Source of the DNA: Verrucomicrobiia bacterium
Lineage (GTDB): Bacteria > Acidobacteriota > Terriglobia > Bryobacterales > Bryobacteraceae
Direction of reading: 5' to 3'
Length of the DNA stretch: 64,000 bases
Assembly: GCA_035578025.1 (NCBI GenBank)
Contig: DATJYJ010000026.1
Location: 6,983 to 70,982, forward strand
In this document: positions 1 through 64,000 of the stretch, one piece after another
Numbering within the stretch: the stretch's first letter is position 1
How the letters are laid out: each line of letters starts with the position of its first letter
The notes under the pieces: generated by a model
Databases searched by the model: none
What the model saw: only the letters and a program-made list of their open reading frames with translations
What the model was told of the DNA's origin: nothing
Made by a program: the position numbers and the translations under genes

Positions 1-172
1 GGTGGATTTCGGCGGTCTCGCCATACCCTTCCAGCCCGCGAAACACGGTCGCACCGGCGATCTTCAGCTCCTTGCAGCGATCCACGATCGCCTCGTATAA
101 CGGCTTCCCCCGGTATCGATCGCTCTCGCCAAAGTGCAGTCGGAGAAGTTTGGCTTTCCTAACCGTTCGCAT
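1..172 (-). CDS. DUF190 (PF02641-like) domain protein, N-terminal part only; gene runs off the window start
   Basis: Not in the ORF track because it is cut by the window edge. Reverse translation from the ATG at 172-170 gives MRTVRKAKLLRLHFGESDRYRGKPLYEAIVDRCKELKIAGATVFRGLEGYG. This is the same module type as the two repeats of the upstream ORF. Its start overlaps that ORF's stop by 14 nt. Confidence 0.7.
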   Translation of the reverse strand, partial: MRTVRKAKLLRLHFGESDRYRGKPLYEAIVDRCKELKIAGATVFRGLEGYGETAEIH

Positions 173-884
173 TGGAAGCCTCCGTCGAAGATGGGCTGCG
201 GACCAGCCGGATCACGTCCACATCCGAAAGCACGATGATTCCGTCCTGCATCATGGATTCGACCGCCTCGATCGCCTGCTCCAGCTTCTCTCCCTGGTCC
301 ACCACCGAAATCATCACCGGCAGGTCGTGGGAAAAAGGCAACCGGCCGCTCTTGTGCGTATGGCCCTTGACGCCATAACCGAGGACGCCCCGGTAAACCG
401 TGGCGCCGGCGATGTCCATCAGGCGCAAACGCTTCACCACCGCCTCGTACAACGGCTCGCCCTGCCACTTGTCCGACTCGCCCATATAAATGCGCATCAA
501 TCGCGCCGTGCCCTTCAGTTCCGCGTGGGGAGCCTTGGGCGGCGACGGCCGTTCCTTGTTGGCCACCTTGACCACCTGCGTGTCCTGAACTTCGATCACG
601 CCGTCGGTCACCATCTCGTACAGCGTCGGCATCAGGTCGTTCACCTTCTCGGCTGAGTCGATGAACTCGATGCGGACCGGCAGGTGCTCCGTCAGCACCT
701 CGATCTTCGTCGTGTGCATCACCCGGTGCGCCCCGAATCCAGCCATCGCGCGCGTAGCCGTTGCGCCGGCAATGCCCTTGTGGAGCAGGAACGTCAATAC
801 CGCGTCGGTCAGGGAACCAAAATGGTGTTGCGTGTCCTCGTTGACATAGATCGTGACCTTTTTCGCCACCCCCTTCTGAAGCAT
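159..884 (-). CDS. Tandem two-module DUF190 protein (crcB-associated family)
   Basis: ORF 159..986, trimmed to the ATG at 884 (MLQKGVAKKVTIYVNED), which is preceded by GAGAGGAG. Two repeats contain GIAGATATRAMAGFG and DIAGATVYRGVLGYG. It lies 17 nt downstream of crcB. Confidence 0.85.
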   Translation of the reverse strand: MLQKGVAKKVTIYVNEDTQHHFGSLTDAVLTFLLHKGIAGATATRAMAGFGAHRVMHTTKIEVLTEHLPVRIEFIDSAEKVNDLMPTLYEMVTDGVIEVQDTQVVKVANKERPSPPKAPHAELKGTARLMRIYMGESDKWQGEPLYEAVVKRLRLMDIAGATVYRGVLGYGVKGHTHKSGRLPFSHDLPVMISVVDQGEKLEQAIEAVESMMQDGIIVLSDVDVIRLVRSPSSTEASNANG

Positions 885-901
885 GCCGGCTCCTCTCTCG
901 G

Positions 902-1318
902 TCACCGCCAGGCCAGCATCGCGCCGAGCCAGACGGCCCCGTATCCTAGAATGACACTCGACACGACATTCAGCGCGCCCCTCCAACGCCCGCCTTCCCG
1001 CACCGTCGTGTACGTTTCCCAGGCAAAGCTGGAAAAAGTGGTGTAGCCGCCCAGAAACCCCACCACCAGGAGCAGCCGCCAGTTCGCATCCGCGTGGAGT
1101 CGCTCCGTCAACATGCTCATCATAAAACCGATCAGGAACGACCCGCTGACGTTGATCGCCAGCGTCCCCAGCGGGAATTTTCCGCCGAATCTCCTCATGA
1201 TCGCCGACGCCGCCACGTACCTCGCCAGCGCTCCCCCGCCGCCCCCCACCACAACCAGAAAATAGCGGATCAATTGCTCCGTCCCCGCACTCTCGCGATC
1301 CGCTCCAGGTCGGCGCAC
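902..1318 (-). CDS. crcB: Fluoride ion channel CrcB/FluC
   Basis: Small four-TM protein with GTLAINVSGSFLIGF and GFLGGYTTFSSF, typical of CrcB. The ATG at 1318 overlaps the upstream gene by 49 nt. An in-frame TTG at 1273 (LIRYFLVVV) would abut the upstream stop, so the start is uncertain. Confidence 0.9.
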   Translation of the reverse strand: MRRPGADRESAGTEQLIRYFLVVVGGGGGALARYVAASAIMRRFGGKFPLGTLAINVSGSFLIGFMMSMLTERLHADANWRLLLVVGFLGGYTTFSSFAWETYTTVREGGRWRGALNVVSSVILGYGAVWLGAMLAWR

Positions 1319-2952
1319 AGCTCCGGAATCATCTCGTCGCGCGAGTTTTCGATGAGTCTCTCAACCGTCGCCATCAGCTCGTCCAGCCGCCGCCGCGCCT
1401 CCTTCTCCACATCCCACAGTGCGCTGTTTACGCTCTCCTCCCACTGGCTGCTCAATCGGCTGATGTTCTGATAGACCGCGCGCGGAATCGTCCGCGCAAA
1501 GTGCCGGCGAACCGTGGATCGGATTCCCCACACCGGCAAAACCGGAGAAAGCAGCTCCCAGTTGCGGTCGAAGATCCGGCCCGCGCGGATGTTTGGCGCC
1601 GCCGGCTCCCGGACTGCGATTTCTGTCTCCGTGGTTCGCAGCGGCACGCCGAACGCCCGCACCGTTCGCTCCGACAAGCGGTCCCGGAACTGTTGCAGCG
1701 CGCGGAAGGCCTGTTTCTGGACGTTGCGCAAGGGCTCGATGAACGCTCCCCGCTCTTCCACCGAAATCTCCGTCAGCTCGTTGCGCAGTGCCGCCGTCAG
1801 CCAGTCCTCAAATGAAGACAGCATTCGCGTGAGGCTTGCGGTCCACTCCGGAAAGTGGTTCTCGAAGTCGCGCCTCAGCGACGCCTCCAGTTCCCCCTGG
1901 TAGGTTTCCAGCCGGTCGCTCACCGCCGGACGGGTCCGGGCCGCGGCGTGCTGCACCACCAGCCGCACTTGCGCCTTCACCTCCTCGACGATTTCCTTCT
2001 CACCCAGCACCTGCTGCTTCAGTTCCTGGCGATCCGATTCGACTGCTTCCGCCGATTTCAGACTCAGGCTCAGATATTCGTTGCAGTCGCGCAGCAGCGT
2101 GTCCGTCTTTCGCGCCACGATGGATTCCCGCTCCCCGGCGAAGCGTTCCAGCGTTCCCCTCAGGAGCGTGGCTTCCAGCGCCTGCCTGAAGTGCTCGAAA
2201 CCCGCCTTCGTCGAGTACGGGAACACTTGCGGCGTCTCGGAGAGACGCTTCGCAAGCTGGGTACTGACGAATTCCACGACCTCGGCCAGCTCCGGACCGC
2301 TGAGCAGGTCCGCCTTCGTCAAGAGCACCGCCACCTTCGGCGTGTACTGATAGAGGCCTCTCAGCAGGTCGATGTCGCGCTGCGACAGCGGCGGGTCCAC
2401 GCTGACCGCGACCAGCGCGAGCCCCACGTTGGGAAGCCAGTTCAACGACGCTTGGGTGTTGTGAGTCAACGCGCTCTCCAACCCCGGCGTATCGACAAAC
2501 TTCAGGCCGCGGAAGCGGCGCAGCTCCGGCAGTCGCACCGAGACGAAATCCACCTGCTTGCTGTTCTCGGGATTTTCCCTTTCGGAGATGTACTCGCCGA
2601 TCTCCGACGGCGGAATCTCCCTGGTCTGCCCGTCCGTGTGCCGCACGCAAGCGCCTTCCCGGTCGCCATACCGGATCTCCGTCACCACTGCCGTGACCGG
2701 CACCACACCCACCGGGAGAATGCTCCGCCCGAAGAGGTCGTTCAGGAAGCTGCTCTTGCCTGCCTTGAACCTGCCCAGCACGGCGACGCTGATTTCCTCC
2801 TGTGCGGCCGCGGCCCTGGCCGTCACCAGCAGGCTGCTCAGCGCGGAAATCTCGTACCGCGCCGCAATTTCGGCAGCCAGTTCGAGCGCGGACTCCGAGC
2901 CGGAAAGGATTTCTTCTGATCGTTGTTGCTGGCCTTCTGTCTTCAGAATCAT
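1270..2952 (-). CDS. Bacterial dynamin-like GTPase (dynamin family large GTPase)
   Basis: P-loop GRFKAGKSSFLN, G3 DTPGLES and G4 LTKADLL, followed by a long helical C-terminal region. The start is set at the ATG at 2952 (MILKTEGQQQ). The ORF-track start at 2997 lies inside the riboswitch aptamer. Confidence 0.85.
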   Translation of the reverse strand: MILKTEGQQQRSEEILSGSESALELAAEIAARYEISALSSLLVTARAAAAQEEISVAVLGRFKAGKSSFLNDLFGRSILPVGVVPVTAVVTEIRYGDREGACVRHTDGQTREIPPSEIGEYISERENPENSKQVDFVSVRLPELRRFRGLKFVDTPGLESALTHNTQASLNWLPNVGLALVAVSVDPPLSQRDIDLLRGLYQYTPKVAVLLTKADLLSGPELAEVVEFVSTQLAKRLSETPQVFPYSTKAGFEHFRQALEATLLRGTLERFAGERESIVARKTDTLLRDCNEYLSLSLKSAEAVESDRQELKQQVLGEKEIVEEVKAQVRLVVQHAAARTRPAVSDRLETYQGELEASLRRDFENHFPEWTASLTRMLSSFEDWLTAALRNELTEISVEERGAFIEPLRNVQKQAFRALQQFRDRLSERTVRAFGVPLRTTETEIAVREPAAPNIRAGRIFDRNWELLSPVLPVWGIRSTVRRHFARTIPRAVYQNISRLSSQWEESVNSALWDVEKEARRRLDELMATVERLIENSRDEMIPELCADLERIARVRGRSN

Positions 2953-3024
2953 AGCTCTCGAGCAGTAGGAGCTATCATTCCTGAGCCGGAGGCCCAAGAC
3001 GGTTGATGGCGGGCTCCATCACCA
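2950..3024 (-). promoter_or_regulatory. Fluoride riboswitch (crcB RNA motif), copy 2, with a start-codon-occluding alternative hairpin
   Basis: The minus-strand RNA reads UGGUG AUGGAGCC CGCCA UCAACCG CUUGGGCC UCC GGCUCAGG AAUGAUAGCUCCUAC (3024->2965). P1 is UGGUG/CGCCA. Loop GGAGC is complementary to the 3' GCUCC (pseudoknot). The alternative hairpin AUAGCUC-N11-GAGCUAU (2975-2951) includes the A and U of the ATG at 2952. Confidence 0.8.
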
Positions 3025-3039
3025 ACGTACTAAAGTCTG

Positions 3040-3045
3040 ATTATA
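3040..3045 (-). promoter_or_regulatory. Candidate -10 hexamer for the riboswitch-2 transcript
   Basis: A perfect TATAAT on the minus strand (attata on plus), 15 nt upstream of riboswitch P1. No convincing -35 was found (best is GGTTTG/TTTGTG). Confidence 0.3.
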
Positions 3046-3088
3046 CTCCCTGGTCAGCCCACAAACCGCTGGCTCCAGACTGATTCCG

Positions 3089-4249
3089 CTACTCCGGGAT
3101 CTTCACGCCCATCTCAGCCAGTTTCTTCCGTGCAAACTCGTTTTTTGAATTCTGCTTCAGCGATAACAGGTAATACCGGACCGCCTCCTTCGTGTCGCCT
3201 CGTTTTTCGTAGGCGCGGGCGAGCGCGTCCAGTTGGTTCCACGAAGGCGGATAGGCTGTGCTGTCGTGAAGCAGGACCCTGGACGCCTCCTCCAAGCGTC
3301 CCGCGCCCACCAGGGCCGCGACCACCAGTGAGACCGTGAACCGCGGCGTGGTGCGCTCCGGATAGCCGAATCTCTTGCCCGACTCGCGAAACCGCCTGTG
3401 AATTGCCTCGATGCCGCCCTGATCGAATATCTCCAGCGGATCAGGCAGGCTCCATTCTTCGAAGATGGTCTCCACGCCGTGATAGATGCTCGGCAGCGGA
3501 ATCGACACGTGATTCTCCCGCGGCATCCAGTCGAACTTCCATCGGAATCCTGCGGGAGTTGACGCGGTGATTGCCGCGTGGCACCGGGCAACCTCGCTCG
3601 GAACCCTGCCCGATAGGTCGGTCGCGGCAATGTAGAGATCTGCCTGGAGAGATCCGCTGTGGGCAAAGAACGATTCGGCCTGCGCGACCACCGCCTGGTT
3701 GTTCCAGTACAGGCTGGGATCGGCGGCAATGTATCCGTTGAACAGCTTTGGCTGTGTGAGCAAGGCATAGACTGCGAACAGCCCGCCGAACGAATGGCCG
3801 GCGAGGAGCCGGTAGGGACGCGTGCGATACGTCCGCTCGACGTACGGGATGAGTTCGCCCCCCACAAATGACAGGAAGGCATCCGCTCCGCCGCTGCCCG
3901 GCGAGAAACGGTTGTCCACCTCGGCAGTCGAGGGTGGCGTCAGATCGTGCGTGCGCTTTTGAGAATCACCGCTGGCGATACCGACCACGATCATCGGGGG
4001 GATCCGGTCGGCCGTAGCCAGAAAATCCACGATCGCCGCCGTGTAGCGGAAATGCGTCTCGCCGTCCAGCAGGTACAGAACGGGATACCGGTCCGTGCCG
4101 GCGTCGTATTCGGCAGGCTTGGAAATGAACAGCCTTCGCGATTCCTTCAGGATCTCGGAGCGAAGTTGAATGGTAGTGCCGATGACGACCGGTTCTGCCT
4201 GAGACTGTGCCCGCGGGGCCAACAGTACGAGCAGGAGAGCAAGGCGCAT
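3089..4249 (-). CDS. Exported alpha/beta-hydrolase of the putative-esterase (enterochelin-esterase/IroE-like) family with a C-terminal TPR-like tail
   Basis: Signal peptide MRLALLLVLLAPRAQSQA. YPVLYLLDG and the nucleophile elbow GHSFGG are present. The C-terminus (ALARAYEKRGDTKEAVRYYLLSLKQN) looks TPR-like. Confidence 0.8.
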   Translation of the reverse strand: MRLALLLVLLAPRAQSQAEPVVIGTTIQLRSEILKESRRLFISKPAEYDAGTDRYPVLYLLDGETHFRYTAAIVDFLATADRIPPMIVVGIASGDSQKRTHDLTPPSTAEVDNRFSPGSGGADAFLSFVGGELIPYVERTYRTRPYRLLAGHSFGGLFAVYALLTQPKLFNGYIAADPSLYWNNQAVVAQAESFFAHSGSLQADLYIAATDLSGRVPSEVARCHAAITASTPAGFRWKFDWMPRENHVSIPLPSIYHGVETIFEEWSLPDPLEIFDQGGIEAIHRRFRESGKRFGYPERTTPRFTVSLVVAALVGAGRLEEASRVLLHDSTAYPPSWNQLDALARAYEKRGDTKEAVRYYLLSLKQNSKNEFARKKLAEMGVKIPE

Positions 4250-4276
4250 TGGGCAATCCTCCCGCAAGGAACGCTG

Positions 4277-5077
4277 TCACTCCCTATTGTGCTCCAGTCC
4301 TCCTGAACTGGCGAATTTGATGATCGTGTCGATTCGCAGTGGAGCAAATTTCACATGCCTTCCCGAGACATATTGCGGCTGGCTCGCGAGTCGGCACATT
4401 TCGATGATCTGGCCCGGATTGCCTCCCGCGCTCTCCAGCACTTTTTCCCGGAATTCCGGCAAATCGAGATGCCGCAGCCGGAAATTATCCGCCGCCGTTT
4501 CGAAAAGTTGCCCGGCCTCGCGGCCGTTGAGCCGCGAAACCGTGAGTACCTTCGTGGGATTCCAGAACAGCCTCGCCAGCACGCCCAGGCTCGCCGCGTC
4601 GCGGGAGGTCGCGAACAGCGCCATTCCGGGCGTGTGGTAGATCCGCTGCAGGAACCGGTAGGCGGCGAAACTTCCCCCCGCGATTCCATCGATCACCATC
4701 GCCTGCGGCGCATTCTCGATCGCGCGCCACAACAGGCCCTTCAGGCGAATGCTCCTCTGCGCCCGCAGCCATTCCTCCGAATCGCGGGGAAGTCCGGCGC
4801 GATCGAGGAAATCCCGTTGCTGTGCCGCGATCAGGGCTCGCGCCATCGCCATTAGCAGCGCATGGAGAGTCGGCTCCCAAGCGACGTAAAGAATTTCCGG
4901 CCGCTCCGCCATCGCTTCCCAAAGGAGTCGTGTCTTTCCGCTTCCCGCGGCGCCGAGCACCAGGAGCGGCTCTCGACCGGCCAATGCGCTGCGCAGGCGC
5001 GCGGTCTCCTTGGCCATCCCTACCAGCGCAAATTTCGGATTCATCTGCCTCGCATGGCCGCCCGCGCCCGGCATCAT
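4277..5077 (-). CDS. Compact P-loop AAA ATPase (AAA_16/ORC-like), function unknown
   Basis: Walker A LGAAGSGKTRLL, a Walker-B-like AMVIDGI, and a GGNPGQIIE motif reminiscent of the GNP motif in AAA_16/STAND-type ATPases. The ATG at 5077 is 1 nt from the antiporter stop. An alternative ATG is at 5044. Confidence 0.65.
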   Translation of the reverse strand: MMPGAGGHARQMNPKFALVGMAKETARLRSALAGREPLLVLGAAGSGKTRLLWEAMAERPEILYVAWEPTLHALLMAMARALIAAQQRDFLDRAGLPRDSEEWLRAQRSIRLKGLLWRAIENAPQAMVIDGIAGGSFAAYRFLQRIYHTPGMALFATSRDAASLGVLARLFWNPTKVLTVSRLNGREAGQLFETAADNFRLRHLDLPEFREKVLESAGGNPGQIIEMCRLASQPQYVSGRHVKFAPLRIDTIIKFASSGGLEHNRE

Positions 5078-5078
5078 G

Positions 5079-6281
5079 TCATTCGCTCCCGCCGGCTTCC
5101 TCCACCATCGTCAACCGCCGGACCGCCTCCGGTTTCGGCAGCAGGTGCTTGGGCATGAACCAGGCATTCGCCATCGCTGTTGGCACCACCGCGCTCGCAA
5201 TCACCGTGGCCACCAGGTGAGAGTATTGTCCGTCCGTGATGATCTTGTGGTTCAAGCCGAAAAGCGCGGATATCGTGCCGAAAGTCAGCCCCGTGGACAT
5301 CATCAGCGAGTAATACAGCCCCTGGTGGCCTTCGTGGTCGAACGCGCGGACCGTCGGCACCAGCGGAATCATCTTGGCGCTCATCTTCGCCGCGAACAAC
5401 AGCACGAAGACCATCGGCGTCGCGGCCAGCGCGGGCACGGACACCAGCGACCCCGCCCGGATGAAATAAAACGGCGTCAGCAGCCCGAATGTCAGAGTCC
5501 GCAGCCGGCGCACCAGAATGTGATCCTTCCCGATGGTACCCGCCAGAACCATCCCGATGATGTAAGCCGGCAGCACCGCCTCGCTCCCCGCCCACGCAGC
5601 CAGTCCGCCCATCCCGAAAAGAAGCAGCAGAATATACTTGGCCTCCAGTTCCGAGACGCGCCCTCCGTACTTGCCAAAGAACCAGGGCGTCACAAACGGC
5701 AGCGCCCCGAACACAATCACCGAGGCGCCGGCGAAGATCAGCGTCCGCACCGTGAACGGCGCAAAAATCAGCCCCAGCGCGATCACCGTTCCCAGATCGT
5801 TGACGAAACACGCCGCCAGAATTCCCTTCCCGAAATCGGTCCGATTCAGCCCCAGCTCCAGCATGACCGCGTAGACCACCGCAACCGACGTCGTGGAAAG
5901 TGCCACTCCCGCCAGCCAACTCGCCGGCAGCGACCACTTCAACACGAAATGCGCCAGGGCCGCCGCGCCCATGAAGGGACCGAAGAAGCCAACCAGGCCC
6001 ACGATCATGGCCTCCTTCCACTTCCTGCGGAAGATGCCCGGATCGAGTTCGGCGCCGGCCAGAAAAGTCAGCACGATCGCGCCCGTGCCTGCCAAAAAGC
6101 CGACCCACGCCGATTTTGCGCCGAGCACTTCGGTTCCGATCGCCGCGCCGATGATCAGTTGCGCCACCGTGCCCACCACGATTTCGGAGAGCGCCGTAGA
6201 AATGCGAAACCAGATCGACAACAGCGTCGCGATCAACGCCAGCACCAGCCACAATGCCGCTGAAAACCAGACCTGTTCCAT
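5079..6281 (-). CDS. Cation:proton antiporter (CPA2/Kef-type Na+/H+ or K+/H+ exchanger)
   Basis: 400-aa polytopic membrane protein with the typical N-terminus LSIWFRISTALSEIVVGTVAQL. AAGGAG lies upstream of the ATG at 6281. Confidence 0.9.
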   Translation of the reverse strand: MEQVWFSAALWLVLALIATLLSIWFRISTALSEIVVGTVAQLIIGAAIGTEVLGAKSAWVGFLAGTGAIVLTFLAGAELDPGIFRRKWKEAMIVGLVGFFGPFMGAAALAHFVLKWSLPASWLAGVALSTTSVAVVYAVMLELGLNRTDFGKGILAACFVNDLGTVIALGLIFAPFTVRTLIFAGASVIVFGALPFVTPWFFGKYGGRVSELEAKYILLLLFGMGGLAAWAGSEAVLPAYIIGMVLAGTIGKDHILVRRLRTLTFGLLTPFYFIRAGSLVSVPALAATPMVFVLLFAAKMSAKMIPLVPTVRAFDHEGHQGLYYSLMMSTGLTFGTISALFGLNHKIITDGQYSHLVATVIASAVVPTAMANAWFMPKHLLPKPEAVRRLTMVEEAGGSE

Positions 6282-6308
6282 ACCGGTCTCCTTGATTCGA
6301 ATTTCACC

Positions 6309-7865
6309 TTACCCGCGTTCCCAACCATCGCCTGCAGCCTCCCGCGCGCCGGGCGGCCCGAAGATCCGCCCGTACAGATCCTCTCCGAAGCTCGTCGGCA
6401 GTGGCTCTCCCGGCAGCATGCGAAACGTTCGTTGGCCGTCCGGGAGCCGCTCCGCTCGCAGGAATAGCGCCGTAGCCATGTTGGCCCGCACAAAGCCCCG
6501 CGCCAGGTCGAACAGGTGCGTCACGTAGAACACCTTGACTCCGCTTTCCAGCAGGGCGCGCACGATCTGCCGCGCAATCTCCGAGCCCTCTCTCTCGTTG
6601 GTCGAAGCAAATGATTCGTTGAACAGAACCAGGCTGTCCGCCGTCACCTCGCCGATGATCGAGCTCATCCTGCTCAGCTCTTCGTCCAGCTTGCCGCTCT
6701 TCATCGTCGTGTCTTCCTCGCGCTTGAAATGCGTAAAGACCCCGCGGCACACGTTCGCGCGGAAGTGCTCCGCCGGCACGAACATGCCGCATTGCATCAT
6801 CAGTTGGGCCGCCCCGGCGCTGCGCAGGAACGTCGACTTGCCGCCGCGATTCGCGCCCGTGACCATCACCAGCGCCTTGTCCTCCGCGGCCACGTCGTTG
6901 CCCGCAATCCTGCCGTCCATGCGCAAGGCCAGGCAGGGATCGTACAATCCCCGCGCCGTCAGCACCGCGCGCCCCGGCGCCAATGGTTCCGGAAACGAGA
7001 TCGGTCTGCCGCGCCTCGCAAGCTGCGTGCGCAAGTTCAGGCATCCGGCATAAAACCCGAGCTCCCATCGCAGCCTCTGGAAAAAGCTCAGGATGTGGTC
7101 GGTCGATTGCGAGAGCGCCGCGGCCACGTGGGCGATGCCCCTGTCCTCCAGTTCCGTCAGGGCCCGGAAGCCGCTTTCGTCGCGGTCCGCGATTTCATAG
7201 ATCAGCTCGCGCCCGTTCCCGCCGGTCAATTGGCGCGCCCAGTCCCTCAGCCTTTCCAGCCACGTTCGCCTCGCGATCAGACGTTTGCGAAGCACGTAGT
7301 TTGCGCCTCTGTGACCCGCGCCGAGCTCCGCCGTCATCAGAATCCCGTCGCGCAGTTGGAGACGTTCCAGGTGCTCCCCGGCCAGCGCCAGGTATTCGTC
7401 GTTCAACTCCCCGCTCAGCATCGCAAAGAACCTGGCGAACCCCTCCGATCGGAATTGCGGCCCCTCCTCGTCGGCGATCCTGCGCAGGCGCGCGAGCAGC
7501 TCCAGGAAAATCCCGAGCACTTCCACCGCCCGGTGCAGCGCCGCTCTCGGGCGGTCTCGCGACACCCAGCCCCACACCCGCCTCTCGCGCTCCAGTGCCT
7601 CCACCGCCGTGTCGTAGATTCTCCGCACAACCTCCGGACGCTCCAGGCAATCTTCCAGGATGCCTTGCCGGTAGAGAATGGCCTCCGGTTCCTCCATACT
7701 GCTCAGGAACGCTTGTCTGGCTACGTCGAGAAGGAACTCGTCCCCCGCCGCCATCGCGCCGAACAGAATCTCCAGTTCCAGGTCCTGCGTCAGCGCCGGC
7801 GCGTTGCGGAGCGTCCCGGTCGGCGGCCCGAAATCCCGGTCGCGGTAGAGCAGGAAGACTCTCAT
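6309..7865 (-). CDS. MutS-related ATPase (domains III/V only), paralog B
   Basis: Walker A TGANRGGKSTFLR and a MutS-type Walker B region SLVLFNESFASTNEREG. The start was trimmed to the ATG at 7865 (MRVFLLYRDRDF), which forms an ATGA overlap with the stop of paralog A. Confidence 0.85.
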   Translation of the reverse strand: MRVFLLYRDRDFGPPTGTLRNAPALTQDLELEILFGAMAAGDEFLLDVARQAFLSSMEEPEAILYRQGILEDCLERPEVVRRIYDTAVEALERERRVWGWVSRDRPRAALHRAVEVLGIFLELLARLRRIADEEGPQFRSEGFARFFAMLSGELNDEYLALAGEHLERLQLRDGILMTAELGAGHRGANYVLRKRLIARRTWLERLRDWARQLTGGNGRELIYEIADRDESGFRALTELEDRGIAHVAAALSQSTDHILSFFQRLRWELGFYAGCLNLRTQLARRGRPISFPEPLAPGRAVLTARGLYDPCLALRMDGRIAGNDVAAEDKALVMVTGANRGGKSTFLRSAGAAQLMMQCGMFVPAEHFRANVCRGVFTHFKREEDTTMKSGKLDEELSRMSSIIGEVTADSLVLFNESFASTNEREGSEIARQIVRALLESGVKVFYVTHLFDLARGFVRANMATALFLRAERLPDGQRTFRMLPGEPLPTSFGEDLYGRIFGPPGAREAAGDGWERG

Positions 7866-9487
7866 TCGCCCCGCCCCTCCCCGGCTTCCGGATCGAGACG
7901 CCGTTTGATGCCGTCGTACGTCAGGTTGTATTTCTCCGCGATCGCGATCGCATACGCCAGTCCATCGGCGAGCCGCCGCACAATCCGGAACGTCCGCATC
8001 GCCGGGTCGGCGGGATCGACGGTGCTGACCATGCTGACCGTGGTCGGGCTGAACGACGCCAGTTCGTCCAGGAACGTCACGGAAACGCACAGCATGTCCA
8101 GTTCGACCACCTGCCGCATGATCTCCCTGGTCAGGAACAAGGCATCGTCCAGCGTCGTGGAGAGGAAGCTCTCGTTCATGATCAGAATGCTGTTCGGAGT
8201 CGCGGCTTCCAGAATTCGCCGGATCCTCGTGAGATCCTCCTCCAGCTTGCTGCTCAGCGTCTCAATCGATTCCTCCCGTTCGAAATGTGTGAACAGCCTG
8301 TCGAACAGGAACAGCCTCGCTTCGCTGCCCGGAACGGGACAGCCGATGCTCGCCAGGTGATGCAGTTGGCCGAACATGCGCGCAAACGTCGTTTTCCCGC
8401 CTTGATTCGGCCCGCTGACGATGATGATTCGCTCGGGATCCTCCAGGTGAAAATCGTTCGTCACCACCCGCGCGTCCTCGCGCAGCAGCCGGTTCGCTAG
8501 GGCCAGGTCGAAGACGTCGCGCCCGTAAGCCTCCTTCGAATCCGCGGTCACAGCCGGGTAGCAGAAGCGCAGCCCCGTGCGCGCGAAGCGCTGCACGTGC
8601 TCGTGGCAAGCGAGATAGAACTGCGCCTCCCGGTCGAATTCGGCGATCGTGGCATCCAGGTATCCCCGGTGGCGGTCGCGGAAAGCCTCCAATTCCGCAA
8701 ACACGCCAGGAAACAGGAGCGCCACCCGGTCCAGGATGGCCGCCTCCACGTGGTTCATGTCCGCCGGCGCGCGGATCTCGAACCGATAGTCCTTCGGCGC
8801 GCCCTGCCTGAATTTCTCGAACGTCTGCAAGACTTCCGCCCCGTAGTCCGGCTCGTCGCCGTACCTTCCCACCTTGATTCGCTTGCCCTCGATCTCCAGC
8901 GAATAGGTGACGCCCGCCAGGCCGGCCCTGAGCTTTGCCGTTTCGTCGGCGAGCTCGCGGAACGGCGCCGACGTAGTGTAGTGCTGCAGATACTCGTGAA
9001 ATCCACGCAGTCCCCGGGAGCGCAGGCCGGCCGCCGCCAGCCCGGACGCCAGGCGGATCGCGGCCACGCAGTAGATGTCCACCGCATCCAGAAAGTAGCT
9101 CTGCTTCTGGCGTTCGTAATACAGTTTTTCCGCCTGCGTGAGCAAGGCCCGCATCCTCCGCATTTCCTCGCCGAACCAGCGGATCGGTTCGAGTACGCTT
9201 TTCTCCTCCAGGTCGCGCAGCACCTCCTGTCGATATCGGATCGTCGCGGCGTCGCGCAGCGGCGCACAAAAAAACGGCCTCAGGTTGTACTCCTCACGGC
9301 CAGCCGTGATCGCGTCCACAATCTGATCCAGGTTGAGATCCCGAAAATACTCCGGCGCCTCCGTACGATCGGCCTCCGCGCCCGGTTGCACATCTCCGAA
9401 CAGGATGCTCCGGAAGGATGCCGGATCGCGTCCCGCCAGCGTGGTCGCCTCTTGAGTCAAACGGAATCTGTGTGTATCCGTGTTCAT
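7862..9487 (-). CDS. MutS-related ATPase (domains III/V only), paralog A
   Basis: Walker A SGPNQGGKTTFAR and a Walker B region SILIMNESFLSTT. No N-terminal mismatch-binding motif or Smr/endonuclease tail was recognised. Confidence 0.85.
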   Translation of the reverse strand: MNTDTHRFRLTQEATTLAGRDPASFRSILFGDVQPGAEADRTEAPEYFRDLNLDQIVDAITAGREEYNLRPFFCAPLRDAATIRYRQEVLRDLEEKSVLEPIRWFGEEMRRMRALLTQAEKLYYERQKQSYFLDAVDIYCVAAIRLASGLAAAGLRSRGLRGFHEYLQHYTTSAPFRELADETAKLRAGLAGVTYSLEIEGKRIKVGRYGDEPDYGAEVLQTFEKFRQGAPKDYRFEIRAPADMNHVEAAILDRVALLFPGVFAELEAFRDRHRGYLDATIAEFDREAQFYLACHEHVQRFARTGLRFCYPAVTADSKEAYGRDVFDLALANRLLREDARVVTNDFHLEDPERIIIVSGPNQGGKTTFARMFGQLHHLASIGCPVPGSEARLFLFDRLFTHFEREESIETLSSKLEEDLTRIRRILEAATPNSILIMNESFLSTTLDDALFLTREIMRQVVELDMLCVSVTFLDELASFSPTTVSMVSTVDPADPAMRTFRIVRRLADGLAYAIAIAEKYNLTYDGIKRRLDPEAGEGRGE

Positions 9488-9659
9488 CTGTGGCTAATCC
9501 TTCCACCGCAAACTGCCAGGGATGTCCCTCGCACTCTGCGATGCTGCATCGCGGCGCGCGTCAGGCTGCCGGCGCGGCGTAGGGTTGCCAATGGACAAAG
9601 GACGGGCGAATGTGAGGTTCGAAGGTCTGGAAACCGGATAGATGTTGGGTCACGGCATG

Positions 9660-9731
9660 CTCCTTTCGAGTCGTACTCGTAGGAGTCATCTTCCCCGGGG
9701 ATTGGGGCGGTTGACGGTGGACTCCAACACC
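9660..9731 (-). promoter_or_regulatory. Fluoride riboswitch (crcB RNA motif), copy 1, with an SD-occluding alternative hairpin
   Basis: The minus-strand RNA reads GGUG UUGGAGUC CACC GUCAACCG CCCC AAUCCCC GGGG AAGAUGACUCCUAC (9731->9679). P1 is GGUG/CACC. Loop GGAGUC is complementary to the 3' GACUCC. The tail CUCCUA pairs with AGGAG of AAAGGAG in a hairpin spanning 9685-9660. Confidence 0.75.
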
Positions 9732-9743
9732 ACCTTCAAGGCC

Positions 9744-9773
9744 AGTATCCCAGGACGCTGCGTTGCGTGTCAA
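9744..9773 (-). promoter_or_regulatory. Sigma-70-like promoter for the riboswitch-1 transcript
   Basis: On the minus strand: TTGACA (9773-9768), an 18-nt spacer, then GATACT (9749-9744). The predicted TSS falls a few nt before riboswitch P1 at 9731. Confidence 0.5.
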
Positions 9774-9794
9774 CGCACGTCGTGCAACGTGCTT

Positions 9795-9820
9795 GGCGGA
9801 GTTTTCGATCGTGCTCCGCC
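9795..9820 (-). terminator. Hairpin downstream of the SOD gene (possible terminator)
   Basis: Inverted repeat GGCGGAG-N12-CTCCGCC starting 23 nt after the SOD stop. There is no U-tract, so the call is weak. Confidence 0.3.
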
Positions 9821-9842
9821 GCACACGGACGAGATCGCGCTC

Positions 9843-10529
9843 TCACTTCACGAGTTCTTCGTAGCGCGCGCTGATAAAGTCCCAGTTGATGACGCTCAGG
9901 ATCGCCTTGAGATATTCGGCGCGGCGGTTCTGGTATTTGAGATAGTAGGCGTGCTCCCAGACGTCGATGCCGAGCAGGGGCTGCCGGCCCGACATCAGGG
10001 GGCTGTCCTGGTTGGGTGCGGCGTCGAGCACGAGTTGTTTGCGGGAATCCAGAGAAAGCCACGCCCAGCCGCTCCCGAAAACGCCGGCGGCGTTGGTGCG
10101 CAGTTGCTCCTCGAACCGCTCGCGGCCCCCGAAGGAGCGTTCGAGCGCGGCCGCGAAGCTGCCGGAGGGCTTGCCGCTTTTTGCGGCCGGGCACAGCGTC
10201 TGCCAGAAGAGTGAATGGTTGGCGTGCCCGCCGCCCTGGTTCCTGACCGCGGTGCGAAGGTTGTCGGGCAGCGTGCCCACACCAAGCAGAAGTCGTTCGA
10301 CGGTCAAGCGGGACAGCGTCTCGTCCCCGGCGACGGCTTTGTTCAGGTTGTCCACGTACGCCTGGTGATGCTTGTCGTGGTGGATCTGCATGGTCTGCGC
10401 GTCGATGTAGGGCTCCAGGGCGTCGTACGCGTAAGGGAGCTTGGGCAATGTAAACGGTGGTTCGGCGGCGTCCACCGTGGCGGAGAAGGCGCTCAGGGCA
10501 GCCATCTCCATTAAGGTTCGTCGTGTCAT
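9843..10529 (-). CDS. Fe/Mn-family superoxide dismutase with a twin-arginine signal peptide
   Basis: HHDKHHQAYVDNLN and DVWEHAYYLKYQNRR are hallmark Fe/Mn SOD motifs. The N-terminus [21 protein letters not shown] looks like a TAT signal. The ATG forms an ATGA overlap with the stop of the upstream heme protein. Confidence 0.95.
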   Translation of the reverse strand: MTRRTLMEMAALSAFSATVDAAEPPFTLPKLPYAYDALEPYIDAQTMQIHHDKHHQAYVDNLNKAVAGDETLSRLTVERLLLGVGTLPDNLRTAVRNQGGGHANHSLFWQTLCPAAKSGKPSGSFAAALERSFGGRERFEEQLRTNAAGVFGSGWAWLSLDSRKQLVLDAAPNQDSPLMSGRQPLLGIDVWEHAYYLKYQNRRAEYLKAILSVINWDFISARYEELVK

Positions 10530-12121
10530 TCGAGTACCTCTCTATTCGTTCGAGCAACCGTGCCGTGACCCTCTAGCACGACGAAGTGCCCGGACTGGCC
10601 GTGCCGCACATGGCGCGGCGGCGCCGCCGCGGAATGGACCGCGGGACGCGCGAAGGGATCCGAAAACCGCGGGTCGGTGAGCACCGTCCGGTCGGTCAGC
10701 GCATTCAGAAACGCGAGCAGTTCGCCTTCCTCCTGTCTGCTCAGCTCGAACGGCTTGACGAACTCGCTCTTGTTCGGATTCTCCGCGCCCACCCCGGCAT
10801 TCGGCCCGGATTTGATGGTGCGGCCGCCAGTGCGGTAATGCGATACCACGTCTGCCAGCGTCCGAATGCTGCCATCGTGCATGTACGGCGCGGTCACAGC
10901 GATGTTGCGCAGCGTGGGCGCCTTGAACTTGCCGACATCTTCTTCCTGGTGGGTGAAATCATAGAGCCCGAGGTTGGGGGGCGGATAGGAATACTTCCCA
11001 TTCACGTTGTAGAGGCCGGTATTGTGGAACTCGACCTCGGCGAAGCCCTTGTCCAGGTAGTCCACCGTCCCGGTGAAATTGAAGCCGCCGTGGCAGTGGA
11101 AGCATTCCAGGCGCTCGCTGAAGAATAGCGCCTCGCCGCGCTTCGCCGATTCGGAAATGGCAGCAGGATCGTCGCCGTTGCGGTAGTGATCATACGGCGA
11201 ATCGCCCGAGAGAATGGTGCGTTCGAAGCTGGCGATCGCCTGCGTGACCGAACGAATCGTGAACGGATCGGCCTGCGATGGGAACGCCGCGGCGAAGAGT
11301 TTCCGGTAGCGAGCGTCGCTCTTCAGCCGCCCGATCAGGACATCTTCCTTGCCCGCCATTCCCAGCTCCACCGGGTTCTCGCCGAAGAGCGGCACCAGCG
11401 CCTGCCCTTCCAGCGTACGCACCAGCGGATTGGCCCACGTGAGCACCGGGCTGTACGCCACGTTCACCAGGCTCATCGGTCCGCGAGGGTGAAGTTCACC
11501 GGTAGACCCCAGCCCGCGCGCCCGCCCGTCGCTAAACGCCTTCTCCTGACGGTGACAGGTGGCGCACGCCTGCGTCTGGTTGAGCGAGAGCCGCTTGTCG
11601 TAAAAGAGATACCGGCCCAGTTCCACCTTCTCCGCCGTCATCGGATTGTCCGCGGGAACGTTGGGAAGCGGGAATCCGGGAGGCAGACTCCACTCGTACG
11701 GACCCAGCTTTTCCTTCTCGGCCGCCTTTTGCACAAGCCTGAGGTGGCGGACGTATTGAACCAGTTGCCAGCGCTCAGTCTCGCTAAGTTGATCGCCGAA
11801 AGCCGGCATGTTGCCCGGGATACCGTGGCTGACCACCCAGTAGATCTCGCCGTCGCGCATGGATTCCATAAGGTATTCGGTCAGGTTGGTCGGCCGCACC
11901 GGAAGTTTGGCGGCCGCCGGCGTGCGCCCTTTGCCATCGTCGCCGTGACATCCGGCGCAACGGCGCCCGTAGACAGGCTGCGCGGCGGCAGCCTGCTCCG
12001 CGGTGAAAGCCAACGGAGATTTCAGTAGCCGCGCTTCCGGCGGCGCGCTCGAGTGGCCGTGTGCGTCGTGCGCGTGGCACAGCCCGCCGCCGAAGCAGAA
12101 CAGAAGCGCCAGCTTGTTCAT
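10526..12121 (-). CDS. mbnH: MbnH-like di-heme cytochrome c peroxidase/MauG-family enzyme with an extra N-terminal cytochrome c domain (three CxxCH)
   Basis: Trimmed to the ATG at 12121 ([12 protein letters not shown] signal). CxxCH motifs are CAGCH, CATCH and [27 protein letters not shown] is typical of the CCP/MauG/MbnH family. Confidence 0.8.
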
Positions 12122-12125
12122 ACCC

Positions 12126-12995
12126 TCAGTTCCCGGCCGCCGCAGAGCGCTTGTCATCGGACGCTGCAGCCTTGCGGAAAAAGGACTGCCTGCCGGCCGA
12201 ATGGCCGGCGAAGGGCAGCCCCAGGTTGGCGAATAGCGGCGCGCAATCGCCGTCCTCCGGGCTGGACATGCAACCAAGAGCGGTTTTCGGCTGGTTCGTG
12301 TCGATGTTGGAATCCTTGAGCAGCGCCGCCAGATCCGCCACCACCACGTCGCTCCGCGCGTCGAACCCGGCCAGTTCCACATCCACGCGGTTCGGCTCGC
12401 TGCACTGAACCGGCGGCGCGGTCTTGTTCTCGTTCGGCGTGCAGCCGGTGCTGCCCAGGTGGATCGCGTATCCGCGCGGCTGGCCGGTGCTCGCAAAATC
12501 CAGGCGCGCAAACTTCCGCCCCGCGTTCCACACCCAGGCGAGCGCCGTGAGATTGAGCGGCGGAGGCTGCGTCGTCAGGTCGGTGTGGTTCTTATTGAAA
12601 GGCACGCCAAGAGTGAAGCGGAGGCCCGTATAATGGCCGGCCGGAACCGTGCCCGTGACCCGGTCGTTGACATCCGGGGTGCCGTTTACGCAGCCGCCGG
12701 TGGCGTCTTCGAAATCCAGTAGCGCGACATCGTCCAACTGCCACCTGCCGTCCTGGCTGAACTGGAGCGGAACGCTCTTGCCCGAATCGTCGATCAGCGC
12801 CACGTTGTGCACGTAGAAGCGGAAGTCGCGTGGCGCCAGCGTGGACGCCGTCGTGCCGATTCCAGGGTACGTCCGCCCGCAGGCGAACTTCTCACTGCCA
12901 ACCATCGCTTGAAAACGGACGGTCACCTGCTGGTCGGCCGCCCAAACGCCGCCCTCCGCTGACAGGAGAGCCGCAAGGATCATCGTTAACTTCAT
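12126..12995 (-). CDS. mbnP: MbnP-like periplasmic copper-binding protein (metallo-mystery pair partner)
   Basis: Trimmed to the ATG at 12995 (MKLTMILAALLSAEGGVWA signal). It has conserved-looking Cys pairs and FYVHNVALID and LRFTLGVPF segments as recalled for MbnP/TIGR04052. It sits immediately upstream of the MbnH-like gene (4-nt gap). Confidence 0.7.
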   Translation of the reverse strand: MKLTMILAALLSAEGGVWAADQQVTVRFQAMVGSEKFACGRTYPGIGTTASTLAPRDFRFYVHNVALIDDSGKSVPLQFSQDGRWQLDDVALLDFEDATGGCVNGTPDVNDRVTGTVPAGHYTGLRFTLGVPFNKNHTDLTTQPPPLNLTALAWVWNAGRKFARLDFASTGQPRGYAIHLGSTGCTPNENKTAPPVQCSEPNRVDVELAGFDARSDVVVADLAALLKDSNIDTNQPKTALGCMSSPEDGDCAPLFANLGLPFAGHSAGRQSFFRKAAASDDKRSAAAGN

Positions 12996-13081
12996 AGGAG
13001 GTCTCTTTCGACAAACTGCAATCCAGTCCGCGCGGCGAAATTCCTCGGAATGATGCCTCCGCAGGTCACGCGGTCCTCTTC

Positions 13082-14146
13082 TCACCTCAGGCGGCGAATC
13101 TGCACGGCGCCGTCCTCTTCCCACGCAGCCAGCACCCCGCCGCCAGGCAACGCGGTCAGCGAAGGGAACGCTCCGGCGCTCGAGAGCCGTTCCACCTTGC
13201 CGTCGATCCACACGTCCACGTTCGCCCCCTCGACCCAGGCCACGTACGCGCGCTCGCCGCTGAGAGCAAGCGCCACGTCCTTGCCCGTGCCGATTTGCCG
13301 CTCCGGCCGCCCCGCTTCATCGAGGAAGACGTTGCCTTCGCGCCGCCATGCCGTGACGATCCGCGTCGCCGACACCGCGAGGCCTCCTCCATCCATCGGA
13401 CATGCGTTCAGCGGCCACGTCCCGTTGCCGAGCTTGTGGGGAGCCGGGAAATTCACACCGTCGCGAGACGTCGCCAGGTACAGGTCCCGGCAGCCATTCA
13501 AAGAGTTGCGCCACATCGCCACGAATTCGCCTCCGGGCGAGATCGCCGCCAAAGGATGACAGCACTCGCAGATCGAGCCGCCGGGCGATTCATAGACCTG
13601 GACATTCGCCGCCCACGTGACGCCGCCGTCGCTCGAGCGCGAGGAGTAAAGCCTGGTGCCCTTCCCGCCGCGCTTGTCCAGCCACACCGCAAACAGCGTG
13701 CTCCCGCCATCCGAGGCCAGGCCATGCAGGCCCTCGCTCGCCGAACCCGGGACATCGTTAATCGCCTTGGCGGTCGACCAGGTCGTTCCGCCGTCCTGCG
13801 AGCGCCACACCAGCAGGTCGCCGTCGGCAGGAAGGCCGTGGGCGTGCGCGCCCTCCTGCGGCCGGCTGCCCGCCACCGCGGTAATCACGATCGTGCGTCC
13901 GGACAGCGCGATGCGTGGCCCGCGGTGCCGGCTCAGCGGAACGATCCCCGCCCCGGCAACCTTGGTCGGCGGCGCAAACGTGCTTCCGCCGTCGCGCGAG
14001 GAGCTGAAGTAGATGGCGTTACCCGCTCCGAAAGCCATCGCCACCATCGACGAATTGGCCGCCATCTGCGGTTCGCGCGCCGGCGCCTCCGGACCCATCG
14101 GGCCGAGATGTGCGGCCGCCGCGGCATAAAGAAGTAGCGGAATCAT
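13082..14146 (-). CDS. BNR/Asp-box repeat protein (sialidase-like beta-propeller)
   Basis: Four Asp-boxes: SSRDGGSTF, SQDGGTTW, SSDGGVTW and TSRDGVNF. GGGAGGG lies upstream of the ATG. Confidence 0.8.
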   Translation of the reverse strand: MIPLLLYAAAAAHLGPMGPEAPAREPQMAANSSMVAMAFGAGNAIYFSSSRDGGSTFAPPTKVAGAGIVPLSRHRGPRIALSGRTIVITAVAGSRPQEGAHAHGLPADGDLLVWRSQDGGTTWSTAKAINDVPGSASEGLHGLASDGGSTLFAVWLDKRGGKGTRLYSSRSSDGGVTWAANVQVYESPGGSICECCHPLAAISPGGEFVAMWRNSLNGCRDLYLATSRDGVNFPAPHKLGNGTWPLNACPMDGGGLAVSATRIVTAWRREGNVFLDEAGRPERQIGTGKDVALALSGERAYVAWVEGANVDVWIDGKVERLSSAGAFPSLTALPGGGVLAAWEEDGAVQIRRLR

Positions 14147-14158
14147 GAGCCCTCCCTG

Positions 14159-16987
14159 TCAAAACCGGAACCGCAGGGCGAATTGCAGCGACCTTGCGTC
14201 GTTCACCGCGGTGATCTGCTTGAATGTCGGCGCCGGATTCGTCGGGTACGCCCCCGTGCCGAATACCCCGTTCAACGTCACGCCGTTGAGATGGTTGGTA
14301 AGATTGAAACCTTCGGCCAGCAACTCCATGCGGAGCCGCTCGGACAGGTGGAAACTACGGCTGAGGCGCGCGCTCAGGCCCAGAAAGTCGAATCCCGATC
14401 CGGCGTTGCGGTTGATGAACACCCCGTCGATGGTCGGCCGCGCCGCGGTTCCCTGGACGGTGTTGGCGCCCGTCGTGATGTTGAACGGCAGCGGCGAGTA
14501 GTACTGCAGCATCGCGGTCAGCTCGAACCCCCGGGCAACCCGCTGCCATCCGCGGTTCGCTCCGCCCGCCGGCGCGTGGACCGTGCCTTCCAGGACGAAC
14601 CGGTGGCGTTGATCGTCGTCCGAGCGGCCGTAGTCCTGCCAGATATTGTATTGGTTGACGGGTGTGCTGAAAAAGAACTCGCCCACGTTGTTGAGCGATT
14701 TCGAAAACGTGTAAGAGATGCGATAGTTGCCCCAGGCGGCCGGCCGTTGCACGAAGGAGACGTGCAGGCCGTCATAGTGCGAATCGGCCAGTGAAGAATA
14801 CTGGCTGTTGTTGCCGTACGCCGCGTTCGGACGGCACCCGTTGTTGGTTCCTGAGGCGGTGCAGGTAGGCACATTCTGGTTGATCGAAACGATCAGGTGC
14901 AGGCCGCGGACATGCTGGTAACCGGCGCTCAGCGTGCTGCGCGCGCCCATCTGCTGCTCGATCTCGAAACTGCCCTGCTCCGAATACGCGTTCTGCATGT
15001 GCGGATCCATGGTGCTGAAGTTGAACAGTACCCCCGGCGGCAGCGTCAGGCTCGAGAGAATGTTCGGAAACACCGGCGCGCCCGCCTGGGCCGGCGAAAG
15101 GCTCACGCTGATCTGGCTCAAGTGGCCGGGATCCGTCGTGTTGTTCGCCGAAAGCAGCGCGTTCGCCAGCGCGCGCAGGGGAATGCGGTCGTAGAACAGC
15201 CCGAAACCGCCGCGGATCACTGTCTTCCCCGATCGGAACGGAGTCCACGCGAATCCCGCACGCGGCGACACGTTGTTGGTATCGGTGGCGATGCCCCGCA
15301 GGTACTGCAAATCGTACCGCACGCCCACATTCAAGGTCAGGCGCGGGGCCGCCTTCCATTCGTCCTGCGCGTAGAACCCCACGTTGGGATTCGTCTGGGC
15401 AACCACGCTGTTCGCGAACGTCTGGGTGAAACCCGAAGCGTTGTAGGTCCCGCTCAGAAAGTTCGCCAGCGACGAAAACGCGTAGCTCCCCCGCGCCGAT
15501 CGCGGGAACGTGATCGTGTCGTCGTTGTACAGGAAATCCGTCCCCACCCGGATGGCGTGCGCGCCCGCCTGGTAGGACAGGTTGTCCGCGATTTCGCCCA
15601 GCCGGTTCAATCGTCCCGTCGGCGACCCCGACAACGTGCCGAACGAAGCCACTCCCGAAATGCTCACCGCCGGCCCGATCGGATCGGATGGCGGAGCCTT
15701 CAGGTCGCTGTTGGTGAACTGCCCGTGCGTCTCGTTCACCAGGTGCGTGGAAAAGGTCGCGATGTTGCTCACCGCCACGCTCTGATCGGTGTCGTCCAGG
15801 TTCGCCGAAGCCGTGGGCGCGCTCAGGCCTCCCGCGCCGCGCGAGTTGATCGCCGTAACGTGGTAGAGGCTGTAGCGGATGCTCGCCTGGTCCTTCTGGC
15901 TGAACTGGTGGTCGGCCTTGGCGAACAGATTCGTATTGTGTACGGGATTGGGGTAAATGCCCGTGGAGATCTGCGGACCCGGGTATCCCACCGCCGTGAG
16001 CCTGGCGTTGATGGCCGCCACGTTGGCCGGCGTGATCGTGGTCAGGCCGGACTGGTTCAGTTCCCGCTGCTCGAAGTTCACAAAATAGAACGTCCGGTCG
16101 CGCACGATAGGACCGCCCAGGCTGGCGCCGTACTGCGCCTGCGTCAGCGGCAGCGCCATCTGGGCCAGGGGATTGGCCGCGTTGAAACGCTGATTGCGGA
16201 AATAGCCGTACAGATCCCCGTGCAGCGTATTGGTGCCGCTGCGGGTCACCACGTTGACGTATCCGCCCAGCGCGCGTCCCAGCTCCGCCTGCCCGCCGGA
16301 GGTCACCACCTGCAGCTCGCTCACCACGTCTAGGCCGTAGAACGCTCCCGTCAGCCCGGCCGCGTCGTCGTTGTTCGACAGGCCGTCCACGATGAAGCTG
16401 TTCGAGAAATTCCGCTGGCTGCCGATTGAGATCCCCTGTCCCGGCACCGCCGAGGTCTCCGCGAAAAGCTGGTTGCTTGCCGTGTTGGTGGGAGATACCC
16501 CGGGAATCAACAGCGCCAGGTCCAGGAAGCTGCGCCCGTTCAGCGGGAGAGAGCGCACTTCGCTCTGCGATACCGTGCCCGCCACCTGGGTCCGCGCCGT
16601 CTCCAGCAGGTCCGCCTGGCCGTTCACCGTGACCACGCTCTCCGACGATGCCACGCCGAGTTCCACCGGGAGCTCGAATGCCGACCCCGCCTGCACCAGG
16701 ACGGTGCGCACGGCCTCCGCGAATCCGGGCCGCTGCACCCGGATCTCGTATGGGCCCACGCTCAGGTACGCAAAGCGAAACCGTCCGTCCTTGTCGGTGA
16801 GCTGCGCGTTGCCGATGTTGGTGTCACCGTTGCGGGCAGTGACCTTCGCGCCCTGAATCACCGCGCCGCTCGCGTCCTCCACGCGGCCGCTGATACTCCC
16901 GTATTGGATCGATTCCTGTGCGGCCGCCGTGATCACCCCAAGCAGCAGGAAACAAATGTAGACAGAAAACCTCACCCTCTGTAACAT
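14159..16987 (-). CDS. TonB-dependent outer-membrane receptor with an N-terminal carboxypeptidase-regulatory-like domain
   Basis: GSISGRVEDASGAVIQGAKVTA...GRFRFAYLSVGPYEIRV, then a plug and barrel, with a C-terminal ...LQFALRFRF. The start is set at the ATG at 16987 (MLQRVRFSVYICFLLLGVITAAAQE) with GAGGA upstream. The track start at 17002 is a GTG. Confidence 0.9.
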   Translation of the reverse strand: MLQRVRFSVYICFLLLGVITAAAQESIQYGSISGRVEDASGAVIQGAKVTARNGDTNIGNAQLTDKDGRFRFAYLSVGPYEIRVQRPGFAEAVRTVLVQAGSAFELPVELGVASSESVVTVNGQADLLETARTQVAGTVSQSEVRSLPLNGRSFLDLALLIPGVSPTNTASNQLFAETSAVPGQGISIGSQRNFSNSFIVDGLSNNDDAAGLTGAFYGLDVVSELQVVTSGGQAELGRALGGYVNVVTRSGTNTLHGDLYGYFRNQRFNAANPLAQMALPLTQAQYGASLGGPIVRDRTFYFVNFEQRELNQSGLTTITPANVAAINARLTAVGYPGPQISTGIYPNPVHNTNLFAKADHQFSQKDQASIRYSLYHVTAINSRGAGGLSAPTASANLDDTDQSVAVSNIATFSTHLVNETHGQFTNSDLKAPPSDPIGPAVSISGVASFGTLSGSPTGRLNRLGEIADNLSYQAGAHAIRVGTDFLYNDDTITFPRSARGSYAFSSLANFLSGTYNASGFTQTFANSVVAQTNPNVGFYAQDEWKAAPRLTLNVGVRYDLQYLRGIATDTNNVSPRAGFAWTPFRSGKTVIRGGFGLFYDRIPLRALANALLSANNTTDPGHLSQISVSLSPAQAGAPVFPNILSSLTLPPGVLFNFSTMDPHMQNAYSEQGSFEIEQQMGARSTLSAGYQHVRGLHLIVSINQNVPTCTASGTNNGCRPNAAYGNNSQYSSLADSHYDGLHVSFVQRPAAWGNYRISYTFSKSLNNVGEFFFSTPVNQYNIWQDYGRSDDDQRHRFVLEGTVHAPAGGANRGWQRVARGFELTAMLQYYSPLPFNITTGANTVQGTAARPTIDGVFINRNAGSGFDFLGLSARLSRSFHLSERLRMELLAEGFNLTNHLNGVTLNGVFGTGAYPTNPAPTFKQITAVNDARSLQFALRFRF

Positions 16988-17011
16988 GCGAAAAATCCTC
17001 ACTTCCCGAGG

Positions 17012-17052
17012 CGAAAAAAATTTGCCCCGGGGGCTAACCCGGCTTCTTTTTT
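17012..17052. terminator. Possible bidirectional intrinsic terminator
   Basis: A GC palindrome GCCCCGGGGGC is flanked by A7 (17014-17020) and T6 (17047-17052). It lies between the small Cys-rich ORF and the TonB receptor. Confidence 0.4.
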
Positions 17053-17069
17053 AGAAACAGCGAAACAGA

Positions 17070-17465
17070 TCAGCCGAGGATGGAAGGGGGCGGCCGTTGC
17101 CGGAGGGTATTGTCTACGGGGTGTACAATCGCGGCCGAGTGGAGAGCCGGCACTCCGCCGCCGATTCGGACCGGCGGCGCGATCGCACGCGCCGATGGCT
17201 TGAGGAGTCCGTTGGCCCTGCCGCTGGCCAGCGTGATACTGCCGCAATCTGGTTGGCAGTCGTTGCTGGTGACGGCCGGGCCCGAAGGGTTGTCCGCTCC
17301 CCGCTTCTTGGAACACGATTTGCCATGCAGCCGGCAGCAGGAGCAGTTCGATTCGCTGAACATCCGCGCCCCGAGCGGCGCCAGGGAAGCGAACGACAAC
17401 AGCAGGCTCAGACACGTAGCCCAAGCGCGCCGCATCACCCGAAAGTGAGATGTCTTGCTCAGCAT
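17070..17465 (-). CDS. Small secreted Cys-rich hypothetical protein
   Basis: Signal-like MRRAWATCLSLLLSFASLAPLGA (from the internal ATG at 17435), followed by NCSCCRLHGKSC...NDCQPDCG. No family was recognised. Confidence 0.45.
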   Translation of the reverse strand: MLSKTSHFRVMRRAWATCLSLLLSFASLAPLGARMFSESNCSCCRLHGKSCSKKRGADNPSGPAVTSNDCQPDCGSITLASGRANGLLKPSARAIAPPVRIGGGVPALHSAAIVHPVDNTLRQRPPPSILG

Positions 17466-17608
17466 CCCCTCTGGCAGACAACTATACCACGCGCTTCGTG
17501 CCCCGGTTCATGTTCCCGTGCCCGGCAACTTTACCTCCGCGAACCCCAGATGCGGCACCGGGGTGGGCGGGCGTCCGTCGTCCACCGGCGCCGACCCCTC
17601 CCTTTTTC

Positions 17609-17640
17609 GCTTCTCTGCTTCTTCGCTTCCTTGCTTCTTC
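17609..17640. repeat. Four tandem 8-nt repeats (GCTTCTYY) within a polypyrimidine tract
   Basis: gcttctct gcttcttc gcttcctt gcttcttc read directly from the sequence. They are embedded in a plus-strand stretch of about 60 nt that is almost purine-free (17595-17655), in a divergent intergenic region. Confidence 0.7.
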
Positions 17641-17738
17641 CCCTTCGTCCCACCCCAGTTCCGCCCATATTTCATTGAAAACAAACAATCTACACCCAAA
17701 TTCCTTGCACCCCCGCGGTATCCTGGTATCAGGAGGGG

Positions 17739-18302
17739 ATGTCTCTCCCTCCACCCAACGCCATGGCTTCCGAAAAGCAAATTCGTGCCAACCGTGCCAA
17801 CGGCGCGCGCTCCCGCGGCCCCAAGACACTCGAGGGCAAGGCTCGCTCCTCGCAAAACGCCACCCGCCACGGACTTCGTTCCAAAACTGTCCTGATGCGC
17901 AATGAAGATCCCGAGGCCTTCCACCGCCTCTTAAATATGTATGTCGCGCGCCTCGGCCCTCGCGACCAGGCCGAAATGTCGCTTGTCAGCGAGTTGGCCG
18001 CTGCCCTATGGCGCCAGCGCCGCGCCATGGCCATGGAGCGCGATACCCTCGAGCTCGAAATGCACAATCACTCCGGCGACGCAATCGATCGCCTCGTCGA
18101 ATCCTTCGCCGCCCAGCTACCCAAGCTCCAGCTCCTCCACCGCTACCAGGCCCACTTCAATATTGCGCTCACCCGCGCCCTCCGCGCCCTCGTTGCGAAG
18201 CAGCGCGGATGCCGAACGAACCCAATTACCCCCTTTGTTTTCAACAAAACTCCCCAACCCGAACCCGCCGCGAAACCACCGAAACCCCGCCCCGCCCCCT
18301 AA
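17739..18302 (+). CDS. Conserved hypothetical protein (N-terminal QIRANRANGARSRGPKTLEGKARSSQNATRHGL motif)
   Basis: AGGAGG lies immediately upstream of the ATG at 17739. The N-terminal motif resembles a widespread uncharacterised family I recall from Acidobacteria and Planctomycetes. The C-terminus is Pro-rich. Confidence 0.6.
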   Translation: MSLPPPNAMASEKQIRANRANGARSRGPKTLEGKARSSQNATRHGLRSKTVLMRNEDPEAFHRLLNMYVARLGPRDQAEMSLVSELAAALWRQRRAMAMERDTLELEMHNHSGDAIDRLVESFAAQLPKLQLLHRYQAHFNIALTRALRALVAKQRGCRTNPITPFVFNKTPQPEPAAKPPKPRPAP

Positions 18303-18309
18303 ATTTCCC

Positions 18310-18338
18310 TTGACAATGTACTATATCACTAATACACT
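18310..18338 (+). promoter_or_regulatory. Sigma-70-like promoter with embedded ACTA repeats upstream of the GntR gene
   Basis: TTGACA (18310-18315), a 17-nt spacer, then TACACT (18333-18338), in a locally AT-rich island. ACTA recurs at 18320, 18328 and 18336 (8-nt period). The ATG at 18348 is only 10 nt after the -10 box. Confidence 0.5.
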
Positions 18339-18347
18339 AGGAAACAG

Positions 18348-18767
18348 ATGAGCACCACGCCGACCCAACGGAAACCCATCGAGTTCCGGCTCGACCTGCA
18401 AAGCGGCGTCCCCGTCTACCGCCAGATCATCGACCAGGTCATGGGACGCATGGCGGCGGGGTCGCTCCAGCCGGGGGATCAGCTCCCTACCGTGCGGCAG
18501 GTCGCGGTTGACCTCGCCATTAATCCCAATACCGTGCAGCGCGCGTACCGGGAAATGGAGATTCGCGGCGTCCTGGAAACCCACCAGGGCACCGGCACAT
18601 TCATTGGCCAGCAGAAAGTCAAGCAAAGCGACGTGGAGCGCCGCCGCCAGTTAACCCAGCTCGTGAGCGATTTCGTCGCCCGCGCCGGAGCGGCCGGCTT
18701 CACCACCAAAGAGCTTTTGGAGGAGATCCATGCTTTTAACACCGAAGGCGAGCGGAAAAGGAGGTAG
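18348..18767 (+). CDS. GntR-family transcriptional regulator, YtrA-like short subfamily
   Basis: The wHTH reads GDQLPTVRQVAVDLAINPNTVQRAYREMEIRGVLETHQGTGTFI. The short C-terminal tail is typical of the YtrA type. Confidence 0.9.
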   Translation: MSTTPTQRKPIEFRLDLQSGVPVYRQIIDQVMGRMAAGSLQPGDQLPTVRQVAVDLAINPNTVQRAYREMEIRGVLETHQGTGTFIGQQKVKQSDVERRRQLTQLVSDFVARAGAAGFTTKELLEEIHAFNTEGERKRR

Positions 18768-18771
18768 TACA

Positions 18772-19638
18772 ATGCGATTCGATCAGGTGCGAGTAAGCCA
18801 GGTAGGCGTGGCGCTGTTCGTCATCTCCGTGGCCACCGGACTCGGGCTCTCGGCGATTCTGGGCAATCCCGTCTGGGTTGTGCCCGCGCTGCTCGTGGGC
18901 CTGTACCTGTTGTTCTCCATCCGCGTGGCCGATCAATGGGAGCGCGTCGCCGTGCTCCGCTTCGGCAAGTACCGCGGCCTCGCCGGCCCGGGCATGTTCC
19001 ACGTGATCCCCATCGTCGATGTCGCGGCCCGCTACGTCGATCAGCGCGTGCGCGTGGCCAGCGTCAGCGCCGAATCCACCCTGACCCGCGATACCGTGCC
19101 CGTCAACGTCGACGCCATTGTCTTCTGGATGGTGTGGAACGCCGAGAAGGCCGTCCTCGAAGTCCAGAACTTCGACGAGGCCATCATGATGAGCGCCCAA
19201 ACAGCGTTACGGGAGTCCATCGGACGCCATGAGCTGCACCAGATGGTCGCCGAGCGCGAAATGCTCGGCACCGAGTTGCAGCGCATCCTCGACGAGAAGA
19301 CTAACCCCTGGGGCATCACGGTGCAGAGCGTCGAGATCCGCGACGTGCAGATCCCGCCGGAGCTTCAGGACGCTATGTCGCGCGAGGCGCAGGCCGAGCG
19401 CGAGCGCCGCGCCCGCGTGATCCTCGGCCTGGCTGAGACGGAGATCGCGGACAAGTTCTCCACCGCGGCGGAGACCTATCAGAACAATCCCGTGGCGCTG
19501 CACCTCCGCGCCATGAACATGCTGTACGAGGCCATCAAGGAGCGCGGCTCCATGGTGATCGTGCCTTCGAGTGCGGTCGAGACCATGGGGCTCGGCGGCA
19601 CGCTGGCCACCGCCACGCTGGGAGGCGCGAAGCCGTAA
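18772..19638 (+). CDS. SPFH/band-7 (stomatin-like) membrane protein
   Basis: Trimmed to the ATG at 18772 with AAAGGAGG upstream. An N-terminal TM is followed by ADQWERVAVLRFGKYRGLAGPGMFHVIPIVD and a coiled-coil region REAQAERERRARV. Confidence 0.9.
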   Translation: MRFDQVRVSQVGVALFVISVATGLGLSAILGNPVWVVPALLVGLYLLFSIRVADQWERVAVLRFGKYRGLAGPGMFHVIPIVDVAARYVDQRVRVASVSAESTLTRDTVPVNVDAIVFWMVWNAEKAVLEVQNFDEAIMMSAQTALRESIGRHELHQMVAEREMLGTELQRILDEKTNPWGITVQSVEIRDVQIPPELQDAMSREAQAERERRARVILGLAETEIADKFSTAAETYQNNPVALHLRAMNMLYEAIKERGSMVIVPSSAVETMGLGGTLATATLGGAKP

Positions 19639-19660
19639 CCCGGCGCGTTAGGATAGATCC

Positions 19661-20344
19661 ATGCGCATACTACCTCTCACACTGTCGCTGGCGATTGGCT
19701 GCGCTCCGCTGTTTGCGGCCGATGAGAAGGCCAAGACCGCGGAGCGCCTCGGCGATGCCGCCACGCTCTTCTCCGAAGTCATGGGCACCCCCGACCGCTC
19801 CATCCCGCAGGGCCTGCTCGACAAGTCGTACTGCATCGTGCTCGTGCCTTCGCTCAAGAAAGCCGCGTTCGTCGTCGGCGGGAAGTACGGCCACGGCTAT
19901 GCCCTCTGCCGCGCCCAGGGAGGAACGGGATGGGGGCCGCCCGCGGCCATCCGCATCGAAGGCGGCAGCTTCGGTCTCCAGATCGGCGTCGCCGCAACCG
20001 ACGTGATCCTGCTCATCATGAACGAGAGCGGCATGAAGAAGCTGACCACCAGCAAGTTCACCATCGGCGGAGAGGCCACGGCCGCCGCCGGCCCCGTGGG
20101 CCGTAATGCCACCGCCCAGACCGATGCGCTCATGACCGCCGAAATCCTGTCCTGGTCGCGTTCCAAGGGCCTCTTCGCCGGCGTCTCGCTCGATGGCGCC
20201 ACGCTGCGCAACGACATCGACGAGAACCAGGTGATGTACGGCCAGCGCTGGTCCAGCAAGGACATTCTCAATAGCGGAGCCAAACCGCCCGAGGCGGCGT
20301 CTAAGCTGATCGCCGCGCTCAATAAGTACTCGATGCGCAAGTAA
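19661..20344 (+). CDS. Secreted SYLF/DUF500 (Ysc84-like lipid-binding) domain protein
   Basis: Signal peptide plus KSYCIVLVPSLKKAAFVVGGKYGHG and GGSFGLQIG...TIGGEATAAAGPVGR, characteristic of SYLF. Confidence 0.8.
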   Translation: MRILPLTLSLAIGCAPLFAADEKAKTAERLGDAATLFSEVMGTPDRSIPQGLLDKSYCIVLVPSLKKAAFVVGGKYGHGYALCRAQGGTGWGPPAAIRIEGGSFGLQIGVAATDVILLIMNESGMKKLTTSKFTIGGEATAAAGPVGRNATAQTDALMTAEILSWSRSKGLFAGVSLDGATLRNDIDENQVMYGQRWSSKDILNSGAKPPEAASKLIAALNKYSMRK

Positions 20345-20381
20345 CGCGGGCCTCCCGGCCCGCAACCTGGAGGGGGAAATC

Positions 20382-22799
20382 ATGACACGCGCGCTCCGGC
20401 GGGACCCTGTCCTGCTGGTCACCGCCGCGCTGACGCTCGCCGTCTGCATCGGCGCCAACACCACGGTGTTCAGCCTGGTGAATTCGATCCTGCTGCGGCC
20501 GCTGCCGTACGCCGATCCCGGCCGCCTGTACTGGGTAACCGAGCGCTTCGGCGGCGGCGCCATGGAAGTGGCCACCGGCCCGGACTACTACAGCCTCCGC
20601 AAGATGCGCCGTCTCTTCGCCGAAGCCGGAGCCTACGGCACGTACACCGTGAACTGGAGCGGCGTCGACCGGCCCGAGCAACTCGAGGCCGCGCAGGTCA
20701 CACCCTCGTTTTTCGCCACCCTCGGCATCCGGCCGATGATCGGCCGCTACCTTGCGGATGGTGAGGAGGGCCGCAACACGCCGCCCGTCGCCGTGCTCAG
20801 CTACGCCTTCTGGCGCAGCCGCCTGGCCAGCGACCCCCACGTGGTCGGCAAGACCGTCACGCTCGATGGCACGGCCTGCAACGTCGTCGGAGTCATGCCG
20901 CAGGGCTTCGACTACCCGCATGGCACCCAGGTCTGGCGGCCCCAGCCCATGGACGAGGCGTCTCAGCTTCCGCGCTCGGCCCAGCGGCCAATGCGGCTCG
21001 TCAGCATCGTCGCGCGGCTCAACCCGGCGGTCCGCGCCGAAGCCGTCGATGCCCAAATGGACACCGCCACGCGCAGCATCCGCAACGAGTATCCGAAGGA
21101 CTTCGAAGCCGATGCCTTCCTGAAGGGCATGCAGATCGTCGCCGTGCCGCTGGCGCGCCGCATCACCGGCGACCTGCGCCCGGCGCTCTGGGCGTTGACC
21201 GGTGCCGTCGGGCTCGTCCTGCTGATTGCCTGCGCCAACCTGGCCAACCTGCTCCTGGCGCGCGCGGCCGCGCGGCGCCGCGAACTCGCAGTGCGAATGG
21301 CGCTGGGCTCCACGCGCGGGCGGCTGGTGCGCGACGTGCTCGTGGAGAGCCTCGTGCTCGCCCTGCCGGGAGGCGCCGCGGGCGCGCTGCTCGCGGCGCT
21401 CGCCATCGAGGCGCTCAATTCCTGGAAGCCGCTCGTGCTCGACCGCTACCCCCCCATCGCCATGGACCTGCGCACCCTCGCCTTCACCTTCGGGCTCACG
21501 CTGCTCACGGGAGTGGTGTTCGGCCTCGCGCCGGCCCTGGGCGCGGCCGGGGTCAACATCATCGAAGCCCTGAAGGCCGCGGGCGCGCATACCGGCGCCG
21601 TCGGTGCCGCGCGCCTGCGGCGTCTGCTGGTAGTGGCCGAGCTGGCGGTTTCCCTGGTGCTGCTCATCGGCGCGGGCCTGCTGGCGCGCAGCTTCGTGAA
21701 CCTCGCCCGTACGCCGCTCGGCTTTCCCTCGGACAACCTGCTCACCTTCCGCGTGAACCTCACCGGTCCCCGCTATGCCACGGGCGACAACCAGATGCGC
21801 TACCACGAAGACGCACTGGCCGGCCTGCGCGCGCTGCCCATGGTAAAGAGCGCCGCGGCGGCCACCGACCTCCCGCTGGGCGGCGAGCGGCCCTACCTGG
21901 TGATCGCCTTCCAGGTCGCCGGACGCGCTCCGCTGCCCCCGGCCCAGTGGCCGCAGAGCAACCAGACCCTGGTGAGCCGCGACTACTTCGCCGCCATGGG
22001 AATTCCCCTCCGCACCGGGCGCCTCTTCGACGCGCAGGACACGCCCAAGGCGGCGGCCAACATCCTCGTGAACGACGCCTTCGTGCGCAAGGTCTTTCCG
22101 GGCGAGGACCCGGTGGGACGCACCGTCGTGATCGGCCGCGAGGGCAACCGCAAGACGATCGTGGGTGTGGTGGGCAGCGTGCGCGGCAGCGCGCTCGGCG
22201 AAGATCCGCCGCCCCTCATCTACAATTGCCTCTGCCAGCAGGGCAACAACCGCTTCCTCTCCATGATGTACATGTCGGTTCGCACCACCGGCGATCCCCG
22301 GGCGGCATTGCGCGCGGTGGAGGACCGGATGTTCTCCGTCGACCGCTCGCAGCCCGTCTTCGACGTCAAGACCATGGACGAGCGCGTGTCCGCCGCCCTT
22401 GCCCCGCAGCGCTTCAACCTTCTGCTGCTCGGTCTGTTTGCGGCCATGGCCGTGGTGCTCGCCTCGCTCGGCGTCTACGGCGTGATGGCCTACCTGGTAA
22501 CCCGGCGCACCCGCGAGATCGGCATCCGCATCGCCATCGGCGCGCGGCCCGAGCAGGTACAGCGCCAGGTGCTGGTGGAGACCGCCTGGCTGGCCGCCGC
22601 CGCGGTATGCGCAGGCCTGGCCGGAGCCTGGGGACTCACGCGCTACCTGCGATCGCTGCTCTATGGCGTGACCGCGCTCGACGCCGCCACCTTCGTCGCG
22701 GCCGCGGCGCTGCTGGTCGTGATCGCGATCGCGGCCAGCGCGGCGCCGGCCCGGCGCGCGTCACTCGTTGACCCGGTCATGGCCCTGCGCGAAGAGTGA
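20382..22799 (+). CDS. ADOP-type (MacB/FtsX-like duplicated) ABC transporter permease
   Basis: 805 aa with two FtsX-like 4-TM modules separated by a large periplasmic domain. The N-terminus LTLAVCIGANTTVFSLVNSILLRPLPYADPGRL is typical of acidobacterial duplicated orphan permeases. No cognate ATPase gene is adjacent. Confidence 0.85.
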   Translation: MTRALRRDPVLLVTAALTLAVCIGANTTVFSLVNSILLRPLPYADPGRLYWVTERFGGGAMEVATGPDYYSLRKMRRLFAEAGAYGTYTVNWSGVDRPEQLEAAQVTPSFFATLGIRPMIGRYLADGEEGRNTPPVAVLSYAFWRSRLASDPHVVGKTVTLDGTACNVVGVMPQGFDYPHGTQVWRPQPMDEASQLPRSAQRPMRLVSIVARLNPAVRAEAVDAQMDTATRSIRNEYPKDFEADAFLKGMQIVAVPLARRITGDLRPALWALTGAVGLVLLIACANLANLLLARAAARRRELAVRMALGSTRGRLVRDVLVESLVLALPGGAAGALLAALAIEALNSWKPLVLDRYPPIAMDLRTLAFTFGLTLLTGVVFGLAPALGAAGVNIIEALKAAGAHTGAVGAARLRRLLVVAELAVSLVLLIGAGLLARSFVNLARTPLGFPSDNLLTFRVNLTGPRYATGDNQMRYHEDALAGLRALPMVKSAAAATDLPLGGERPYLVIAFQVAGRAPLPPAQWPQSNQTLVSRDYFAAMGIPLRTGRLFDAQDTPKAAANILVNDAFVRKVFPGEDPVGRTVVIGREGNRKTIVGVVGSVRGSALGEDPPPLIYNCLCQQGNNRFLSMMYMSVRTTGDPRAALRAVEDRMFSVDRSQPVFDVKTMDERVSAALAPQRFNLLLLGLFAAMAVVLASLGVYGVMAYLVTRRTREIGIRIAIGARPEQVQRQVLVETAWLAAAAVCAGLAGAWGLTRYLRSLLYGVTALDAATFVAAAALLVVIAIAASAAPARRASLVDPVMALREE

Positions 22800-23432
22800 G
22801 AGGAACCAGAAGAGCGCCAGCGCCAGGGCAGCGCCCGCGAAGAGATACACCGGCCAGGGCCCGAACGAATCGAGCAGCGAGGCGCCCTTCGGCTTGCGGC
22901 AGAGGTACATGAAGTTGGCGCCGGTGATCGCGTCCACCGTCCCCACCAGCGCGGCAAAGCCGAGCAGCATGCCGAACGCGCGCCACACCGCGCCGCGCGC
23001 CAGCGGTGCGATGCGGCCGAAGACGAGAACGCTCACGGCGAGCACGATGCCGCCGTGGGAGAGGAAGAAGTAGATCGCCGGATAGGACGGCCACGGCGAC
23101 CAGAGGTCCGGGGTGAGGATCGCCATACCGGCGCCGGCGAGCCCGCCGAAGTAGGCGAACTCGACCACCCGCGGCCACCGGGTGAGGCAGGCGAGCGCGC
23201 TCATCCATAGCGTGGCGTCGCAGAGTTGCAGCGGCAGGTTCCACAGGTGTACGCCTTCGTGCGAGTAGCGGAAGGCAAACCAGATCAGCTCGTTGATCAC
23301 CAGGCCCCAGCCGATCGCCAGGCACACCGGCCGCGCCGGAACGAGCTTGCGGCGGCACAGCACGCTGAGCACGGCGCAGCAGGCGGCGGTGACGGCGATC
23401 AGCGTCAGGTGGAGCGGTCCGAACAGGGGCAC
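22761..23432 (-). CDS. Integral membrane protein (tentatively YwaF/TMEM164-like)
   Basis: Multi-TM ORF. The start was moved to the in-frame GTG at 23432 so that it does not overlap the upstream flippase gene. The family assignment is from memory only. Confidence 0.55.
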   Translation of the reverse strand: MPLFGPLHLTLIAVTAACCAVLSVLCRRKLVPARPVCLAIGWGLVINELIWFAFRYSHEGVHLWNLPLQLCDATLWMSALACLTRWPRVVEFAYFGGLAGAGMAILTPDLWSPWPSYPAIYFFLSHGGIVLAVSVLVFGRIAPLARGAVWRAFGMLLGFAALVGTVDAITGANFMYLCRKPKGASLLDSFGPWPVYLFAGAALALALFWFLSLFAQGHDRVNE

Positions 23433-23439
23433 GGCAGCG

Positions 23440-24789
23440 TCAACCCTGGGCGAGCCAGTTCTTGCGCGTGAGGTGCGCAACCGCGAACAGGACGGCGAAA
23501 CCGGCGATGAGGCCGACGGACGACCCGAGGCCGATATACTCGGGACGCTCCGGGCCGAGGCGGATGGAGATGGTGGCGTTCACGAGGACGGGGATCATGG
23601 CGGCGATCACCGAGGGCCACCGGCGATCCAGCGCGAACAGCGAGCGCGCCAGGATCTCGATCAGGCTCCAGCCGATGACGCTGGGCGCCAGCGTCAGAAA
23701 TGCGGCCGCCACCAGCCGCGTCGATTCGGCGGTGAAGCTGCCCCGCTGGAACAGGATGCGGATCGCCGGCACCCGGAACGCCATGGCGAACCCGCAGCCC
23801 GCCATGGCGATGAGGGCGGTGAGCGCGATCGTGCGGTCGATCAGCCGCAGCGCTTCCTTGAGGCGGCACAGGCTGCGCAGGCGCGCGATCTCCGGCAATA
23901 GCGAGTTGGAGATGGGGTTCACCAGCAGGGCCAGCGGGACGGCCACGCCGCGCATGCAGTAATCCAGCGCCGCCGCCATGCCCGGGCCGGCGTGCGTGGC
24001 GTAGGCGCGGGTGAAGACGATGTTGAGGCCGAGCGCGGCCGCGTAGACCACGAAGAACGCGGGCTTGGTGAGGATCTCGCTCCACGGCCTGGCGGAACGC
24101 GGAACCTCGGAGGTCTTCAGGCCGGAGCGCGCCGCGAAGTACACGATGGCGAGCTGCACCAGGGCGCCGGTGGTGTAGCCGATGGGAAACGCGTAAACGC
24201 CGATGAAGCGCCACAGCGTGAAGGCGCCGATGATGGTGAAGACGTTGATCGCCGCCTGGTAGAACGCGGTCGGCCCGAAACGCCGGTCGGTGTAGAGCAG
24301 CGCGCAGTGCACCGCCGCCACGCCGGCGGCGGGCGTGGAGAGGGCAAGGATGCGGAGAACGTTGACGGAGGTATCGAAGTATGCCGGATCGAGGCCGGGC
24401 GCGAGCACGCGCATCAGCCACGGAGCGCCGGCGATAACGATGGCGGCGATGGCCGAGCACACCCACACGAAGCCCCGCGAGAGCTTCAGAAAGAGCGCGA
24501 TGCGCTCCTCGCCGGTAGCGGCCGTGAGCATCGGTACGAATGCGAACACGATGCTGTTGATGAGCACCGAATTCAGCGTGTCGAGCGGCCCGAGCGCGAC
24601 CGCCAGCGAATCGGCGTGGCTGCGCGTGCCGAGCAGGTACGCGATCACGGCCACGCGCACGAAGCCCAGGACATTGCCGGTGAGCACACCGGCGACGATG
24701 GTCAGGCCCCCGCGTATCAGGGGGCTATCCACGGCGCGCGTGAGAATCCGTTCCGCGTGCAGCGCCGTGGATGTGGGAGTAGGATTCAC
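23440..24789 (-). CDS. MOP-superfamily flippase, MurJ/MviN-like
   Basis: 449-aa polytopic protein. NVLGFVRVAVIAYLLGTRSHADSLAVALGPLDTLNSVLINSIVFAFVPML resembles the MurJ N-terminus. GTG start. Confidence 0.7.
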   Translation of the reverse strand: MNPTPTSTALHAERILTRAVDSPLIRGGLTIVAGVLTGNVLGFVRVAVIAYLLGTRSHADSLAVALGPLDTLNSVLINSIVFAFVPMLTAATGEERIALFLKLSRGFVWVCSAIAAIVIAGAPWLMRVLAPGLDPAYFDTSVNVLRILALSTPAAGVAAVHCALLYTDRRFGPTAFYQAAINVFTIIGAFTLWRFIGVYAFPIGYTTGALVQLAIVYFAARSGLKTSEVPRSARPWSEILTKPAFFVVYAAALGLNIVFTRAYATHAGPGMAAALDYCMRGVAVPLALLVNPISNSLLPEIARLRSLCRLKEALRLIDRTIALTALIAMAGCGFAMAFRVPAIRILFQRGSFTAESTRLVAAAFLTLAPSVIGWSLIEILARSLFALDRRWPSVIAAMIPVLVNATISIRLGPERPEYIGLGSSVGLIAGFAVLFAVAHLTRKNWLAQG

Positions 24790-24797
24790 AAAGAGGT

Positions 24798-25319
24798 CTA
24801 CGCGCCGGCCGCGAGCGCCCCCTGGGCGGCCGCCAGCGCCGTCTCGTAGTTCGGATGGTCGGCGACCTCCTTCACGTACTCGACGTGGCGGATCTTGTTG
24901 CTCTTATCGACCACGAAAATGGCCCGGCTCTCGATGCGCAGTTCCTTGATGAGCGTTCCGTAGGCCGCGCCGAAGGAGCCGTCCCGGTGATCGGAGAGCA
25001 TCTTCACGTTGTCCACGCCGAAGGCACCGCACCAGCGGCTCTGGGCGAAAGGCAGGTCCATGCTGACTGTGTAGATATCCACGCCTGAGAGCTTGGCGGC
25101 TTCTTCGTTGAAACGCTTGGTCTGGGCATCGCACACCGGCGTGTCGAGCGAGGGCACCACGCTGAAGATGCGCACGGCGCTGCCGGTATCTTTCAGAGTC
25201 ACCGGCTGGAGCGTGCGGGAAATGAGTGAGAAGTCAGGGGCGGCATCGCCCGGCTTGAGCTCCGGCCCGATCAATGTCAGCGGATTTCCTTTTAGTGTGG
25301 TGGCTCCTGGTCTTTCCAT
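24798..25319 (-). CDS. tpx: Thiol peroxidase (atypical 2-Cys peroxiredoxin Tpx)
   Basis: PDFSL...IFSVVPSLDTPVCDAQTKRFNEEA and a C-terminal region typical of Tpx. AGGAGG lies upstream. Confidence 0.9.
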   Translation of the reverse strand: MERPGATTLKGNPLTLIGPELKPGDAAPDFSLISRTLQPVTLKDTGSAVRIFSVVPSLDTPVCDAQTKRFNEEAAKLSGVDIYTVSMDLPFAQSRWCGAFGVDNVKMLSDHRDGSFGAAYGTLIKELRIESRAIFVVDKSNKIRHVEYVKEVADHPNYETALAAAQGALAAGA

Positions 25320-25352
25320 AGCTCCTCCTGATCGATTTGTGTGGTGAAGTCA

Positions 25353-27395
25353 TCATTGTATCAACTCGGCCAACTCGGCCGGCGTGGAAACCGGCAACTG
25401 GCACGCGTAGTTGCGGCAGACGTACACGCTGCCGCCGTTGCGCGCCGTCATCGATTCGATGCCGGGAACCCATGCGGCAAGAGCCGGGTCGGCGAGCAGC
25501 ACCACCCGGTTCGGCACGAAGTGGGCACGAAACTCGCGCAGCAGGGGCGAGATGTCCCCTCCGGCGAAAACAATCTCGCGCGGCTCGCCGAGGGCGAACT
25601 CGCAGGCGGCCAGCATCTGCGGGATGGCCACGGGGGCGTGCGAGAGGCGCGTGCCGAATGCGCCAAACGCGCGCTCGGCGGACCGGAGGAATTCAGGCTG
25701 GCTGGTCATCCGCTCCAGGCGGAGCAGGTTCATCGCGGCCACCGAATTGCCCGAAGGCTCGGCGCCGTCGTAGTCCTCTTTCACGCGGAGCACCAGCGAG
25801 GAATCGCCGGCCGCGGTGCTGAAGAAGCCGCCGGCCGGATCCTCGAAGAGCTCGCGCATCTTGGCAGTGAGCGCGACCGCGAGGCGCAGGTGGGCGAGAT
25901 CGAACTGGGCCTCGTAGAGATCGATGAGGGACTGGGCGAAAAGGGCGTAGTCGTCGAGGAATCCGGGAATGGCAGCCTCGCCGGCGCGGTAGCGGCGCAG
26001 CAGGATGCCGGTCGCCGGATCGTGCATGTGGGTGATGACGAACTCCGCTGCGCGGCGGGCGGCATCGGCGTAGCGGGGCTCTTCGAGCACGGCGCCGCCG
26101 AGGGCGAAGGCGGAGATCATGAGGCCGTTCCACGAAGTGAGGATCTTGTCGTCCAGGTGCGGCCGAATGCGCGTGGCGCGGGCCGCGAGCAGCGCGTCCT
26201 CGGCGCGGGCGACTGCGGCAGCGTCCTCGGCCGGCTCCGCCTGGTAGAGGATGTTCTTGCCGGTAAACTCGCCGTGCGGATCGTGATCCACGTTGCCGTT
26301 TTCGCGGACCCCGTAGCGGCGCATGAACGGTTCGGCATCGGCGCCGGCGATGCTGCGGATCTCATCGGCGCTCCAGATGTAGAACGCGCCCTCACCCTTG
26401 AGGTCCGGGTGGGCGGGATCGATCACGCTATCGGCGTCCTCGGCGGAGTAGAAGCCGCCCGCGGGATCGGTCATGTCGCGCAGGACGTAATCGAAGATGC
26501 GGCGCGCGACGTTGGCAAACTGCGGGTCGCGGGTGAGCTGGAAGGCCTCTACATAAGACACGGCGAGCTGGGCCTGGTCGTAGAGCATCTTCTCGAAGTG
26601 CGGCACGAACCAGCGGTCGTCGACGGAGTAGCGGTGGAAGCCGCCGCCCAACTGATCGTGCATACCGCCCCGTGCCATCTCGCGCAGCGTGAGCAGCACC
26701 ATGTCGCGTGCCTCGGCGTTCTTTGTGCGCGCGTGGTAGCGGAGCAGGAAATTGAAGACGGAGGGGCGCGGGAACTTGGGCGCGCCGCCGAAGCCGCCGA
26801 GCCGCGAATCGAAGGTGCGGCGGAAGATGGCGAAACCGGAATCCAGTGTGGCGGCGTCGAACGGAATGCCGCCGTGCGCGGGCTCGACGGCGACGTGCTG
26901 TCTCAACTGCTCCACGATGCCGTGCGCCGATTCGAGAATCCTCTCGCGGTCGCTGGCCCAGGCGGAGGCAAGCTGCGTGAGGATCGACCCGAAGCCCGGA
27001 TGTCCCCATCGGTTTTCGGGCGGGAAGTACGTGCCGCCAAAGAAGGGTTGAAGTTGGGGAGTGAGCCAGACGGACATGGGCCATCCGCCGCCGCCGGTGG
27101 TGGCCTGGACGAAGGTCATGTAGATGCGGTCGACATCGGGGCGCTCTTCGCGGTCGACCTTGATGGAGACGAAGTCGCGATTGAGGAGCGCGGCGATCTG
27201 CTCGTTTTCGAAGCTCTCGCGCTCCATGACGTGGCACCAGTGGCAGGTCGAATAACCGATGGAGAGGAAGATGGGCTTGTTTTCGGTGCGGGCGCGGGCG
27301 AAGGCTCCCTCGCCCCAGGGATACCAATCGACAGGATTGTGGGCATGCTGCAACAGATAGGGACTCTTCTCGCCGGCGAGGCGGTTGGTGTGCAT
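25353..27395 (-). CDS. Thioredoxin-domain protein of the YyaL/DUF255 (SSP411-like) family
   Basis: [24 protein letters not shown]...[21 protein letters not shown] is the hallmark N-terminus. 680 aa. Confidence 0.9.
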
Positions 27396-27414
27396 GATTA
27401 CCCTCCAGCGTTGG

Positions 27415-28323
27415 TCAGGCCAGACAGCCTTCTGTTTTCAGATGATCGACGACGGCGGCGAGTTGCCGGAGCGCGGGTTCGGGCATGGGGCCGATGGGGC
27501 GGCGGCAGTTGCCCGCTGGGAATCCGGCCAGCCGCATGGCTTCCTTCAGGACGGAGGGGAAGGTGTGCAGGCCGCCCGCTTCACCGAGTTCGGCGGCAAG
27601 CACCTGGAGCCGGCTGGCCTCTTCGAGGCGGCCTTCGCGCCAGGCGCGATAGAGATCCACGAAGAGCCGCGGGGCGATGTTGGCGCAGGCGGTGACGGCG
27701 CCGTGGCAGCCGCGCTGCCAGCCGTCGAGGAGGATGCCTTCGGAGCCTACAAAGACGGTGAGTTCCCGGCCTGGCGCGCACGTGCGGTAGGCGACGGTCT
27801 GCTCCAGATTGCCGCTGGAGTCCTTGAGGCCCAGCATATTTTCGCAGCGTGCCGCGATCCGGCCCAGGGTCTCGGGCAGAATCTCGACGCCGCCGTGCTG
27901 CGGGAAATTATAAGCCAGCACGGGCAGGCGGACGGCGCGGCAGACCTCGATGTAGTGCTCGGCCAGCTCGTCCTGGGTGGGCTTGAGGTAGTAGGGTGTG
28001 ATGACGACGAGGGCGTTGACGCCCATGCCCTGCGCGGCGACAGCGAGGCGAACGGTCTCGCGCGTCGTGATGCAGCCGACGTTGGCGAAGAGCGGGACGC
28101 GGCCGGCGGTGGCCTGGACGCAAAACCGCAGAGTGAGGGCGCGCTCTTCGGGATCGAGGGCGTAAAACTCGCCGGAAGAGCCGCCGACGAAGAGTCCGTC
28201 AACGCCGGCAGCGATCATGCGGTCGATGAGGCGCTGCCAGGTGCCGCAGTCGATCCGCTCGTCGGGGTGAAAGGGCGTAACGAGGGCGGGTACGATTCCC
28301 TTGAGGCGCGATTGGTCCACCAT
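27415..28323 (-). CDS. DHDPS/N-acetylneuraminate-lyase family class I aldolase
   Basis: [24 protein letters not shown] and [11 protein letters not shown] are typical of the DapA/NanA family. The substrate is not assignable. Confidence 0.85.
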
Positions 28324-28371
28324 TCGATGTTACCAGCGTAGGTGCCGGGGGGACGACGGCCTCGAACAAAG

Positions 28372-29127
28372 CTACCGCCTGCCGTACGACAACGCCTTGG
28401 CGTACGTTTCAAATACCGTCTGATTGTGATCCTTCGCCACGCCGGCCACATTGGGTGAAACGAACGTCAGCGGAACGCAGCCCTTTGCCGCGAGGCGAGC
28501 ACCGGTTTCCGCCACCAGGGACATGGCGATGAAAACGGAGGCCATCGTGGATCCGGCGGCGACCTTTTCGGGGCGGCCGATGTCCACCTGCGAGTCCTCG
28601 GGCTCGACGCAGTTGTCGATGGCGATGTGAGCGTGATCGGACAGGACCTTGCCGCTCGAATGCGTGGGCTTCGCAGCACGGGCATTGGCGAGCGAGGAGA
28701 CGGTCACCACGGTGAGCCCCTTTTGACGCGCGATCTGCGCGGCTTCGATAGGCGCGGCGTTGAGGCCGCCGTGCGAAAAGACGATCATGCAGTCGCCGGC
28801 GGCCAGCGGATAACTTTGCAGGAAGACCTCGGCATAGCCTTCGCGCCGCTCCAACCACAGCAATTCGCGCGCGCCGCCCGGGCCGACCACGTTGGTCCAC
28901 ATCAGGCGCGGGTCGTACAAGGGCACGAAGCCGACAAAACTGCCGTAGCGGGGGAAGACATCGAGGACGGGGATCACCGAGTGGCCGCTGCCGAACAGGT
29001 AGACACGGCGGCCGCCCGCGATGGCCGTGGCGAAGGCCTCGCCGGCCTGTTCGAGAGCTGCGGCCTGAGTGGAATGGATACGTTCCAGTAGGGCGGTTAT
29101 TCGTTCATAGTAACGGATGGCGGACAT
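28372..29127 (-). CDS. SIS-domain protein (UPF0309-like sugar phosphate isomerase/binding)
   Basis: Trimmed to the ATG at 29127 (MSAIRYYERITALLERI). Contains RVYLFGSGHS and IVFSHGGLNAAPIE. The start overlaps the end of the upstream MFS gene by 31 nt. Confidence 0.8.
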   Translation of the reverse strand: MSAIRYYERITALLERIHSTQAAALEQAGEAFATAIAGGRRVYLFGSGHSVIPVLDVFPRYGSFVGFVPLYDPRLMWTNVVGPGGARELLWLERREGYAEVFLQSYPLAAGDCMIVFSHGGLNAAPIEAAQIARQKGLTVVTVSSLANARAAKPTHSSGKVLSDHAHIAIDNCVEPEDSQVDIGRPEKVAAGSTMASVFIAMSLVAETGARLAAKGCVPLTFVSPNVAGVAKDHNQTVFETYAKALSYGRR

Positions 29128-30290
29128 GTAACCTCTCGATTCATGCGCATGATGCGTGTTTGAAGAATGAAAATCATGACTGCATTGAAGACCGGCAGGG
29201 CCAGGCCCCACCGCAGGCCGCTGCGGGCGGCGATCTGCCCGACGGACCAGGGCAGCGTCATGCCGCCTACCAGCGCGATGGCGAAGATGATGCCGAATGC
29301 CGTCCCGGAGTATTCGGCGAACCGGCTGCCGGCATCCGCCAGGACCGTGGGATAGATGGCGGCGCAGCCCGCGCCGATGAGTACGGCCGCGCATGCGCCT
29401 GCCGCGACCGACCGGCTGCCCATCAGCAGCGCCACGGCCATGGCCGTACACAAAGCGCTGGCCCGCACCAGGGTCGCGTTCTTGAGCCGGAATAACAGGC
29501 GGCTTGCGACGATCCGGGTGAGCATGATGGCGGCCCAATAGCCTGCCAGCGCGTAAGAAGCGGCGCTCAGGGAAGCTTCGGCCTCGCGCACCAGGTACGT
29601 GGAGATGTATCCCCCGAGGATGAACTCGTTGCCCGATTCGAAGAAGAGCAGGAAGGCGATGAGTAGCAACAAGGGATGGCGCGCCAGGCGGGCCACTTCG
29701 GCCATGGGCACGCCCTGTTTCTGCTTGGCGGGCGGGAAGGCCAAGACCAGGAACACGACCGCCGGCACAGCGCTCAGCATTGCAGCCAGCCACAGGATGG
29801 TCTGGAGCCCAAGCGCCTCCAGCAGGGCGCCGATGGTGAACGGCAGGAACAGTGCGCCGAAGCCGAAGAAGACGCCGAGCAGGTTCAGGGCTGAAGCCTT
29901 GCGGCGCGGTTCGGCATAGAGGTCGGCCACCAGGGTGTTGGTGGCTCCGTTCAGCGCGCCGCCTCCCACGCCGAGCAGACCGGCGCTGAGCAGGACGGCG
30001 CCATAGGTGGTGGCGCGGATCAGCAGCACGAGCGCCGCCGCTACCGCGATGGCTCCGCCGATGAGAACGGGCTTCTGCCCGAAGCGGTCCATGAGCATGC
30101 CGAGGCTCAGCATGGCGGCGAGCATGCAGCAGTTCATCACCAGGAACATGTTCCCGGCCTGGGCGAGGTCGAATCCGATCTGCTTCGAGAGCAGCGGCAG
30201 CACAGCGCCGAGCAGGGCCATGACGATGCCGAAGACGAACATGCCGGCGTCGGCGCCGGCGGCGAGGCCGGCTTTGCGGATCTCAGCCAC
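29097..30290 (-). CDS. MFS transporter (sugar/fucose-permease-like)
   Basis: 397-aa, 12-TM-like protein with a GTG start. It overlaps the ROK gene stop by 8 nt. Confidence 0.85.
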   Translation of the reverse strand: MAEIRKAGLAAGADAGMFVFGIVMALLGAVLPLLSKQIGFDLAQAGNMFLVMNCCMLAAMLSLGMLMDRFGQKPVLIGGAIAVAAALVLLIRATTYGAVLLSAGLLGVGGGALNGATNTLVADLYAEPRRKASALNLLGVFFGFGALFLPFTIGALLEALGLQTILWLAAMLSAVPAVVFLVLAFPPAKQKQGVPMAEVARLARHPLLLLIAFLLFFESGNEFILGGYISTYLVREAEASLSAASYALAGYWAAIMLTRIVASRLLFRLKNATLVRASALCTAMAVALLMGSRSVAAGACAAVLIGAGCAAIYPTVLADAGSRFAEYSGTAFGIIFAIALVGGMTLPWSVGQIAARSGLRWGLALPVFNAVMIFILQTRIMRMNREVTCPPSVTMNE

Positions 30291-31188
30291 CGTGCGCCTC
30301 CAGGGCCAGCCTGGCGGCGCCGAGCAGGCCCGCGTTCTCGCCGAGCTGCGTAAGCTCGATGCGCACCGACCGGGCGGCGAGCGGCTGCGCCCAATCGAGC
30401 ATCTCGCGGCGGATGGGTTCCAGGAAGAGGTCGCCGGCCTGCATCAGCCCGCCGCCCAGCACGATGATCTGCGGGTTGAGCAGACTCACCAGATTGGCGA
30501 TGCCCATGGCCAGATAGCGAACAGTCTCGTCGAGGGCGCGGAGGGCGCCAGGATCCTTGCGGCGGGCACCATCGATGACGGCCTCGGCGTCGGGCGCCGC
30601 GAGTCTGCGGGCGAGGGCGGGTCCGGCGGCCTCGGACTCCCAGCAGCCGATCCGCTTGTAGGTTTCCTTCTTCTCGGGGTTCAGGGCGAACCAGCCGACC
30701 GCTCCGGCGATGCCCTCGGCGCCCCGGCATAAACGGCCGTCGACGAGGATGCCCGCGCCGATCCCGGTGCCGACGGCAAGGAACACAACGTCGGTGAAGC
30801 TCCGCCCAGCGCCCAGCCACTGCTCGCCCAGCACATAGGCGGAGCGGTCGCTATCGGCGACGACCGGGCGGGGTAGCTGCGGCGCCAGCCAATCGCGCAG
30901 TGGGATCTGGTCCCAGCCGGGCAGGTTCGGCGCCCATACGTTGCCGGTTTTGGGGTAGTAGATGCCGGGGACGTCCACGCCGACGGCCCCGACCTGTTCC
31001 CAGGGAACGCCGGAAGCAGCGACCGCCTCGTGCGCGGCTTGCGCCACCTGCGAGACCGACCGGTCGCGGTCCCCGCGATCGGTCTTCAGCCTGATCTTCT
31101 CGTGAATCCTGCCTTCGGAGTCCACGACGGCCGCGGCGATCTTGGTTCCGCCCACGTCGACGCCGACGGCGTAGCGCAGTTCGCTCAT
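30283..31188 (-). CDS. ROK-family sugar kinase
   Basis: Trimmed to the ATG at 31188 (MSELRYAVGVDVGGTKIAAAVVD). Later GTGIGAGILVDG and IVLGGGL motifs are present. Confidence 0.85.
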   Translation of the reverse strand: MSELRYAVGVDVGGTKIAAAVVDSEGRIHEKIRLKTDRGDRDRSVSQVAQAAHEAVAASGVPWEQVGAVGVDVPGIYYPKTGNVWAPNLPGWDQIPLRDWLAPQLPRPVVADSDRSAYVLGEQWLGAGRSFTDVVFLAVGTGIGAGILVDGRLCRGAEGIAGAVGWFALNPEKKETYKRIGCWESEAAGPALARRLAAPDAEAVIDGARRKDPGALRALDETVRYLAMGIANLVSLLNPQIIVLGGGLMQAGDLFLEPIRREMLDWAQPLAARSVRIELTQLGENAGLLGAARLALEAHGG

Positions 31189-31331
31189 ATGGGGGTGCTC
31201 ACGCGGCTGAGTCTCTTGGGCATGGGCAGGTGTGGCTCCCGTTCCGATTTCCGATATCGCGATTCGGTATTCATCATAATCGGATTGCAGCTTGGACGGT
31301 GGTATATTACACCCCAGATCCGAAACCAACT

Positions 31332-34088
31332 ATGCAACGTCCGCTCTGTATTGCCGCCGCCGCCGTTTCGATCGCAGCATTTTCTACGGGGCAGCCTCGA
31401 ACGGCGCCGGGGCAGAGTAGCGGTCATGTCGCGCTCGGCCTGGCCTTGCGCAGGCTGACCGTTTCCGGAACATTCATGCAGGCGCCCGCGCACCCCGACG
31501 ACGAAAACAACGCCCTGCTTGCCTACTTCGGATACGGCATGGGGCTGCGATCGGTGGACGTGCAGAACAACCGCGGCGATGGCGGGCAGAACGAGATCGG
31601 TCCTGAGCTGTTCGGCGATATGGCCGTACTGCGCACCTCGGAACTGCTTTCGGCGCACCGCATCGACGGCGCGGAACAGTATTTCACGCGCGCTATCGAT
31701 TACGGTTACTCGTTCGATCCGCAGGAAGTGATCGCCAAGTGGGGGCGCAAGGAGATCGTCGGCGATTACGTGCGGCTCATCCGCACGCTGCGGCCGGACG
31801 TGATCGTGACCATGAACATTCAGGGGCGCGGAGGAGACCGGGCCCACGAAGCCACTACAGTGCTGGTGCGCGAAGGGTTTCAGGCCGCAGGCGATCCCTC
31901 GATGTACCCGGAACAGATCCGCGAGGGGCTGCGTCCGTGGCAGCCGAAGAAGCTCTATTTCAGCGCGGGCTTCGGCGGACCGGGCGGTAGGGGCGGGCGC
32001 GGCGGCGAGGCCCCCCAGGCTACTCCGGCTCCACAGCCGGCAACGCCCCCGGTGCGGCTGACCCCGGTGGATACCGCGGCGTACGATCCGCTGCTGGGTA
32101 GCACCTATGCCGAAATCGGATCGGAAGCGCGCAGCAATCATAAGTGCCAGGGCATGGGCGGGCTGCCGCCGGTGCCGGGACTCGGGGGCGGCCGTGGCGG
32201 GCGCGGCGGCCCGGGCGGATATCAGCTCATGGAGAGCGGCATTTCCGGGCAGGTGGGGAAGGCCGAATCCGGATTGTTCGACGGCATCGACACCAGTTTG
32301 GGCGCAGTGGCGCAGTATGCGGGGAGCCACCCGCCGGAAGCCCTGTTGCGAGGGCTGACAGGAATCATGGCGGAGGGCAGGCGGGCGCAGGCTGCTTTCG
32401 CGGAGGGCGACGATGCGGGCACCGCGGGTCCGGTGGAAGCCGGGCTCGCAGCCGTGCGGGCGCTGCGCGCGCAGTTGCCATCCCTCGGCCTCTCCGATTC
32501 CGCGCTGTACGAGATCGACTTCCGCCTCAAGCTCAAAGAACGGGACTATGAGAACGCCGTGCTGGCGGCGCACGGCTTGAATTTCGAGGCCCTGGCCGAC
32601 GATGGGCTGGTGATCGCGGGACAACCGGTCAAGCTCTCTCTGCTGGCCGTGAATCGCGGCCGAACCGATGTGGCGGTGACGGGCGTTACGGTAGCGGGCT
32701 TCGACGGACCCGGCGCGTGCAAGCCGGACGAGATGAAGAAGAACGGCACTTTCGCGTGTACGATCGATGCGCATGTGCCGAAGGACGCCAAGCTGACCAC
32801 GCCCTACTTCGATGACAACTATTGGAAGCATCCCGAGAACCAGGCCATCCAGATCTTCGACCCCGGCGTGCCGTTCGGAGTTCCCTTTGCGCCCAGCCCG
32901 TTTCAGGCGACGTTTCACGTGAGGGCCGGCAGCGTCGAGGTCGCTACTGAGCTGCCGGTTCAATTCCGCTACATGAAAGATGTGTTCTCCGGAGAGAAGC
33001 GGATGGAGTTGAACGTGGTGCCGGCGTTTTCGGTGCGCGTGACGCCGCCGCTGGTGGTGATACCCTCCGCCTCCCGGCTGACGGAGCGGGAGATTCACGT
33101 GACGGTCACCAACGGCGGCAAGGGCGCGGCCGAGGCCGCGGTCACGCTGGAACTGCCGGCAGGATGGAAGGCCACGCCCGCCAGCGTGCCGATCCGTTTC
33201 GCGCACGAGGACGAGTCCCTGTCGGCGCGTTTCGAGGTCGCCGCGCCCGCTCAGGCGAAAACCGGCGAATATACGCTGCGTGCGATGGTGACGTCAACCG
33301 ACAGGACGGGTGAGAAGTTCGACAGCGGATACCAGGAGATCGAATACCCGCACGTGCAGCGCCGCCAGGTGATCAAGCCGGCGGAGACGACGGTGAAGGT
33401 GGTGGACGTGAAGATCACGTCCAACATCAACGTCGGCTACATCGCCGGAGTGGGCGACCAGGTGCCGGAGGCCATCGAGCAGTTGGGCGCCAGGCTCAGT
33501 TTCATCGGTCCCGAGGAGATGGCGTGGGGCGATCTTTCGAAGCACGACGTGATCGTCACCGGCGTGCGCGCGTATGAGCGTCGCGCCGATTTGCGCGCCT
33601 ACAACCGCCGCCTGCTGGACTACGTGGAACGCGGCGGCACGGTCATCGTGCAGTACAACAAGATGGAATTCAACCAGGCCGAATACGGACCGTTCCCGGC
33701 CAAGGTCAGCGGCAACCGGGTAAGTGACGAGATGGTGCCGGTGAAAGTGTTGGTTCCCACCCACCCGGTGTTTACCTTCCCGAACAAGATCGGTCCCAAG
33801 ACCTGGGAGGGATGGGTGCAGGAGCGAGGCCTGTACTTCCTGGGTGAGAAGGACAAGAAGTACACGGACCTGGTTTCGATGGTGGACTCTTTCCGGGACA
33901 ATCCGGGAGAGAAACTGGGCTCGCTGGTGGAAGGCAGACTGGGTAAGGGGCGCTGGATTTACCTGGGGCTGGCCCTATGGCGGCAACTTCCCGCCGGCAC
34001 GGACGGAGCCTATCAATTGCTGGCCAACCTGATCAGCCTGCCGAAGGCTGCGGCGCCGGCGAAAAAGGGCATCGCGGCGATCCGCTGA
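31332..34088 (+). CDS. Large secreted PIG-L/LmbE-family deacetylase multidomain protein
   Basis: Signal peptide from the ATG at 31332. PIG-L motif MQAPAHPDDENNALLAYF. The C-terminal region DVIVTGVRAYE...GGTVIVQYN is glutamine-amidotransferase/ThuA-like. Confidence 0.8.
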   Translation: MQRPLCIAAAAVSIAAFSTGQPRTAPGQSSGHVALGLALRRLTVSGTFMQAPAHPDDENNALLAYFGYGMGLRSVDVQNNRGDGGQNEIGPELFGDMAVLRTSELLSAHRIDGAEQYFTRAIDYGYSFDPQEVIAKWGRKEIVGDYVRLIRTLRPDVIVTMNIQGRGGDRAHEATTVLVREGFQAAGDPSMYPEQIREGLRPWQPKKLYFSAGFGGPGGRGGRGGEAPQATPAPQPATPPVRLTPVDTAAYDPLLGSTYAEIGSEARSNHKCQGMGGLPPVPGLGGGRGGRGGPGGYQLMESGISGQVGKAESGLFDGIDTSLGAVAQYAGSHPPEALLRGLTGIMAEGRRAQAAFAEGDDAGTAGPVEAGLAAVRALRAQLPSLGLSDSALYEIDFRLKLKERDYENAVLAAHGLNFEALADDGLVIAGQPVKLSLLAVNRGRTDVAVTGVTVAGFDGPGACKPDEMKKNGTFACTIDAHVPKDAKLTTPYFDDNYWKHPENQAIQIFDPGVPFGVPFAPSPFQATFHVRAGSVEVATELPVQFRYMKDVFSGEKRMELNVVPAFSVRVTPPLVVIPSASRLTEREIHVTVTNGGKGAAEAAVTLELPAGWKATPASVPIRFAHEDESLSARFEVAAPAQAKTGEYTLRAMVTSTDRTGEKFDSGYQEIEYPHVQRRQVIKPAETTVKVVDVKITSNINVGYIAGVGDQVPEAIEQLGARLSFIGPEEMAWGDLSKHDVIVTGVRAYERRADLRAYNRRLLDYVERGGTVIVQYNKMEFNQAEYGPFPAKVSGNRVSDEMVPVKVLVPTHPVFTFPNKIGPKTWEGWVQERGLYFLGEKDKKYTDLVSMVDSFRDNPGEKLGSLVEGRLGKGRWIYLGLALWRQLPAGTDGAYQLLANLISLPKAAAPAKKGIAAIR

Positions 34089-34112
34089 AAAGTCCCGTAC
34101 CAAACCGAAGCA

Positions 34113-34132
34113 ATCGTTCTAGCCCGAACGAT
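34113..34132 (+). terminator. Weak hairpin after the PIG-L gene
   Basis: ATCGTTC-N6-GAACGAT, 25 nt after the stop, followed only by cggaTTTggg. Confidence 0.25.
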
Positions 34133-34188
34133 CGGATTTGGGACCACCAGATCTTGTTCCCGAGATTGCGCGTGGGGAGAATCAGGCT

Positions 34189-34545
34189 ATGACCATCACC
34201 TGGCCTGACGGCACACGTGCACGCGCGGTATTGTTGTCGCGCACCGACTACCTTCTGCGAGTGGCGGTCGAGGGCGAGGATGATGCCAGGGTATTCTGCC
34301 GCGCGAACGACAGATGGGTTTCGGAAAGCGGTGAGCGGGTGGACATCGAATTCGACTGGCAACGCCGGACGCCGGCGAATGTTCCTCCACTGCGCGATTG
34401 CATCTGCCCGCAGGAAGTTGCGAACCGGCTGATCGACTCGTTCCTCCACCCCGAGCGCGGCGCTACCAAGGAGGAAGCGTTGCACGTAATCTCCGGAACC
34501 GGACTGCGGATCGCGGTGCGGCGGGGCGAACTGATCCCTGAGTAA
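34189..34545 (+). CDS. Hypothetical protein (118 aa)
   Basis: ATG at 34189 with GGGGAGA upstream. The codon pattern is GC3-rich. No family was recognised. Confidence 0.5.
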   Translation: MTITWPDGTRARAVLLSRTDYLLRVAVEGEDDARVFCRANDRWVSESGERVDIEFDWQRRTPANVPPLRDCICPQEVANRLIDSFLHPERGATKEEALHVISGTGLRIAVRRGELIPE

Positions 34546-34551
34546 GCGGGA

Positions 34552-35922
34552 TCAGACGAATTTCCAGCCTTTGCGGAACCTGGGCGTCAAGAGATGGTTA
34601 GCTTCGTTATTGTTCGTGAAGCGCATCTTCTCGGCGTCCCAGAGGAGTTTGCCTTCCACCCGCATTGCGATCACGCCCAGCAACATCCACTGGACGAACG
34701 GCCCGGAGACGCTGAAATTGGAGCAGGCCGGCTCGCCACCCTTGGCGGCGCGTATCCAATCGCGGTAGTGCGCCTTCACCCAGTCGTCTTCAGGCCCGGG
34801 ACAGCGCGGCAGCACCTGCGGGGGCTTCTTGTAGTCCTTCATCAGGGCGGCCGGGACTAGGCGGGTGTGCTCGCCGTAGCAGCCCGTGGTGACCATGCCC
34901 TTGTCGCCGATGAAGAGGCTGCCGTTGATGTCCTTGTCGCCCAGCAACTCGCCTTCGGGGACGCCGTCGAACTTGGGCTGCGCGGTCAGGCGGTCGTGCC
35001 AGAACAGCTTCAGCGGGGGCATGTTTCCGCGCGCGGGAAAATCGAAACGGATGGCGGTGCGGTAAGGGAACGTGTACTTGGATTTGCCTTCGAGCTGGAT
35101 GCACTCGACGGATGTGGGCGCGGAGAGCCGCATGGCCATGTTGGGCGTGCCGAGGATGTGGCAGGCCATATCGCCAATGGCGCCGCAGCCGAAATCGGGG
35201 AAGGCGCGCCAGTTGTGCGGCACGTAGGCTTTGCTGTAGGGCCGGGGTTCGGCGTCGCCCAGCCAGGCCTCCCAGTCGAGGGTCGCGGGCACGGCGCCTT
35301 CGGTGGGTACGACGTCCGGGCCTTGCGGCCAATACGGGTCGGGGCGGTTGGTCCAGGCGTGGACCTCGGCCACGTTGCCGATGTCCCCGTTCCAGATGAT
35401 CTCGCAGCACTCACGCGCGCCCACTTGGGAATAGCCCTGGTTCCCCATCTGCGTGGCGACGCCGTATTTCGCGGCGGCGAGGGTCAACTGCTGCGCCTCC
35501 CACACGGTCCGCGTCATAGGCTTCTGGCAGTAGACGTGTTTGCCGCGCTCCATGGCCCACATGGCGACGGTGGCGTGCATGTGGTCGGGGCAGGAGACCA
35601 GAACGGCATCGAAGTTCCTGCCCTCCTTATCGAAGAGGCGGCGAAAATCCTTGTACTTCGGCACCTTGGGATAAGCGCTGAAGGTCTTGGCGGCGCGCAG
35701 ATCGTCGGGGTCCGCCATGGCGACGATGTTCTCGCCGCTGCATCCGGCAATGTCGCTGACGCCCTTGCCGCCGGCGCCGACCGCCGCGATGTTCAGTTTT
35801 TCATTGGGGGATTTGTAGCCGAGATGCTTCAGCGACCCCGCGCTGGCGAACCCGGCCGTGGGGACCGCGCCCGCCAGCAGGGAGCCGAAAAAGAAATGAC
35901 GTCTGGAAACGCGCTGGGCCAT
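34552..35922 (-). CDS. TAT-exported Gfo/Idh/MocA-family oxidoreductase
   Basis: Twin-arginine signal SRRHFFFGSLLAGA. Rossmann motif LNIAAVGAGGKGVSDI. Confidence 0.9.
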   Translation of the reverse strand: MAQRVSRRHFFFGSLLAGAVPTAGFASAGSLKHLGYKSPNEKLNIAAVGAGGKGVSDIAGCSGENIVAMADPDDLRAAKTFSAYPKVPKYKDFRRLFDKEGRNFDAVLVSCPDHMHATVAMWAMERGKHVYCQKPMTRTVWEAQQLTLAAAKYGVATQMGNQGYSQVGARECCEIIWNGDIGNVAEVHAWTNRPDPYWPQGPDVVPTEGAVPATLDWEAWLGDAEPRPYSKAYVPHNWRAFPDFGCGAIGDMACHILGTPNMAMRLSAPTSVECIQLEGKSKYTFPYRTAIRFDFPARGNMPPLKLFWHDRLTAQPKFDGVPEGELLGDKDINGSLFIGDKGMVTTGCYGEHTRLVPAALMKDYKKPPQVLPRCPGPEDDWVKAHYRDWIRAAKGGEPACSNFSVSGPFVQWMLLGVIAMRVEGKLLWDAEKMRFTNNNEANHLLTPRFRKGWKFV

Positions 35923-36007
35923 ATCTGAGACTCCGGTTCATGGTAACGCAAATAGCGGGAAAGATATTCGGATAAACTGGTATTTAATCATCTGAGGCGA
36001 AGATCGA

Positions 36008-37549
36008 ATGACCAGCGACAAGACTGCCGAACTGGGGCGCGAACGGGAGCGGCTGCAACTCGGCGGCGGGCCGGAACGCGTCGCCAATCAACACAAGAAC
36101 GGGAAACTGACCGCGCGGGAGCGCGTGACCCTCCTGCTGGACCGGGACTCCTTCCAGGAGGCGGGCCTGTTCGCCATGCACACGGGGAAGTTCTTCGGCA
36201 TGGGCGGGAAGGAACTGCCCGCCGACGGCGTGGTCACAGGGCGCGGGCGGATCTGGGGCAGGCCTGTCCACCTGGCGAGCCAGGATTTCACGGTAGCCGG
36301 CGGGTCGGCGGGAGAGGTGCACGCCAACAAGATCGCCGATACGATGAAGGCCGCGATGAAGACCGGCACGCCGTTCATCTTCATCAACGATTCGGGCGGC
36401 GCGCGCGTGCAGGAAGGCGTGGCGAGCCTGGCCGGCTATGCGCGCATTTTCCACCAGAACGTGATGCTTTCAGGGCTGGTGCCGCAGATCTCGCTGATTT
36501 GCGGCCCCTGCGCGGGAGGCGCGGCCTACAGCCCGGCGCTCACCGATTTCATCATCCAGACCCGCGATGGGCTGATCTTCATCACCGGACCCACGGTGAT
36601 CAAGCAGGTGACCGGAGAGATCGTGACCGCGCAGGAACTGGGTGGCGTGCGCGCGCAGATGAACAAATCCGGCGTGGTGCACTTCGTGGCCGAAAACGAC
36701 GTGGAGGCGGCCGAGATCTGCAAACGGCTGCTCTCGTTTCTGCCGTCCAACAACCAGGAGGATCCGCCGCGTGGGGAACCGGACGAAAGCCGCATGTACG
36801 AACCACGCCTCAACGACGTGGTTCCAGCGGAGGCCAAGACCGGCTACGACGTGCGGGACGTGATTTCGCTGGTTGTGGACCGCCACGATTTCCTGGAGGT
36901 ACACGCGGAATTCGCGCGCAACCTGGTGGTGGGGTTCGGACGGATTCGCGGGGCCACCGTTGGGATTGTGGCCAACCAGCCGATGGTGCTCGCGGGCGCG
37001 CTGGACATCAATGCCTCCGACAAGGGCGCCGGGTTTGTGCGCTTCTGCAACGCGTTCAATATTCCGCTGCTGACGTTCGTCGACATTCCGGGATTTCTGC
37101 CGGGGGTGGAGCAGGAATACGGCGGGATCATCCGGCATGGGGCGAAACTGCTGTTCGCGTACTCCGCCGCGATCGTGCCCAAAATCACCGTGATCCTACG
37201 CAAGGCATACGGCGGGGGCTACATCGCGATGTGCGCCAAAGACCTGGGGGCGGACTGCACGCTGGCGTGGCCGTCGGCGGAGATCGCCGTGATGGGGGCG
37301 GAAGCGGCGGTGGAGATTGTCTTTCAGAAGGAGCTGGCCAAGGTGGAGGATGCCGACGCGAAGCGGCAGGAATTGATCCGCGAATACCGCGAAACGTTTT
37401 ACACGCCGTATATCGCCGCCGGGCACCGCCTGGTAGACGACATTATCGAGCCGGCGCGGACGCGCGGCTACGTGGCCGAGGCGCTGGAGACGCTCTCCAG
37501 CAAGCGGGAATGGCGTCCGCAGAAAAAGCACGGGTTGATTCCGTTATGA
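36008..37549 (+). CDS. Acyl-CoA carboxylase carboxyltransferase subunit (propionyl-CoA carboxylase beta / methylmalonyl-CoA decarboxylase alpha type)
   Basis: 513 aa. HKNGKLTARERVTLLLD, FINDSGGARVQEG and PKITVILRKAYGGGYIAM are hallmark carboxyltransferase motifs. Confidence 0.95.
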   Translation: MTSDKTAELGRERERLQLGGGPERVANQHKNGKLTARERVTLLLDRDSFQEAGLFAMHTGKFFGMGGKELPADGVVTGRGRIWGRPVHLASQDFTVAGGSAGEVHANKIADTMKAAMKTGTPFIFINDSGGARVQEGVASLAGYARIFHQNVMLSGLVPQISLICGPCAGGAAYSPALTDFIIQTRDGLIFITGPTVIKQVTGEIVTAQELGGVRAQMNKSGVVHFVAENDVEAAEICKRLLSFLPSNNQEDPPRGEPDESRMYEPRLNDVVPAEAKTGYDVRDVISLVVDRHDFLEVHAEFARNLVVGFGRIRGATVGIVANQPMVLAGALDINASDKGAGFVRFCNAFNIPLLTFVDIPGFLPGVEQEYGGIIRHGAKLLFAYSAAIVPKITVILRKAYGGGYIAMCAKDLGADCTLAWPSAEIAVMGAEAAVEIVFQKELAKVEDADAKRQELIREYRETFYTPYIAAGHRLVDDIIEPARTRGYVAEALETLSSKREWRPQKKHGLIPL

Positions 37550-37761
37550 GGAGCGGCAAGGGCATCCCGGCGGTTCACAAGGCGATCGCGGCGGCAGCCG
37601 TGAAGGCTGTCTTAGGGGAGAAGGCGGTGATCCGCGCGATGGTGGAGATACCCGCGGGGACGCCGTTCCGGAAGCGCGCCGGCGCGCTCCACGCAGGCGT
37701 CCGGACATTCTGGAGCCGCTGGACGGGCCGGCATTCCAACGGGAAGGCCGGCAATCGATGA
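37546..37761 (+). CDS. Small translationally coupled ORF (71 aa), unknown
   Basis: ATGA overlaps at both ends (with the carboxyltransferase stop and the biotin-carrier start). GC3-rich. No family was recognised. Confidence 0.45.
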   Translation: MRSGKGIPAVHKAIAAAAVKAVLGEKAVIRAMVEIPAGTPFRKRAGALHAGVRTFWSRWTGRHSNGKAGNR

Positions 37762-38123
37762 AACTCAGGATTGAAATCGAAAAGAAGAGCTACGAAGTGA
37801 CCGTCGAGTTCGTGGACGACGATCACAGCTTCGCTCACGATGTGAGGCCAGGCGAAGTCGCCATCCCCGAGAACGTGACACGGCCCCGGCCGCACCTGAA
37901 ACTGTTGGAGGACACCTTCTGCCGTTCGCCGATCGCCGGACGGGTGGTGGCGGTGCTAGCGGTGCCGGGTCAGGCACTCCGGAAAAACGAGCCCGTGCTG
38001 GTGATCGAGGCCATGAAGATGGAAATCCAGATCGGCCCCGTGGTGGATGGAGTGCTGAAAACGATCCGGGTGGCGCCCGGCGAGGCGGTGAGCACGGGGC
38101 AACTGCTGTTCGAACTGGCGTGA
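37758..38123 (+). CDS. Biotin carboxyl carrier (biotin/lipoyl attachment domain) protein
   Basis: EAMKME biotinylation motif within ...PVLVIEAMKMEIQIGP... . Confidence 0.9.
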   Translation: MKLRIEIEKKSYEVTVEFVDDDHSFAHDVRPGEVAIPENVTRPRPHLKLLEDTFCRSPIAGRVVAVLAVPGQALRKNEPVLVIEAMKMEIQIGPVVDGVLKTIRVAPGEAVSTGQLLFELA

Positions 38124-38145
38124 ACGGCCGGGGTAATCTTGAGTC

Positions 38146-39348
38146 ATGCAGTTGCCATCCACACGCCGCACGTTTCTGAAGGGAGCCGCGATGCTCGCCG
38201 GAGTTTCGAGGCTGGCGGCGCAGCGGGCGCCGTTGCTGTACATCGCGACCTACAGCTCGCCGCAAGGTCCGGAAGGCAGCAGGGGGAACGGCACGGGCAT
38301 TTGCCTTTTCGAAATGAATCCCGAGAGCGGCCGGCTCTCTTCCCGCGAAGTATTTCAGAACCCCGACAACCCTTCCTGGCTGGCGCTCGACCCCGCGCGC
38401 ACCCATCTCTATTCGGCGAACGAGACGGCAACCTACAAGGGTGCCAGTTCGGGTTCGGCGAGCGCCTACCGCATCGAGCGCTCCACGGGGCGGCTGACGC
38501 TGTTGAACACGGAGAGTTCCGGCGGAGCCGGTCCGTGTTACCTGAGCATTCACCCGTCGGGCAAGTATGCCTTCACGGCGAACTACGCCGGCGGCACCGT
38601 GGCGGTGCTTCCCATCCTGGCCAACGGGGAGCTGGGCGCTCCCACGGATGTGAAGACCGACAGCGGCACGGCCGGGCCGGTTCACGCGGCCAGCGCGCCG
38701 CCCGGGAGTTTCGCGATCAGCGGCCACGAGCGGCCGCACGCCCACATGATCCAGGCCGACCCGTCCGGGCGCTTCGTGCTGTCGACGGACCTGGGGCTCG
38801 ACCAGATCCTGATCTGGGAATTCGACAGCGAGCACGGCGTGCTGCGGCCGAACCAGACTCCAGCGGTGAAGCTGCCTTCCGGCGATGGACCGCGCCATTT
38901 CACGTTCCACCCGAACGGCCGCTGGCTCTACTGCCTGCAAGAAGAGGCTTCGACGATCGCAGTGTTCGATTACGACGGCCGGACGGGCACGCTGACGGCG
39001 AAACAGAAGCTCTCGACGCTGCCGAAAGAGTTTGCCGGAACCAACTTCACCTCCGAGATCGCCATCTCGCCGGACGCCCGCTTTGTGTACGCCGCGAATC
39101 GCCTGCACGACAGCATCGCGTGGTTCTCCGTGGCGCCGGCTGGGACCTTGACGCTGGCCGGCGAGGAGTGGACGCGCGGGGACTACCCGCGCAGCTTTAC
39201 GATCGACCCCAGCGGCCGCTACTTGTATTCCTGCAACCAGCGGGGCGACGCCGTCGTGTGTTTCCGGGTGAACCGGCAGACCGGCGCGCTGACGTTCACG
39301 GGCGAATACACGGCGGTGGGCACACCGGCCCAGGTTTTGTTTCTGTAG
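38146..39348 (+). CDS. TAT-exported lactonase, 7-bladed beta-propeller (6-phosphogluconolactonase-like)
   Basis: TAT signal TRRTFLKGAAMLAG. Repeated ...HPSGKYAFTANY..., ...DPSGRFVLSTDLG... and ...SPDARFVYAANR... blades typical of PF10282. Confidence 0.85.
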   Translation: MQLPSTRRTFLKGAAMLAGVSRLAAQRAPLLYIATYSSPQGPEGSRGNGTGICLFEMNPESGRLSSREVFQNPDNPSWLALDPARTHLYSANETATYKGASSGSASAYRIERSTGRLTLLNTESSGGAGPCYLSIHPSGKYAFTANYAGGTVAVLPILANGELGAPTDVKTDSGTAGPVHAASAPPGSFAISGHERPHAHMIQADPSGRFVLSTDLGLDQILIWEFDSEHGVLRPNQTPAVKLPSGDGPRHFTFHPNGRWLYCLQEEASTIAVFDYDGRTGTLTAKQKLSTLPKEFAGTNFTSEIAISPDARFVYAANRLHDSIAWFSVAPAGTLTLAGEEWTRGDYPRSFTIDPSGRYLYSCNQRGDAVVCFRVNRQTGALTFTGEYTAVGTPAQVLFL

Positions 39349-39378
39349 CCATCTGTTACACTGCTGGTCGGTAGGGCC

Positions 39379-40647
39379 GTGACCAGCAAGCAGCGCGTCA
39401 TGGCGGCCGTCAACCGCCGCGAGCCGGACCGTGTGCCGATCGATTTCGGAAGCACCTCGGTCACCGGCATCCACGCCAGTTGCGTTGCCGCGCTGCGCGA
39501 CCGGTTCGGCCTGGAGCGCCGGCCCGTCAAGGTGCACGAGCCGGGCCAGATGCTCGGCCTGATCGAGGAAGACCTCAAGCAGGCGATGGGGCTCGACGTG
39601 ACTGGCGTGTTCCGCCGCAACACCAAGTTTGGGTTTCCGGTGGGCGGCTGGAAACCGTGGCGTACCCACCAGGGTCTTGAGGTCCTGGTGCCGGGAGGGT
39701 TCAATACCACCACCGAACCCAACGGCGACACGCTGATCTATCCGGAAGGCGATCTGTCGGCGCCGGCCAGCGGGCGCATGCCGGCCAGCGGCTACTTCTT
39801 CGACGCCATCATCCGGCAGGGGCCGATCGACGAAGAGAAGCTGAATCCGGAGGACAACGTGGAAGAGTTCCAGCCGATTTCCGAAGACGAGATCGCCTGG
39901 TTGAAGACCGCCGCTGAGCAGGCTGCCTCCAGCGGACGCGCGGTGACCGCATCTTTCGGGGGAACTTCTTTCGGAGACATCGCGCTCGTGCCCGCGACGT
40001 TCCTGAAGCATCCCAAGGGCATCCGCGACATCACCGAGTGGTACATGTCTACCAGCAGCCGCCGCGAGTATATCCACACCGTCTTCTCGCGCCAGTGCGA
40101 GGTCGCGCTGGCGAACCTCGCCCGCATCCACGATGCCATGGGACACCTGGTGGACATCGTATACATTTGCGGCACGGACTTCGGCACCCAGACCGGCACC
40201 TTTTGTTCCGTCGCGACGTTCCGCGATCTCTGGTTCCCGTACTATCGGCGGGTCAACGACTGGATTCACGCGCACACCTCCTGGAAGACGTTCAAGCACT
40301 CGTGCGGCTCGGTGGACCGGTTCGTCCCGAGTTTCATCGAAGCGGGGTTCGACATTCTCAATCCGGTGCAGTGTTCCGCGGCCAATATGGATGCCGAACG
40401 CCTGAAGGCCGCCTACGGGGAACAGATTACGTTCTGGGGCGGCGGCGTGGATACCCAGAAAGTGCTTCCGTTCGGCACGCCCGCCGAGGTGCGCAAGCAG
40501 GTGATCGACCGCTGCCGCACATTTTCTCGAGGCGGAGGGTACGTGTTCAACACCATTCACAACGTGCAGGCCGAGACGCCGACGGAAAACATCGTCGCTA
40601 TGATCGAGGCGGTGTGGGAGTTCAATGGAGTGACAGCGCATGTGTGA
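39379..40647 (+). CDS. Uroporphyrinogen-decarboxylase-family (URO-D/MtaA-like) protein, putative corrinoid methyltransferase
   Basis: GTG start. The N-terminus KQRVMAAVNRREPDRVPIDFG and the C-terminus ...GGGYVFNTIHNVQAETP are typical of URO-D-like methyltransferases. It overlaps the next gene by 8 nt. Confidence 0.75.
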   Translation: MTSKQRVMAAVNRREPDRVPIDFGSTSVTGIHASCVAALRDRFGLERRPVKVHEPGQMLGLIEEDLKQAMGLDVTGVFRRNTKFGFPVGGWKPWRTHQGLEVLVPGGFNTTTEPNGDTLIYPEGDLSAPASGRMPASGYFFDAIIRQGPIDEEKLNPEDNVEEFQPISEDEIAWLKTAAEQAASSGRAVTASFGGTSFGDIALVPATFLKHPKGIRDITEWYMSTSSRREYIHTVFSRQCEVALANLARIHDAMGHLVDIVYICGTDFGTQTGTFCSVATFRDLWFPYYRRVNDWIHAHTSWKTFKHSCGSVDRFVPSFIEAGFDILNPVQCSAANMDAERLKAAYGEQITFWGGGVDTQKVLPFGTPAEVRKQVIDRCRTFSRGGGYVFNTIHNVQAETPTENIVAMIEAVWEFNGVTAHV

Positions 40648-41278
40648 TCCAACCCGGCTTCACGACGCCATTCTCAGCGGCGACCACAAGACGGCCATCG
40701 CGGTGACGAAGGAAGCCATCGCGGCCCAAATCGACGCGATGGAGCTGGTGAGCCGATACATGGTGCCGGCGATGGACGAAGTAGGGCGGCGCTTCGAGTG
40801 CGAGGAATTCTTCGTGCCCGAACTGCTGCTTTCCGCGCGCGCCATGAAGGGCGCGCTTGAGCTGCTGCGCCCGCTGCTGGCAGCGGCAGGAGCCGCTTCC
40901 GCCGGCCGGGTGGTGATCGGCACGGTAAAGGGCGATCTTCACGATATCGGAAAGAACATCGTGGGCGCGATGCTCGAAGGCGGCGGGTTCGAGGTGATCG
41001 ACCTGGGAGCGGACGTCCCGCCGGAGGCGTTCGTCGACGCGGTCAGGCAGCATCGTCCGCAGCTCGTGTGCCTGTCGGCGCTGCTTACGGTGACCATGCC
41101 GGCGATGAAGGAGACCATCGAAGCGCTCGATCGCGCGGGTGTGCGGCAGTCGGTCAAGGTGCTGGTGGGCGGCGCACCGGTAAGCGCCGAGTTCGCGCGG
41201 AAGATCGGGGCGGACGGCAGCGGCGAGAACGCCGCCGTGGCGGTGGCGCTGGCGCGCCGGGTTCTGCAGCCGGCCTGA
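40640..41278 (+). CDS. Cobalamin-binding corrinoid protein (MtaC/MtbC-like)
   Basis: B12-binding DxHxxG signature in GTVKGDLHDIGKNIV, followed by LSALLT and GGAPVS. An N-terminal helical cap domain is present. Confidence 0.9.
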   Translation: MCDPTRLHDAILSGDHKTAIAVTKEAIAAQIDAMELVSRYMVPAMDEVGRRFECEEFFVPELLLSARAMKGALELLRPLLAAAGAASAGRVVIGTVKGDLHDIGKNIVGAMLEGGGFEVIDLGADVPPEAFVDAVRQHRPQLVCLSALLTVTMPAMKETIEALDRAGVRQSVKVLVGGAPVSAEFARKIGADGSGENAAVAVALARRVLQPA

Positions 41279-41297
41279 TGCGCGGAGGGGCGGCGCC

Positions 41298-42032
41298 GTG
41301 CGGATCCAGGTGATCAGTTGCGAGGTGATGTTCCGCGAGATCTGCCATCTCGCGGCGCGGTCCCGCAACCAGGTGGATCTCGAGTTTCTTCCCAAGGGCC
41401 TTCATGACTTGAAGAGCGCGGACATGTCCGAGCGCCTGCAGCAGCAGGTGGACCGCGCTTCGGCGGCGAACTATGAGGCGATCGCGATGGCGTACGCTCT
41501 GTGCGGCAACGGCCTCGCGGGGCTTCGCGCGCGGTCCATCCCGCTGGTGGTGCCGCGGGCGCACGATTGCATCGCGTTGCTGATGGGCGGGCAGGATCGC
41601 TACCGGCGGTACTTCGAAAGCAACCGCGGCGTGTACTTCAAGAGCAGCGGCTGGGTCGAGCGCGGCGTCACCGCCAGCCAACTCACCGGTTACGGGATGG
41701 ACATGGCGGAGCTCATCGCGAAGTACGGGGAAGAGAATGCGCGATACCTGTACGAGGAACTGAACCGCTACCGGCAGACGTATCACAAATTCACGTATAT
41801 CGAGATGGGCATCGAGCCGGACGACCGATTCGAGAAAAGCACCCGCGCGGAGGCCGCCGAACGCGGCTGGGAGGTCGAGAAGATCGCGGGCGACCTGGCG
41901 TGGCTGCGCCGCCTGGTGGATGGTGACTGGATCCCGGCGGAATTCCTGGTGGTCCCGCCGGGCCACCGCATTGCGCCGACCTGGGACGATCGAATCGTGG
42001 AGGCGGTGGATGAAACTGAGGAGGGTGGATGA
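41298..42032 (+). CDS. DUF1638 domain protein
   Basis: MRIQVISCEVMFREI...YALCGNGL...PRAHDCIALLMG pattern as recalled for DUF1638, a family usually found beside corrinoid methyltransferase genes. GTG start. Confidence 0.75.
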   Translation: MRIQVISCEVMFREICHLAARSRNQVDLEFLPKGLHDLKSADMSERLQQQVDRASAANYEAIAMAYALCGNGLAGLRARSIPLVVPRAHDCIALLMGGQDRYRRYFESNRGVYFKSSGWVERGVTASQLTGYGMDMAELIAKYGEENARYLYEELNRYRQTYHKFTYIEMGIEPDDRFEKSTRAEAAERGWEVEKIAGDLAWLRRLVDGDWIPAEFLVVPPGHRIAPTWDDRIVEAVDETEEGG

Positions 42033-42396
42033 CTTGGTCCGGCCGCGCCGCCTCTAACCTGTCGGGTGTTGCCACGCTTTGCTGCATCGCGAAGGACGCT
42101 TCGTAGATATGCGGCGTCAACGACGAAGGAAATCAGTTGATCTACCGCACCGAGGGCGGGCATCGCAGCGGCAATGAAGCAGACGGTCTCAAAACTTGTA
42201 TCGGTGGTAGAAGCGCGCAATCTTTGCAACATCAGGATCACGGACTGTCCCCGGAACGATTCGGAACGGAGAGTCCCGTTGCCGGAATGTTGGGGTTCCG
42301 GTTAACCTTGGCCGACCCGCCGGACACGCCTTCAACTCGGCGAGCCCTTCGCGTACAATGTCATCCTGAAGTTCGGCCATCCATACAGGAGATTCC

Positions 42397-43443
42397 ATGA
42401 AACGAGTTATTGTCCCGCCGGTCGCTCTCTTCGCATTGGCGCTCGCCCCGGCGTTTGCGCAACGCAAGGCGACCATCCAAAATGTCCCGGAAATTCCGTT
42501 TACCAGCGTGCCAAACTTCCTGAAACTCCCTCCGGGCGAGTACCTGGGTGAGGCCGTAGCGGTGGCCACCAATTCCAAGGGCCACATCTTCGTCTTCCAC
42601 CGGAGCAACAACAACCGGCTCTTTGAATTCGACCAGAACGGCAAGTTCGTCAAGGAAATCGGCGGCGGATTTCTCGGCTTTGAATTCGCCCATTCGGTGC
42701 GCGTCGATAAGGACGACAATATCTGGACCGTCGACGAAGGCTCGAACATGGTCACCAAGTTCAGTCCCGAAGGCAAAGTGCTGATGGTGCTAGGCAGACG
42801 ACCTCTCGCCGTCCTGGGCGTGTTGCCTGCCGCTCCGCAGCCGCCGAATCGTACCGCGCAAAAATACGAATTCTGCCGGCCGACCGACATCGGCTGGGAC
42901 CCGCAGGGCAACATCTTTATCTCCGATGGCTACTGCAATAACCGCGTCGTGAAGTATGACAAGGATGGCCGCTTCCTTGCGCAGGCAGGCAGTGAAAAGG
43001 CCGGCAACGCTCTGGGAGAATTCAACTTGCCCCACGGATTGCAGGTGGACCTCCAAGGCAACGTCTGGGTGGCCGACCGCACCAACAACCGCTATCAGGT
43101 GCTCGACAACAACCTGAAGCCCATACGGGAGATCACCGACGTCGGCGTCGGCTGGACAGTCTGTGTTTCCGGCGGCCCGCACCAGTACGTCTTCTTCTCA
43201 AATTCGAATCCGAACGGCAACATGCCCGGAACGTGGGACATCACCGGCGAGATCTACAAGGCCGAGCTCGACGGCAAAGTGCTCGGCAGGTTCGGACGCC
43301 CCGGCAAGGCCGCGCCGGGCTTCCAGGTGGTCCACATGATCGATTGCCGCAACCCGAATGAGATCATCGTTGGCGAGATCGAATCGTGGCGCGTGCAGAA
43401 GCTGATTCTCAAACCACCCGCGGGCAACGGTGGAGCGCAGTAA
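42397..43443 (+). CDS. Secreted NHL-repeat six-bladed beta-propeller (PAL-like), paralog 1
   Basis: Signal peptide, then repeats such as NRVVKYDKDGRFL and FNLPHGLQVDLQGNVWVADRTNNRYQVLD. Confidence 0.85.
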   Translation: MKRVIVPPVALFALALAPAFAQRKATIQNVPEIPFTSVPNFLKLPPGEYLGEAVAVATNSKGHIFVFHRSNNNRLFEFDQNGKFVKEIGGGFLGFEFAHSVRVDKDDNIWTVDEGSNMVTKFSPEGKVLMVLGRRPLAVLGVLPAAPQPPNRTAQKYEFCRPTDIGWDPQGNIFISDGYCNNRVVKYDKDGRFLAQAGSEKAGNALGEFNLPHGLQVDLQGNVWVADRTNNRYQVLDNNLKPIREITDVGVGWTVCVSGGPHQYVFFSNSNPNGNMPGTWDITGEIYKAELDGKVLGRFGRPGKAAPGFQVVHMIDCRNPNEIIVGEIESWRVQKLILKPPAGNGGAQ

Positions 43444-43456
43444 CCAGGAGAACCCC

Positions 43457-44488
43457 ATGAACATCACCTTGAAGATCCTGACGGCCACACTCGCTGGCGG
43501 ATTGCTCGCCCCCGCGCTCGCCCAGAACCCGGCGCCGGAGATCAAATTCGATTCCGTCCCAAACGCGATTCAGTTGCCCGCCAGCCTGTATCTCGGTGAA
43601 GTCGCGGGGGTCGCCACCAATTCCAAGGGTGACATCTTCGTCTATACGCGCACGGGGCATCCCACCGTCACCATCGGGACTATGCGGCCTTTCGCGCACG
43701 GCGGCTCGCGGATGTTCCAGTTCGACCGCGCGGGTAAGTACGTGCGCGAGATCGGCAAAGATACCTACGGATTCATGGCTGCCGCCCAGGTGCGCGTCGA
43801 CTCTGCCGACAATGTCTGGGCGGTCGACGAGATGAGCAACATGGTCATGAAGTTCGATCCGGAGGGACGCGTCGCCATGCTTCTCGGACGCAAGGCGGAA
43901 TCGGAGTTCATTCCGCCGCGCGCTCCAGCCGGAGACGGCGCGGGACAGCCCACCGATCTTTTCAACCGGCCCACCGACGTGGCGTGGGACGCCGCAGGCA
44001 ATATATTCGTCGCCGATGGCGCCGGCAACGCGCGCATCGCAAAGTTTGATAAAGATGGGAAGTTCGTGAAGTCCTGGGGCAAAAGGGGTACAGGACCCGG
44101 CGAGTTTGCCAACGTTCTGAGTATTGCGGTGGACGCTCAGGGTAACGTCTACGCCGGCGATGGCGGCAACCGACGCATCCAGGTGTTTGACAACAGCGGC
44201 GTCTTCAAGACCGCGTTTTCAGACTTCGGCAACCCGCAGGCGATGTGTATCAGCAAGGGAGCGAATCCCGTCCTCTACGTTTCCAATTCCAATCCGTGGA
44301 ACGATATCGATGTCGCCGGTGAGATATTCAAGATGCGCCTGGACGGAACGGTCCTCGGCAAATTTGGCCGTGCCGGAAGGCTGCTCAAGGAATTCGGGGC
44401 GGTCAACTCCATCGATTGCCGTAGCGAAAGCACTCTCTTTGTCGGTGAGCTTGCCAATCTGCGTGTGCAGAAACTCGTGCTCCATTAA
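43457..44488 (+). CDS. Secreted NHL-repeat six-bladed beta-propeller (PAL-like), paralog 2
   Basis: Trimmed to the ATG at 43457 with AGGAG upstream. ARIAKFDKDGKFVKSWGKRGTGPGEF and GGNRRIQVFDNSG repeats. Collinear with paralog 1. Confidence 0.85.
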   Translation: MNITLKILTATLAGGLLAPALAQNPAPEIKFDSVPNAIQLPASLYLGEVAGVATNSKGDIFVYTRTGHPTVTIGTMRPFAHGGSRMFQFDRAGKYVREIGKDTYGFMAAAQVRVDSADNVWAVDEMSNMVMKFDPEGRVAMLLGRKAESEFIPPRAPAGDGAGQPTDLFNRPTDVAWDAAGNIFVADGAGNARIAKFDKDGKFVKSWGKRGTGPGEFANVLSIAVDAQGNVYAGDGGNRRIQVFDNSGVFKTAFSDFGNPQAMCISKGANPVLYVSNSNPWNDIDVAGEIFKMRLDGTVLGKFGRAGRLLKEFGAVNSIDCRSESTLFVGELANLRVQKLVLH

Positions 44489-45633
44489 ACCCTGGCTTCG
44501 TCAATCCCGAGCCACAACAGGGCAGCTACGACAGCCGCGGCCGCGGACACCATCAGGGCGGCGTCCCATCCCATCCATCTGGCGAGGATCGGAGTGAGCG
44601 CGGGGGATATGAACCCGCCGAGGTTGCTACCCATATTCATGACGCCGCCGGCGCTTCCGGCGCGCTCGCCGGCGATCCGGGTCATGGTGGCCCAGAACGG
44701 CCCCTCGACGCTGAGCACCAGCGCCGTGGCCAGCGCCAGGCAGACCGCCGCCACCCACGCGCTGCCGGTGTTCGCGCCGGCGGCGATCAGCAGCCCGGAG
44801 CCTCCGAGGCCGGCGATGGGCACCAGGTTTCGCCGCGCGCCCAGGCGGTCGTAGAGCGCGCCGCCGAGCGGGATCGAAACGATCGAGAGCAGCCAGGGAA
44901 GGGATCCGAAGAGCGCGCCACGGAGCAGATCGAAGTGGCGGACATCCACCAGGTACAGGTAGAACCAGAAAACGAAGATGTAGCCGACATAGCCCTGCAG
45001 CGTGTAGCTGAGCGTGAGCAGGAAGAAAGCGCGAGAACGCGGCATCGGAGCGCGCGCTTTGGCTTGGACCGGCCGGTGCGCGGGAGTTGGCACGGCCAGC
45101 CAGGTGAGGCCGGCGGCAAGCGCGGGCACGGCTGAGACCAGCAGCGCGGCACGCCATCCGGAGCGGGTCATGACGTAGGTGACCAGCGGAGGCGCGATCG
45201 CCGAACCCAGCCCGATGGCCGCGACCACGGCGCCGTTGGCCAGGCCGCGGGCGCCCTCCGGCATCCAGCGCGAGATGGCCTGCGCCGAAGCCGGGAAGGT
45301 GGGCGCCTCGGCGACACCGAGAAAGAGACGCGCCGCGAGCAGCGACACCACACCCATGCCCGGCGCGGACATCCAGGCGATCGAGACCACCCACGCCAGC
45401 GCGGACCACGTCAGCACGCGCGCCGCGCCGAACCGGTCGGCGAGCATGCCTCCGGGGATCTGGCAGAACGCGTAGCCGAGCAGGAACGCGCTGAAGATGC
45501 GTCCCATGACCTCTTGCGAGAGGCCGAATTCCTTCATCATCTGCACGCCGGCCACGGAGACATTGACCCGGCACAGGTAGCTCGCGGTGGCCGTCAACGA
45601 CAGCAGGGCCACGAGCCGCCAGCCGCGGCTCAC
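44485..45633 (-). CDS. MFS transporter
   Basis: 12-TM-like protein. The start is set at the GTG at 45633, which forms a GTGA overlap with the GNAT stop. The track start at 45765 would lie inside the GNAT gene. Confidence 0.8.
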   Translation of the reverse strand: MSRGWRLVALLSLTATASYLCRVNVSVAGVQMMKEFGLSQEVMGRIFSAFLLGYAFCQIPGGMLADRFGAARVLTWSALAWVVSIAWMSAPGMGVVSLLAARLFLGVAEAPTFPASAQAISRWMPEGARGLANGAVVAAIGLGSAIAPPLVTYVMTRSGWRAALLVSAVPALAAGLTWLAVPTPAHRPVQAKARAPMPRSRAFFLLTLSYTLQGYVGYIFVFWFYLYLVDVRHFDLLRGALFGSLPWLLSIVSIPLGGALYDRLGARRNLVPIAGLGGSGLLIAAGANTGSAWVAAVCLALATALVLSVEGPFWATMTRIAGERAGSAGGVMNMGSNLGGFISPALTPILARWMGWDAALMVSAAAAVVAALLWLGIDEARV

Positions 45634-46190
45634 CCGCGCACCAGCCGTTTGTGCATGAGGACTTCGCTCGCGCCCTCGATCACGTAATCGGGCAGTTCTC
45701 CGACAGCCCGGTATCCCAGTCGCTCGTAGAGCAGGCGTGCGCGCTGGTTGAACGACGAGACGCACAGGAACATGTGGCGCGCGCCCGGGTAGTGCGCCTC
45801 GGCGAATTTCACCAGCGCCGTGCCGACACCTCCGCCGCGCGCTTCGGCGGCCACAGCAATCGAAGCGATGTAGGGCGACCCAGCCACACCGGTCGGGTGG
45901 AGAAGCACAAAACCCAACAGCGTCGCATCTCTACGCGCGACAAACACCTCGAGCTCGCTGCACCGGACGCGGGCCAGGCAGGCGTCGTATTCACGGCCCA
46001 GCGTGATCCACGGGTCGGTGGAGGCCATGACGCGAGCGCACCACGGAAGGTCAGTCTCCGCCGCCGGGGAGATCCGTAGCTCCGGCGCGCCGGCGCCCAC
46101 TCGCGACTCCGCGTCATTCACGCTAAGAATTGTAACTTCCGGCGCCCGGCGGCTTGCAGAATTTCTATAATCAGACCATGGACTCCGCAT
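45630..46190 (-). CDS. GNAT-family N-acetyltransferase
   Basis: IAVAAEARGGGVGTALV acetyl-CoA-binding motif. The start is uncertain (ATG at 46190 or in-frame GTG at 46121). Confidence 0.8.
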   Translation of the reverse strand: MRSPWSDYRNSASRRAPEVTILSVNDAESRVGAGAPELRISPAAETDLPWCARVMASTDPWITLGREYDACLARVRCSELEVFVARRDATLLGFVLLHPTGVAGSPYIASIAVAAEARGGGVGTALVKFAEAHYPGARHMFLCVSSFNQRARLLYERLGYRAVGELPDYVIEGASEVLMHKRLVRG

Positions 46191-46564
46191 CCGGCCCCTT
46201 CAAGGTCTGCGGATCGTGCAGACGCGCCTGGCCGACTTGGGATGGATTTGTCCAGGATCCCGACGTGCGCCTGCTGGGCCTGCAATCCCTGGCCACTCAT
46301 CCCGGCTCGAACCTGATCGTCTTCGAGCACAGTTGCGGCAGTTCGATCTCGGTCCTGGCGCGGCGCCTGCGCCATCTCCTGCCCGAACCTGATTCCGGTG
46401 CTCCGCTGCCGGTGCTGTTCGGCACTGCCGAATGCCGGGGACACTGCCGCTCCCTGCAAGACCTGGAGGCCTGCGATGCGCCGTGCGCCAACGTTCGCGA
46501 CCGCGCGCTGGTCCTGCTCATTCATTGCCTGAAAAAAGCGGCGCCGGATTGCGTGAGGGCCTGA
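46178..46564 (+). CDS. Cys-rich hypothetical protein (128 aa)
   Basis: ATG at 46178. CGSC...C...C..HC...C..PC pattern. GC3-rich codons. No family was recognised. Confidence 0.5.
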   Translation: MDSASGPFKVCGSCRRAWPTWDGFVQDPDVRLLGLQSLATHPGSNLIVFEHSCGSSISVLARRLRHLLPEPDSGAPLPVLFGTAECRGHCRSLQDLEACDAPCANVRDRALVLLIHCLKKAAPDCVRA

Positions 46565-46631
46565 AAAAACGCGGTTCGTGTGCGCTTCAGCTCCTGAGAA
46601 CAGCCTGCTATACTCTGAGCCGGAAAGAACG

Positions 46632-47642
46632 ATGAACCGCAAGCTTCTCTCGCTGGCGTTCGGCGGCCTGTTCCTCGTCTCTGGACTGACCGCACAAAAT
46701 CTGAAAGTCGTGTATCTCTCGCGTCTCGGGCACGAGTGCTACCTGCGCATGCAGGCCGCCGTTCCCAATGTCACTCTGATCGAAGGAGACCGCTCGAAGG
46801 TGGCGGCCCAACTGGCGGATGCCGACGGCGTGATCGGCCCGTTCGATCTCAAGCTGCTCAGCGGCGCTCCCAAGCTGAAGTGGATCCAGTCGGAGAGCGC
46901 GGGCGTGGAGAACTTCACGTTCCTGCCGGGATTCGCGCAGAGCAAGATCGTGCTGACGAACAACAAGATCCTGCAAGGTCCCGAGATTGCCGATCACGCG
47001 CTCGGCCTGCTGCTGGCGCTCACCAGAGGCATCGCGATCGCGGCCCGCGGCGGCAGCGAGGAATGGAACCAGAGGAACTATCACCCTATCGAGCTGCGCG
47101 GCAAGACCGCGGTGATCGTGGGCGTGGGCGGCATCGGCACGCAGATCGCGCTGCGCCTGCACGCCTCCGGCATGACGGTCATCGGCGTCGACCCCAAGGA
47201 CTTCCCGTACAACACCTATCTCGCGCGCACCGTGGCTCCCGACCGCCTGGATTCCGTGCTGCCCGAGGCCGACGTGGTCTTCATTTCGGCTCCGCTCACC
47301 CCGCGGAGCCGCAAGATGATGGGACCGCGCGAATTCGAGCTGATGAAGCCGAATTCGTATTTCATCGCGGTATCGCGCGGCGGCATCTACGATACCGACG
47401 CCCTGGTGAAAGCGCTCGACAGCAAGCGGCTGGCGGGCGCGGGCCTGGATGTCACTGACCCCGAGCCGCTGCCCAAGGGCCATCCGCTCTGGAAATTCCC
47501 CAACGTCCTGATCACGCCGCACATCGCCGGGCGTTCGGATGGCGAGAATGCGCGCTACGAGGCCTTGTACATCGAGAACCTCAAGCGATTCGCCGCGGGC
47601 GAGCCGCTATTGAACGTGGTGGATAAAGAGAAGGGCTACTGA
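46632..47642 (+). CDS. D-isomer-specific 2-hydroxyacid dehydrogenase family protein with an N-terminal signal-like segment
   Basis: Trimmed to the ATG at 46632 (MNRKLLSLAFGGLFLVSGLTAQ). NAD motif IVGVGGIGTQIA and C-terminal ITPHIAG. Confidence 0.85.
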   Translation: MNRKLLSLAFGGLFLVSGLTAQNLKVVYLSRLGHECYLRMQAAVPNVTLIEGDRSKVAAQLADADGVIGPFDLKLLSGAPKLKWIQSESAGVENFTFLPGFAQSKIVLTNNKILQGPEIADHALGLLLALTRGIAIAARGGSEEWNQRNYHPIELRGKTAVIVGVGGIGTQIALRLHASGMTVIGVDPKDFPYNTYLARTVAPDRLDSVLPEADVVFISAPLTPRSRKMMGPREFELMKPNSYFIAVSRGGIYDTDALVKALDSKRLAGAGLDVTDPEPLPKGHPLWKFPNVLITPHIAGRSDGENARYEALYIENLKRFAAGEPLLNVVDKEKGY

Positions 47643-47653
47643 GCGCGGCCGTC

Positions 47654-48844
47654 CTACGCAGCGATCAGGTCTTTGTTGATCGCCACGCCCAGGCCCGGGC
47701 CCTGCGGCAGGTTCAAATAGCCTTCCCGATCCACTAGCGGCGGGTTCTCCATGATCATGAACCCGTTGGTGTAGGCGGCGATGGGCGGATCGTGCAGGAG
47801 CTCGATCCAGGGCGCGTGCGGCCAGGAGGCGATGGCGTGCAACTGGGCGATGGTGCCGAGATTGCCTCCGCCGTGATGCGGAATCAGCCGCTTGTTGTGC
47901 GCCTGGGCCAGGGCCGCGATCTCCCGGAAGCCCGTGACGCCGTCGGCCACCATGACATCTGGCTGTAGGATGTCAAAGACATTCTGTTCGAGCATCCAGC
48001 GGTATTCGTGCACGCCGCGATTGTTCTCGCCGCCCGCGATGGGAATGGCCACCAGGCGGTTCAACTCCGCCAGCTCGTCGAAGGCATAGCGCAGCCGCGG
48101 CTCTTCCAGCCACATGCAATTCAGCCGTTCCAGTTCTCGAGCGGTCTCCAGCGCGCGGCGAAAATCCCACATTACGCCCGGCTGCCAGGTTCCGAACGAC
48201 TGCGCCTGGTTGGCGTCCACCATGATCTCCATGTCGTCGCCCACGGCTTTGCGCACCGCTTCCACCAGGCGGACGTCTTCCTTCAACGTCTGGTAATGCG
48301 CGCGGAGCTTGATCGCCTTCCAGCCCTGCGCCTTGAGCTGCCCTGCCATCCGGACCCGTTCGTCCGGAGTGGAAAGCTGGATCATGCTGGCATAGGCCGG
48401 CACGCGGTCCTTGGCCGCGCCCCAGAGTTTGTAGAGCGGCTGGCCGGCAGCTTTGCCGATGAGGTCCCAGAGCGCGATTTCCAGGCTCGCAACGTTGCGC
48501 GAGCTCTGGCCGACGTAGTAACGCAGCGGACCGGCAAGTTGCTCGATGGCGAACGGGTCCTTGCCCACGAGCTGTGCTTTGGCCGTCTCCAGCGCGCCGC
48601 CGTCGATCGCCGGGCCGATACCCGAGAGTCCCTGATCGGTGTGGATCTCGATGATCGAGCCCCCGCCAATCCGGTGCGTGGTCACGGTTCCCGGATTCCA
48701 TGCCGCTTCCATCTTCCCGGTCTCGCGGACGCTCTTCAGATTCACGATCCGCATGTCGGTGATTTTGACGCGAGGCGCGGAGCGCAACTGCGGCACGAGA
48801 CTCACCGGCAGGACCGACTTCAGAAAACTTCGCCGCTGCATCAT
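47654..48844 (-). CDS. TAT-exported enolase-superfamily enzyme (mandelate racemase/muconate lactonizing family)
   Basis: Start at the ATG at 48844 with AAGGAGG upstream. TAT signal MMQRRSFLKSVLP. Metal-ligand regions IMVDANQA, WLEEP and ILQPD. Confidence 0.85.
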   Translation of the reverse strand: MMQRRSFLKSVLPVSLVPQLRSAPRVKITDMRIVNLKSVRETGKMEAAWNPGTVTTHRIGGGSIIEIHTDQGLSGIGPAIDGGALETAKAQLVGKDPFAIEQLAGPLRYYVGQSSRNVASLEIALWDLIGKAAGQPLYKLWGAAKDRVPAYASMIQLSTPDERVRMAGQLKAQGWKAIKLRAHYQTLKEDVRLVEAVRKAVGDDMEIMVDANQAQSFGTWQPGVMWDFRRALETARELERLNCMWLEEPRLRYAFDELAELNRLVAIPIAGGENNRGVHEYRWMLEQNVFDILQPDVMVADGVTGFREIAALAQAHNKRLIPHHGGGNLGTIAQLHAIASWPHAPWIELLHDPPIAAYTNGFMIMENPPLVDREGYLNLPQGPGLGVAINKDLIAA

Positions 48845-48885
48845 GGCAGCCTCCTTTCGGCGTTGAGAAGCACCCGACAACTACT

Positions 48886-50166
48886 CTATCCGGCGTTCAT
48901 GGCATTTTCGAAGAGCCTCGCCAATTCCTCGGGGCCGGCGGGCCGGGGCGAGAGCTTGGTCACCCGGTGCTGCGGGAGCGTCCCTTCGACCAGCGCCGGT
49001 ATATCCTGCGAAGTGTAGCCAATCTCGCGAAGCCCGCCCGGAACCTTCAGACGCTGCATGAACCAGACAATGCGGTCCGCGAGGATGTCTCCGGCGTCTT
49101 CGCGCCGCCGACGCGAGATATCGGCGCCGAGAGCTTCGGCAGCCTCCAGGTGGCGATCCGGCGATGCCTGCGCGGTGTAGCGGAACACCGAGGGCGCGTT
49201 CAGAATCACCGAAAAGCCGTGCGGCACAAGTGGATGATCGGTGGGGTAGCCGGGCGTGAGGTAACTCCTGACCCGCCCCGAGACCGGGTACGACATGCCA
49301 TGCGGCAGATGCACGCCGGCATTTCCGAAGCCGACTCCGGCGTAGCACGCTGCCAGCAACATGTTGGAGCGCGCTTCGTCGTCGGAAGGGTCTTCAACCG
49401 CGCGCACCAGGAAGCGCGAGACCATGCGCAGGGCCTGGAGGGACCAGATGTCGCTGATGGGATTCGATCCCTGGTAGGCCGGGCGCAGAAGGGGGCGCTC
49501 GGGAAGCGGCCGTTGCGTGAAGGGAATCGCGGTGTAGGATTCGACGGCGTGGCTCAGGATGTCCAATCCGGTGGAGGCGGCCACTTGCGGCGGCATGGTG
49601 CGGGTGTTGTCGGGATCCAGAAGTCCGAGCGTGGGCTTGAGGCGGCGGTTTGCAATCCCCGTCTTGGCGTGCAGCTTACTCAGGTCGAAGATGCTGACCC
49701 CGGTGGTCTCACTTCCGGTTCCGGCCGTGGTCGGGATCGCGATCAGCGGCTTCAGAGGCCCGGGCACGGGCAGGCCCTTGCCGATCGGCGGGTTGACGTA
49801 GTCCAGGAAATCGGCGGGAGGGTAGGTCGTGTAGAGATTCACTGCCTTGGCCGTATCGATGGTCGATCCGCCGCCCACCGCGACGATGGCTTCGAACGGC
49901 GCCTGGCGAGCGAAGGCAATGGCATCCAGAAGCGATTCATCGGTGGGCTCGACGCGGACCCGGTCGTACAAGCGGTGCGAGAGGCCATGGGTGTCGAGCG
50001 ATTCGAGGACAGTTTGGACCGGCGGCAGGCGCTTCAACACGAGATCGGTGAGCACCAGCGCGTTGCGGATGCCGAGATCCGCCAGGTCCATGCCGGCCTC
50101 TCTGGTCACTCCCGCGCCGAAGCGGACATTTCCGACTGCCATTTCAAAGGCGATTTCCTGGCTCAT
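48886..50166 (-). CDS. Iron-containing alcohol dehydrogenase family (hydroxyacid-oxoacid transhydrogenase-like)
   Basis: AVGGGSTIDTAKAV, PTTAGTGSE and His-rich metal-site segments. Confidence 0.9.
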   Translation of the reverse strand: MSQEIAFEMAVGNVRFGAGVTREAGMDLADLGIRNALVLTDLVLKRLPPVQTVLESLDTHGLSHRLYDRVRVEPTDESLLDAIAFARQAPFEAIVAVGGGSTIDTAKAVNLYTTYPPADFLDYVNPPIGKGLPVPGPLKPLIAIPTTAGTGSETTGVSIFDLSKLHAKTGIANRRLKPTLGLLDPDNTRTMPPQVAASTGLDILSHAVESYTAIPFTQRPLPERPLLRPAYQGSNPISDIWSLQALRMVSRFLVRAVEDPSDDEARSNMLLAACYAGVGFGNAGVHLPHGMSYPVSGRVRSYLTPGYPTDHPLVPHGFSVILNAPSVFRYTAQASPDRHLEAAEALGADISRRRREDAGDILADRIVWFMQRLKVPGGLREIGYTSQDIPALVEGTLPQHRVTKLSPRPAGPEELARLFENAMNAG

Positions 50167-50217
50167 AGGCGAATGATTCCTATATTAGAGCCAGATTGCG
50201 CGCGGGAACGAGGACGA

Positions 50218-51525
50218 TCAGAATTTCCGTCCCCAGCCTAGGTACGGGTAAAGGTACCCGCTGCCCTTGACCGACTGGCGCATGTAGGCTCCCGCGAACA
50301 CGTCCGCAATGCCTACAGTGACTTGCCCGTATCGCCCGGCGGTCCAGACAAGCTGGGTGTCGGGGCCGGCGCCCACGTGCCGGTTGGTGGCCGCGCGATC
50401 GAGTACGATCCGGTTCCCGGCGGCGTTGTACCACGCGTCGGCGACCGTGGCCAGGTAGAAGTCGCGGTAATCGAGGACCACTTTCACGTTCTTGCGTGCG
50501 TTGAAATCGACGCCCGCGCGCAGGGTACGAAGGTTGCGCCAGGAGAACATCCCGGTGTAGCTGAAGAACGGCTGGTTGTTGCCGTAGAGCAGGTCGAGTG
50601 CGCCGCGCACCCCATCGGCTGGGTTGCCGTCGCCGGGGCCGAAGCTGTATTCCGCGCTGAGACGCGGTTTGTGCGGCGAATCGTTGAAGGTCCATCCGAA
50701 GGTGTAGGTGCCGGCATCGGCGCGGATGCGGTCGGCGGCCCAGGAGCCCCACTGGCGCAGCATTTCCACGCTGTAATCGAAGCGTGTTGCGAACGTGCCG
50801 GCCCATCGCAATCCTCCGGTATACACCACGGCGTTTCCGCGCGAACCCAGCTCGCCGGTGACGCCTTTCACGGTCTTGGCGATGAAGTACGGCTCCACCT
50901 GGCTGTGCGGGACCAGCCTGCTGAAGGTGTTGTAGGAGGTGTAGAAGTGCTCGCCGGGTTTGTGCCGGTCAAACCGGTTGCCGTCGACCTGCACGAAGGA
51001 GCCTGCGATCAGCTCGAAACGAAAGCCGGGACGGAACAGCGCCGTCCGGACCACGTCGAACGACTTGGAAGTATTGCTCCACGGGCCGATCGAGATCACG
51101 CGCGAATTGCCGAAAGCCATCTCCTGGCGTCCGGCCCGCACCATGATGCCGCGGTCGCCGCCCGAATTCAATTCGAGATAGGCCGCGCGCAGATCCAGCG
51201 GATCCTGCATGGTGGCGGGCGGCGTGCCTCCGTAGCCGAGGGCGCGCGTGTCCTGGGTCTCGGCGAACATGGTGAGCCACTTCAAGGGCCGGACAGTGAC
51301 GTTCAGTCGAAGACGCGTGAGCAGGTAGCAGTCCGCGGAGCCGGTCAGAGCGTCCGAGCCCTGGGGCAATTCCAAACGGCCGCGCACCTGGCCGCCGAAC
51401 CTGAGCCAACTCGGCGTATAGGGATCGAGGGGGTGATCGTCGTTGGAGGAGCCTTGAGCGAAGGCAGTGGCAGCCGCAAGCAAAACCGAGACGGCCGCGG
51501 CGCGTTGCACCGCGATTGCGAGCAC
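50218..51525 (-). CDS. Outer-membrane beta-barrel porin, alginate-export (AlgE)-like
   Basis: The start is set at the in-frame GTG at 51525, giving the signal MLAIAVQRAAAVSVLLAAATAFAQG. Contains LRFGGQVRGRLE, alternating barrel strands and a C-terminal ...GWGRKF. Confidence 0.65.
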   Translation of the reverse strand: MLAIAVQRAAAVSVLLAAATAFAQGSSNDDHPLDPYTPSWLRFGGQVRGRLELPQGSDALTGSADCYLLTRLRLNVTVRPLKWLTMFAETQDTRALGYGGTPPATMQDPLDLRAAYLELNSGGDRGIMVRAGRQEMAFGNSRVISIGPWSNTSKSFDVVRTALFRPGFRFELIAGSFVQVDGNRFDRHKPGEHFYTSYNTFSRLVPHSQVEPYFIAKTVKGVTGELGSRGNAVVYTGGLRWAGTFATRFDYSVEMLRQWGSWAADRIRADAGTYTFGWTFNDSPHKPRLSAEYSFGPGDGNPADGVRGALDLLYGNNQPFFSYTGMFSWRNLRTLRAGVDFNARKNVKVVLDYRDFYLATVADAWYNAAGNRIVLDRAATNRHVGAGPDTQLVWTAGRYGQVTVGIADVFAGAYMRQSVKGSGYLYPYLGWGRKF

Positions 51526-51673
51526 GGATCCTACCCACCAATCATATCCGGCTTGCAGGGGCGGTGCGGAACTAAGATAGAAAGATTGTGCATGTGAGAC
51601 TGCTGGCATGGGTTGCGGTGCCGCCCGGGAACACGCGCGTGGTCCGCGAAGCCGAGGCGAGCGAGGTGCTGCG

Positions 51674-52885
51674 TTGACGAACCGTCCTCTGGATGGCATC
51701 CGCGTGCTTGATTTTTCGCACGCGCTGGCCGGACCGTACAGCACGCTGCTGTTGTCGGACTACGGCGCCGAAGTGTACAAACTGGAGGCCCGCGGCGGCG
51801 ACATGGGGCGCGGCTGGGGCCCGCCGTTCGTAGGCGGAATATCGAGCGTCTTTCTGGGGCTGAACCGCGGCAAGCGCGGCATCTCGATCGACATGAAGCA
51901 AGCCGAGGGGATCGAGCTTTGCCTGAGGCTGGTGGACCGCATGGACGTACTGATCGAGAACTTCCGCCCGGGCGCGATGGATCGCCTCGGGTTAGGCTAC
52001 GAGGACCTGCACGCACGGAATCCGCGGCTGGTCTATTGTTCGATCTCGGGGTACGGGCAGAACGGCCCATCGCGAGACGAAGCGGCCATGGACCTGGTGG
52101 TGCAGAGCTCGAGCGGGTTGCTGAGTATCACCGGCACGGAGGAGGGCGAGTCGGTGCGCTGCGGCTATGGCGTGACCGATGTGACTGCGGGCCTGTTTGC
52201 CGCGATCGGGATCCTGTTGGCGCTGCGGACCCGGGACGCGACCGGCGAAGGGCAGTACATCGATGTCTCCATGCTCGACTGCATGGTCTCGACCATGACC
52301 TCGAACTACATGAGCTACCTCGGATCGGGCGTGGTGCCCAAGCCCATGGGAACGGCGTTTCCGACCGTGGTGCCCTATCGCGTGTTTCACGCGCAGGACC
52401 GTGCGCTCGGGATCGCGGTGGGGAGCGAGAAACTGTGGTCGGCGTTCTGCCGGGCGATCGGGCGGCCGGACCTGGAGAAGCACCCCGACTACGACTCCAA
52501 CGCGGCGCGAATCCGCAATCGCGCGGTCCTGGAACCGCTGCTGGATGGCGTGTTCCGCGAGCGGCCGGCGGCGGAGTGGATCGAGAGACTGCGGGCGGCA
52601 GGCATCCCAGTATCGCTGGTGCGCAATTTCCAGGAGGTGGTGGAGCATCCGCAATCCGCCGTGAGGCAGATGTTCCCGGTTTTGGATCACACGACCGCCG
52701 GTCCTCATCGGGTGACGGGAACCCCTGTGAAACTGTCCGCAACTCCTGGCCAGCCGGGCGCCGCGGCGCCGCTGCTGGGCGAGCACACCGTCAGCGCGCT
52801 CCAGGAACTGCTGGGGATGGACGCATCGTCGATCGGCGACCTCGCGGCGCGCGGCGTGATCCTATCCGTCGAGCCCGCGGCCTAA
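51674..52885 (+). CDS. Family III (CaiB/BaiF) CoA-transferase
   Basis: [30 protein letters not shown] is the hallmark N-terminus. The start is probably the TTG at 51674, since the upstream ATG at 51608 adds a non-native-looking extension. Confidence 0.85.
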
Positions 52886-52892
52886 AGGGGAT

Positions 52893-54191
52893 ATGCTTAC
52901 ACTGCTGGGGTTCGCGACCATCGCCGTTCTGCTGGCGGCAATTCTGAGCCGGAAGATGTCGCCGCTCAGCGCGCTGATCGCGGTGCCGGTTGCGGCCGCG
53001 CTGGCGGGCGGATTCGGATTGAAGACCGCGAGCTTCATGGTAAAGGGCATTCAGAGCGTCGCCGGCGTGGCGGGGATGTTCATTTTCGCCATCCTTTATT
53101 TCGGGATCATGACCGACGCCGGGATGCTCGACCCGATCCTCGATCGCATCTTGCGAGCCGTGGGCGGCAATCCCGTGCGCATTGTGATGGGGACATCGCT
53201 GCTCGCGCTGCTAGTGCACCTCGACGGTTCGGGCGCCGTCACGTTCCTGGTGACGGTCCCAGTGATGCTGCCGCTCTACGACCGGCTGGGGATGGACCGG
53301 CGCGTGTTGGCGTGCGCGGCGTCGCTGGCGGCTGGGGTGAACTTTCTTCCGTGGACCGGCCCGACCATTCGTGCGGCGGCATCCCTGAACGTGCCGGTGA
53401 CGAACATCTTCAATCCGTTGATTCCTGTGCAGGTGGTGGGGCTGGCGTTTGTGCTTGTCTGTGCGTGGTGGCTGGGCAGGCGCGAGGCGCGCCGGCTCGG
53501 GTCGAAGCCCTACGCCGGAAACGGCGCGGTGCTCCAGCGCGAGCTGACGAAAGAAGAGCGCCTGCTGCGGCGGCCGGGGCGAATCGGGATCAATCTGCTG
53601 CTGACGGTGCTGCTGATTGCGGGGATGATCGCCGGGCGCCTGGATCCGGTGGCGGTGTTCATGGTCGGCGTAGTGCTGGCGCTGGCAATCAATTATCCGG
53701 ATCTGCGCGGGCAGCGCGAGCGGATCGACGCTCACGCACGCGAAGCGCTGCTGATGGCGGGAATCCTGCTCGCGGCGGGTGCGTTCACCGGAATTCTGAA
53801 GGAATCGGGTATGCTTGCCGCCATGGCCAAGTCTGCTGTCGCGTTGGCGCCGCATGGATCCGCGCGTCACCTGCCGTTCGTTCTCGGGCTGCTCTCCATG
53901 CCTCTGAGCCTGGTTTTCGATCCCGACTCGTTCTACTTCGGGGTTCTGCCGGTGTTGGCCGAGGCGGGACGCGCATTCGGAATCGCACCGGTCCAGATGG
54001 CGCAAGCCGCCCTGCTGGGCCAGATGACAACCGGGTTTCCGGTCAGCCCGCTGACGCCCGCAACATTCTTGATCGTAGGCCTGGCGGGAATCGAGCTGCG
54101 GGAGCACCAGAAGTTCGCCTTCCCGTTCCTCTTCGCGGCGTCGGTGTTGATGACGCTGGTGGCAGCGGCCATCGGGATTTTCGGGATATAG
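52893..54191 (+). CDS. CitMHS-family citrate/metal-citrate:H+ symporter
   Basis: 432-aa polytopic protein. The N-terminus [33 protein letters not shown] and [17 protein letters not shown] are typical of CitMHS. Confidence 0.8.
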
Positions 54192-54304
54192 GCGCAGGGC
54201 GCCACTGAGCGTCGGCGGACAGACTGAAGCCGGCGGAGGTCTCGTTGACTGTGCGCTGAAGAGCAGAGCTTGCCCGGTACGCGCCGGCGGCCACCAATGT
54301 GGGT

Positions 54305-54751
54305 TTAGTAACTTCCTACCAGCTCCAGGCTGACTCCGCCGGCCGAGTCGGTATCCATGTATGCATACTGCCCCGAGCCGGCTTTCCCACATCGCCCCAC
54401 GCGCCCGATTGATGCACGTGGTAGCCGAGTTTTTCCAACGCCGCGATCGACTTCGACAGGTCATCCACCAGCATTCCGATGTGTTGGATCCCTTCGCTAT
54501 AATGTTTGTTCAGGAAGTCCGCATAGATGTTCGGCGGGCTCGGCGACGGAGAGACCGGAGTACTCGCGAATCTCCGAAAGCCCCATCGCCTCCCATGCCG
54601 GCCCCACCCGGTCGATGTTCTCAACTACCCAAGTCACGCGATTGACGGTCTTGTAGTAGTCCGGCAACTGCGCGGCGCACGGCGGCACCAGCAGGATCCC
54701 GGCAACCAGACAACGAGACAGCAGCACTCGAATCTCCTCCTCGAACATCAT
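54305..54751 (-). pseudogene. VOC/glyoxalase-family gene split over three frames (two apparent frameshifts)
   Basis: Frame 1 reads ...VNRVTWVVENIDRVGPAWEAMGLSEIREYSG. Frame 2 reads PNIYADFLNKHYSEGIQHIGMLVDDLSKSIAALEKLGYHV. Frame 3 reads GKAGSGQYAYMDTDSAGGVSLELVGSY, ending at the stop at 54305. Each piece is a collinear part of a VOC fold. Confidence 0.6.
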
Positions 54752-54802
54752 GTCACGTCACTGTTTCGCCGGATAATGATATCTTCTTATGCAAGGAAGC
54801 GT

Positions 54803-56110
54803 ATGCACCCTGGGATGCGGGTAGTAATGGGGATCGGCGCGGCGATCGGCCTGGCCGCGCAAACGAGGCAGGGCCCCGCCCCTACCTTTGCCAGGGATGT
54901 CGCTCCGCTGCTTCAGCAGAATTGCCAGTCGTGCCATCGGCCCGGCCAGGCGGCGCCATTCCCGCTCCTCAGCTATGAGCAGGCGCGTCCCTGGGCCAAG
55001 GCGATCAAGGAAGCGGTTCTGCAGCGGAAGATGCCGCCCTGGTTCGCGGATCCGCAGTACGGTCATTTCGCGAACAATCCCTCGCTTTCGCGAAGCGACA
55101 TCGACACGCTCGTAAGCTGGGTCGACGGCGGCGCTCCCATGGGCGATCCAAAGGACCTGCCCGCCCCGAAGGAGTTTGTCGCAGGCTGGAGCATTCCCAA
55201 ACCCGACATCGTCTTTCAGATCCCGAAGCCCTTCCGCGTTCCCGCAACAGGCGTTCTCGAGTACCAATACGTCATTATCCCGACCGGGTTTACTCGGGAC
55301 ACCTGGGTCGAGCAGGTGCAGGCCGCACCCACCGACTACAGCGTGGTCCATCACATTGTGGCCTACGTGCGCGTTCCGGGCTCGAACTACTTCAAGGACA
55401 TGCCGAAGAACGAGTTCTTCGAGGCGCCTCCGTCCAAGAGCGAAAGCACAAAAGCGCTGAAAGACGACGTACCGAACGACTGGCTCACCGGTTATGCGCC
55501 CGGCCAACCGCCCGATGTCTTCAAGCCCGGGCAGGCGAAGCTGATTCCCGCGGGCTCGGACATCGTCATGGAGATCCACTACATGCCGGAGGGCAAGGCC
55601 GCGACGGACCAATCGCGGCTTGGCCTGGTGCTCGCCAAACAGCCGCCCACCGAGCGGACCATGACGCTTTCGGCCGGTAACATGTCGTTCAAGATTCCGC
55701 CGGCCGACCCGAACTTTCGCGTGGACGCATCCTTGACCATGCCAGAGGACGTGACGCTTCTCGGCCTTCATCCGCACATGCACATGCGCGGGAAATCCGC
55801 CCAGTATCGGGTGGTCTTCGCCGACGGAAGGACGGAGACCCTGCTCGATGTGCCGCGCTATAACTGGCGCTGGCAGCTCTGGTACGATCTCGCCGAGCCG
55901 GTGAAACTGCCCAAGGGCACGAAGCTCGAATGCACCGAGCACTTCGACAACTCGCAGAACAACCCGGAGAATCCGGACCCGACGAAGACCGTGATCTGGG
56001 GCCAGCAGAGCTTTGACGAGATGATGGTCTGCATGTTCAATGTGGCCTTCGACGCCCGGATCTCCACGACGCAAATGCTCGCACCGGAACGGGCTGCGCC
56101 GGCGCAATGA
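54803..56110 (+). CDS. Heme-c (PSCyt1-like CxxCH) domain fused to a PHM/DBH-like type-II copper monooxygenase domain
   Basis: FARDVAPLLQQNCQSCHRPG, then candidate Cu ligands VVHHIV, EIHYMP, HPHMHMRG and MMVCMF in PHM-like order. The start is uncertain (ATG at 54803 or 54776). Confidence 0.7.
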   Translation: MHPGMRVVMGIGAAIGLAAQTRQGPAPTFARDVAPLLQQNCQSCHRPGQAAPFPLLSYEQARPWAKAIKEAVLQRKMPPWFADPQYGHFANNPSLSRSDIDTLVSWVDGGAPMGDPKDLPAPKEFVAGWSIPKPDIVFQIPKPFRVPATGVLEYQYVIIPTGFTRDTWVEQVQAAPTDYSVVHHIVAYVRVPGSNYFKDMPKNEFFEAPPSKSESTKALKDDVPNDWLTGYAPGQPPDVFKPGQAKLIPAGSDIVMEIHYMPEGKAATDQSRLGLVLAKQPPTERTMTLSAGNMSFKIPPADPNFRVDASLTMPEDVTLLGLHPHMHMRGKSAQYRVVFADGRTETLLDVPRYNWRWQLWYDLAEPVKLPKGTKLECTEHFDNSQNNPENPDPTKTVIWGQQSFDEMMVCMFNVAFDARISTTQMLAPERAAPAQ

Positions 56111-57882
56111 CGATCGCGCGAACGTCAAGCCTGGCAGGGTTCGCGATTGCGTGCGTCCTCGGGCAACCCGTCTCGCGGAACATCCCTACAGGCCGGCAGC
56201 CGATGGCGATCGCGGTTAACGAGACTACGAATCAGGCGTACGTCGTCAACCACAACAGCAGCACGGTGACCGTCATCGATGGAAGGACGCGCACCGCGGT
56301 TGCGACCATCAAGACGGGCGCCGGTCCGGAAGCGGCCGCCGTCAATCCCGTCACGAACCGCGTGTACACCGCAAACTCCGGCGAGAACTCGGTTTCGGTG
56401 ATCGATGGCGCGACTAATGCGGTGATTGCCACGGTACATACCGGCAGTAACTGCAACAACCTCGCGGTGAATCCCACGACGAACAAGATTTACGTGACGA
56501 ACAACTTCGGCCACAGCGTCACGGTGATCGACGGCGCGACCCACGCGACGACCACGGTGCGCGTCGGGCAGGGCCCGCGCGGCATCGCGGCGAATCCGGC
56601 CACCAACAGGATCTACACCGCGAACTATGGCAGCCGGGACTCCACCGAGATCGATGGCGCCACCTATGCCACCACGCCGATCCCCACGGGCAAGCACCCC
56701 TGGGCCATCGCTGCCGACAGCCGCGCCGACAAGATTTATGTCGTCAACGAGGATAGCGCCAGCGTCTCCATCATCGACGGCGCCACCGGCATCGCGAAAA
56801 ACGTAACGGTCGGCGACATCCCCTTCGCGGTCGCGGTGAACCCCGCGGTGAACCGGGCTTACGTTCTCACTTACGCCGCGAGCACGATGGCCGTGATCGA
56901 CGGCCGTACCGGCGTGGTGACCAAAACGGTACAACTGGCGGAGCGCCCTTCGGCGATCGCGGTCAATCGCAATACCAACCAGATCTACATCGCCAATCAG
57001 GCCGCCGGGAACGTGCTGGTGCTCGATGGCGAGACTAATGCCATCCTCGCCACCGTGAAGGCCGGCGTCATTCCTTACGCGATGGCGGTAGATGCGGCCG
57101 CCAACCAGCTATACGTCGCGAACTTCACGAGCGGCGACGCCACGTTGATCGACATTCCGCCAGCAAGTGCCGCATGGCCGCGCGCGCCCAAATTCCGCGC
57201 GGTCGCGCTGGCGGAGCGGGCGAGCGGCGACCATCAGGGATTCGTGGATGCGGCGAAGGTCTACCTGGACAAGCTCGCTGCCGAAAACGATTTTGCGGTC
57301 GACTACATCACCGGCACCGAGCGCATCAATGCGGATTCTCTCGCGCAGTACAAGCTTTTCATCCAGCTCAACTATCCGCCGTATCGCTGGGCGCCGATCG
57401 CGAAACAGGCTTTCGTGGACTACATCACGCAGGGCAAGGGCGGATGGATCGGCTTCCACCACGCAGGCCTGCTCGGCGATTTCGACGGATACCCGATGGA
57501 CCCGTGGTTTTCGGAATTTCTGGGCGGCATCCGCTTCACTCACTACCTGCCGGATTTCGCCAGGGCGACCGTCAGGATTGAGGACCCGGCGAGTCCGCTC
57601 GCTGAAGGACTGCCATCGTCGTTCGTGATCGAGAAGGAAGAATGGTACACGTGGAGCAGGTCGCCGCGCCCGAACGTGCACGTGCTGGCTACTGTCGATG
57701 AGTCCAGTTACGTGCCGAACACCATGATCAAGATGGACGGCGACCATCCGGTCGTCTGGTCGAATCCGCACTACAAGGCGCGCAACGTCTACATCTTCAT
57801 GGGCCATCACGCTGGTCTGTTTGACGATCCGAACTTCGTGCAGTTGTTCCGAAATGCGATCTTCTGGGGGGCTGGCCAGTGA
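56107..57882 (+). CDS. YVTN-repeat beta-propeller fused to a C-terminal ThuA-like domain
   Basis: About seven repeats of the type N.VYV.N..S.SVSVIDG.T. The C-terminal half contains GGWIGFHHAG and DHPVVWSNPHYKARNVYIFMGH. ATGA overlap with the upstream gene. Confidence 0.85.
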   Translation: MTIARTSSLAGFAIACVLGQPVSRNIPTGRQPMAIAVNETTNQAYVVNHNSSTVTVIDGRTRTAVATIKTGAGPEAAAVNPVTNRVYTANSGENSVSVIDGATNAVIATVHTGSNCNNLAVNPTTNKIYVTNNFGHSVTVIDGATHATTTVRVGQGPRGIAANPATNRIYTANYGSRDSTEIDGATYATTPIPTGKHPWAIAADSRADKIYVVNEDSASVSIIDGATGIAKNVTVGDIPFAVAVNPAVNRAYVLTYAASTMAVIDGRTGVVTKTVQLAERPSAIAVNRNTNQIYIANQAAGNVLVLDGETNAILATVKAGVIPYAMAVDAAANQLYVANFTSGDATLIDIPPASAAWPRAPKFRAVALAERASGDHQGFVDAAKVYLDKLAAENDFAVDYITGTERINADSLAQYKLFIQLNYPPYRWAPIAKQAFVDYITQGKGGWIGFHHAGLLGDFDGYPMDPWFSEFLGGIRFTHYLPDFARATVRIEDPASPLAEGLPSSFVIEKEEWYTWSRSPRPNVHVLATVDESSYVPNTMIKMDGDHPVVWSNPHYKARNVYIFMGHHAGLFDDPNFVQLFRNAIFWGAGQ

Positions 57883-58637
57883 GGGGACGCGCCGCTGCCG
57901 CCGCCCTGTGCCTGGTGGCACACGCCGCCGCCCAGCCCGTCCCGCAGCCGCGCGTGCTGCTCTTCTTCTCCCTCAATGTCGAGGCGGATCACGTGCTTTT
58001 CGCCACGGACGCGTTGCGGTTCTTTGCCGAGGTCGCAGACAGGCACGACTTTCGCGTGGAAGCGACGAGTAACTGGGCGGATATGGCGGACGAGAATCTC
58101 AAGCAGTACAAGCTGGTGGTTTGGCTCAACGGCAGTCCTCCGGGCGCACAGCAGCAGGCTTTCCAGCGGTACATGGAGAACGGCGGCGCTTGGCTCGGCT
58201 TCCACGTGTCCGCGTACAACGACCGGAATTCGCGCTGGGAGTGGTTCAAACAATTCATCGGCGGCGGCGCGTTCGGCGTCAACAACTGGCCGCCGCTGCC
58301 CGCCAGGCTCATTGTCGACGACACCGGGAGTCCCGTCACCCGCGGGATTCCGAAGACGTTCGTCGCGCCGGTCAACGAGTGGTACTCGTGGCGGCCGAGC
58401 CCGCGCCTCGACAGGAACGTGCACGTTCTGCTGACCCTCGACCCCGCGCAATACCCACTGGGCATCAAGGGGCTGATCACCAACCAGGACCCCGACGTGC
58501 CGGTAGTCTGGACGAACACGAAGTACAAGATGCTTTATATGAACATGGGTCACGGCGACAAGATCTTCACCAGCGATACGCAGAACAGGCTGATCGAGAA
58601 CGGAATTCTCTGGCTGTTGAGCCGGTCGGACCCTTAG
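57879..58637 (+). CDS. Secreted ThuA-like domain protein
   Basis: GTGA overlap with the upstream gene. Signal peptide, then GGAWLGFHVSAYN and VPVVWTNTKYKMLYMNMGHG, paralogous to the C-terminal half of the upstream protein. Confidence 0.85.
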   Translation: MRGRAAAAALCLVAHAAAQPVPQPRVLLFFSLNVEADHVLFATDALRFFAEVADRHDFRVEATSNWADMADENLKQYKLVVWLNGSPPGAQQQAFQRYMENGGAWLGFHVSAYNDRNSRWEWFKQFIGGGAFGVNNWPPLPARLIVDDTGSPVTRGIPKTFVAPVNEWYSWRPSPRLDRNVHVLLTLDPAQYPLGIKGLITNQDPDVPVVWTNTKYKMLYMNMGHGDKIFTSDTQNRLIENGILWLLSRSDP

Positions 58638-58656
58638 TTCATCCGGAGGGGTTTTG

Positions 58657-58701
58657 TGGTGCGCCCGGACAGATTCGAACTGCCGACCTTCTGGTTCGTA
58701 G
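58657..58701 (-). pseudogene. tRNA-Arg(ACG) 3' remnant (anticodon loop through CCA); no 5' half
   Basis: The minus strand reads CTACGAA CCAGA AGGTC GGCAG TTCGAAT CTGTC CGGGCGC A CCA. These are the anticodon loop, 3' anticodon stem, variable loop, complete T arm, 3' acceptor strand, discriminator and CCA. The upstream 5 nt (CATGC) do not pair with CCAGA. No GCGCCCG 5' acceptor was found within 100 nt. Confidence 0.7.
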
Positions 58702-59529
58702 GCATGCAATCGGCTCGTATCTTATTGATAGTTATGCCTGGGATCATGTCGTTTGAGGCGAATACGCGGCGAACAAACGCAGCAATTGATGAAGGGTTGA
58801 TGAAAGGTACGTCAGACACCGCCTCCCCAAATCATTTTTGCTGCCTTCCTTCCCCCGCGCTCGGCGCGCGCGAGCCTTGGGCTCAAAGAAGACGACCCGA
58901 TCTAGAATTCCCATACGGTCAAGAGCATTCACCCTACTGACGTGCATTACGCCCCGAGAGACTCACGAGGCCGGGAGGGCAAATATTCTCGGATTAATTC
59001 AAATGCTCGTCTGTGGCGCGGAGCCTGTCTCGAACCCGTCAGCCCGTCGGAACAAATTCGAGGCGCTGCCGCAGCGAGTGATCGACACTTGACCTTCATC
59101 CTGTCATCAGGATGCGGACCAACTCACGCGCGTCGAATCGAGTACCAGTCTGTCCGCCTCCTCCATGGATTACCGAAAATGGGCAACCCATCCCTGCGGC
59201 CGGCGCTCCCACAGGCTTGTGAGTCCGACAAGAATCCATAAAGACTGGGCAGCTATCACTTCATCATTGTTTCTTCGCACCGAGGGCGACCGGTCGCTGG
59301 GCAATGCGATTGCTGGAAGCAGGCAACTTCGATTCTGGAGTCTTGGCACGTGGTTCGGCAGTGCTGCACGGGACCCGACCCAGGCAACAATTCTTGGAAT
59401 TCTTAGCGAAAGAGGAGTCAAGTCGATGTTGCTGCGGGCGCGATCACCTGAGTTGCTGGCGGCACCTGAAAGAACCTGTCGCGTGCGGCGGGATCCGAAA
59501 TCCTCTGAAGGACTAGGGCATAAATAAGC

Positions 59530-59913
59530 CGTAGGCATGAAACCGATCTACGTTTTGGCGCACAAAGCGACGCTCCCGCCACCGGCGTGCCGCGCGACCG
59601 GAATCTTGGCCACGAATGATTCGATCAGTCCGGTGTTCGCTTTCGAGTGACTCCGCGGGAATACGCGCGCAGTTCACCTTTACGAAAGGCCGGCCTCCTG
59701 CGGTCGCTATGCATGTGGATGGCGCGCGCGATGAATTCCTTTTCGGCCCGTCTCGCCGCCAATGAGCACCGTGGCATCGGTGGCCGCGACCAAACGAACT
59801 TGAGGTAGGGTGGCGCGTACCGCTTCGCTTGATCCGACGATTCCTTCAAATCCGTCCGAATAGCGGTCGTGCTCGGACGTTGCGAACTCGCTCGGTTCGA
59901 TCCGACTCCCCAA
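59530..59913 (-). pseudogene. Relic of a sigma-54-dependent transcriptional activator (AAA+ EBP domain), multiply frameshifted
   Basis: Pieces in three frames: FEGIVGSSEAVRATLPQVRLVAATDATVLIGGETG, then KEFIARAIHMHSDRR, then PFVKVNCARIPAESLESE. These match the Walker A region and following segment of EBPs. No intact ORF exists. Confidence 0.65.
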
Positions 59914-60193
59914 CTCTGACCGAATCGGCTCGCCAGGAAAAGGTTTGAAAAGGTCCCGAAGTCAATCACTGATTCGTGCCGTCGCGCGGTGTGAAACGTC
60001 CTGGTCTGCGGCGACCTGGAAGGGGAGAGCAATCCGCGATGCTCAGGTGCGACCTTAAGAGCCGGGCGGACTGCTCGAACTACCAAAAAAAGCCAGATCA
60101 ACAAGCCCGCGAATGGCAGTATCTGCCATGCCCCGGGGATCGACATATGCGTAACCATGGTGTCCGTACAGGAACGCGGTTGCGTCGGAGAGT

Positions 60194-61031
60194 CTATGCT
60201 GGATGCTCGTCCACGGCATTCAGGCTCCTCACATCGAGACTTACAGACACTCGTGGCGGGCCGCCGGCTAGCAGGTTCGCATCAAGACGCGATTCGTACA
60301 GCGGGCGGTATTCGGCGGAAAGGGCGAAGGCGTTTTCGCGATTATAGAGGTCGCGCAGTTCCATGCCCTTGGTGCGAGCATCGTGCGCAGGACTCGCGAG
60401 CGCGAAGTTCTTGATCTCCGGCCGGCCGACCCGTTCGATCCGTATTGGTTTACGAAGCCCAGGAACGATGTCTTCGGCCACAGCGCCGACCACAGTGACG
60501 CCGCCGAAGCATTCCACAATTGCGGCGACGGGCACTTCAACGACGATCGAAAGGATGTCCCGAAGCTGAACGGTATTGGCGCCCTGCTGAGCGAACGACA
60601 ATTTACCGGCCATGTCGGTTCGGATTGCGGCCTCGACATCCATGAAGAACGGATCGCTGACCAGGCCCGCGAAAAAGCGCAGACCTTGCTGCTCCAGCGT
60701 TTCGCCGACGGTGAAACTCGCCGCGCGTCTATCCGAAGTGGCGACCGCTCCAGTCTGGATCGAAGTCCCTTCCGGCACGTCGTTGAAGCGAACGTCAATC
60801 GTGTATTCCGCCTCGCCATGGGTGACGTTCGCACCGGATAGCGCGAGGGGCCGGAGCCGGAAGCGATAGATCACGGCATCGCTAAAGAAGGACTCGGGCG
60901 TTGCCATGGGGAAACGCGTTCATGATGAGGACCACATTGCCCGGTCGTTCGGGGCTGGGAAACGCGTAGAAGTCGGTGATATCCACTGCTGGATCGCCCA
61001 TCACCGCAGGGCCGCTGAAATGGTCTGACAT
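60194..61031 (-). pseudogene. DUF4331 family gene, frameshifted near 60905 and apparently C-terminally short
   Basis: The ATG at 61031 (GGGAGG upstream) gives MSDHFSGPAVMGDPAVDITDFYAFPSPERPGNVVLIMNAFPHG, then stops. The next frame continues ATPESFFSDAVIYRFRLRPL...FFAGLVSDPFFMD. The shift falls in a C4/G4 run (ccccatgg). Confidence 0.65.
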
Positions 61032-61055
61032 AGTGTTTTTACCTCCCGCTGCGGT

Positions 61056-62477
61056 TCAGAATTTCTGCTCGATGATGCCGTTGAGCGCCTTGAGTCCGGG
61101 GACGAACAGATACTCCCCGCCCTTGACCGTTGCGAAGGTAGGGAGGTCGAACAGGAACGGCCGTTTGGCACCGGGCACGGACAATTGCGAGCCGTCGCCG
61201 CCGACACCATTGATCGGGTCCTGCTCGTTGGGATCGAGTCCGAGAAACTCTCCGCCCTTCATCCATTCGCGCTGGACGAACTCGAACTGGCGTTCGATAT
61301 CCGCCTGGATAAACAGATTGATGAGGCCGCGATCAATCCCGTCGTCTTCGAGCACGCCGTCCCGGAGATGCGGGCCATATTCGACGCCGCGCCGAATTAA
61401 GCGGTGGCGCCTCACATGGGTCGCACGTTTCAGAGGAGTCGCTCGCGGATTGCTGCGGCGCAGGTGTGCGCCGATCGGGCATTGCAAGCCCTGATCGTCG
61501 CCCGCATACGTGAAATTGTTGCGGCGTTGCGGGTCCGCCGCGATGGCTGGGTCGTCCTTATCAGGCGACAGATCGATGGGGCATCCGCTGCGCCAGCGCC
61601 CCATCATTTTGGCCGCTACGAGCTCCTGGTGATTCTGATCCTCGGAGGTGTACAGCGCCTTCGCGGCCGTCGCCAAGCAGCGGCGAAACGCGGCGACGTC
61701 CTGATACAGCTTGCGGAAGACCATGTAGGTCCCGTTGAGGCGCAGTTCGGCCGGCTCGGGCATTTGCGTGCCTTCGGGGCCGGCTTCATCCTCATAGCCG
61801 AGCAGGAACTCGCCGGGTTTAAGCGCGCGCCAGGTGCCGTCCGCTTGCTGAACACCGTCCCCTGGATAGAAAGGCGTGTCCGCGCCCTCGATGGGCGGCT
61901 GCGAGATGGGATCGGCGAAGCCGAAATGCTCGCCTTCCGACCCGATGCCGTTCTCGTGCGCGAGCGCCTTGGTGTCCTGGATGAACCGGATCTCGACGCC
62001 GCCGGTCGCGTCCATTTCGGCGCGGATGATTTCCGTTGCCTCGTCTCGTCCTTCGCCGGAGTCGGTTCTGAGCCACACCATGGCGTGGATGTCGGGGCCA
62101 CCCAGACCGCCCTCCCAATGTTCCGGAGCGTGCGGCCCAACGTCGCCCACCTCGCCGGCACGGCCCCGCATTCCAACGCGAAACGCTTCGGGGAAGCTGT
62201 CGAGCGATCTTTGAGAAAGGCCCAGCGCCTTCAGCCCCTCATGGGTGAAGCCGATGTTGACGGTGAAGCGCGTCCCGTGCTCTTGTCCCCGGGCATTCAC
62301 GCGATTGAACATGTTGCGAAGCCATGCGCGTCCCTTCGCGCCATCAACAAATTTGAGAAAGATGTGGCGTCCATAACGCATCAGGATCGGCGTGACGACG
62401 TTGTCCTGAATGTCGTGCACATTGGCTTTCAGGTCAGCAGACGTCAGACTCTGTGGAGATGTAAGAGTAATAGACAT
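61056..62477 (-). CDS. Dye-decolorizing (DyP-type) heme peroxidase, long form
   Basis: 473 aa. GEHFGFADPISQPPIEG (the DyP GxxDG-type motif region) and RRLIRRGVEYG are present. The stop is 24 nt before the DUF4331 start. Confidence 0.8.
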   Translation of the reverse strand: MSITLTSPQSLTSADLKANVHDIQDNVVTPILMRYGRHIFLKFVDGAKGRAWLRNMFNRVNARGQEHGTRFTVNIGFTHEGLKALGLSQRSLDSFPEAFRVGMRGRAGEVGDVGPHAPEHWEGGLGGPDIHAMVWLRTDSGEGRDEATEIIRAEMDATGGVEIRFIQDTKALAHENGIGSEGEHFGFADPISQPPIEGADTPFYPGDGVQQADGTWRALKPGEFLLGYEDEAGPEGTQMPEPAELRLNGTYMVFRKLYQDVAAFRRCLATAAKALYTSEDQNHQELVAAKMMGRWRSGCPIDLSPDKDDPAIAADPQRRNNFTYAGDDQGLQCPIGAHLRRSNPRATPLKRATHVRRHRLIRRGVEYGPHLRDGVLEDDGIDRGLINLFIQADIERQFEFVQREWMKGGEFLGLDPNEQDPINGVGGDGSQLSVPGAKRPFLFDLPTFATVKGGEYLFVPGLKALNGIIEQKF

Positions 62478-62577
62478 AGTGGCAAGTCCTCGGATGGAGA
62501 CAGTTCGCCGTCAACGCGGCGGACCAGACCGACCCCGAGACGACGCTCAAGGTCGATCCAACTGCCGCGTTCCGCTA

Positions 62578-62940
62578 CTATGCTGCCTTCGGCGCGGTCC
62601 CTTCGACGCGCTCGCGGACGTCCTCGTATTGCCACTGGTGCGCGGCGTCCGTGTCGATCATGGCGGCACTCCGGACGGGTTGGTAGGGCTGGGCCAACTG
62701 CTTCAGGAACTCGTTGATCTTCTCCTCCAGATCGCCGTCGGCGTTAGCCACCGCACGCTGGAACTGCAGCGTCTTCTCGTACCAATCGGCCGCCTTGTAG
62801 ATCTGGCCGATGCTGAGACTCGGCGCGACGTCGTAACAGGCCAGGGTCTTGATCTGACCGCGAGCGATATACTGCACGACGTCCCGCGCCGTGGCCTCCG
62901 GACCGGTCGGGCAGCCGACACACTGTCCCCAGACCTTCAA
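62578..62940 (-). CDS. Hypothetical protein (120 aa), possibly 5'-truncated at a rearrangement breakpoint
   Basis: TTG start. The frame stays open upstream into the RND remnant region. No family was recognised. Confidence 0.4.
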   Translation of the reverse strand: MKVWGQCVGCPTGPEATARDVVQYIARGQIKTLACYDVAPSLSIGQIYKAADWYEKTLQFQRAVANADGDLEEKINEFLKQLAQPYQPVRSAAMIDTDAAHQWQYEDVRERVEGTAPKAA

Positions 62941-62960
62941 CAGGTTTTCCTTCCCATTGA

Positions 62961-63456
62961 GATCGCGTGTGGTACGGCGGTGAATACGAAAATCAGCAGG
63001 ATACCTTTCCGGAAATGGTGAACGCTCTCTTCATCAGTTCCATCGCGATCTATCTCATTCTGATGTTCCAGTTCCGCTCGGTGGTCGAACCGCTGGTCGT
63101 GATGGCCGCGATTCCGCTCGGTCTGCTGGGGGCGTCGCTCGGCCTGCTGGTCACCCACAATCCGTTCGGGTTCACGGGGTTCCTCGGCATCGTCAGCCTG
63201 GGCGGCGTAGTGGTGCGCAATTCCATTATTCTCGTGGACTACACCCGCGAGCGCATGAAGGAGGGCGTGCCGGTTGAAGAGGCCGCTATCGAGGCCGGCG
63301 AACGCAGATTGCGGCCGATCTTCCTGAGCGGCGGTCGGCGTCACCCCCATGATTCTGTCTGGCTCCAGCATGTGGTCGCCCTTGGGTAGCGCGATCGCTT
63401 TTGGATTGGTAGGTTCTATGTTTTTCACTCTAGTCATAATTCCCGTTCTCTACGTG
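62961..63456 (+). pseudogene. C-terminal remnant of an RND (AcrB/CzcA-type) efflux pump, 5'-truncated and frameshifted
   Basis: WYGGEYENQQDTF...IYLILMFQFRSVVEPLVVMAAIPLGLLG...NSIILVDY...RLRPIFL in one frame. After a shift near 63325-63333 it continues AVGVTPMILSGSSMWSPLGSAIAFGLVGSMFFTLVIIPVLY. About 850 N-terminal residues expected for this family are absent. Confidence 0.75.
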
Positions 63457-64000
63457 ATGATTCACAAACGCGGTTCGACGCCTGGACCGGTGTCCCCGAT
63501 GGGACCGATTGCAGCGGCGGTGTTGCTGCTGTTGGTGGGCGGCAGTGTCGCGCACGCGCAAACCCGCAAACTCACCCTCGACGAAGCCGTATCGCTGGCC
63601 ACCCAACACAACTCGATGGTGAAGATCGCCGGCGACAAAGTGAAGGCGATGGATGCACGGATTAAAGAATCGCGCGCGGGCTTCTTCCCTTCGCTCGCCA
63701 ACGATTCCACTGCCGTGCACATCGCTAATCAGCAAAGCATCGATATCCCGGCGGGCAGCCTCGGTGTCTATCAAATCGGACCTTTGCCGGCTCAGGGAGT
63801 TTCCCTCTCGCAGGGGAAGGCGGATTTCCTGCTGAGTACGACCACGCTTTCCCAGCCGATCACCCAATACTTCAAGGTGAAGGCGGGGGTGGACGTAAGC
63901 CGCGCGGATGCCGCGGGGGCCCGAGCGGACGTGAAGCGCACCGAAAACGACGTCGCGTACAAGGTGAAAGAGATCTATTACGCGATCCTCGCCACCGAAC
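63457..64000 (+). CDS. TolC-like outer-membrane efflux factor, N-terminal part (runs off the window end)
   Basis: Not in the ORF track (no stop within the window). Signal ...PIAAAVLLLLVGGSVAHAQ, then TRKLTLDEAVSLATQHNSMVKIA and FPSLANDST, typical of OMF proteins. The start is either the ATG at 63457 or the ATG at 63499. Confidence 0.75.
   Translation, partial: MIHKRGSTPGPVSPMGPIAAAVLLLLVGGSVAHAQTRKLTLDEAVSLATQHNSMVKIAGDKVKAMDARIKESRAGFFPSLANDSTAVHIANQQSIDIPAGSLGVYQIGPLPAQGVSLSQGKADFLLSTTTLSQPITQYFKVKAGVDVSRADAAGARADVKRTENDVAYKVKEIYYAILATE

Follow-up and report, generated by a model that had tools for sequence, protein, structure and literature searches.

The first 9,773 nucleotides of the window (the whole 64,000-nt stretch analysed) are confirmed as a genuine fluoride-riboswitch-controlled array. 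Two fluoride riboswitches and nine close-packed genes lie here, all on the minus strand: riboswitch 1 is followed by MutS-like A, MutS-like B, a CPA2 antiporter, a small AAA+ ATPase and an esterase–TPR gene, and riboswitch 2 by a dynamin-like GTPase, CrcB, a two-module DUF190 gene and a single DUF190 gene. ORF coordinates reproduce the nine minus-strand ORFs and the junctions of the preliminary description, apart from the corrections given below, and Pfam and NCBIfam bear out the family labels of all genes. MutS-A (9487–7862) and MutS-B (7865–6309) share an ATGA overlap; a 27-nt gap leads to CPA2 (6281–5079), 1 nt to the annotated start of the AAA+ gene (5077–4277) and a further 27 nt to the esterase–TPR gene (4249–3089). 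The spacer from there to riboswitch 2 measures 56 nt, correcting the earlier figure of about 64 nt. The dynamin-like gene (2952–1270) overlaps crcB (1273–902, TTG start) by 4 nt, crcB is 17 nt from the two-module DUF190 gene (884–159), and this overlaps the third DUF190 gene (172–1, continuing beyond the window edge) by 14 nt. As first described, no intergenic stretch holds a terminator-like hairpin; 12 weak terminator-like sites all fall within coding regions of the listed parts (chance expectation 8.5 ± 3.1), and the spacer between the esterase and riboswitch 2 folds no more strongly than shuffled sequence. Long plus-strand ORFs of the region have no Pfam matches. Genes upstream of 9773 (superoxide dismutase and others) are also co-directional, and a near-identical 33.5-kb contig (L161, 99–100% identical) shows that the third DUF190 gene, of 113 aa, closes the array and that the next gene along, GH10, is convergent.

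Riboswitch 1 (aptamer 9740–9673) scores 37.9 bits against RF01734 (gathering score 34; E = 6.5e-7 in a whole-window search) and 57.6 bits with a custom model, R1; P1, P2 and the pseudoknot of these RF01734-type riboswitches covary among 132 relatives. It follows a promoter (9773–9744) composed of TTGACA (9773–9768), an 18-nt spacer with TG, and GATACT (9749–9744), which is the sole sigma-70-like site in 1–10600; TTGACA-N17/18-GATACT also lies upstream of the riboswitch–MutS4A leader in six relatives (L003, L007, L008, L012, L016 and L019). The expression platform (9665–9561) contains a Shine–Dalgarno sequence, AAGGAG (9665–9660), and a 30-codon GTG leader ORF (9653–9561) that lies within the 186 nt upstream of MutS-A, which riboswitch 1 does not abut. 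With the riboswitch tail CUCCU (9685–9681) paired to AGGAG in the ligand-free fold, the element looks to gate this leader ORF and not MutS4A directly. The leader ORF is C-rich and G-poor (its C/G of 2.06 stands at the 99th percentile for 93-nt stretches of the window), and its peptide sequence is not conserved in relatives; in L004, L007 and L010 a longer upstream ORF occupies its place and overlaps the MutS4A start. We infer that the leader ORF is translated.

Riboswitch 2 (aptamer 3032–2959), an RF01734-type element with a C–G pseudoknot variant, scores 33.1 bits, 0.9 bit under the gathering score of 34 (E = 4.1e-6 in an 11-kb search), and 53.1 bits with R1. All but one of the four P2 pairs form, as do P1 and the pseudoknot; the remaining P2 position is G/A, as in 48 of the 132 relatives. 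The element belongs to a covarying C–G pseudoknot subclass (30/132 related riboswitches). In its expression platform (2975–2950) the tail AUAGCUC (2975–2969) pairs with GAGCUAU (2957–2951), which takes in a Shine–Dalgarno-like GAG together with the A and U of the dynamin start codon (AUG, 2952–2950). This pairing is part of the ligand-free MFE fold, and the sequestering helix is kept with compensatory changes in orthologous leaders, for example L110 and L113. Both riboswitches look like translational ON switches. A TATAAT −10 box (3045–3040), read from the sequence and with no recognisable −35, lies 22 nt upstream of P1. Of 38 orthologous riboswitch–dynamin leaders, 26 have TATAAT at 19–22 nt before P1 and three more have TATACT, with diverged flanks; these include leaders whose upstream neighbour is a divergent gene. 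The box is also present in L089, where just 28 nt separate the riboswitch from the AAA ATPase stop. Because of this conservation, also after divergent genes, unit 2 is most likely an operon of its own, and the nested second checkpoint proposed earlier is unlikely to be the design principle. Since unit 2 has no recognisable −35 and no terminator separates the units, read-through from unit 1 may occur.

The first gene product of unit 1 (541 aa; Pfam MutS_V 60.7 bits) has MutS domain V only; the second (518 aa; MutS_V 77.6 bits) matches MutS core and ATPase domains in the PDB. This tandem overlapping pair belongs to a family described earlier as MutS4A/B (Lin, Nei and Ma 2007, PMC2190696), which, like the pair here, comprises the MutS ATPase/core region only and is patchily distributed over bacteria and archaea. 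The distribution that we find is also patchy and resembles horizontal transfer, with MutS4B at 53–67% identity across many phyla and a MutS4 homologue in Thermoanaerobacter (L045, 55%). Co-directional MutS4A homologues lie beside MutS4B in 73/80 loci, and N–E replaces D–E in Walker B in 113 of 117 MutS4 members. A fluoride link is absent from PMC2190696, whereas 60 of the 68 loci that are informative here place the pair in a chain headed by a riboswitch.

The cation/proton antiporter, 400 aa long and of CPA2 type, comprises the membrane domain alone (Pfam Na_H_Exchanger 106.6 bits). In L081, L088, L089 and L153, orthologues 87–89% identical to it follow immediately after a riboswitch of their own. 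The small ATPase is AAA_16-like (Pfam AAA_16 28.2 bits, under the cut-off of 32.6). It has 266 aa from the annotated start but may begin at ATG 5017 (246 aa), a plausible start because homologues typically have 246 aa; the 1-nt gap to CPA2 therefore holds for the annotated start and may instead be 61 nt. An AF2 model (pLDDT 77.5) has its best structural matches in ORC/Cdc6, TnsC and MuB, at low TM-score. This gene occurs in riboswitch operons of 13 MutS-anchored loci, and it is followed by the dynamin-like gene in 19/38 cases. The esterase–TPR gene (signal-peptide-like N terminus; Pfam Esterase 84.6 bits plus TPR) was put forward as a secreted member of the fluoride array. None of the 160 related loci contains it and its orthologues (70–76%) lie in three unrelated contexts, all riboswitch-free, so it is a lineage-specific passenger. 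GC skew is near zero at 3501–4500, against about −0.1 to −0.25 in neighbouring blocks.

In unit 2, the bacterial dynamin-like GTPase (560 aa, IniA/BDLP class; Pfam Dynamin_N 80.7 bits) matches the PDB sequences of IniA (4.9e-15), Cj-DLP and BDLP, and its AF2 model matches IniA and BDLP (Foldseek, 6.6e-18). The best sequence and structure matches, IniA (6j72), BDLP (2j68/2j69) and Campylobacter DLP1/2 (5owv), share with it a Dynamin_N GTPase domain, long helical bundles and a hydrophobic tip loop, although identity is only 13–18% in structural alignments. IniA, too, is encoded by a stress-induced gene. IniA and Campylobacter DLP1/2 are linked to iniB/iniC or arranged as a DLP pair, whereas the gene here is under fluoride-riboswitch control and keeps company with CrcB, DUF190 and the AAA+ ATPase. 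Among 63 informative metagenome loci anchored on the dynamin-like gene, a riboswitch heads the chain that contains it in 60, directly in 43. CrcB/Fluc (123 aa) is a fluoride channel (TIGR00494 99.1 bits, cut-off 80.45; Pfam CRCB 94.6 bits). The two-module DUF190 (PII-like) protein (241 aa; Pfam DUF190 205 bits over two stretches) matches PH1503 (2dcl) and TM0021 (1o51), and the third DUF190 gene, cut by the window edge, scores 62.3 bits on the 57 residues present. The domain is strongly shared with these DUF190/UPF0166 PII-like proteins, but here takes the form of a fused two-module gene and a one-module gene, a combination found beside crcB in at least 29 related loci.

Most parts of the array recur behind fluoride riboswitches in many soil and peat microbes. 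A search of 1.38 Mb (80 MutS4B-anchored loci plus the window) gave 204 riboswitch matches, 202 of them in the loci. Across the 160 related loci the recurring modules are MutS4A/B, the dynamin-like gene, CPA2–USP–AAA+, and CrcB with two-module and one-module DUF190; the loci were anchored on two array genes, which biases co-occurrence of the other modules upward. The earlier question was whether homologues of the genes co-occur behind RF01734 hits in relatives; those of eight of the nine do, the esterase being the exception. The closest architecture, L089, reads riboswitch, CPA2 (87%), USP, AAA+ (65%), riboswitch, dynamin (72%), CrcB, DUF190x2, DUF190; relatives mostly keep the unit 1 and unit 2 modules apart, with a riboswitch for each. 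A gene order conserved in no relative had been named as grounds for rejecting the array: the modules do recur, and the exact nine-gene order is found only in near-identical contigs (at least 98% protein identity; L161 and L162 with the whole array, L001 ending just after the CPA2 start), which are presumably of the same species. That exact order appears to be species-specific.

Comparison with known regulons shows that a composition "well beyond" known cassettes was an overstatement, since mutS, Na+/H+ antiporters, MutS4A/B and a six-gene fluoride operon were already on record. A 2010 study already counted mutS and ion transporters among the crcB-motif genes (PMC2864571), lists of fluoride-riboswitch genes have included MutS genes and Na+/H+ antiporters since 2010–2012, and the antiporters are described as the second most common class of such genes (PMC11139923). 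With the fluoride riboswitch regulon (crcB motif, RF01734; Weinberg 2010, PMC2864571; Baker 2012 via PMC7266159 and PMC11139923) the array shares the aptamer class, crcB, mutS-like genes and Na+/H+ antiporters; other operons of the same islands in relatives carry enolase, pyrophosphatase, universal stress protein and formate-hydrogenlyase-like subunits, all of the known regulon (PMC11139923). It differs in having the dynamin-like GTPase, small AAA+ ATPase and DUF190 as regular members. [quoted passage not shown] Like the array it is multigene and joins a channel to other stress and metabolic genes, and, being fluoride-induced, it is an experimental precedent for co-induction behind one riboswitch; unlike the array it has one riboswitch rather than two, its partners are fluoride-inhibited enzymes, and it is without MutS4, CPA2, dynamin-like, AAA+ or DUF190 genes.

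How the two units relate can be read in more than one way. A single polycistronic mRNA of about 9.8 kb from 9740, with riboswitch 2 as an internal checkpoint gating the channel module only, would suit the co-directional genes with their tiny gaps, the lack of a terminator ahead of riboswitch 2, the little room for regulatory DNA left in L089 and the fact that a translational riboswitch would function within a longer mRNA too. We consider it unlikely: the −10 box keeps its fixed distance from P1 while its flanks diverge, in some loci the upstream neighbour is divergent, so that those units have to begin at the TATAAT leader, and in relatives the two modules are usually apart, each riboswitch-headed.

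It is less probable still that riboswitch 1 controls the short leader ORF only, or is a relic, so that a promoter or ribosome-binding site within the 186-nt leader would drive MutS4A/B, CPA2 and AAA+ whether or not fluoride is present. MutS4A does have its own Shine–Dalgarno-like GAAGGA, with its start 186 nt after the aptamer, and the sequestered Shine–Dalgarno belongs to the leader ORF. Against this, the promoter–riboswitch–MutS4A arrangement is conserved, with the riboswitch directly abutting MutS4A in about half of cases (within 27 nt in 21/45); the leader yielded no further promoter-like site, and its C-rich composition agrees with polarity control. Most improbable is an anti-phage or mobile-element module, made of the dynamin-like and AAA+ genes (and the MutS4 pair), that merely sits beside fluoride genes. 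Weak, partial PADLOC matches of the dynamin-like protein to LeoA and LeoBC of the 'Dynamins' system (E about 1e-8 and 1e-7) point that way, as does the patchy, transfer-like spread of MutS4 (PMC2190696), but the MutS4, AAA+ and DUF190 proteins have no such match, and the dynamin-like and MutS4 genes are themselves headed by fluoride riboswitches in 88–95% of informative loci, which argues for regulation rather than mere proximity.

We therefore favour, at a probability of about 0.7, a fluoride-response island of two adjacent co-directional operons, each with its own promoter and translational-ON riboswitch, together with the following mechanism and roles. Unit 1 would run from the TTGACA/GATACT promoter through riboswitch 1, the leader ORF, MutS4A, MutS4B, CPA2 and AAA+ to the esterase. 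Two modules, [riboswitch–MutS4A/B] and [riboswitch–CPA2–USP–AAA+], each under a riboswitch of its own in close relatives, seem to have been fused in this lineage, with the esterase probably inserted at the end as a passenger. Unit 2 (TATAAT, riboswitch 2, dynamin-like GTPase, CrcB, two-module DUF190, single DUF190) is a widely conserved cassette. When fluoride is lacking, each aptamer's 3′ pseudoknot strand pairs with the downstream ribosome-binding site, as folding shows for both riboswitches and covariation for riboswitch 2; with fluoride bound, by the known mechanism of the family, this strand would be locked in the pseudoknot and the ribosome-binding site freed. The dynamin-like gene would then be translated directly and the overlapping or close genes behind it by coupling. 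In unit 1, translation of the C-rich leader ORF probably prevents Rho-dependent termination or opens the leader, as its composition and position suggest, so that MutS4A and later genes are expressed. Against this step stand the unconserved leader peptide and the roughly half of riboswitch–MutS4A cases in which the two abut.

CrcB exports fluoride, and CPA2 would counter acidification from HF entry. For the remaining proteins, guilt by association suggests that a PII-like pseudo-trimer, probably built from the three DUF190 modules (2 + 1), regulates or assists the channel, that the dynamin-like GTPase and its AAA+ partner probably serve membrane maintenance or remodelling under fluoride or acid stress, and that a MutS4A/B heterodimer may play some ATP-dependent part in the same response. 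In the literature accessible to the search, we found no paper tying the dynamin-like GTPase, small AAA+ ATPase or DUF190 to fluoride riboswitches, and none that connects the dynamin-like GTPase with fluoride. The most novel result, with no report found, is the near-obligate link of fluoride riboswitches to a bacterial dynamin-like protein and its AAA+ partner.

The array (window 1–9773) holds nine minus-strand ORFs, whose junctions are as the preliminary description gave them and whose family labels are upheld by Pfam and NCBIfam. Two MutS-like genes lead it, MutS4A (9487–7862) and MutS4B (7865–6309), both matching Pfam MutS_V and sharing an ATGA overlap at 7865–7862. A CPA2 antiporter gene (6281–5079) follows after 27 nt, a small AAA ATPase gene (5077–4277) after 1 nt and an esterase–TPR gene (4249–3089) after a further 27 nt; with riboswitch 1 and its leader these constitute unit 1. 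Unit 2, headed by riboswitch 2, comprises a dynamin-like GTPase gene (2952–1270), a CrcB gene (1273–902) overlapping it by 4 nt, a two-module DUF190 gene (DUF190x2, 884–159) 17 nt further on and a third, one-module DUF190 gene, which begins at 172 with a 14-nt overlap and runs past the window edge. Two spacings need amendment: the gap between the esterase gene and riboswitch 2 exists but measures 56 nt, not about 64 nt, and the 1-nt gap between the CPA2 and AAA genes stands for a start at 5077, but the AAA gene may start at 5017 instead because its homologues are mostly 246 aa. The proposed absence of terminator-like hairpins inside the array is borne out, with none in any intergenic gap; weak terminator-like sites number 12 against a chance expectation of 8.5 ± 3.1, which is within chance, and a search between units 1 and 2 found neither an intrinsic terminator nor a stable structure. 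Five of the longest plus-strand ORFs in 1–9773 gave no Pfam match and were dismissed as antisense artefacts of DNA rich in G+C.

In L161, a near-identical contig of 33.5 kb, the array closes with the third DUF190 gene (113 aa), beyond which lies a convergent GH10 gene. At the other end, co-directional genes extend upstream of the array and include a di-haem peroxidase and a superoxide dismutase. The minus strand directly upstream (9843–14146) encodes a BNR-repeat protein, an MbnP-family protein, a MauG-like di-haem cytochrome c peroxidase and an Fe/Mn superoxide dismutase, the start of the last overlapping the stop codon of the peroxidase gene. These genes look like an oxidative-stress or metal-related operon, ending 70 nt before the riboswitch 1 promoter.

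Riboswitch 1 (9740–9673) passes the Rfam threshold for the fluoride riboswitch family RF01734 (crcB motif; 37.9 bits against a gathering score of 34). Riboswitch 2 (3032–2959; 33.1 bits against 34, E = 4.1e-6 in 11 kb) falls 0.9 bit short of it, because of a long P2 loop and a variant pseudoknot. Each copy folds into P1 and a pseudoknot of 5 bp that links the P1 loop with the 3′ tail; of the four P2 pairs three form, the outermost position being G/A in the two copies and in 48 of 132 relatives. After building a covariance model, R1, from 20 RF01734 matches, we aligned these 132 related riboswitches. Across the alignment 95.1% of cells in P1, P2 and the pseudoknot are paired and 11 of 13 pairs show both-sided changes; none of 500 shuffles reached the observed pairing values, and slid registers were likewise far off. 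The fifth pseudoknot pair (21–151) is U–A in 101 of the 132 sequences and C–G in 30, and riboswitch 2 falls in the C–G class, with GGAGC in the loop and GCUCC in the tail. On these structural grounds we treat riboswitch 2 as a genuine RF01734 member at a score below the gathering threshold. Both aptamers occupy a 5′ leader in which an expression platform competes for the pseudoknot strand. Other RNA matches were set aside as chance: flpD on the minus strand at 689–726, inside the DUF190x2 coding sequence (26.6 bits against 40, E = 0.012), CPEB3 and HOTTIP.

Each riboswitch has promoter-like sequence of its own. TTGACA-18-GATACT (9773–9744), just upstream of riboswitch 1, is the sole sigma-70-like site in 10.6 kb, and six acidobacterial relatives show the same TTGACA/GATACT arrangement ahead of the riboswitch–MutS leader. 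A perfect TATAAT box (3045–3040) stands upstream of riboswitch 2. Among 38 orthologous riboswitch–dynamin leaders, whose flanks are unrelated, 26 have TATAAT at 19–22 nt upstream of P1 and 3 others have TATACT; several of the 38 lie after divergent genes, and transcription must therefore start at those leaders. In the ligand-free fold of riboswitch 1 the tail CUCCU pairs with the Shine–Dalgarno AGGAG (9664–9660), and in that of riboswitch 2 the tail AUAGCUC pairs with GAGCUAU, which takes in two bases, the first and second, of the AUG of the dynamin-like gene; the latter helix is kept in orthologues with compensatory changes. Since both ligand-free tails pair with ribosome-binding regions, both riboswitches look like translational ON switches. 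Among the orthologous riboswitch–dynamin leaders (L125, L131, L117 and L119 were compared with window 2950–2975), close relatives sequester the Shine–Dalgarno or AUG and distant ones carry a terminator hairpin with a U-tract.

A leader separates riboswitch 1 from MutS4A: the Shine–Dalgarno of this riboswitch serves a 30-codon GTG ORF (9653–9561), which is C-rich (C/G = 2.06, 99th percentile) and ends 73 nt ahead of the MutS4A ATG. Elsewhere a riboswitch lies within 27 nt of MutS4A in 21 of 45 cases. Three Acidobacteriaceae (L004, 8893–9212; L007, 8948–9260; L010, 8922–9218) have a longer upstream ORF of about 52–65 codons, starting MPA or VPA, that extends over the MutS4A ATG, in the same relative frame; the sequence of the leader peptide is not conserved. 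Riboswitch 1 would thus act via translation of the leader ORF, whether by Rho polarity or by opening of the leader.

Scanning species-representative genomes with MutS4B gave 80 loci. One of these, L001, has 99% identity and bears the label Candidatus Acidiferrales; the others, at 53–67% identity, span Acidobacteriota, Chloroflexota, Planctomycetota, Firmicutes, MAGs labelled delta-proteobacteria and a Bathyarchaeota MAG. An exact-sequence look-up of MutS4B returned no match. R1 identifies 204 riboswitches in the 1.38 Mb made up of these loci and the window (two in the window), with a mean of 2.5 per locus, at least three in 39 of the 80 and a maximum of 10 in 22 kb. That maximum belongs to L054, one of several dense riboswitch islands, often arranged as divergent pairs, which also include L020, L043 and L021 with 7–8 each; L009 is listed with them. 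Of the 68 loci whose upstream sequence is long enough, 60 have MutS4A/B inside a co-directional chain headed by a riboswitch. We clustered the ORFs of all riboswitch-headed chains, searching one representative of each of ten clusters against Pfam and reading the other labels from the sequences. The known fluoride regulon is present (enolase, inorganic pyrophosphatase, universal stress protein (USP), formate-hydrogenlyase-like subunits and MFS transporters), as is CrcB with DUF190. Dynamin-like GTPases occur in 38 operons from 28 loci and are the leading gene of 23; the AAA+ protein occurs in 13 loci, typically as pyrophosphatase–AAA+(–dynamin) or CPA2–USP–AAA+, and CPA2 also in 13, as the first gene in 9.

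Three further observations come from these loci. The Candidatus Bathyarchaeota MAG (L071) carries MutS4A/B (55% identical), a dynamin-like gene, a pyrophosphatase and four riboswitch matches on an archaeal contig, content that fits a cross-domain transfer of modules. A Cys-rich protein of about 186 aa with no Pfam match is encoded in four loci of Acidobacteriaceae; its gene separates CrcB from DUF190x2 in L007, L012 and L019, and in L016, where CrcB is absent, it separates the dynamin-like gene from DUF190x2. Another riboswitch-operon protein, of about 150 aa and likewise with no Pfam match, is found in eight loci (L080, 17349–17810, and seven others).

Anchoring on MutS was removed by scanning metagenome contigs with a five-sequence dynamin alignment, which gave 80 loci at 44–73% identity. 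R1 finds 102 riboswitches in the 0.71 Mb that they cover, and of the 63 loci with sufficient upstream sequence 60 place the dynamin-like gene in a riboswitch-headed chain, 43 directly behind the riboswitch and 17 after other cassette genes. Genera or strains that occur in the related loci include Edaphobacter aggregans, Silvibacterium, Moorella, Pelotomaculum propionicicum, Lucifera butyrica and Ca. Formimonas warabiya DCMF. The closest architecture, in L089, reads riboswitch, CPA2 (87%), USP, AAA+ (65%), riboswitch, dynamin (72%), CrcB, DUF190x2, DUF190; L081, L088 and L153 resemble it and add a divergent riboswitch–dynamin unit. More distant relatives have a single operon of riboswitch, CPA2, (CrcB), DUF190x2, DUF190, AAA+ and dynamin. 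Given these module architectures, unit 1 is best read as a fusion of a riboswitch–MutS4A/B module with a riboswitch–CPA2–USP–AAA+ module, in which the inner riboswitch and USP would have been lost.

The exact nine-gene order occurs only in near-identical contigs, in full in L161 and L162 and in L001 until that contig ends after the CPA2 start. Otherwise the locus is an ordinary, lineage-specific rearrangement of these modules. The preliminary description of the array is correct, but its interpretation needs narrowing: the locus is most likely two tandem fluoride-riboswitch operons of widely shared modules plus one passenger gene, and not a single nested super-operon. As a side point, the dynamin-like protein (1270–2952, P0241) is identical to one labelled Verrucomicrobiae bacterium at NCBI, and L001 is labelled Acidobacteriota; the discrepancy between the Verrucomicrobiae and Candidatus Acidiferrales labels is probably a binning or labelling issue.

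The passenger is the esterase gene. No homologue of it occurs in any of the 160 related loci, and its orthologues (70–76% identity) were found in three contexts, beside a GH43 gene, beside glycosyltransferases and beside a peptidase, none of them with a riboswitch nearby. GC skew is near zero at 3501–4500, unlike the flanking blocks. We conclude that the esterase gene came to lie between the AAA+ gene and riboswitch 2 by a lineage-specific insertion and is not a conserved part of the system; it may be co-transcribed.

Both MutS paralogues have MutS_V as their sole Pfam domain, lacking mismatch-binding domains I and II and Smr, and their PDB alignment covers only MutS residues ~394–734. The MutS4A/MutS4B subfamily of Lin, Nei and Ma has the same makeup of ATPase and core only, adjacent genes and overlap of the A stop with the B start (PMC2190696), and by these features the window pair matches that subfamily. 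A putative place in the MutS4 clade has indirect support from 55% identity to a homologue in a Thermoanaerobacter sp. (L045), MutS4 having been reported in this genus (PMC2190696). Walker B reads N-E instead of D-E in both paralogues and in 113 of 117 family members (clustered from the MutS4B-anchored loci). The canonical Walker B Asp normally helps to hold Mg2+, and a tie between N-E and Mg–fluoride chemistry would be speculative.

CPA2 matches Pfam Na_H_Exchanger at 106.6 bits (cut-off 26.2) but scores 106.5 bits with the CPA2-subfamily model TIGR00932, below its cut-off of 238.3, and neither Pfam nor NCBIfam detects a regulatory KTN/RCK domain. CrcB exceeds both of its cut-offs (99.1 bits for TIGR00494, cut-off 80.45; 94.6 bits for Pfam CRCB, cut-off 32.9) and is, by sequence, an equivalog-level fluoride channel. 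For 27 of 35 CrcB genes there is a co-directional DUF190 neighbour. Pfam DUF190 scores 205 bits in two stretches of the fused gene and 62 bits in the partial third gene, with PDB matches to the PII-like proteins PH1503 (2dcl) and TM0021 (1o51). The order DUF190x2 then one-module DUF190 recurs in at least 29 loci (many of L082–L160), giving three PII-like modules, and the conservation of this two-module plus one-module pair suggests that they form a PII-like pseudo-trimer.

The dynamin-like protein matches Dynamin_N at 80.7 bits (cut-off 27), carries the G-motifs GRFKAGKSS, DTPG and TKAD (G1, G3 and G4) and has sequence matches to IniA, Campylobacter DLP and BDLP. Its AF2 model (pLDDT 77.5) comprises a G domain, long helices (271–434 and 474–559) and a non-helical stretch (435–473) with a partly hydrophobic WELLSPVLPVW segment that is more strongly hydrophobic in relatives; this stretch is the predicted membrane-binding tip of a helical neck/trunk protein. 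Foldseek aligns the model with IniA and BDLP at 6.6e-18 over ~580 columns, with low TM-scores (0.3–0.45) that would fit hinge differences. An anti-phage ‘Dynamins’ (LeoA/LeoBC) system was also considered: PADLOC matches the dynamin-like protein weakly to LeoA (residues 8–95, 1.7e-8) and to LeoBC (1.1e-7), both partial, and returns nothing for MutS4A, MutS4B, the AAA+ ATPase or DUF190x2. That assignment was rejected, as the matches are partial and the scanned neighbours have none.

Its AAA+ partner scores under the cut-off for Pfam AAA_16 (28.2 bits against 32.6) and has an invariant Walker A, GxxGSGKT. Its alignment (A4) shows an invariant D-G at the Walker B D-E position; the catalytic Glu is missing, so the protein may be a nucleotide-binding switch rather than a motor. 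Foldseek places the AAA+ model among generic AAA+ neighbours only (ORC/Cdc6, TnsC and MuB, TM 0.3–0.4), which points to no specific function. Of 38 occurrences of the AAA+ gene, 19 have the dynamin-like gene next downstream; the AAA+ gene takes second place behind pyrophosphatase in eight riboswitch-headed operons and follows CPA2–USP in one, and its mapped upstream neighbour in the dynamin-anchored loci is a USP or DUF190 gene.

Part of this composition has precedent. A 2010 report already placed the crcB motif ahead of mutS, of K+ or Cl− transporter genes and of formate hydrogenlyase (PMC2864571; PMC7266159). Among the classes associated with the riboswitch, Na+/H+ antiporters are described as second in frequency, with pyrophosphatase, enolase and others after them (PMC11139923), and in Enterobacter cloacae experiments have taken apart a fluoride operon of six genes under riboswitch control (PMC5533749). 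Given these reports of mutS, antiporters and a multigene operon, half of the seemingly unexpected content was already known. Open-access full text yielded no paper combining a fluoride riboswitch with dynamin and nothing relevant on a GTPase or DUF190 with fluoride riboswitches, and the first 200 of the 438 Weinberg 2010 supplement files held nothing relevant either. On open-access full text and this part of the supplement, we provisionally regard the dynamin–fluoride riboswitch link as unreported.

Fluoride toxicity limits microbial life in acidic soils, and the best-known defences besides exporters comprise a small number of enzymes that fluoride inhibits, together with phosphatases and ion transporters. 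To our knowledge, MutS4A/B, the IniA/BDLP-like dynamin with its AAA+ partner and DUF190 are without an experimentally established role in fluoride biology. Across the window and 160 relatives, MutS4A/B, this dynamin and its AAA+ partner and the PII-like DUF190 are almost always under fluoride riboswitches, and the wider value of the locus is this comparative result, spanning many phyla. Because the locus sets were anchored on MutS4B and on the dynamin-like gene, these frequencies carry an anchoring bias. We give a probability of roughly one in three to the reading that the dynamin-like GTPase with its AAA+ partner, the 2+1-module DUF190 and MutS4A/B (N-E) form a conserved fluoride-response arm, described in no paper that we found and under near-obligate riboswitch control in Acidobacteriota, Chloroflexota, Planctomycetota, Firmicutes, Desulfobacterota-like bacteria and at least one archaeon. 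The roles that we assign in the fluoride response to the dynamin-like, AAA+, DUF190 and MutS4A/B proteins would follow from this context. The MutS4, DUF190 and AAA+ families and this dynamin subfamily gain a concrete, testable physiological trigger. Fluoride toxicity also hampers the engineering of organofluorine (PFAS) degradation (PMC11139923). The comparison suggests that fluoride defence includes membrane remodelling; if this is true, fluoride tolerance in acidic soils and peat would need active membrane maintenance and specialised P-loop NTPases, beyond export.

Follow-up and report, generated by a model that had tools for sequence, protein, structure and literature searches.

The physiological function of bacterial dynamins is a question of long standing, and few cases tie these proteins to envelope stress. 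The dynamin-like GTPases of mycobacterial iniBAC and DynA of Bacillus subtilis have been linked to envelope-damaging stress; such stress induces IniA, and both IniA and DynA are thought to preserve membrane integrity. To our knowledge, none of the characterised bacterial dynamin-like proteins (BDLPs) is regulated by fluoride, and our literature searches are concordant with this. On the other hand, the published fluoride regulon comprises Fluc/CrcB, CLC-F, Na+/H+ antiporters, pyrophosphatase, HAD phosphatases, enolase, formate hydrogen lyase and MutS-like proteins (PMC11139923, PMC2864571). In the stretch of DNA analysed here (64,000 nucleotides, hereafter the window), a crcB-motif (RF01734) aptamer lies directly upstream of a dynamin-like GTPase gene on the minus strand. 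A preliminary description of this DNA had made the same observation and regarded a dynamin as lead gene as undescribed; in agreement with that, no link between dynamins and fluoride riboswitches was found in the literature searched, with Baker et al. 2012 and its supplement lying outside that scope. The results presented below indicate that the element is probably a functional crcB-class fluoride riboswitch with its own promoter, which mainly gates translation of the dynamin in a dynamin-crcB-DUF190 operon, the dynamin being a regular effector.

Rereading the sequence reproduced the element and the coordinates of the preliminary description, with corrections. The earlier transcription was one U short, the actual sequence being UCAACCG-U-CUUGGGCC, and the AUGA cited there is not the AUGA of the consensus, as the Rfam alignment sets the consensus GAUGACUCCUAC against GAUAGCUCCUAC. 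The leader is arranged as follows.

3045..3040, minus strand: -10 promoter hexamer TATAAT, 15 nt upstream of P1
2965..3024, minus strand: fluoride (crcB-motif) aptamer core; the Rfam alignment spans 2959-3032
3007..3024, minus strand: P1 stem-loop, UGGUG (3024..3020) with CGCCA (3011..3007)
3019..3012, minus strand: 8-nt P1 loop, AUGGAGCC
3005..3000, minus strand: CAACCG of the junction after P1 (UCAACCG), read from the sequence
2979..2999, minus strand: P3 hairpin of 8 bp (2999..2992 with 2986..2979) and a 5-nt loop
2978..2965, minus strand: aptamer 3' tail, AUGAUAGCUCCUAC
3017..3013 with 2972..2968, minus strand: pseudoknot, GGAGC with GCUCC
2975..2969 with 2957..2951, minus strand: alternative (OFF-state) hairpin AUAGCUC-N11-GAGCUAU, present in the minimum-free-energy fold of the leader

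In the window copy, GGUG and CGCC close the 8-nt P1 loop, whose G positions are invariant, and the columns of the AAC junction and the GAU...UAC tail, which are invariant or nearly so, are all present. The GAU of the tail is formed by G2976, A2975 and U2974, and the UAC by U2967, A2966 and C2965. Among these, A2975, U2974 and U2967 are the counterparts of the conserved A40, U41 and U48, for which the linchpin (A40-U48) and the role of U41 have been described (PMC11077080). The residues G3000 and A2978 remain unpaired at the base of P3, and the non-canonical G.A that closes P3 is found likewise in a second, canonical aptamer of the window (9673..9740).

The preliminary description had staked the assignment on an Rfam match above the gathering score. 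That part did not stand, since the window aptamer scores 33.1 bits (E=1.1e-7, 301-nt search), 0.9 bit short of the gathering score of 34 bits; the E-value and the orthologues that pass nevertheless uphold the crcB-motif assignment, and given these we do not regard the shortfall as a meaningful refutation. A scan of the whole window at gathering returned a single match, the other fluoride aptamer at 9740..9673 (37.9 bits). About 30 other species have the same element ahead of the orthologous gene, and four of these orthologous leaders reach 42.2, 39.2, 36.4 and 35.3 bits under Rfam, all above gathering. With a covariance model built from related loci, the window aptamer itself scores 74.2 bits, and judged by these comparisons its match is more than chance. 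The lower Rfam score is attributed to the longer P3 and to a compensated pseudoknot pair, which is invisible to the covariance model: an A-to-G change in the tail of the window copy is matched by a U-to-C change in the loop. A score under gathering would also be expected of a decaying relic that no longer switches, leaving the gene to constitutive expression from the TATAAT promoter, and decaying copies do exist in related genomes, upstream of second dynamin paralogues, with a mutated GAU, AAC or UAC or with the aptamer deleted. The window copy, however, retains the full pseudoknot and every position that is invariant across 34 aptamers, its score deficit has the explanation just given, and crcB and DUF190 still lie downstream, unlike the situation at decayed copies; decay is thus a highly improbable account of this locus.

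Covariation among 99 aptamers from related loci points to the same fold. Of the cells, 93.8% are paired, compared to at most 53% when the pairing is slid, and compensatory changes occur at twelve pairs; the observed values were reached in none of 500 shuffles. The four core P1 pairs are 99.2% paired, three of them with changes on both sides, and P3 shows compensatory changes at all 8 pairs, the window having U-A where most orthologues have C-G. The pseudoknot, which was absent from the search model, is 95.4% paired, and its pair 16/125 is UA in 49 aptamers and CG in 47, a swap that bears out the GGAGC/GCUCC pairing proposed earlier. Within the narrow subclass of the window the signal is modest, with 4 double-change pairs against 2.7 in shuffles, a value reached by 56 of 500 shuffles, and the flanking U3024-A3007 pair forms in 21 of the 31 leaders of this subclass.

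This subclass is distinct in sequence, with its C-G pseudoknot pair, the G.A at the P3 base and a long P3, and variant subclasses of other riboswitch families are known to have changed their ligand. A shifted specificity for a ligand other than fluoride should therefore be weighed here as well. Yet the differences are confined to compensated pairs and the variable hairpin, nothing is altered in the conserved loop, the AAC junction or the GAU...UAC tail, and the genes that follow are those classically tied to fluoride (crcB, DUF190 and Na+/H+ exchanger), so that a change of ligand has only a very small probability.

The TATAAT noted earlier 15 nt upstream of P1 is borne out by the orthologues: 32/32 orthologous leaders have the motif TA[TCA]AAT 12-18 nt (mode 15) ahead of P1. 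No match to a -35 hexamer was found near it, and a sigma-70 two-hexamer scan gave no full promoter; the promoter is therefore called solely from the conserved -10 hexamer. Between the end of the upstream operon and the dynamin ATG there are 136 nt with no terminator, so read-through transcripts into the leader are possible.

Downstream of the aptamer core, the alternative hairpin competes with the pseudoknot for positions 2972..2969 and also takes up the start-codon residues A2952 and U2951, so the two pairings are mutually exclusive. That this helix buries the start codon, as had been suggested, agrees with the orthologues: it is 92.7% paired in 31 leaders, compared to at most 47% when slid, and one of its pairs is A-U in 20 leaders, G-U in 7 and G-C in 4. 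The alternative helix, the TATAAT and the ATG are all conserved in about 30 orthologous leaders, and there the helix ends exactly on the AUG; in most of them it also covers an SD-like GGAG, which lies just 2-4 nt from the AUG and reads GAGAG in the window copy. An intrinsic terminator (a hairpin followed by a U-tract) is absent from 2800-3300, and a translational ON switch is consequently the best reading.

Without fluoride, the tail AUAGCUC would pair with GAGCUAU, burying the A and U of the start codon and, in most orthologues, the SD-like GGAG as well. Once fluoride is bound together with Mg2+, the GGAGC of the P1 loop would capture the GCUCC of the tail as the pseudoknot; the start region would then be freed and the GTPase translated. 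As the start of crcB overlaps the stop codon of the dynamin gene, crcB may subsequently be expressed by translational coupling. From this arrangement we infer that the RNA binds fluoride, that it switches in this direction and that crcB is coupled. Alternatively, transcription may be the main level of control, by way of RNA stability or Rho-dependent termination. Transcriptional control prevails among the fluoride riboswitches characterised so far, Rho termination is frequently set off when translation is blocked, and in a distant branch of the family terminator-type platforms with U-tracts precede the same gene family. In the window region named above, however, there is no hairpin with a U-tract, and a conserved helix that reaches precisely to the AUG and, in orthologues, takes in the SD-like GGAG is at variance with a mainly transcriptional action, which we consider rather improbable.

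The genes headed by this leader, and the second aptamer of the window, are listed below.

1270..2952, minus strand: bacterial dynamin-like GTPase, 560 aa, start ATG 2952..2950, Pfam Dynamin_N
902..1274, minus strand: crcB (Fluc fluoride channel), Pfam CRCB 7.9e-27
159..884, minus strand: protein with two DUF190 modules, Pfam DUF190 2.2e-61 in two stretches
1..172, minus strand: third DUF190 ORF, ATG 172, which overlaps the preceding stop codon and continues beyond the window edge
9673..9740, minus strand: second, canonical fluoride aptamer, RF01734 37.9 bits

The lead gene had been called dynamin-like, and the Pfam, profile and Foldseek matches agree. Pfam Dynamin_N is matched at 1.6e-22 (80.7 bits, with a cut-off of 27), and the profile matches are 5owv_C (1.6e-21), BDLP 2j68 and IniA 6j72. 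An AF2 model (pLDDT 75.5) predicts long helices at 253-559, and a Foldseek search with it gave 2j69_A (BDLP, 3.4e-16), 6j73_B (IniA, 8.7e-15) and 5owv_C (1.9e-11) over alignments of about 580-700 columns. The TM-scores of 0.29-0.43 are low, as is to be expected of hinged proteins with several domains, and the exact conformation is thus not fixed by the model; identity to the solved structures is 13-18%. The motifs GRFKAGKS (G1), DTPG (G3) and TKAD (G4) show no or almost no variation among 22 family members, and a conserved hydrophobic/amphipathic segment, F461-D-R-x-W-E-L-L-S...P473-x-W475, lies between the trunk helices, where the model confidence is lower. Judged by sequence motifs and the predicted fold, the product of the gated ORF is a bona fide BDLP-class GTPase. 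The protein falls into a separate family, about 550 aa in length, that counts 912 clusters at 50% identity (E<=1e-30); a family-level match in NCBIfam was found neither for the dynamin nor for the AAA_16 and DUF190 proteins. A start at TTG 2997 was considered and rejected, as this codon is part of P3 and orthologues conserve ATG 2952 as the start. The 64 kb window holds no second dynamin paralogue.

The crcB gene starts either at TTG 1274, which overlaps the dynamin stop, or at GTG 1318. The third DUF190 ORF shows 53% identity to a DUF190 module by tblastn and is complete at 6095-6391 in the related locus L001, so that crcB and three DUF190 modules do follow the dynamin, as had been claimed, with Pfam matches for crcB and two of the modules and the tblastn match for the third. 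By Pfam, the operon behind the second aptamer comprises two MutS_V genes, a Na+/H+ exchanger, an AAA_16 gene and an esterase/TPR gene; it is this operon that stops 136 nt short of the dynamin ATG.

The link between dynamin and aptamer is a property of the whole protein family and not a quirk of this locus. A same-strand fluoride aptamer lies upstream at 70 of 80 species-level GTDB loci, mostly of Acidobacteriota: at 53 it is less than 260 nt from the dynamin, and at a further 17 it heads a co-directional operon (NaH-DUF190-AAA16-DLP or CrcB-DUF190-DLP). Homologues of crcB, DUF190 or the Na+/H+ exchanger are located within 4 kb at 55/80 of these loci. In a distant, metagenomic branch (about 30-38% identity), the aptamer is present at 72 of 80 loci, at 68 of them less than 300 nt upstream and at 4 further upstream, and in a subset examined under Rfam 20/20 loci pass gathering with 41-60 bits. 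A tblastn search with acidobacterial CrcB found crcB at 1/80 of the distant loci, a count that is probably due to query divergence and short flanks. Simple synteny within Bryobacterales was rejected as the cause of the link, which recurs in this branch.

A further explanation accepts the riboswitch as real but sees in the dynamin a mere co-regulated passenger that contributes nothing to fluoride tolerance, selection acting on crcB/DUF190. Indeed, crcB lies within 4 kb in the window and at 28/80 related loci, usually just after the dynamin. The link nevertheless holds despite changes in gene order, with the dynamin first or last, or with enolase or a Na+/H+ exchanger in place of crcB; the aptamer gates the dynamin together with enolase at the locus L112, and several units, such as L010, hold nothing but the dynamin. 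It also holds across aptamer subtypes and platforms, translational or terminator-type, and across MAGs assigned to several phyla (Acidobacteriota, Methylomirabilota, Thermodesulfobacteriota, these being syntrophs, and Bacteroidota), and the expression platform overlaps the start codon of the dynamin itself. A passenger role is for these reasons unlikely, and the dynamin as a regular effector of the fluoride response is the reading that we follow here. At 15 loci, a second, distant dynamin paralogue is encoded on the opposite strand, and in at least 12 of these 15 cases a canonical fluoride aptamer is found on the strand of that paralogue, in several cases head-to-head with the first aptamer. 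It is conceivable, with a little less than an even chance, that the family of about 550 aa constitutes a dedicated fluoride-stress effector, switched by riboswitches about as consistently as the exporters and often present as paralogue pairs that each carry a riboswitch.

As for the function of the GTPase, a role in the GTP-driven upkeep or repair of the cytoplasmic membrane during fluoride and acid stress seems most likely, a proposal made by analogy with stress-induced bacterial dynamins and on no other ground. More speculatively, the co-regulated P-loop NTPases (the dynamin, the MutS_V pair and the AAA_16 protein) may respond to metal-fluoride (MgFx or AlFx) poisoning of nucleotide hydrolases. 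Many MAGs of the family were sampled in acidic, Al-rich peat soils, an observation relevant to the AlFx idea.

The known fluoride regulon consists of exporters, pH/ion homeostasis and fluoride-inhibited enzymes, and a GTP-driven membrane-remodelling protein would add a new kind of defence and suggest that fluoride does damage at the membrane. If this is true, fluoride toxicity has an unstudied membrane-remodelling or membrane-repair component, and bacterial dynamins gain a simple chemical inducer and a clear testable phenotype: since the whole family carries a built-in, ligand-defined inducer, the function of these dynamins becomes directly testable. At the Rfam gathering threshold, both the window copy and another aptamer subtype, present in related loci, go undetected, which implies that surveys of the fluoride regulon at this threshold under-count such loci. 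The subclass of the window is, in addition, a clean natural example of a predicted translational fluoride switch with a compensated pseudoknot.

Compared to the described members of RF01734 (Bacillus cereus crcB and the Thermotoga petrophila aptamer, PDB 4ENC), the window copy has in common the P1 with its 8-nt AUGGnGnn loop, the loop-tail pseudoknot, the AAC junction, a variable P3, the GAU...CUCCUAC tail and crcB downstream (PMC2864571, PMC11077080), and from its sequence the ON-switch logic is predicted to be the same. It differs in standing 0.9 bit under gathering, in a pseudoknot pair that is C-G and not U-A, in a P3 of 8 bp with a G.A base, and in an A.C mismatch where the Bacillus cereus switch has a wobble. 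Its platform sequesters the start codon and has no terminator, and its first gene encodes a dynamin-like GTPase. The two riboswitch units of the window match the published regulon with crcB, DUF190, the Na+/H+ exchanger and two MutS_V proteins, whereas dynamin-family GTPases and the recurrent AAA_16 ATPase are absent from the published lists.

With the solved BDLPs (Nostoc punctiforme BDLP, 2J68/2J69; Campylobacter jejuni DLP1/DLP2, 5OWV; Mycobacterium smegmatis IniA, 6J72), the window GTPase shares the N-terminal dynamin GTPase domain with G1, G3 and G4 and, according to the model and its full-length structural matches, the long helical neck and trunk bundles; a conserved hydrophobic segment (FDRNWELLSPVLPVW) is a candidate for its tip. 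In contrast, it is only 13-18% identical to them and falls outside the NCBIfam families, in its own family of about 550 aa. The second, divergent paralogue at 15 related loci is paralleled by the pairs DLP1/DLP2, LeoB/C and IniA/C. Unlike iniBAC and DynA, the dynamin described here would have as its inducer a defined inorganic ion, sensed directly by RNA in the leader of the gene itself.

The leader of the dynamin-like GTPase gene contains an aptamer of the fluoride class (crcB motif), and its elements, as read from the sequence, are as follows.

Elements of the leader of the dynamin-like GTPase gene
3089 to 2952, minus strand: intergenic gap of 136 nt, from the esterase/TPR stop to the dynamin ATG
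3045..3040, minus strand: TATAAT hexamer; P1 begins 15 nt later
3024..3007, minus strand: P1 and its loop, UGGUG-AUGGAGCC-CGCCA
3' of P1 and before the P3 hairpin, minus strand: junction UCAACCG
2999..2992 with 2986..2979, minus strand: P3 hairpin, 8 bp
2979..2965, minus strand: aptamer tail AAUGAUAGCUCCUAC; A2979, the first tail base, also closes the P3 hairpin
7 bases past the aptamer tail, minus strand: GAGCUAUG

The preliminary description had transcribed this element exactly, except for one U that was left out. In the whole-window Rfam scan at the gathering threshold, the element at 3024..2965 was not reported, and the aptamer at 9740..9673 was the sole fluoride match. A sensitive scan of 2850-3150 did match RF01734 at 3032..2959 (E=1.1e-7), but its 33.1 bits fall 0.9 below the gathering score of 34 bits. 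In the alignment, P3 of the window copy exceeds the length expected by the model, and the consensus tail GAUGACUCC is replaced by GAUAGCUCC; the A-to-G change in the tail is paired with a U-to-C change in the loop (GGAGUU to GGAGCC), and the pseudoknot is thus kept. The low score is therefore attributed to the long P3, the divergent tail, and a pseudoknot compensation that a covariance model cannot reward. Four orthologous leaders with the same aptamer subtype score 35.3-42.2 bits, above the gathering score. Comparative pairing and covariation in related aptamers show that the window element genuinely belongs to the crcB-motif family, and the shortfall is a thresholding matter.

Relatives of the 560-aa dynamin ORF number in the thousands. 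The comparison sample comprised 80 species-level loci from GTDB genomes, mostly Bryobacterales, Terriglobia, and Solibacteraceae MAGs, together with one Pyrinomonadaceae and two Methylomirabilota MAGs, and the window's aptamer subtype lies directly 5' of the orthologous gene in approximately 30 of the 80. Within this narrow subclass (31 aligned leaders), where variation is modest, pairing at the aptamer pairs reaches 92.8% and drops to 52% or less with the partners slid. A local covariance model of 34 aptamers from three subtypes, with the pseudoknot left out, gave 111 matches in the 80 loci and the window; in the best 99 of these, pairing holds in 93.8% of cells (53% or less after sliding), compensatory changes occur at 12 of 18 pairs, and none of 500 shuffles attained the observed values. 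One pseudoknot pair is U-A in 49 and C-G in 47 of these 99 sequences.

The third subtype, AGCGGUGGAGUUCGCU..ACGCCG..CGGCCAAUGACUCCUAC, heads Na+/H+ exchanger-DUF190-AAA_16-dynamin operons (GTDB loci L057 812-866, L059 814-868, L067 830-884, L075 873-927, L078 2996-3050, and others); the L057 copy was not reported by Rfam even at E<=0.01, and this subtype would escape threshold-based annotation. Another GTDB locus (L004 3839-3944) has an aptamer of the window type that is normal except for approximately 40 nt inserted after P1 and before the AAC junction; this insert looks capable of hairpin formation.

Bases 2975..2969 of the tail (AUAGCUC) can alternatively form a helix with 2957..2951 (GAGCUAU), a segment that takes in the A and U of the dynamin ATG. 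Since four tail bases (2972..2969) are common to this alternative helix and the pseudoknot, the two are mutually exclusive. The helix is present in the minimum-free-energy fold of the leader and is 92.7% paired in the 31 leaders (47% or less after sliding), and one of its positions is A-U in 20, G-U in 7, and G-C in 4 leaders. In about half of the orthologues, an extended form of the helix also covers a GGAG just 5' of the AUG. The terminator scan found no hairpin-plus-U-tract in 2800-3300. All 32 subclass leaders have a TA[TCA]AAT hexamer 12-18 nt (mode 15) 5' of P1, with no -35 element evident upstream. The conserved, covarying helix agrees with the translational layout proposed earlier, and the element is best read from these sequence features as a translational ON switch with its own promoter: fluoride would lock the tail into the pseudoknot, freeing the dynamin start site. 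We infer fluoride binding and switching by the window element itself. The protein encoded on L001, the GTDB representative contig, matches the window dynamin at 100% identity, but the two leaders differ between aptamer and ATG (ugauagagagcuaug at 3288-3300, against ugcucgagagcuaug at window 2964-2953); by this sequence comparison, the alternative-hairpin loop is free to vary while the stem is kept.

Genes behind the leader, and the second aptamer of the window
2952..1270, minus strand: dynamin-like GTPase (Pfam Dynamin_N, 1.6e-22)
1274 (or 1318)..902, minus strand: crcB (Pfam CRCB, 7.9e-27); its start overlaps the dynamin stop
884..159, minus strand: two-module DUF190 protein (Pfam DUF190, two stretches)
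from ATG 172 off the window edge, minus strand: third DUF190 ORF, complete in L001
9740..9673, minus strand: second, canonical fluoride aptamer (RF01734, 37.9 bits)

These Pfam matches, with the third DUF190 module whole in L001, bear out the gene order first proposed, in which a dynamin lead gene is followed by crcB and three DUF190 modules. The G1, G3, and G4 motifs are invariant or nearly so in the dynamin family, whose profile matches Campylobacter DLP1 (5owv_C, 1.6e-21), Nostoc BDLP, and IniA; no NCBIfam model covers it. In the AlphaFold model of the 560-aa ORF (mean pLDDT 75.5), long helices come after a GTPase domain; almost the entire model aligns with BDLP (3.4e-16), IniA, and the DLP1/DLP2 pair.

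The unit headed by the 9673-9740 aptamer extends down to 3089 and holds two MutS_V genes, a Na+/H+ exchanger, an AAA_16 ATPase, and the esterase/TPR gene. The tail CUCCU of this aptamer can pair with AGGAG just 5' of a tiny ORF (AUG CCG UGA), and the first MutS_V gene begins 185 nt beyond it.

A fluoride aptamer lies less than 260 nt 5' of dynamin on the same strand in 53 of the 80 GTDB loci, and in 17 more it heads a co-directional operon ending in dynamin (Na+/H+ exchanger-DUF190-AAA_16-dynamin or crcB-DUF190-dynamin); the remaining 10 have no aptamer, several of them at contig ends. Homologues of crcB, DUF190, or the Na+/H+ exchanger occur within 4 kb in 55/80, and 5/80 have neither these nor an aptamer. 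Dynamin-only riboswitch units also exist: at locus L010, no recognisable fluoride gene follows dynamin, and a second dynamin paralogue (695 aa, Dynamin_N) is divergently transcribed from its own canonical aptamer, the two riboswitches standing head to head within approximately 220 nt. As the family is large (912 clusters at 50% identity, E<=1e-30), 80 metagenomic loci of a distant branch, approximately 30-38% identical to the window protein, were sampled as well; named relatives are Thermodesulfobacteriota, Syntrophorhabdaceae, Syntrophus, Desulfomonilia, and Bacteroidetes MAGs. Here the aptamer lies less than 300 nt 5' of dynamin in 68 loci and farther upstream in 4, and all 20 loci checked exceed the Rfam gathering score (41-60 bits). 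Several platforms among the leaders inspected resemble terminators with U-tracts; neighbours include Na+/H+ exchangers (22/80) and MutS_V pairs (7/80), and locus L112 has enolase in one unit with dynamin. The association outlasts changes of gene order, aptamer subtype, regulatory mechanism, and phylum, and this speaks for selection to keep dynamin itself under fluoride control.

A second paralogue lies on the opposite strand in 15/80 GTDB loci. Head-to-head double riboswitches (L010 3560-3960; also L003, L014, L015, L031, L038, L047, L052) place the aptamers of the two dynamins 80-130 nt apart, the opposite-strand canonical aptamer having its own TTGAC/CATAAT promoter and driving the second, longer paralogue; the arrangement suggests a fluoride-induced dynamin pair. 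Some genomes hold second dynamin copies that keep TATAAT (L012 5790-5853, L026 2542-2605, L030 3826-3889; likewise L032, L033, L036, and L037 at ~3825-3889 and L035 at ~3860-3900) with aptamers mutated at otherwise invariant sites (GAU to AGU/GGU, AAC to AGC/GAC, UAC to CGC/UCC); in L035, the aptamer is deleted and TATAAT kept, and in L030, the only such locus with Pfam annotation, the flanking genes are unrelated to fluoride. It looks as if duplicated copies have gradually escaped riboswitch control.

A small AAA_16/STAND-like ATPase (~220-270 aa) adjoins dynamin, usually immediately upstream, in 22/80 GTDB loci (Acidobacteriota), with counterparts in the window (4277-5077, minus strand) and in L112 (8446-9120), and the fluoride regulon may include it as a further gene that has so far gone unrecognised. 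Three independent metagenomic loci carry two complete fluoride aptamers back to back, 0-1 nt apart (L101 4841-4937, L103 7014-7119, L112 6981-7087), those of L112 having enolase 5' and two proteins without Pfam match plus an AAA_16 gene 3'; we know of no description of tandem fluoride aptamers.

By analogy with IniA and DynA, the most likely role of the GTPase, although a speculative one, is to maintain or repair the cytoplasmic membrane in a GTP-dependent manner when cells face fluoride and acid stress. The co-regulated dynamin, two MutS_V proteins, and AAA_16 protein are P-loop NTPases, classic targets of metal-fluoride transition-state analogues; speculatively, their induction might therefore compensate for inhibition by metal fluorides.

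Genes listed with the riboswitch include exporters, Na+/H+ antiporters, pyrophosphatase, HAD phosphatases, enolase, and formate hydrogen lyase (PMC11139923), and, earlier, mutS, K+/Cl- transport, and formate hydrogen lyase (PMC2864571), with iscU and GTP cyclohydrolase in the supplement of the latter. Full-text literature searches gave nothing relevant that ties a dynamin to a fluoride riboswitch or crcB, in keeping with the initial impression of an undescribed lead gene, though Baker et al. 2012 might mention one; the top-ranked literature matches listed for bacterial dynamin-like proteins and fluoride likewise held nothing relevant. The initial observation is confirmed, and its first interpretation is supported. 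The window RNA adds a new member, in the form of a sequence subclass, to an established class of riboswitches, and the protein belongs to the established superfamily of bacterial dynamins; their coupling, consistent and family-wide, appears to be unreported and offers a simple inducer with which the function of bacterial dynamins can be tested.

Follow-up and report, generated by a model that had tools for sequence, protein, structure and literature searches.

The minus strand of the 64-kb window (the whole stretch of DNA analysed here) carries a fluoride riboswitch ahead of a MutS-like operon, and the Shine-Dalgarno sequence that this riboswitch gates appears to serve the start codon of a short upstream ORF (uORF, GTG 9653), not that of the MutS-like gene (ATG 9487). 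Comparison with sister loci points to the uORF start being the ancestral MutS-like start, and to the long leader that follows it being a lineage-specific insertion of ~165 nt between the ancestral gated start and the gene body. The element belongs to the known fluoride riboswitch family RF01734, and the riboswitch itself adds nothing new; what goes beyond the textbook is only its apparent gating of a uORF and the kind of cargo genes that it precedes. That the element acts as a fluoride-dependent ON switch of the MutS-like operon is, in our judgement, quite likely. The features are collected in Table 1.

Table 1. Features of the riboswitch, its leader and the downstream genes (positions within the window)
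Feature	Position	Strand	Basis or remark
-35 box TTGACA	9768..9773	-	promoter scan; kept in 17/17 clade sequences as TTGACA/TTGACC/TTGACT
-10 box GATACT	9744..9749	-	promoter scan; 18-nt spacer, TG upstream of box
Fluoride riboswitch aptamer	9673..9740, core 9731-9679	-	RF01734 match
P1 hairpin, 4 bp	9716..9731: GGUG 9731-9728 / CACC 9719-9716	-	RF01734 alignment, clade pairing
P2 hairpin, 4 bp	9693..9707: CCCC 9707-9704 / GGGG 9696-9693	-	RF01734 alignment, clade pairing
3' pseudoknot strand GACUCC	9682..9687	-	complement of P1-loop GGAGUC
OFF-state hairpin	9657..9689: AUG/CAU, CUCCU 9685-9681 / AGGAG 9664-9660, CGAGU 9679-9675 / ACUCG 9671-9667	-	minimum-free-energy fold
Shine-Dalgarno sequence AAAGGAG	9660..9666	-	6 nt to GTG 9653, usual clade spacing
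Upstream ORF, GTG + 29 codons + TGA, encodes MTQHLSGFQTFEPHIRPSFVHWQPYAAPAA	9561..9653	-	ORF and sister-locus comparison
MutS-like protein A, 541 aa	7862..9487	-	MutS_V (Pfam), model; MutS domains III-V only
MutS-like protein B, 518 aa	6309..7865	-	MutS_V (Pfam); ATG overlaps A stop (ATGA)
CPA2 family cation/proton antiporter (Na_H_Exchanger)	5079..6281	-	starts 27 nt past B end
AAA_16-like ATPase	4277..5077	-	28.2 bits, below Pfam cut-off 32.6; start abuts antiporter stop
Esterase + TPR protein	3089..4267	-	last gene of tightly packed unit

In line with the family named by a sequence-only reading that preceded this analysis, an Rfam 15 covariance-model scan of the whole 64-kb window against 4227 families placed a match to RF01734 at 9673-9740 on the minus strand (37.9 bits, E = 6.5e-7, spanning the full model, 1-64/64). 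This score is 3.9 bits over the gathering score of 34, and the match is the sole one in the window above a gathering score; under a covariance model built in this analysis (R1), the same aptamer scored 66.5 bits. The minus-strand RNA 9731-9679 was found to read GGUG-UUGGAGUC-CACC-GUCAACCG-CCCC-AAUCCCC-GGGG-AAGAUGACUCCUAC, letter for letter as quoted in that reading, and the P1 helix and the complementarity of loop and 3' tail that it described were both present, together with P2. The P1 loop, UUGGAGUC, holds the 5' pseudoknot strand GGAGUC (9725-9720), which forms 6 bp with GACUCC (9687-9682).

We assessed this structure in an alignment of the window and ten clade relatives, in which all 154 of the 154 pair cells of P1, P2 and the pseudoknot were standard pairs; as a control, shifting the structure by 1-3 columns in the same alignment left pairing in just 42-60% of cells. 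Across P1, P2 and the pseudoknot, three pair cells were changed on both sides, with compensatory changes at one pair in P1 and one pair in P2. The pseudoknot strands were 100% paired yet almost invariant among the 11 sequences, and no covariation was to be seen there. We also examined the unpaired nucleotides of the RF01734 consensus (GAUGG, AACCG and CUGAUGACUCCUAC). The aptamer departs from the consensus in reading GUUGG for GAUGG and AAGAUGA for CUGAUGA, and in having a G-A at the base of P2 (the first P2 pair); it retains the AACCG and GAUGACUCCUAC cores. The variant also occurs in sister copies in L003, L005 and L009, which fall below the Rfam gathering score and reach 51-61 bits under the analysis-built model. 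Because the departures from consensus are common to the whole clade in the alignment, the variant aptamer appears to be a clade-wide subtype and not a product of decay. Binding of fluoride by the 9673-9740 RNA is presumed.

The window copy resembles the fluoride riboswitch, or crcB motif (RF01734; Weinberg 2010, Baker 2012), in its P1, P2 and P1-loop/3'-tail pseudoknot, in the AACCG and GAUGACUCCUAC cores, in an expression platform that competes for the 3' pseudoknot strand, and in its position in the 5' UTR of fluoride-regulon genes, which include mutS-like genes and cation/proton antiporters. It differs in being a clade-specific sequence subtype (GUUGG, GGGGAAGAUGA, G-A at the P2 base) that scores near the threshold, in being without an intrinsic terminator, and in that its gated start opens a uORF, not the cargo gene. 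A second aptamer, found in the scan at E <= 1, lies at 2959-3032 on the minus strand (33.1 bits, just below the Rfam gathering score) and, together with CrcB, belongs to the same gene island as the first. The junction UCAACCG, which the sequence-only reading had described as identical in the two copies, is indeed common to both. Even at E <= 1, the Rfam scan detected no third aptamer and no further RNA family in the 64-kb window.

The riboswitch had been credited with its own promoter, and the promoter scan agrees: TTGACA-18-GATACT was the only sigma-70-like site in 9300-10000 (0.1 expected from shuffles), and its position was kept in 16/17 relatives. GATACT lies 12 nt from P1, which would place the transcription start near 9738-9736, a few nt before P1. 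The best -35/-10 pair reaches 10/12 in 16 of the 17 clade sequences (9 in L046) and generally takes the form TTGACA, a 17-18-nt spacer and (G/C/A)ATACT or a near variant. All 17 promoters sit just 5' of P1, at a distance of 8-14 nt in 16 and 21 nt in L059, and the sequence around them cannot be aligned. The conservation of the promoter's position in relatives while its flanks diverge supports an independent, sigma-70-type promoter for the riboswitch.

To describe the expression platform, we computed the minimum-free-energy fold over 9745-9470. It contains the alternative CUCCU/AGGAG hairpin that had been proposed to hide AAAGGAG, here termed the OFF hairpin. Taken singly, this hairpin folds at -13.6 kcal/mol and the pseudoknot duplex at -8.3 kcal/mol. 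Nucleotides 9685-9682 are used by both and constitute the switching sequence; since both structures need them, the pseudoknot and the OFF hairpin are mutually exclusive. When the pseudoknot strands were blocked in the fold computation, which roughly imitates the bound state, the probability of being unpaired rose from 0.20 to 0.39 for the Shine-Dalgarno sequence and from 0.07 to 0.28 for the GTG, the Shine-Dalgarno sequence being freed only in part in this fold. Within the clade, the OFF hairpin is 90.9% paired and exhibits no covariation. An anti-pseudoknot hairpin of the same layout (CUCCU, a variable stem, xGGAG) recurs in 35 distinct platforms of distant lineages, where either a start codon (3-9 nt downstream) or a U-run comes next. 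A terminator scan revealed no intrinsic terminator in 9300-10000, which rules out a transcription-terminator platform for the window copy. As no U-run follows the hairpin, the window copy would be a translational ON switch by design; its ON direction, which is our reading, was proposed for the crcB motif in its first description (Weinberg 2010, PMC2864571).

In the mechanism that we propose, the 3' tail CUCCU would pair with AGGAG when fluoride is absent, and the resulting hairpin (9689-9657) would bury AAAGGAG. With fluoride, the tail would instead be held by the P1 loop in the pseudoknot (GGAGUC/GACUCC), and the freed Shine-Dalgarno sequence would allow ribosomes to initiate at GTG 9653.

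ATG 9487 lies 191 nt from the end of the aptamer (9679) and is the earliest possible start of MutS-like A because an in-frame TAG lies two codons upstream. An unusually long leader of ~190 nt to this ATG was remarked upon in the sequence-only reading; the length stands, whereas the hidden Shine-Dalgarno sequence serves, as far as can be judged, the GTG 9653 uORF. This uORF has 30 codons and ends at TGA 9563-9561, in a frame different from that of ATG 9487, which lies 74 nt beyond the uORF end and has its own Shine-Dalgarno-like GGAAGGA. An ATG at 9658, 1 nt after AAAGGAG, gives only M-P-stop. Given that AAAGGAG lies 6 nt before GTG 9653, in a frame other than that of the MutS-like gene, the riboswitch would exert direct control on the uORF and no more than indirect control on the MutS-like pair.

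The ancestry of the gated start was deduced from the sister loci. In L006, L007, L008, L014, L019, L081, L127, L150, L161 and L163, the homologous start is the MutS-like start directly, with the same 6-nt spacing and often in the context AUGCCA. In six lineages (L046 and L100 counted as one) it opens uORFs of 30-55 codons instead: 30 codons ending 74 nt before the MutS-like ATG in the window, 46 codons ending 49 nt before it in L005, 32 codons and 92 nt in L009, 55 codons and 32 nt in L162, 42 codons and 10 nt in L166, and, in L046/L100, 30 codons with a stop that overlaps the MutS-like ATG (ATGA). In L003, the AUG start of the uORF is replaced by ACG. The window and sister uORFs encode nothing in common beyond Met-Pro, and a functional small leader protein is ruled out by this lack of peptide conservation. 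By blastn, the window's leader has a homologue only in L001, a MAG 99% identical to the window, which excludes a repeat or mobile element.

How the signal would travel from the uORF to the MutS-like gene is the less certain part of the mechanism. In the L162 and L166 sequences, the MutS-like ATG is preceded by CUCCU and by no Shine-Dalgarno sequence; this, and the fact that the uORF ends at or near the MutS-like start in L046/L100, L162 and L166, suggests that in these lineages the uORF may deliver ribosomes to the MutS-like gene. In the window, where a 74-nt gap separates the two, the MutS-like ATG has its own GGAAGGA and the helix described below is not conserved, the case for the relay step is weak. 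We propose that uORF translation relays the fluoride signal to ATG 9487, and consider two ways in which it might, which could also act together. The first concerns composition. The uORF tract is 40% C and 19% G, with a C/G ratio of 2.1-2.3 in 78-nt windows at 9660-9563 compared to about 0.8-1.0 nearby; of the loci compared, only the window and L009 show this bias clearly. C-rich, G-poor RNA is the composition favoured for Rho loading. Ribosomes on the uORF could cover this Rho-loading-type tract, and an untranslated leader could be terminated. The second concerns structure. Nucleotides 9605-9581 of the uORF are predicted to pair with the MutS-like start region (9501-9478) with a probability of 0.68, and the MutS-like ATG has a probability of being unpaired of 0.04-0.11 in the predicted fold; a translating ribosome could melt this helix. 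The helix probability is 0.002 in L005 and 0.25 in L009, which rules out a conserved long-range helix, and we keep it as a possibility for the window only. Either way, the output would be the operon, i.e., MutS-like A, the ATGA-coupled MutS-like B, the CPA2 antiporter, the AAA_16 ATPase and the esterase, which would extend from 9487 to 3089.

The strongest competing explanation is that the uORF is an untranslated or irrelevant relic, that control is exerted purely at the RNA level (Rho termination or RNA decay governed by the leader fold), and that ATG 9487 is used constitutively from GGAAGGA. Such a relic would account for the unconserved uORF peptides, for a window uORF that stops 74 nt short of an ATG bearing its own GGAAGGA, and for the absence of a canonical uORF start from L003, and the C-rich tract within the leader would suit it as well. 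It does not sit easily with the finding that, in 6/7 independent long-leader lineages, a start codon lies 6-9 nt past the gated Shine-Dalgarno sequence and opens a frame of at least 30 codons, when by a rough estimate the chance of a start codon in such a window is ~25% per lineage. Nor does it explain why the uORF stop overlaps the ATG in L046/L100, or why the L162 and L166 uORFs end 32 and 10 nt, respectively, before an ATG preceded by CUCCU. We consider the relic explanation unlikely, if still one to be reckoned with, and regard the specific relay of the signal to the MutS-like gene by the uORF as close to an even call, tilted slightly against.

The ~165 nt of extra leader could also carry another cis-regulatory RNA, so far unrecognised, through which a second signal is combined with fluoride. 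Compared with shuffled sequence, the leader does fold better (z = -2.29), by eye the window, L003 and L162 have short motifs in common, UUCGAACCUC among them, and over 355 nt of regulatory DNA the window and L001 present 0 differences, against 1.4 per 100 nt in the gene for MutS-like A. The last of these amounts, by a rough Poisson estimate, to about a 1-in-30 event at 1% divergence; moreover, there was no further Rfam match at E <= 1, blastn detected no leader homologue outside L001, and the predicted leader structures differ among relatives. We therefore regard a second regulatory RNA as improbable. More improbable still is that the aptamer is a decayed or retuned variant with no fluoride response or with another ligand: two consensus positions differ, the score is just 3.9 bits over the gathering score and sister copies of the variant fall below it, but the variant is kept clade-wide as a subtype with every helix intact and with compensatory changes, the pseudoknot, the AACCG core and the GAUGACUCCUAC core are all preserved, promoter and expression platform are both conserved, and the gene contexts are of the fluoride type (CPA2, CrcB, DUF190).

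Returning to the uORF-mediated relay, a system with comparable logic is the Salmonella mgtA leader with mgtL, a leader-ORF/Rho attenuator coupled to a riboswitch. The two are alike in that an RNA sensor in a long leader decides the translation of a short ORF and thereby affects read-through, as we propose here for the window, and in having a C-rich leader tract. They differ in ligand and aptamer, and also in origin, as the window uORF appears to derive from the ancestral start of the cargo gene and is ATGA-coupled to it in sister lineages; the role of Rho in the window is a proposal. To our knowledge, no uORF-gating platform has been described for the fluoride riboswitch class.

We then characterized the cargo. 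The two MutS-like proteins match MutS_V in Pfam (E = 2.4e-16 and 2e-21) and are paralogues with 34% identity across the ATPase domain, which in A begins near residue 335. [quoted passage not shown] For A, AlphaFold gave a model (pLDDT 72, pTM 0.72) that Foldseek matched to the core, clamp and ATPase regions of MutS and MutSbeta (E = 3.5e-14, ~500 columns, probability 1.00, TM-score about 0.5); the best sequence match was the MutS2 ATPase domain (7vuf_B, E = 7.6e-16). Since the model aligns with the core, clamp and ATPase regions, A is taken to be a MutS made up of domains III-V, with neither a mismatch-binding nor a connector domain. Pfam finds only MutS_V in A and B, with no MutS domain I or II in either.

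Several identities were ruled out. MutS1 is excluded by NCBIfam MutS scores of 57-67 bits against cut-offs of 480-642, and by the length of A, 541 aa; MutS2 is excluded by the lack of a Smr match in Pfam and by TIGR01069 scores of 62.5 and 70.9 bits against a cut-off of 400. Similarity to the KamC reactivase is confined to the ATPase domain and is far under the cut-off, and an anti-phage defence system was rejected, as neither the MutS-like pair nor the AAA_16 protein nor the esterase had a PADLOC match. Compared to MutS2 and to MutS paralogues without a mismatch-binding domain, A and B are alike in their core, clamp and ABC ATPase fold; they differ in having no detected domain I, II or Smr, in forming an obligate A/B gene pair, and in their Walker B Asn. 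The pair is often found in one operon with dynamin-like GTPases. As a separate observation, the dynamin-like protein showed weak LeoA/LeoBC similarity only (PADLOC).

To examine how widely the riboswitch and the MutS-like pair are linked, we sampled 80 genome loci from Acidobacteriota, Chloroflexota, Actinomycetota, Proteobacteria, Bacillota, Thermotogota and one Bathyarchaeota MAG. Homologues of A in these loci are 51-98% identical, and A is followed by B in 69/70 informative loci. The analysis-built covariance model detected 122 aptamers at E < 0.01 in 60/80 loci; an aptamer lies upstream of A, on the same strand and within 700 nt, in 42/80 loci, and upstream within 1000 nt in 38/80 metagenome loci. 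With Rfam at the gathering score, the 11 loci tested yielded 20 aptamers, and in 8 of these loci an aptamer stands directly upstream of A. The AAA_16 homologue has an aptamer of its own in L007 and L008. At L054, from the culturable carrier Thermoanaerobacterium butyriciformans DSM 101588, a search of 6 kb around the pair detected no aptamer. The sequence-only reading had placed mutS-type genes among those associated with the crcB motif, which agrees with the first description of the motif, where mutS genes are listed (Weinberg 2010, PMC2864571). Full-text literature searches found no explanation of the role of MutS-like or dynamin proteins in fluoride stress.

Taken together, these results lend themselves to two linked readings. 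In the acidobacterial clade, the riboswitch may have become uncoupled from its cargo and may relay its signal via a 30-55-codon uORF that begins at the ancestral MutS-like start, by translational coupling or Rho shielding. The cargo, in turn, may be no DNA mismatch-repair enzyme but an NTPase machine of fluoride stress that has yet to be characterised: its MutS-like proteins A and B come as an obligate pair, have Asn in Walker B and retain >50% identity across many phyla. That both readings hold jointly is a tentative proposition, which we ourselves find rather doubtful.

For the family, the riboswitch marks a widespread and highly conserved MutS-like ATPase pair as a member of the fluoride regulon, a link that has been in print since 2010, and the pair can be recognized by a signature of domains III-V only, A/B pairing, a Walker B Asp-to-Asn change and frequent linkage to dynamin-like GTPases. 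For the clade, the sister loci form a natural series, with one and the same gated start driving the gene in some and a uORF in others, offering a test bed for a translational riboswitch that acts at a distance.

Besides the main riboswitch, which precedes the paralogous MutS-like genes A and B, the window holds a second fluoride aptamer, and behind it lie genes for a dynamin-like GTPase, CrcB and a double DUF190 protein (see the table for the coordinates of all features). This part of the window is therefore a ~9.6 kb fluoride island comprising two riboswitch units. When the second aptamer was inspected by eye, its 3' tail AUAGCUC (2975-2969) was found to be complementary to GAGCUAU (2957-2951), a potential pairing in which the AUG at 2952 would be masked.

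The association between dynamin-family GTPases and the MutS-like pair extends to other loci carrying MutS-like A homologues (numbered with an L). Such GTPases were located within 6 kb of the pair at 29 of 80 genome loci, often preceded by a fluoride aptamer of their own. Loci showing the link are L004, L010, L015, L055, L074, L164, L167 and L168 (1-1516), among others. At L164, L167 and L168 the GTPase gene runs up to the start of MutS-like A, so that the GTPase and MutS-like A and B make up a single three-gene operon. A full-text search found no literature containing both 'fluoride riboswitch' and 'dynamin'.

Elsewhere, fluoride aptamers are packed into dense islands of 4-5 per ~13 kb (L073, with 5, and L009, L015, L018, L021, L032 and L077), and in multi-riboswitch islands they often form divergent pairs separated by 100-250 nt. 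At L161 and L163, the minus-strand member of a divergent aptamer pair faces a pyruvate phosphate dikinase gene (domains PPDK_N and PEP-utilizers), whose product, we infer, could supply PEP when fluoride inhibits enolase. The acidobacterial aptamers of the window's subtype (GGUGUUGGAGUCC...GGGGAAGAUGACUCCU) at L003, L005 and L009 fall below the Rfam gathering score despite every helix being intact, and this subtype is probably under-annotated. At L024, an M-box (Mg2+) riboswitch lies ~4 kb upstream of the fluoride-riboswitch/MutS-like unit.

Features of the window and of other loci carrying MutS-like A homologues
Feature	Locus	Position	Strand	Remarks
Double DUF190 protein	window	986-159	-	behind second aptamer
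CrcB	window	1318-902	-	behind second aptamer; Pfam CRCB 94 bits
Dynamin-like GTPase	window	2952-1270	-	560 aa; behind second aptamer
Second fluoride aptamer	window	2959-3032	-	Rfam 33.1 bits, just below gathering score 34; model built here 48.3 bits
N438 codon of MutS-like A	window	8174-8176	-	Walker B position
Fe/Mn superoxide dismutase (SOD)	window	9843-10529	-	directly upstream of main riboswitch promoter
Di-haem cytochrome c peroxidase	window	10526-12511	-	upstream of main riboswitch promoter
MbnP-like protein	window	12126-13211	-	upstream of main riboswitch promoter
Aptamer, window subtype	L003	5676-5727		acidobacterial
Aptamer, window subtype	L005	3588-3638		acidobacterial
Aptamer, window subtype	L009	5686-5736		acidobacterial
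Aptamer of divergent pair	L161	1229-1274	-	facing pyruvate phosphate dikinase gene
Aptamer of divergent pair	L163	1270-1315	-	facing pyruvate phosphate dikinase gene
M-box riboswitch (RF00380)	L024	1550-1728	+	113.8 bits

The three genes upstream of the main riboswitch promoter make up an oxidative-stress or copper-related cluster (9843-13211), which has no aptamer of its own.

We compared window positions 5665-15487 with L001, a Candidatus Acidiferrales MAG contig (DATJYW010000181.1), and found 99.04% identity. The 355-nt promoter-aptamer-leader stretch held 0 differences, whereas differences per 100 nt numbered 1.4 in MutS-like A and 2.5 in the SOD gene; this is weak evidence that the whole leader is under constraint. 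In other lineages, too, the aptamer platform is immediately followed by a short ORF that precedes the MutS-like gene: at L135, L142 and L147 (about 2330-2500), where it opens MT(S/F)FE... and resembles the MutS-like N-terminus, and at L138 and L145, where the peptide is conserved as MG(I/T)D(H/Q)KHQNEGLRRFSG....

In MutS, the Walker B aspartate (D693 in E. coli) coordinates Mg2+; MutS-like A and B both carry asparagine at this position, the motifs in the two subunits being IMNESF and LFNESF (LVLFNESF in MutS-like B). In E. coli MutS, D693N reduces the affinity for Mg2+ and ATP, and the two ATPase sites become uncoupled (PMC2857095). Among 43 A homologues, N438 and E439 show no variation. An altered Mg2+ site in an ATPase putatively induced by fluoride is suggestive, because fluoride, in the form of a magnesium-fluoride complex, is known to poison phosphoryl-transfer sites.
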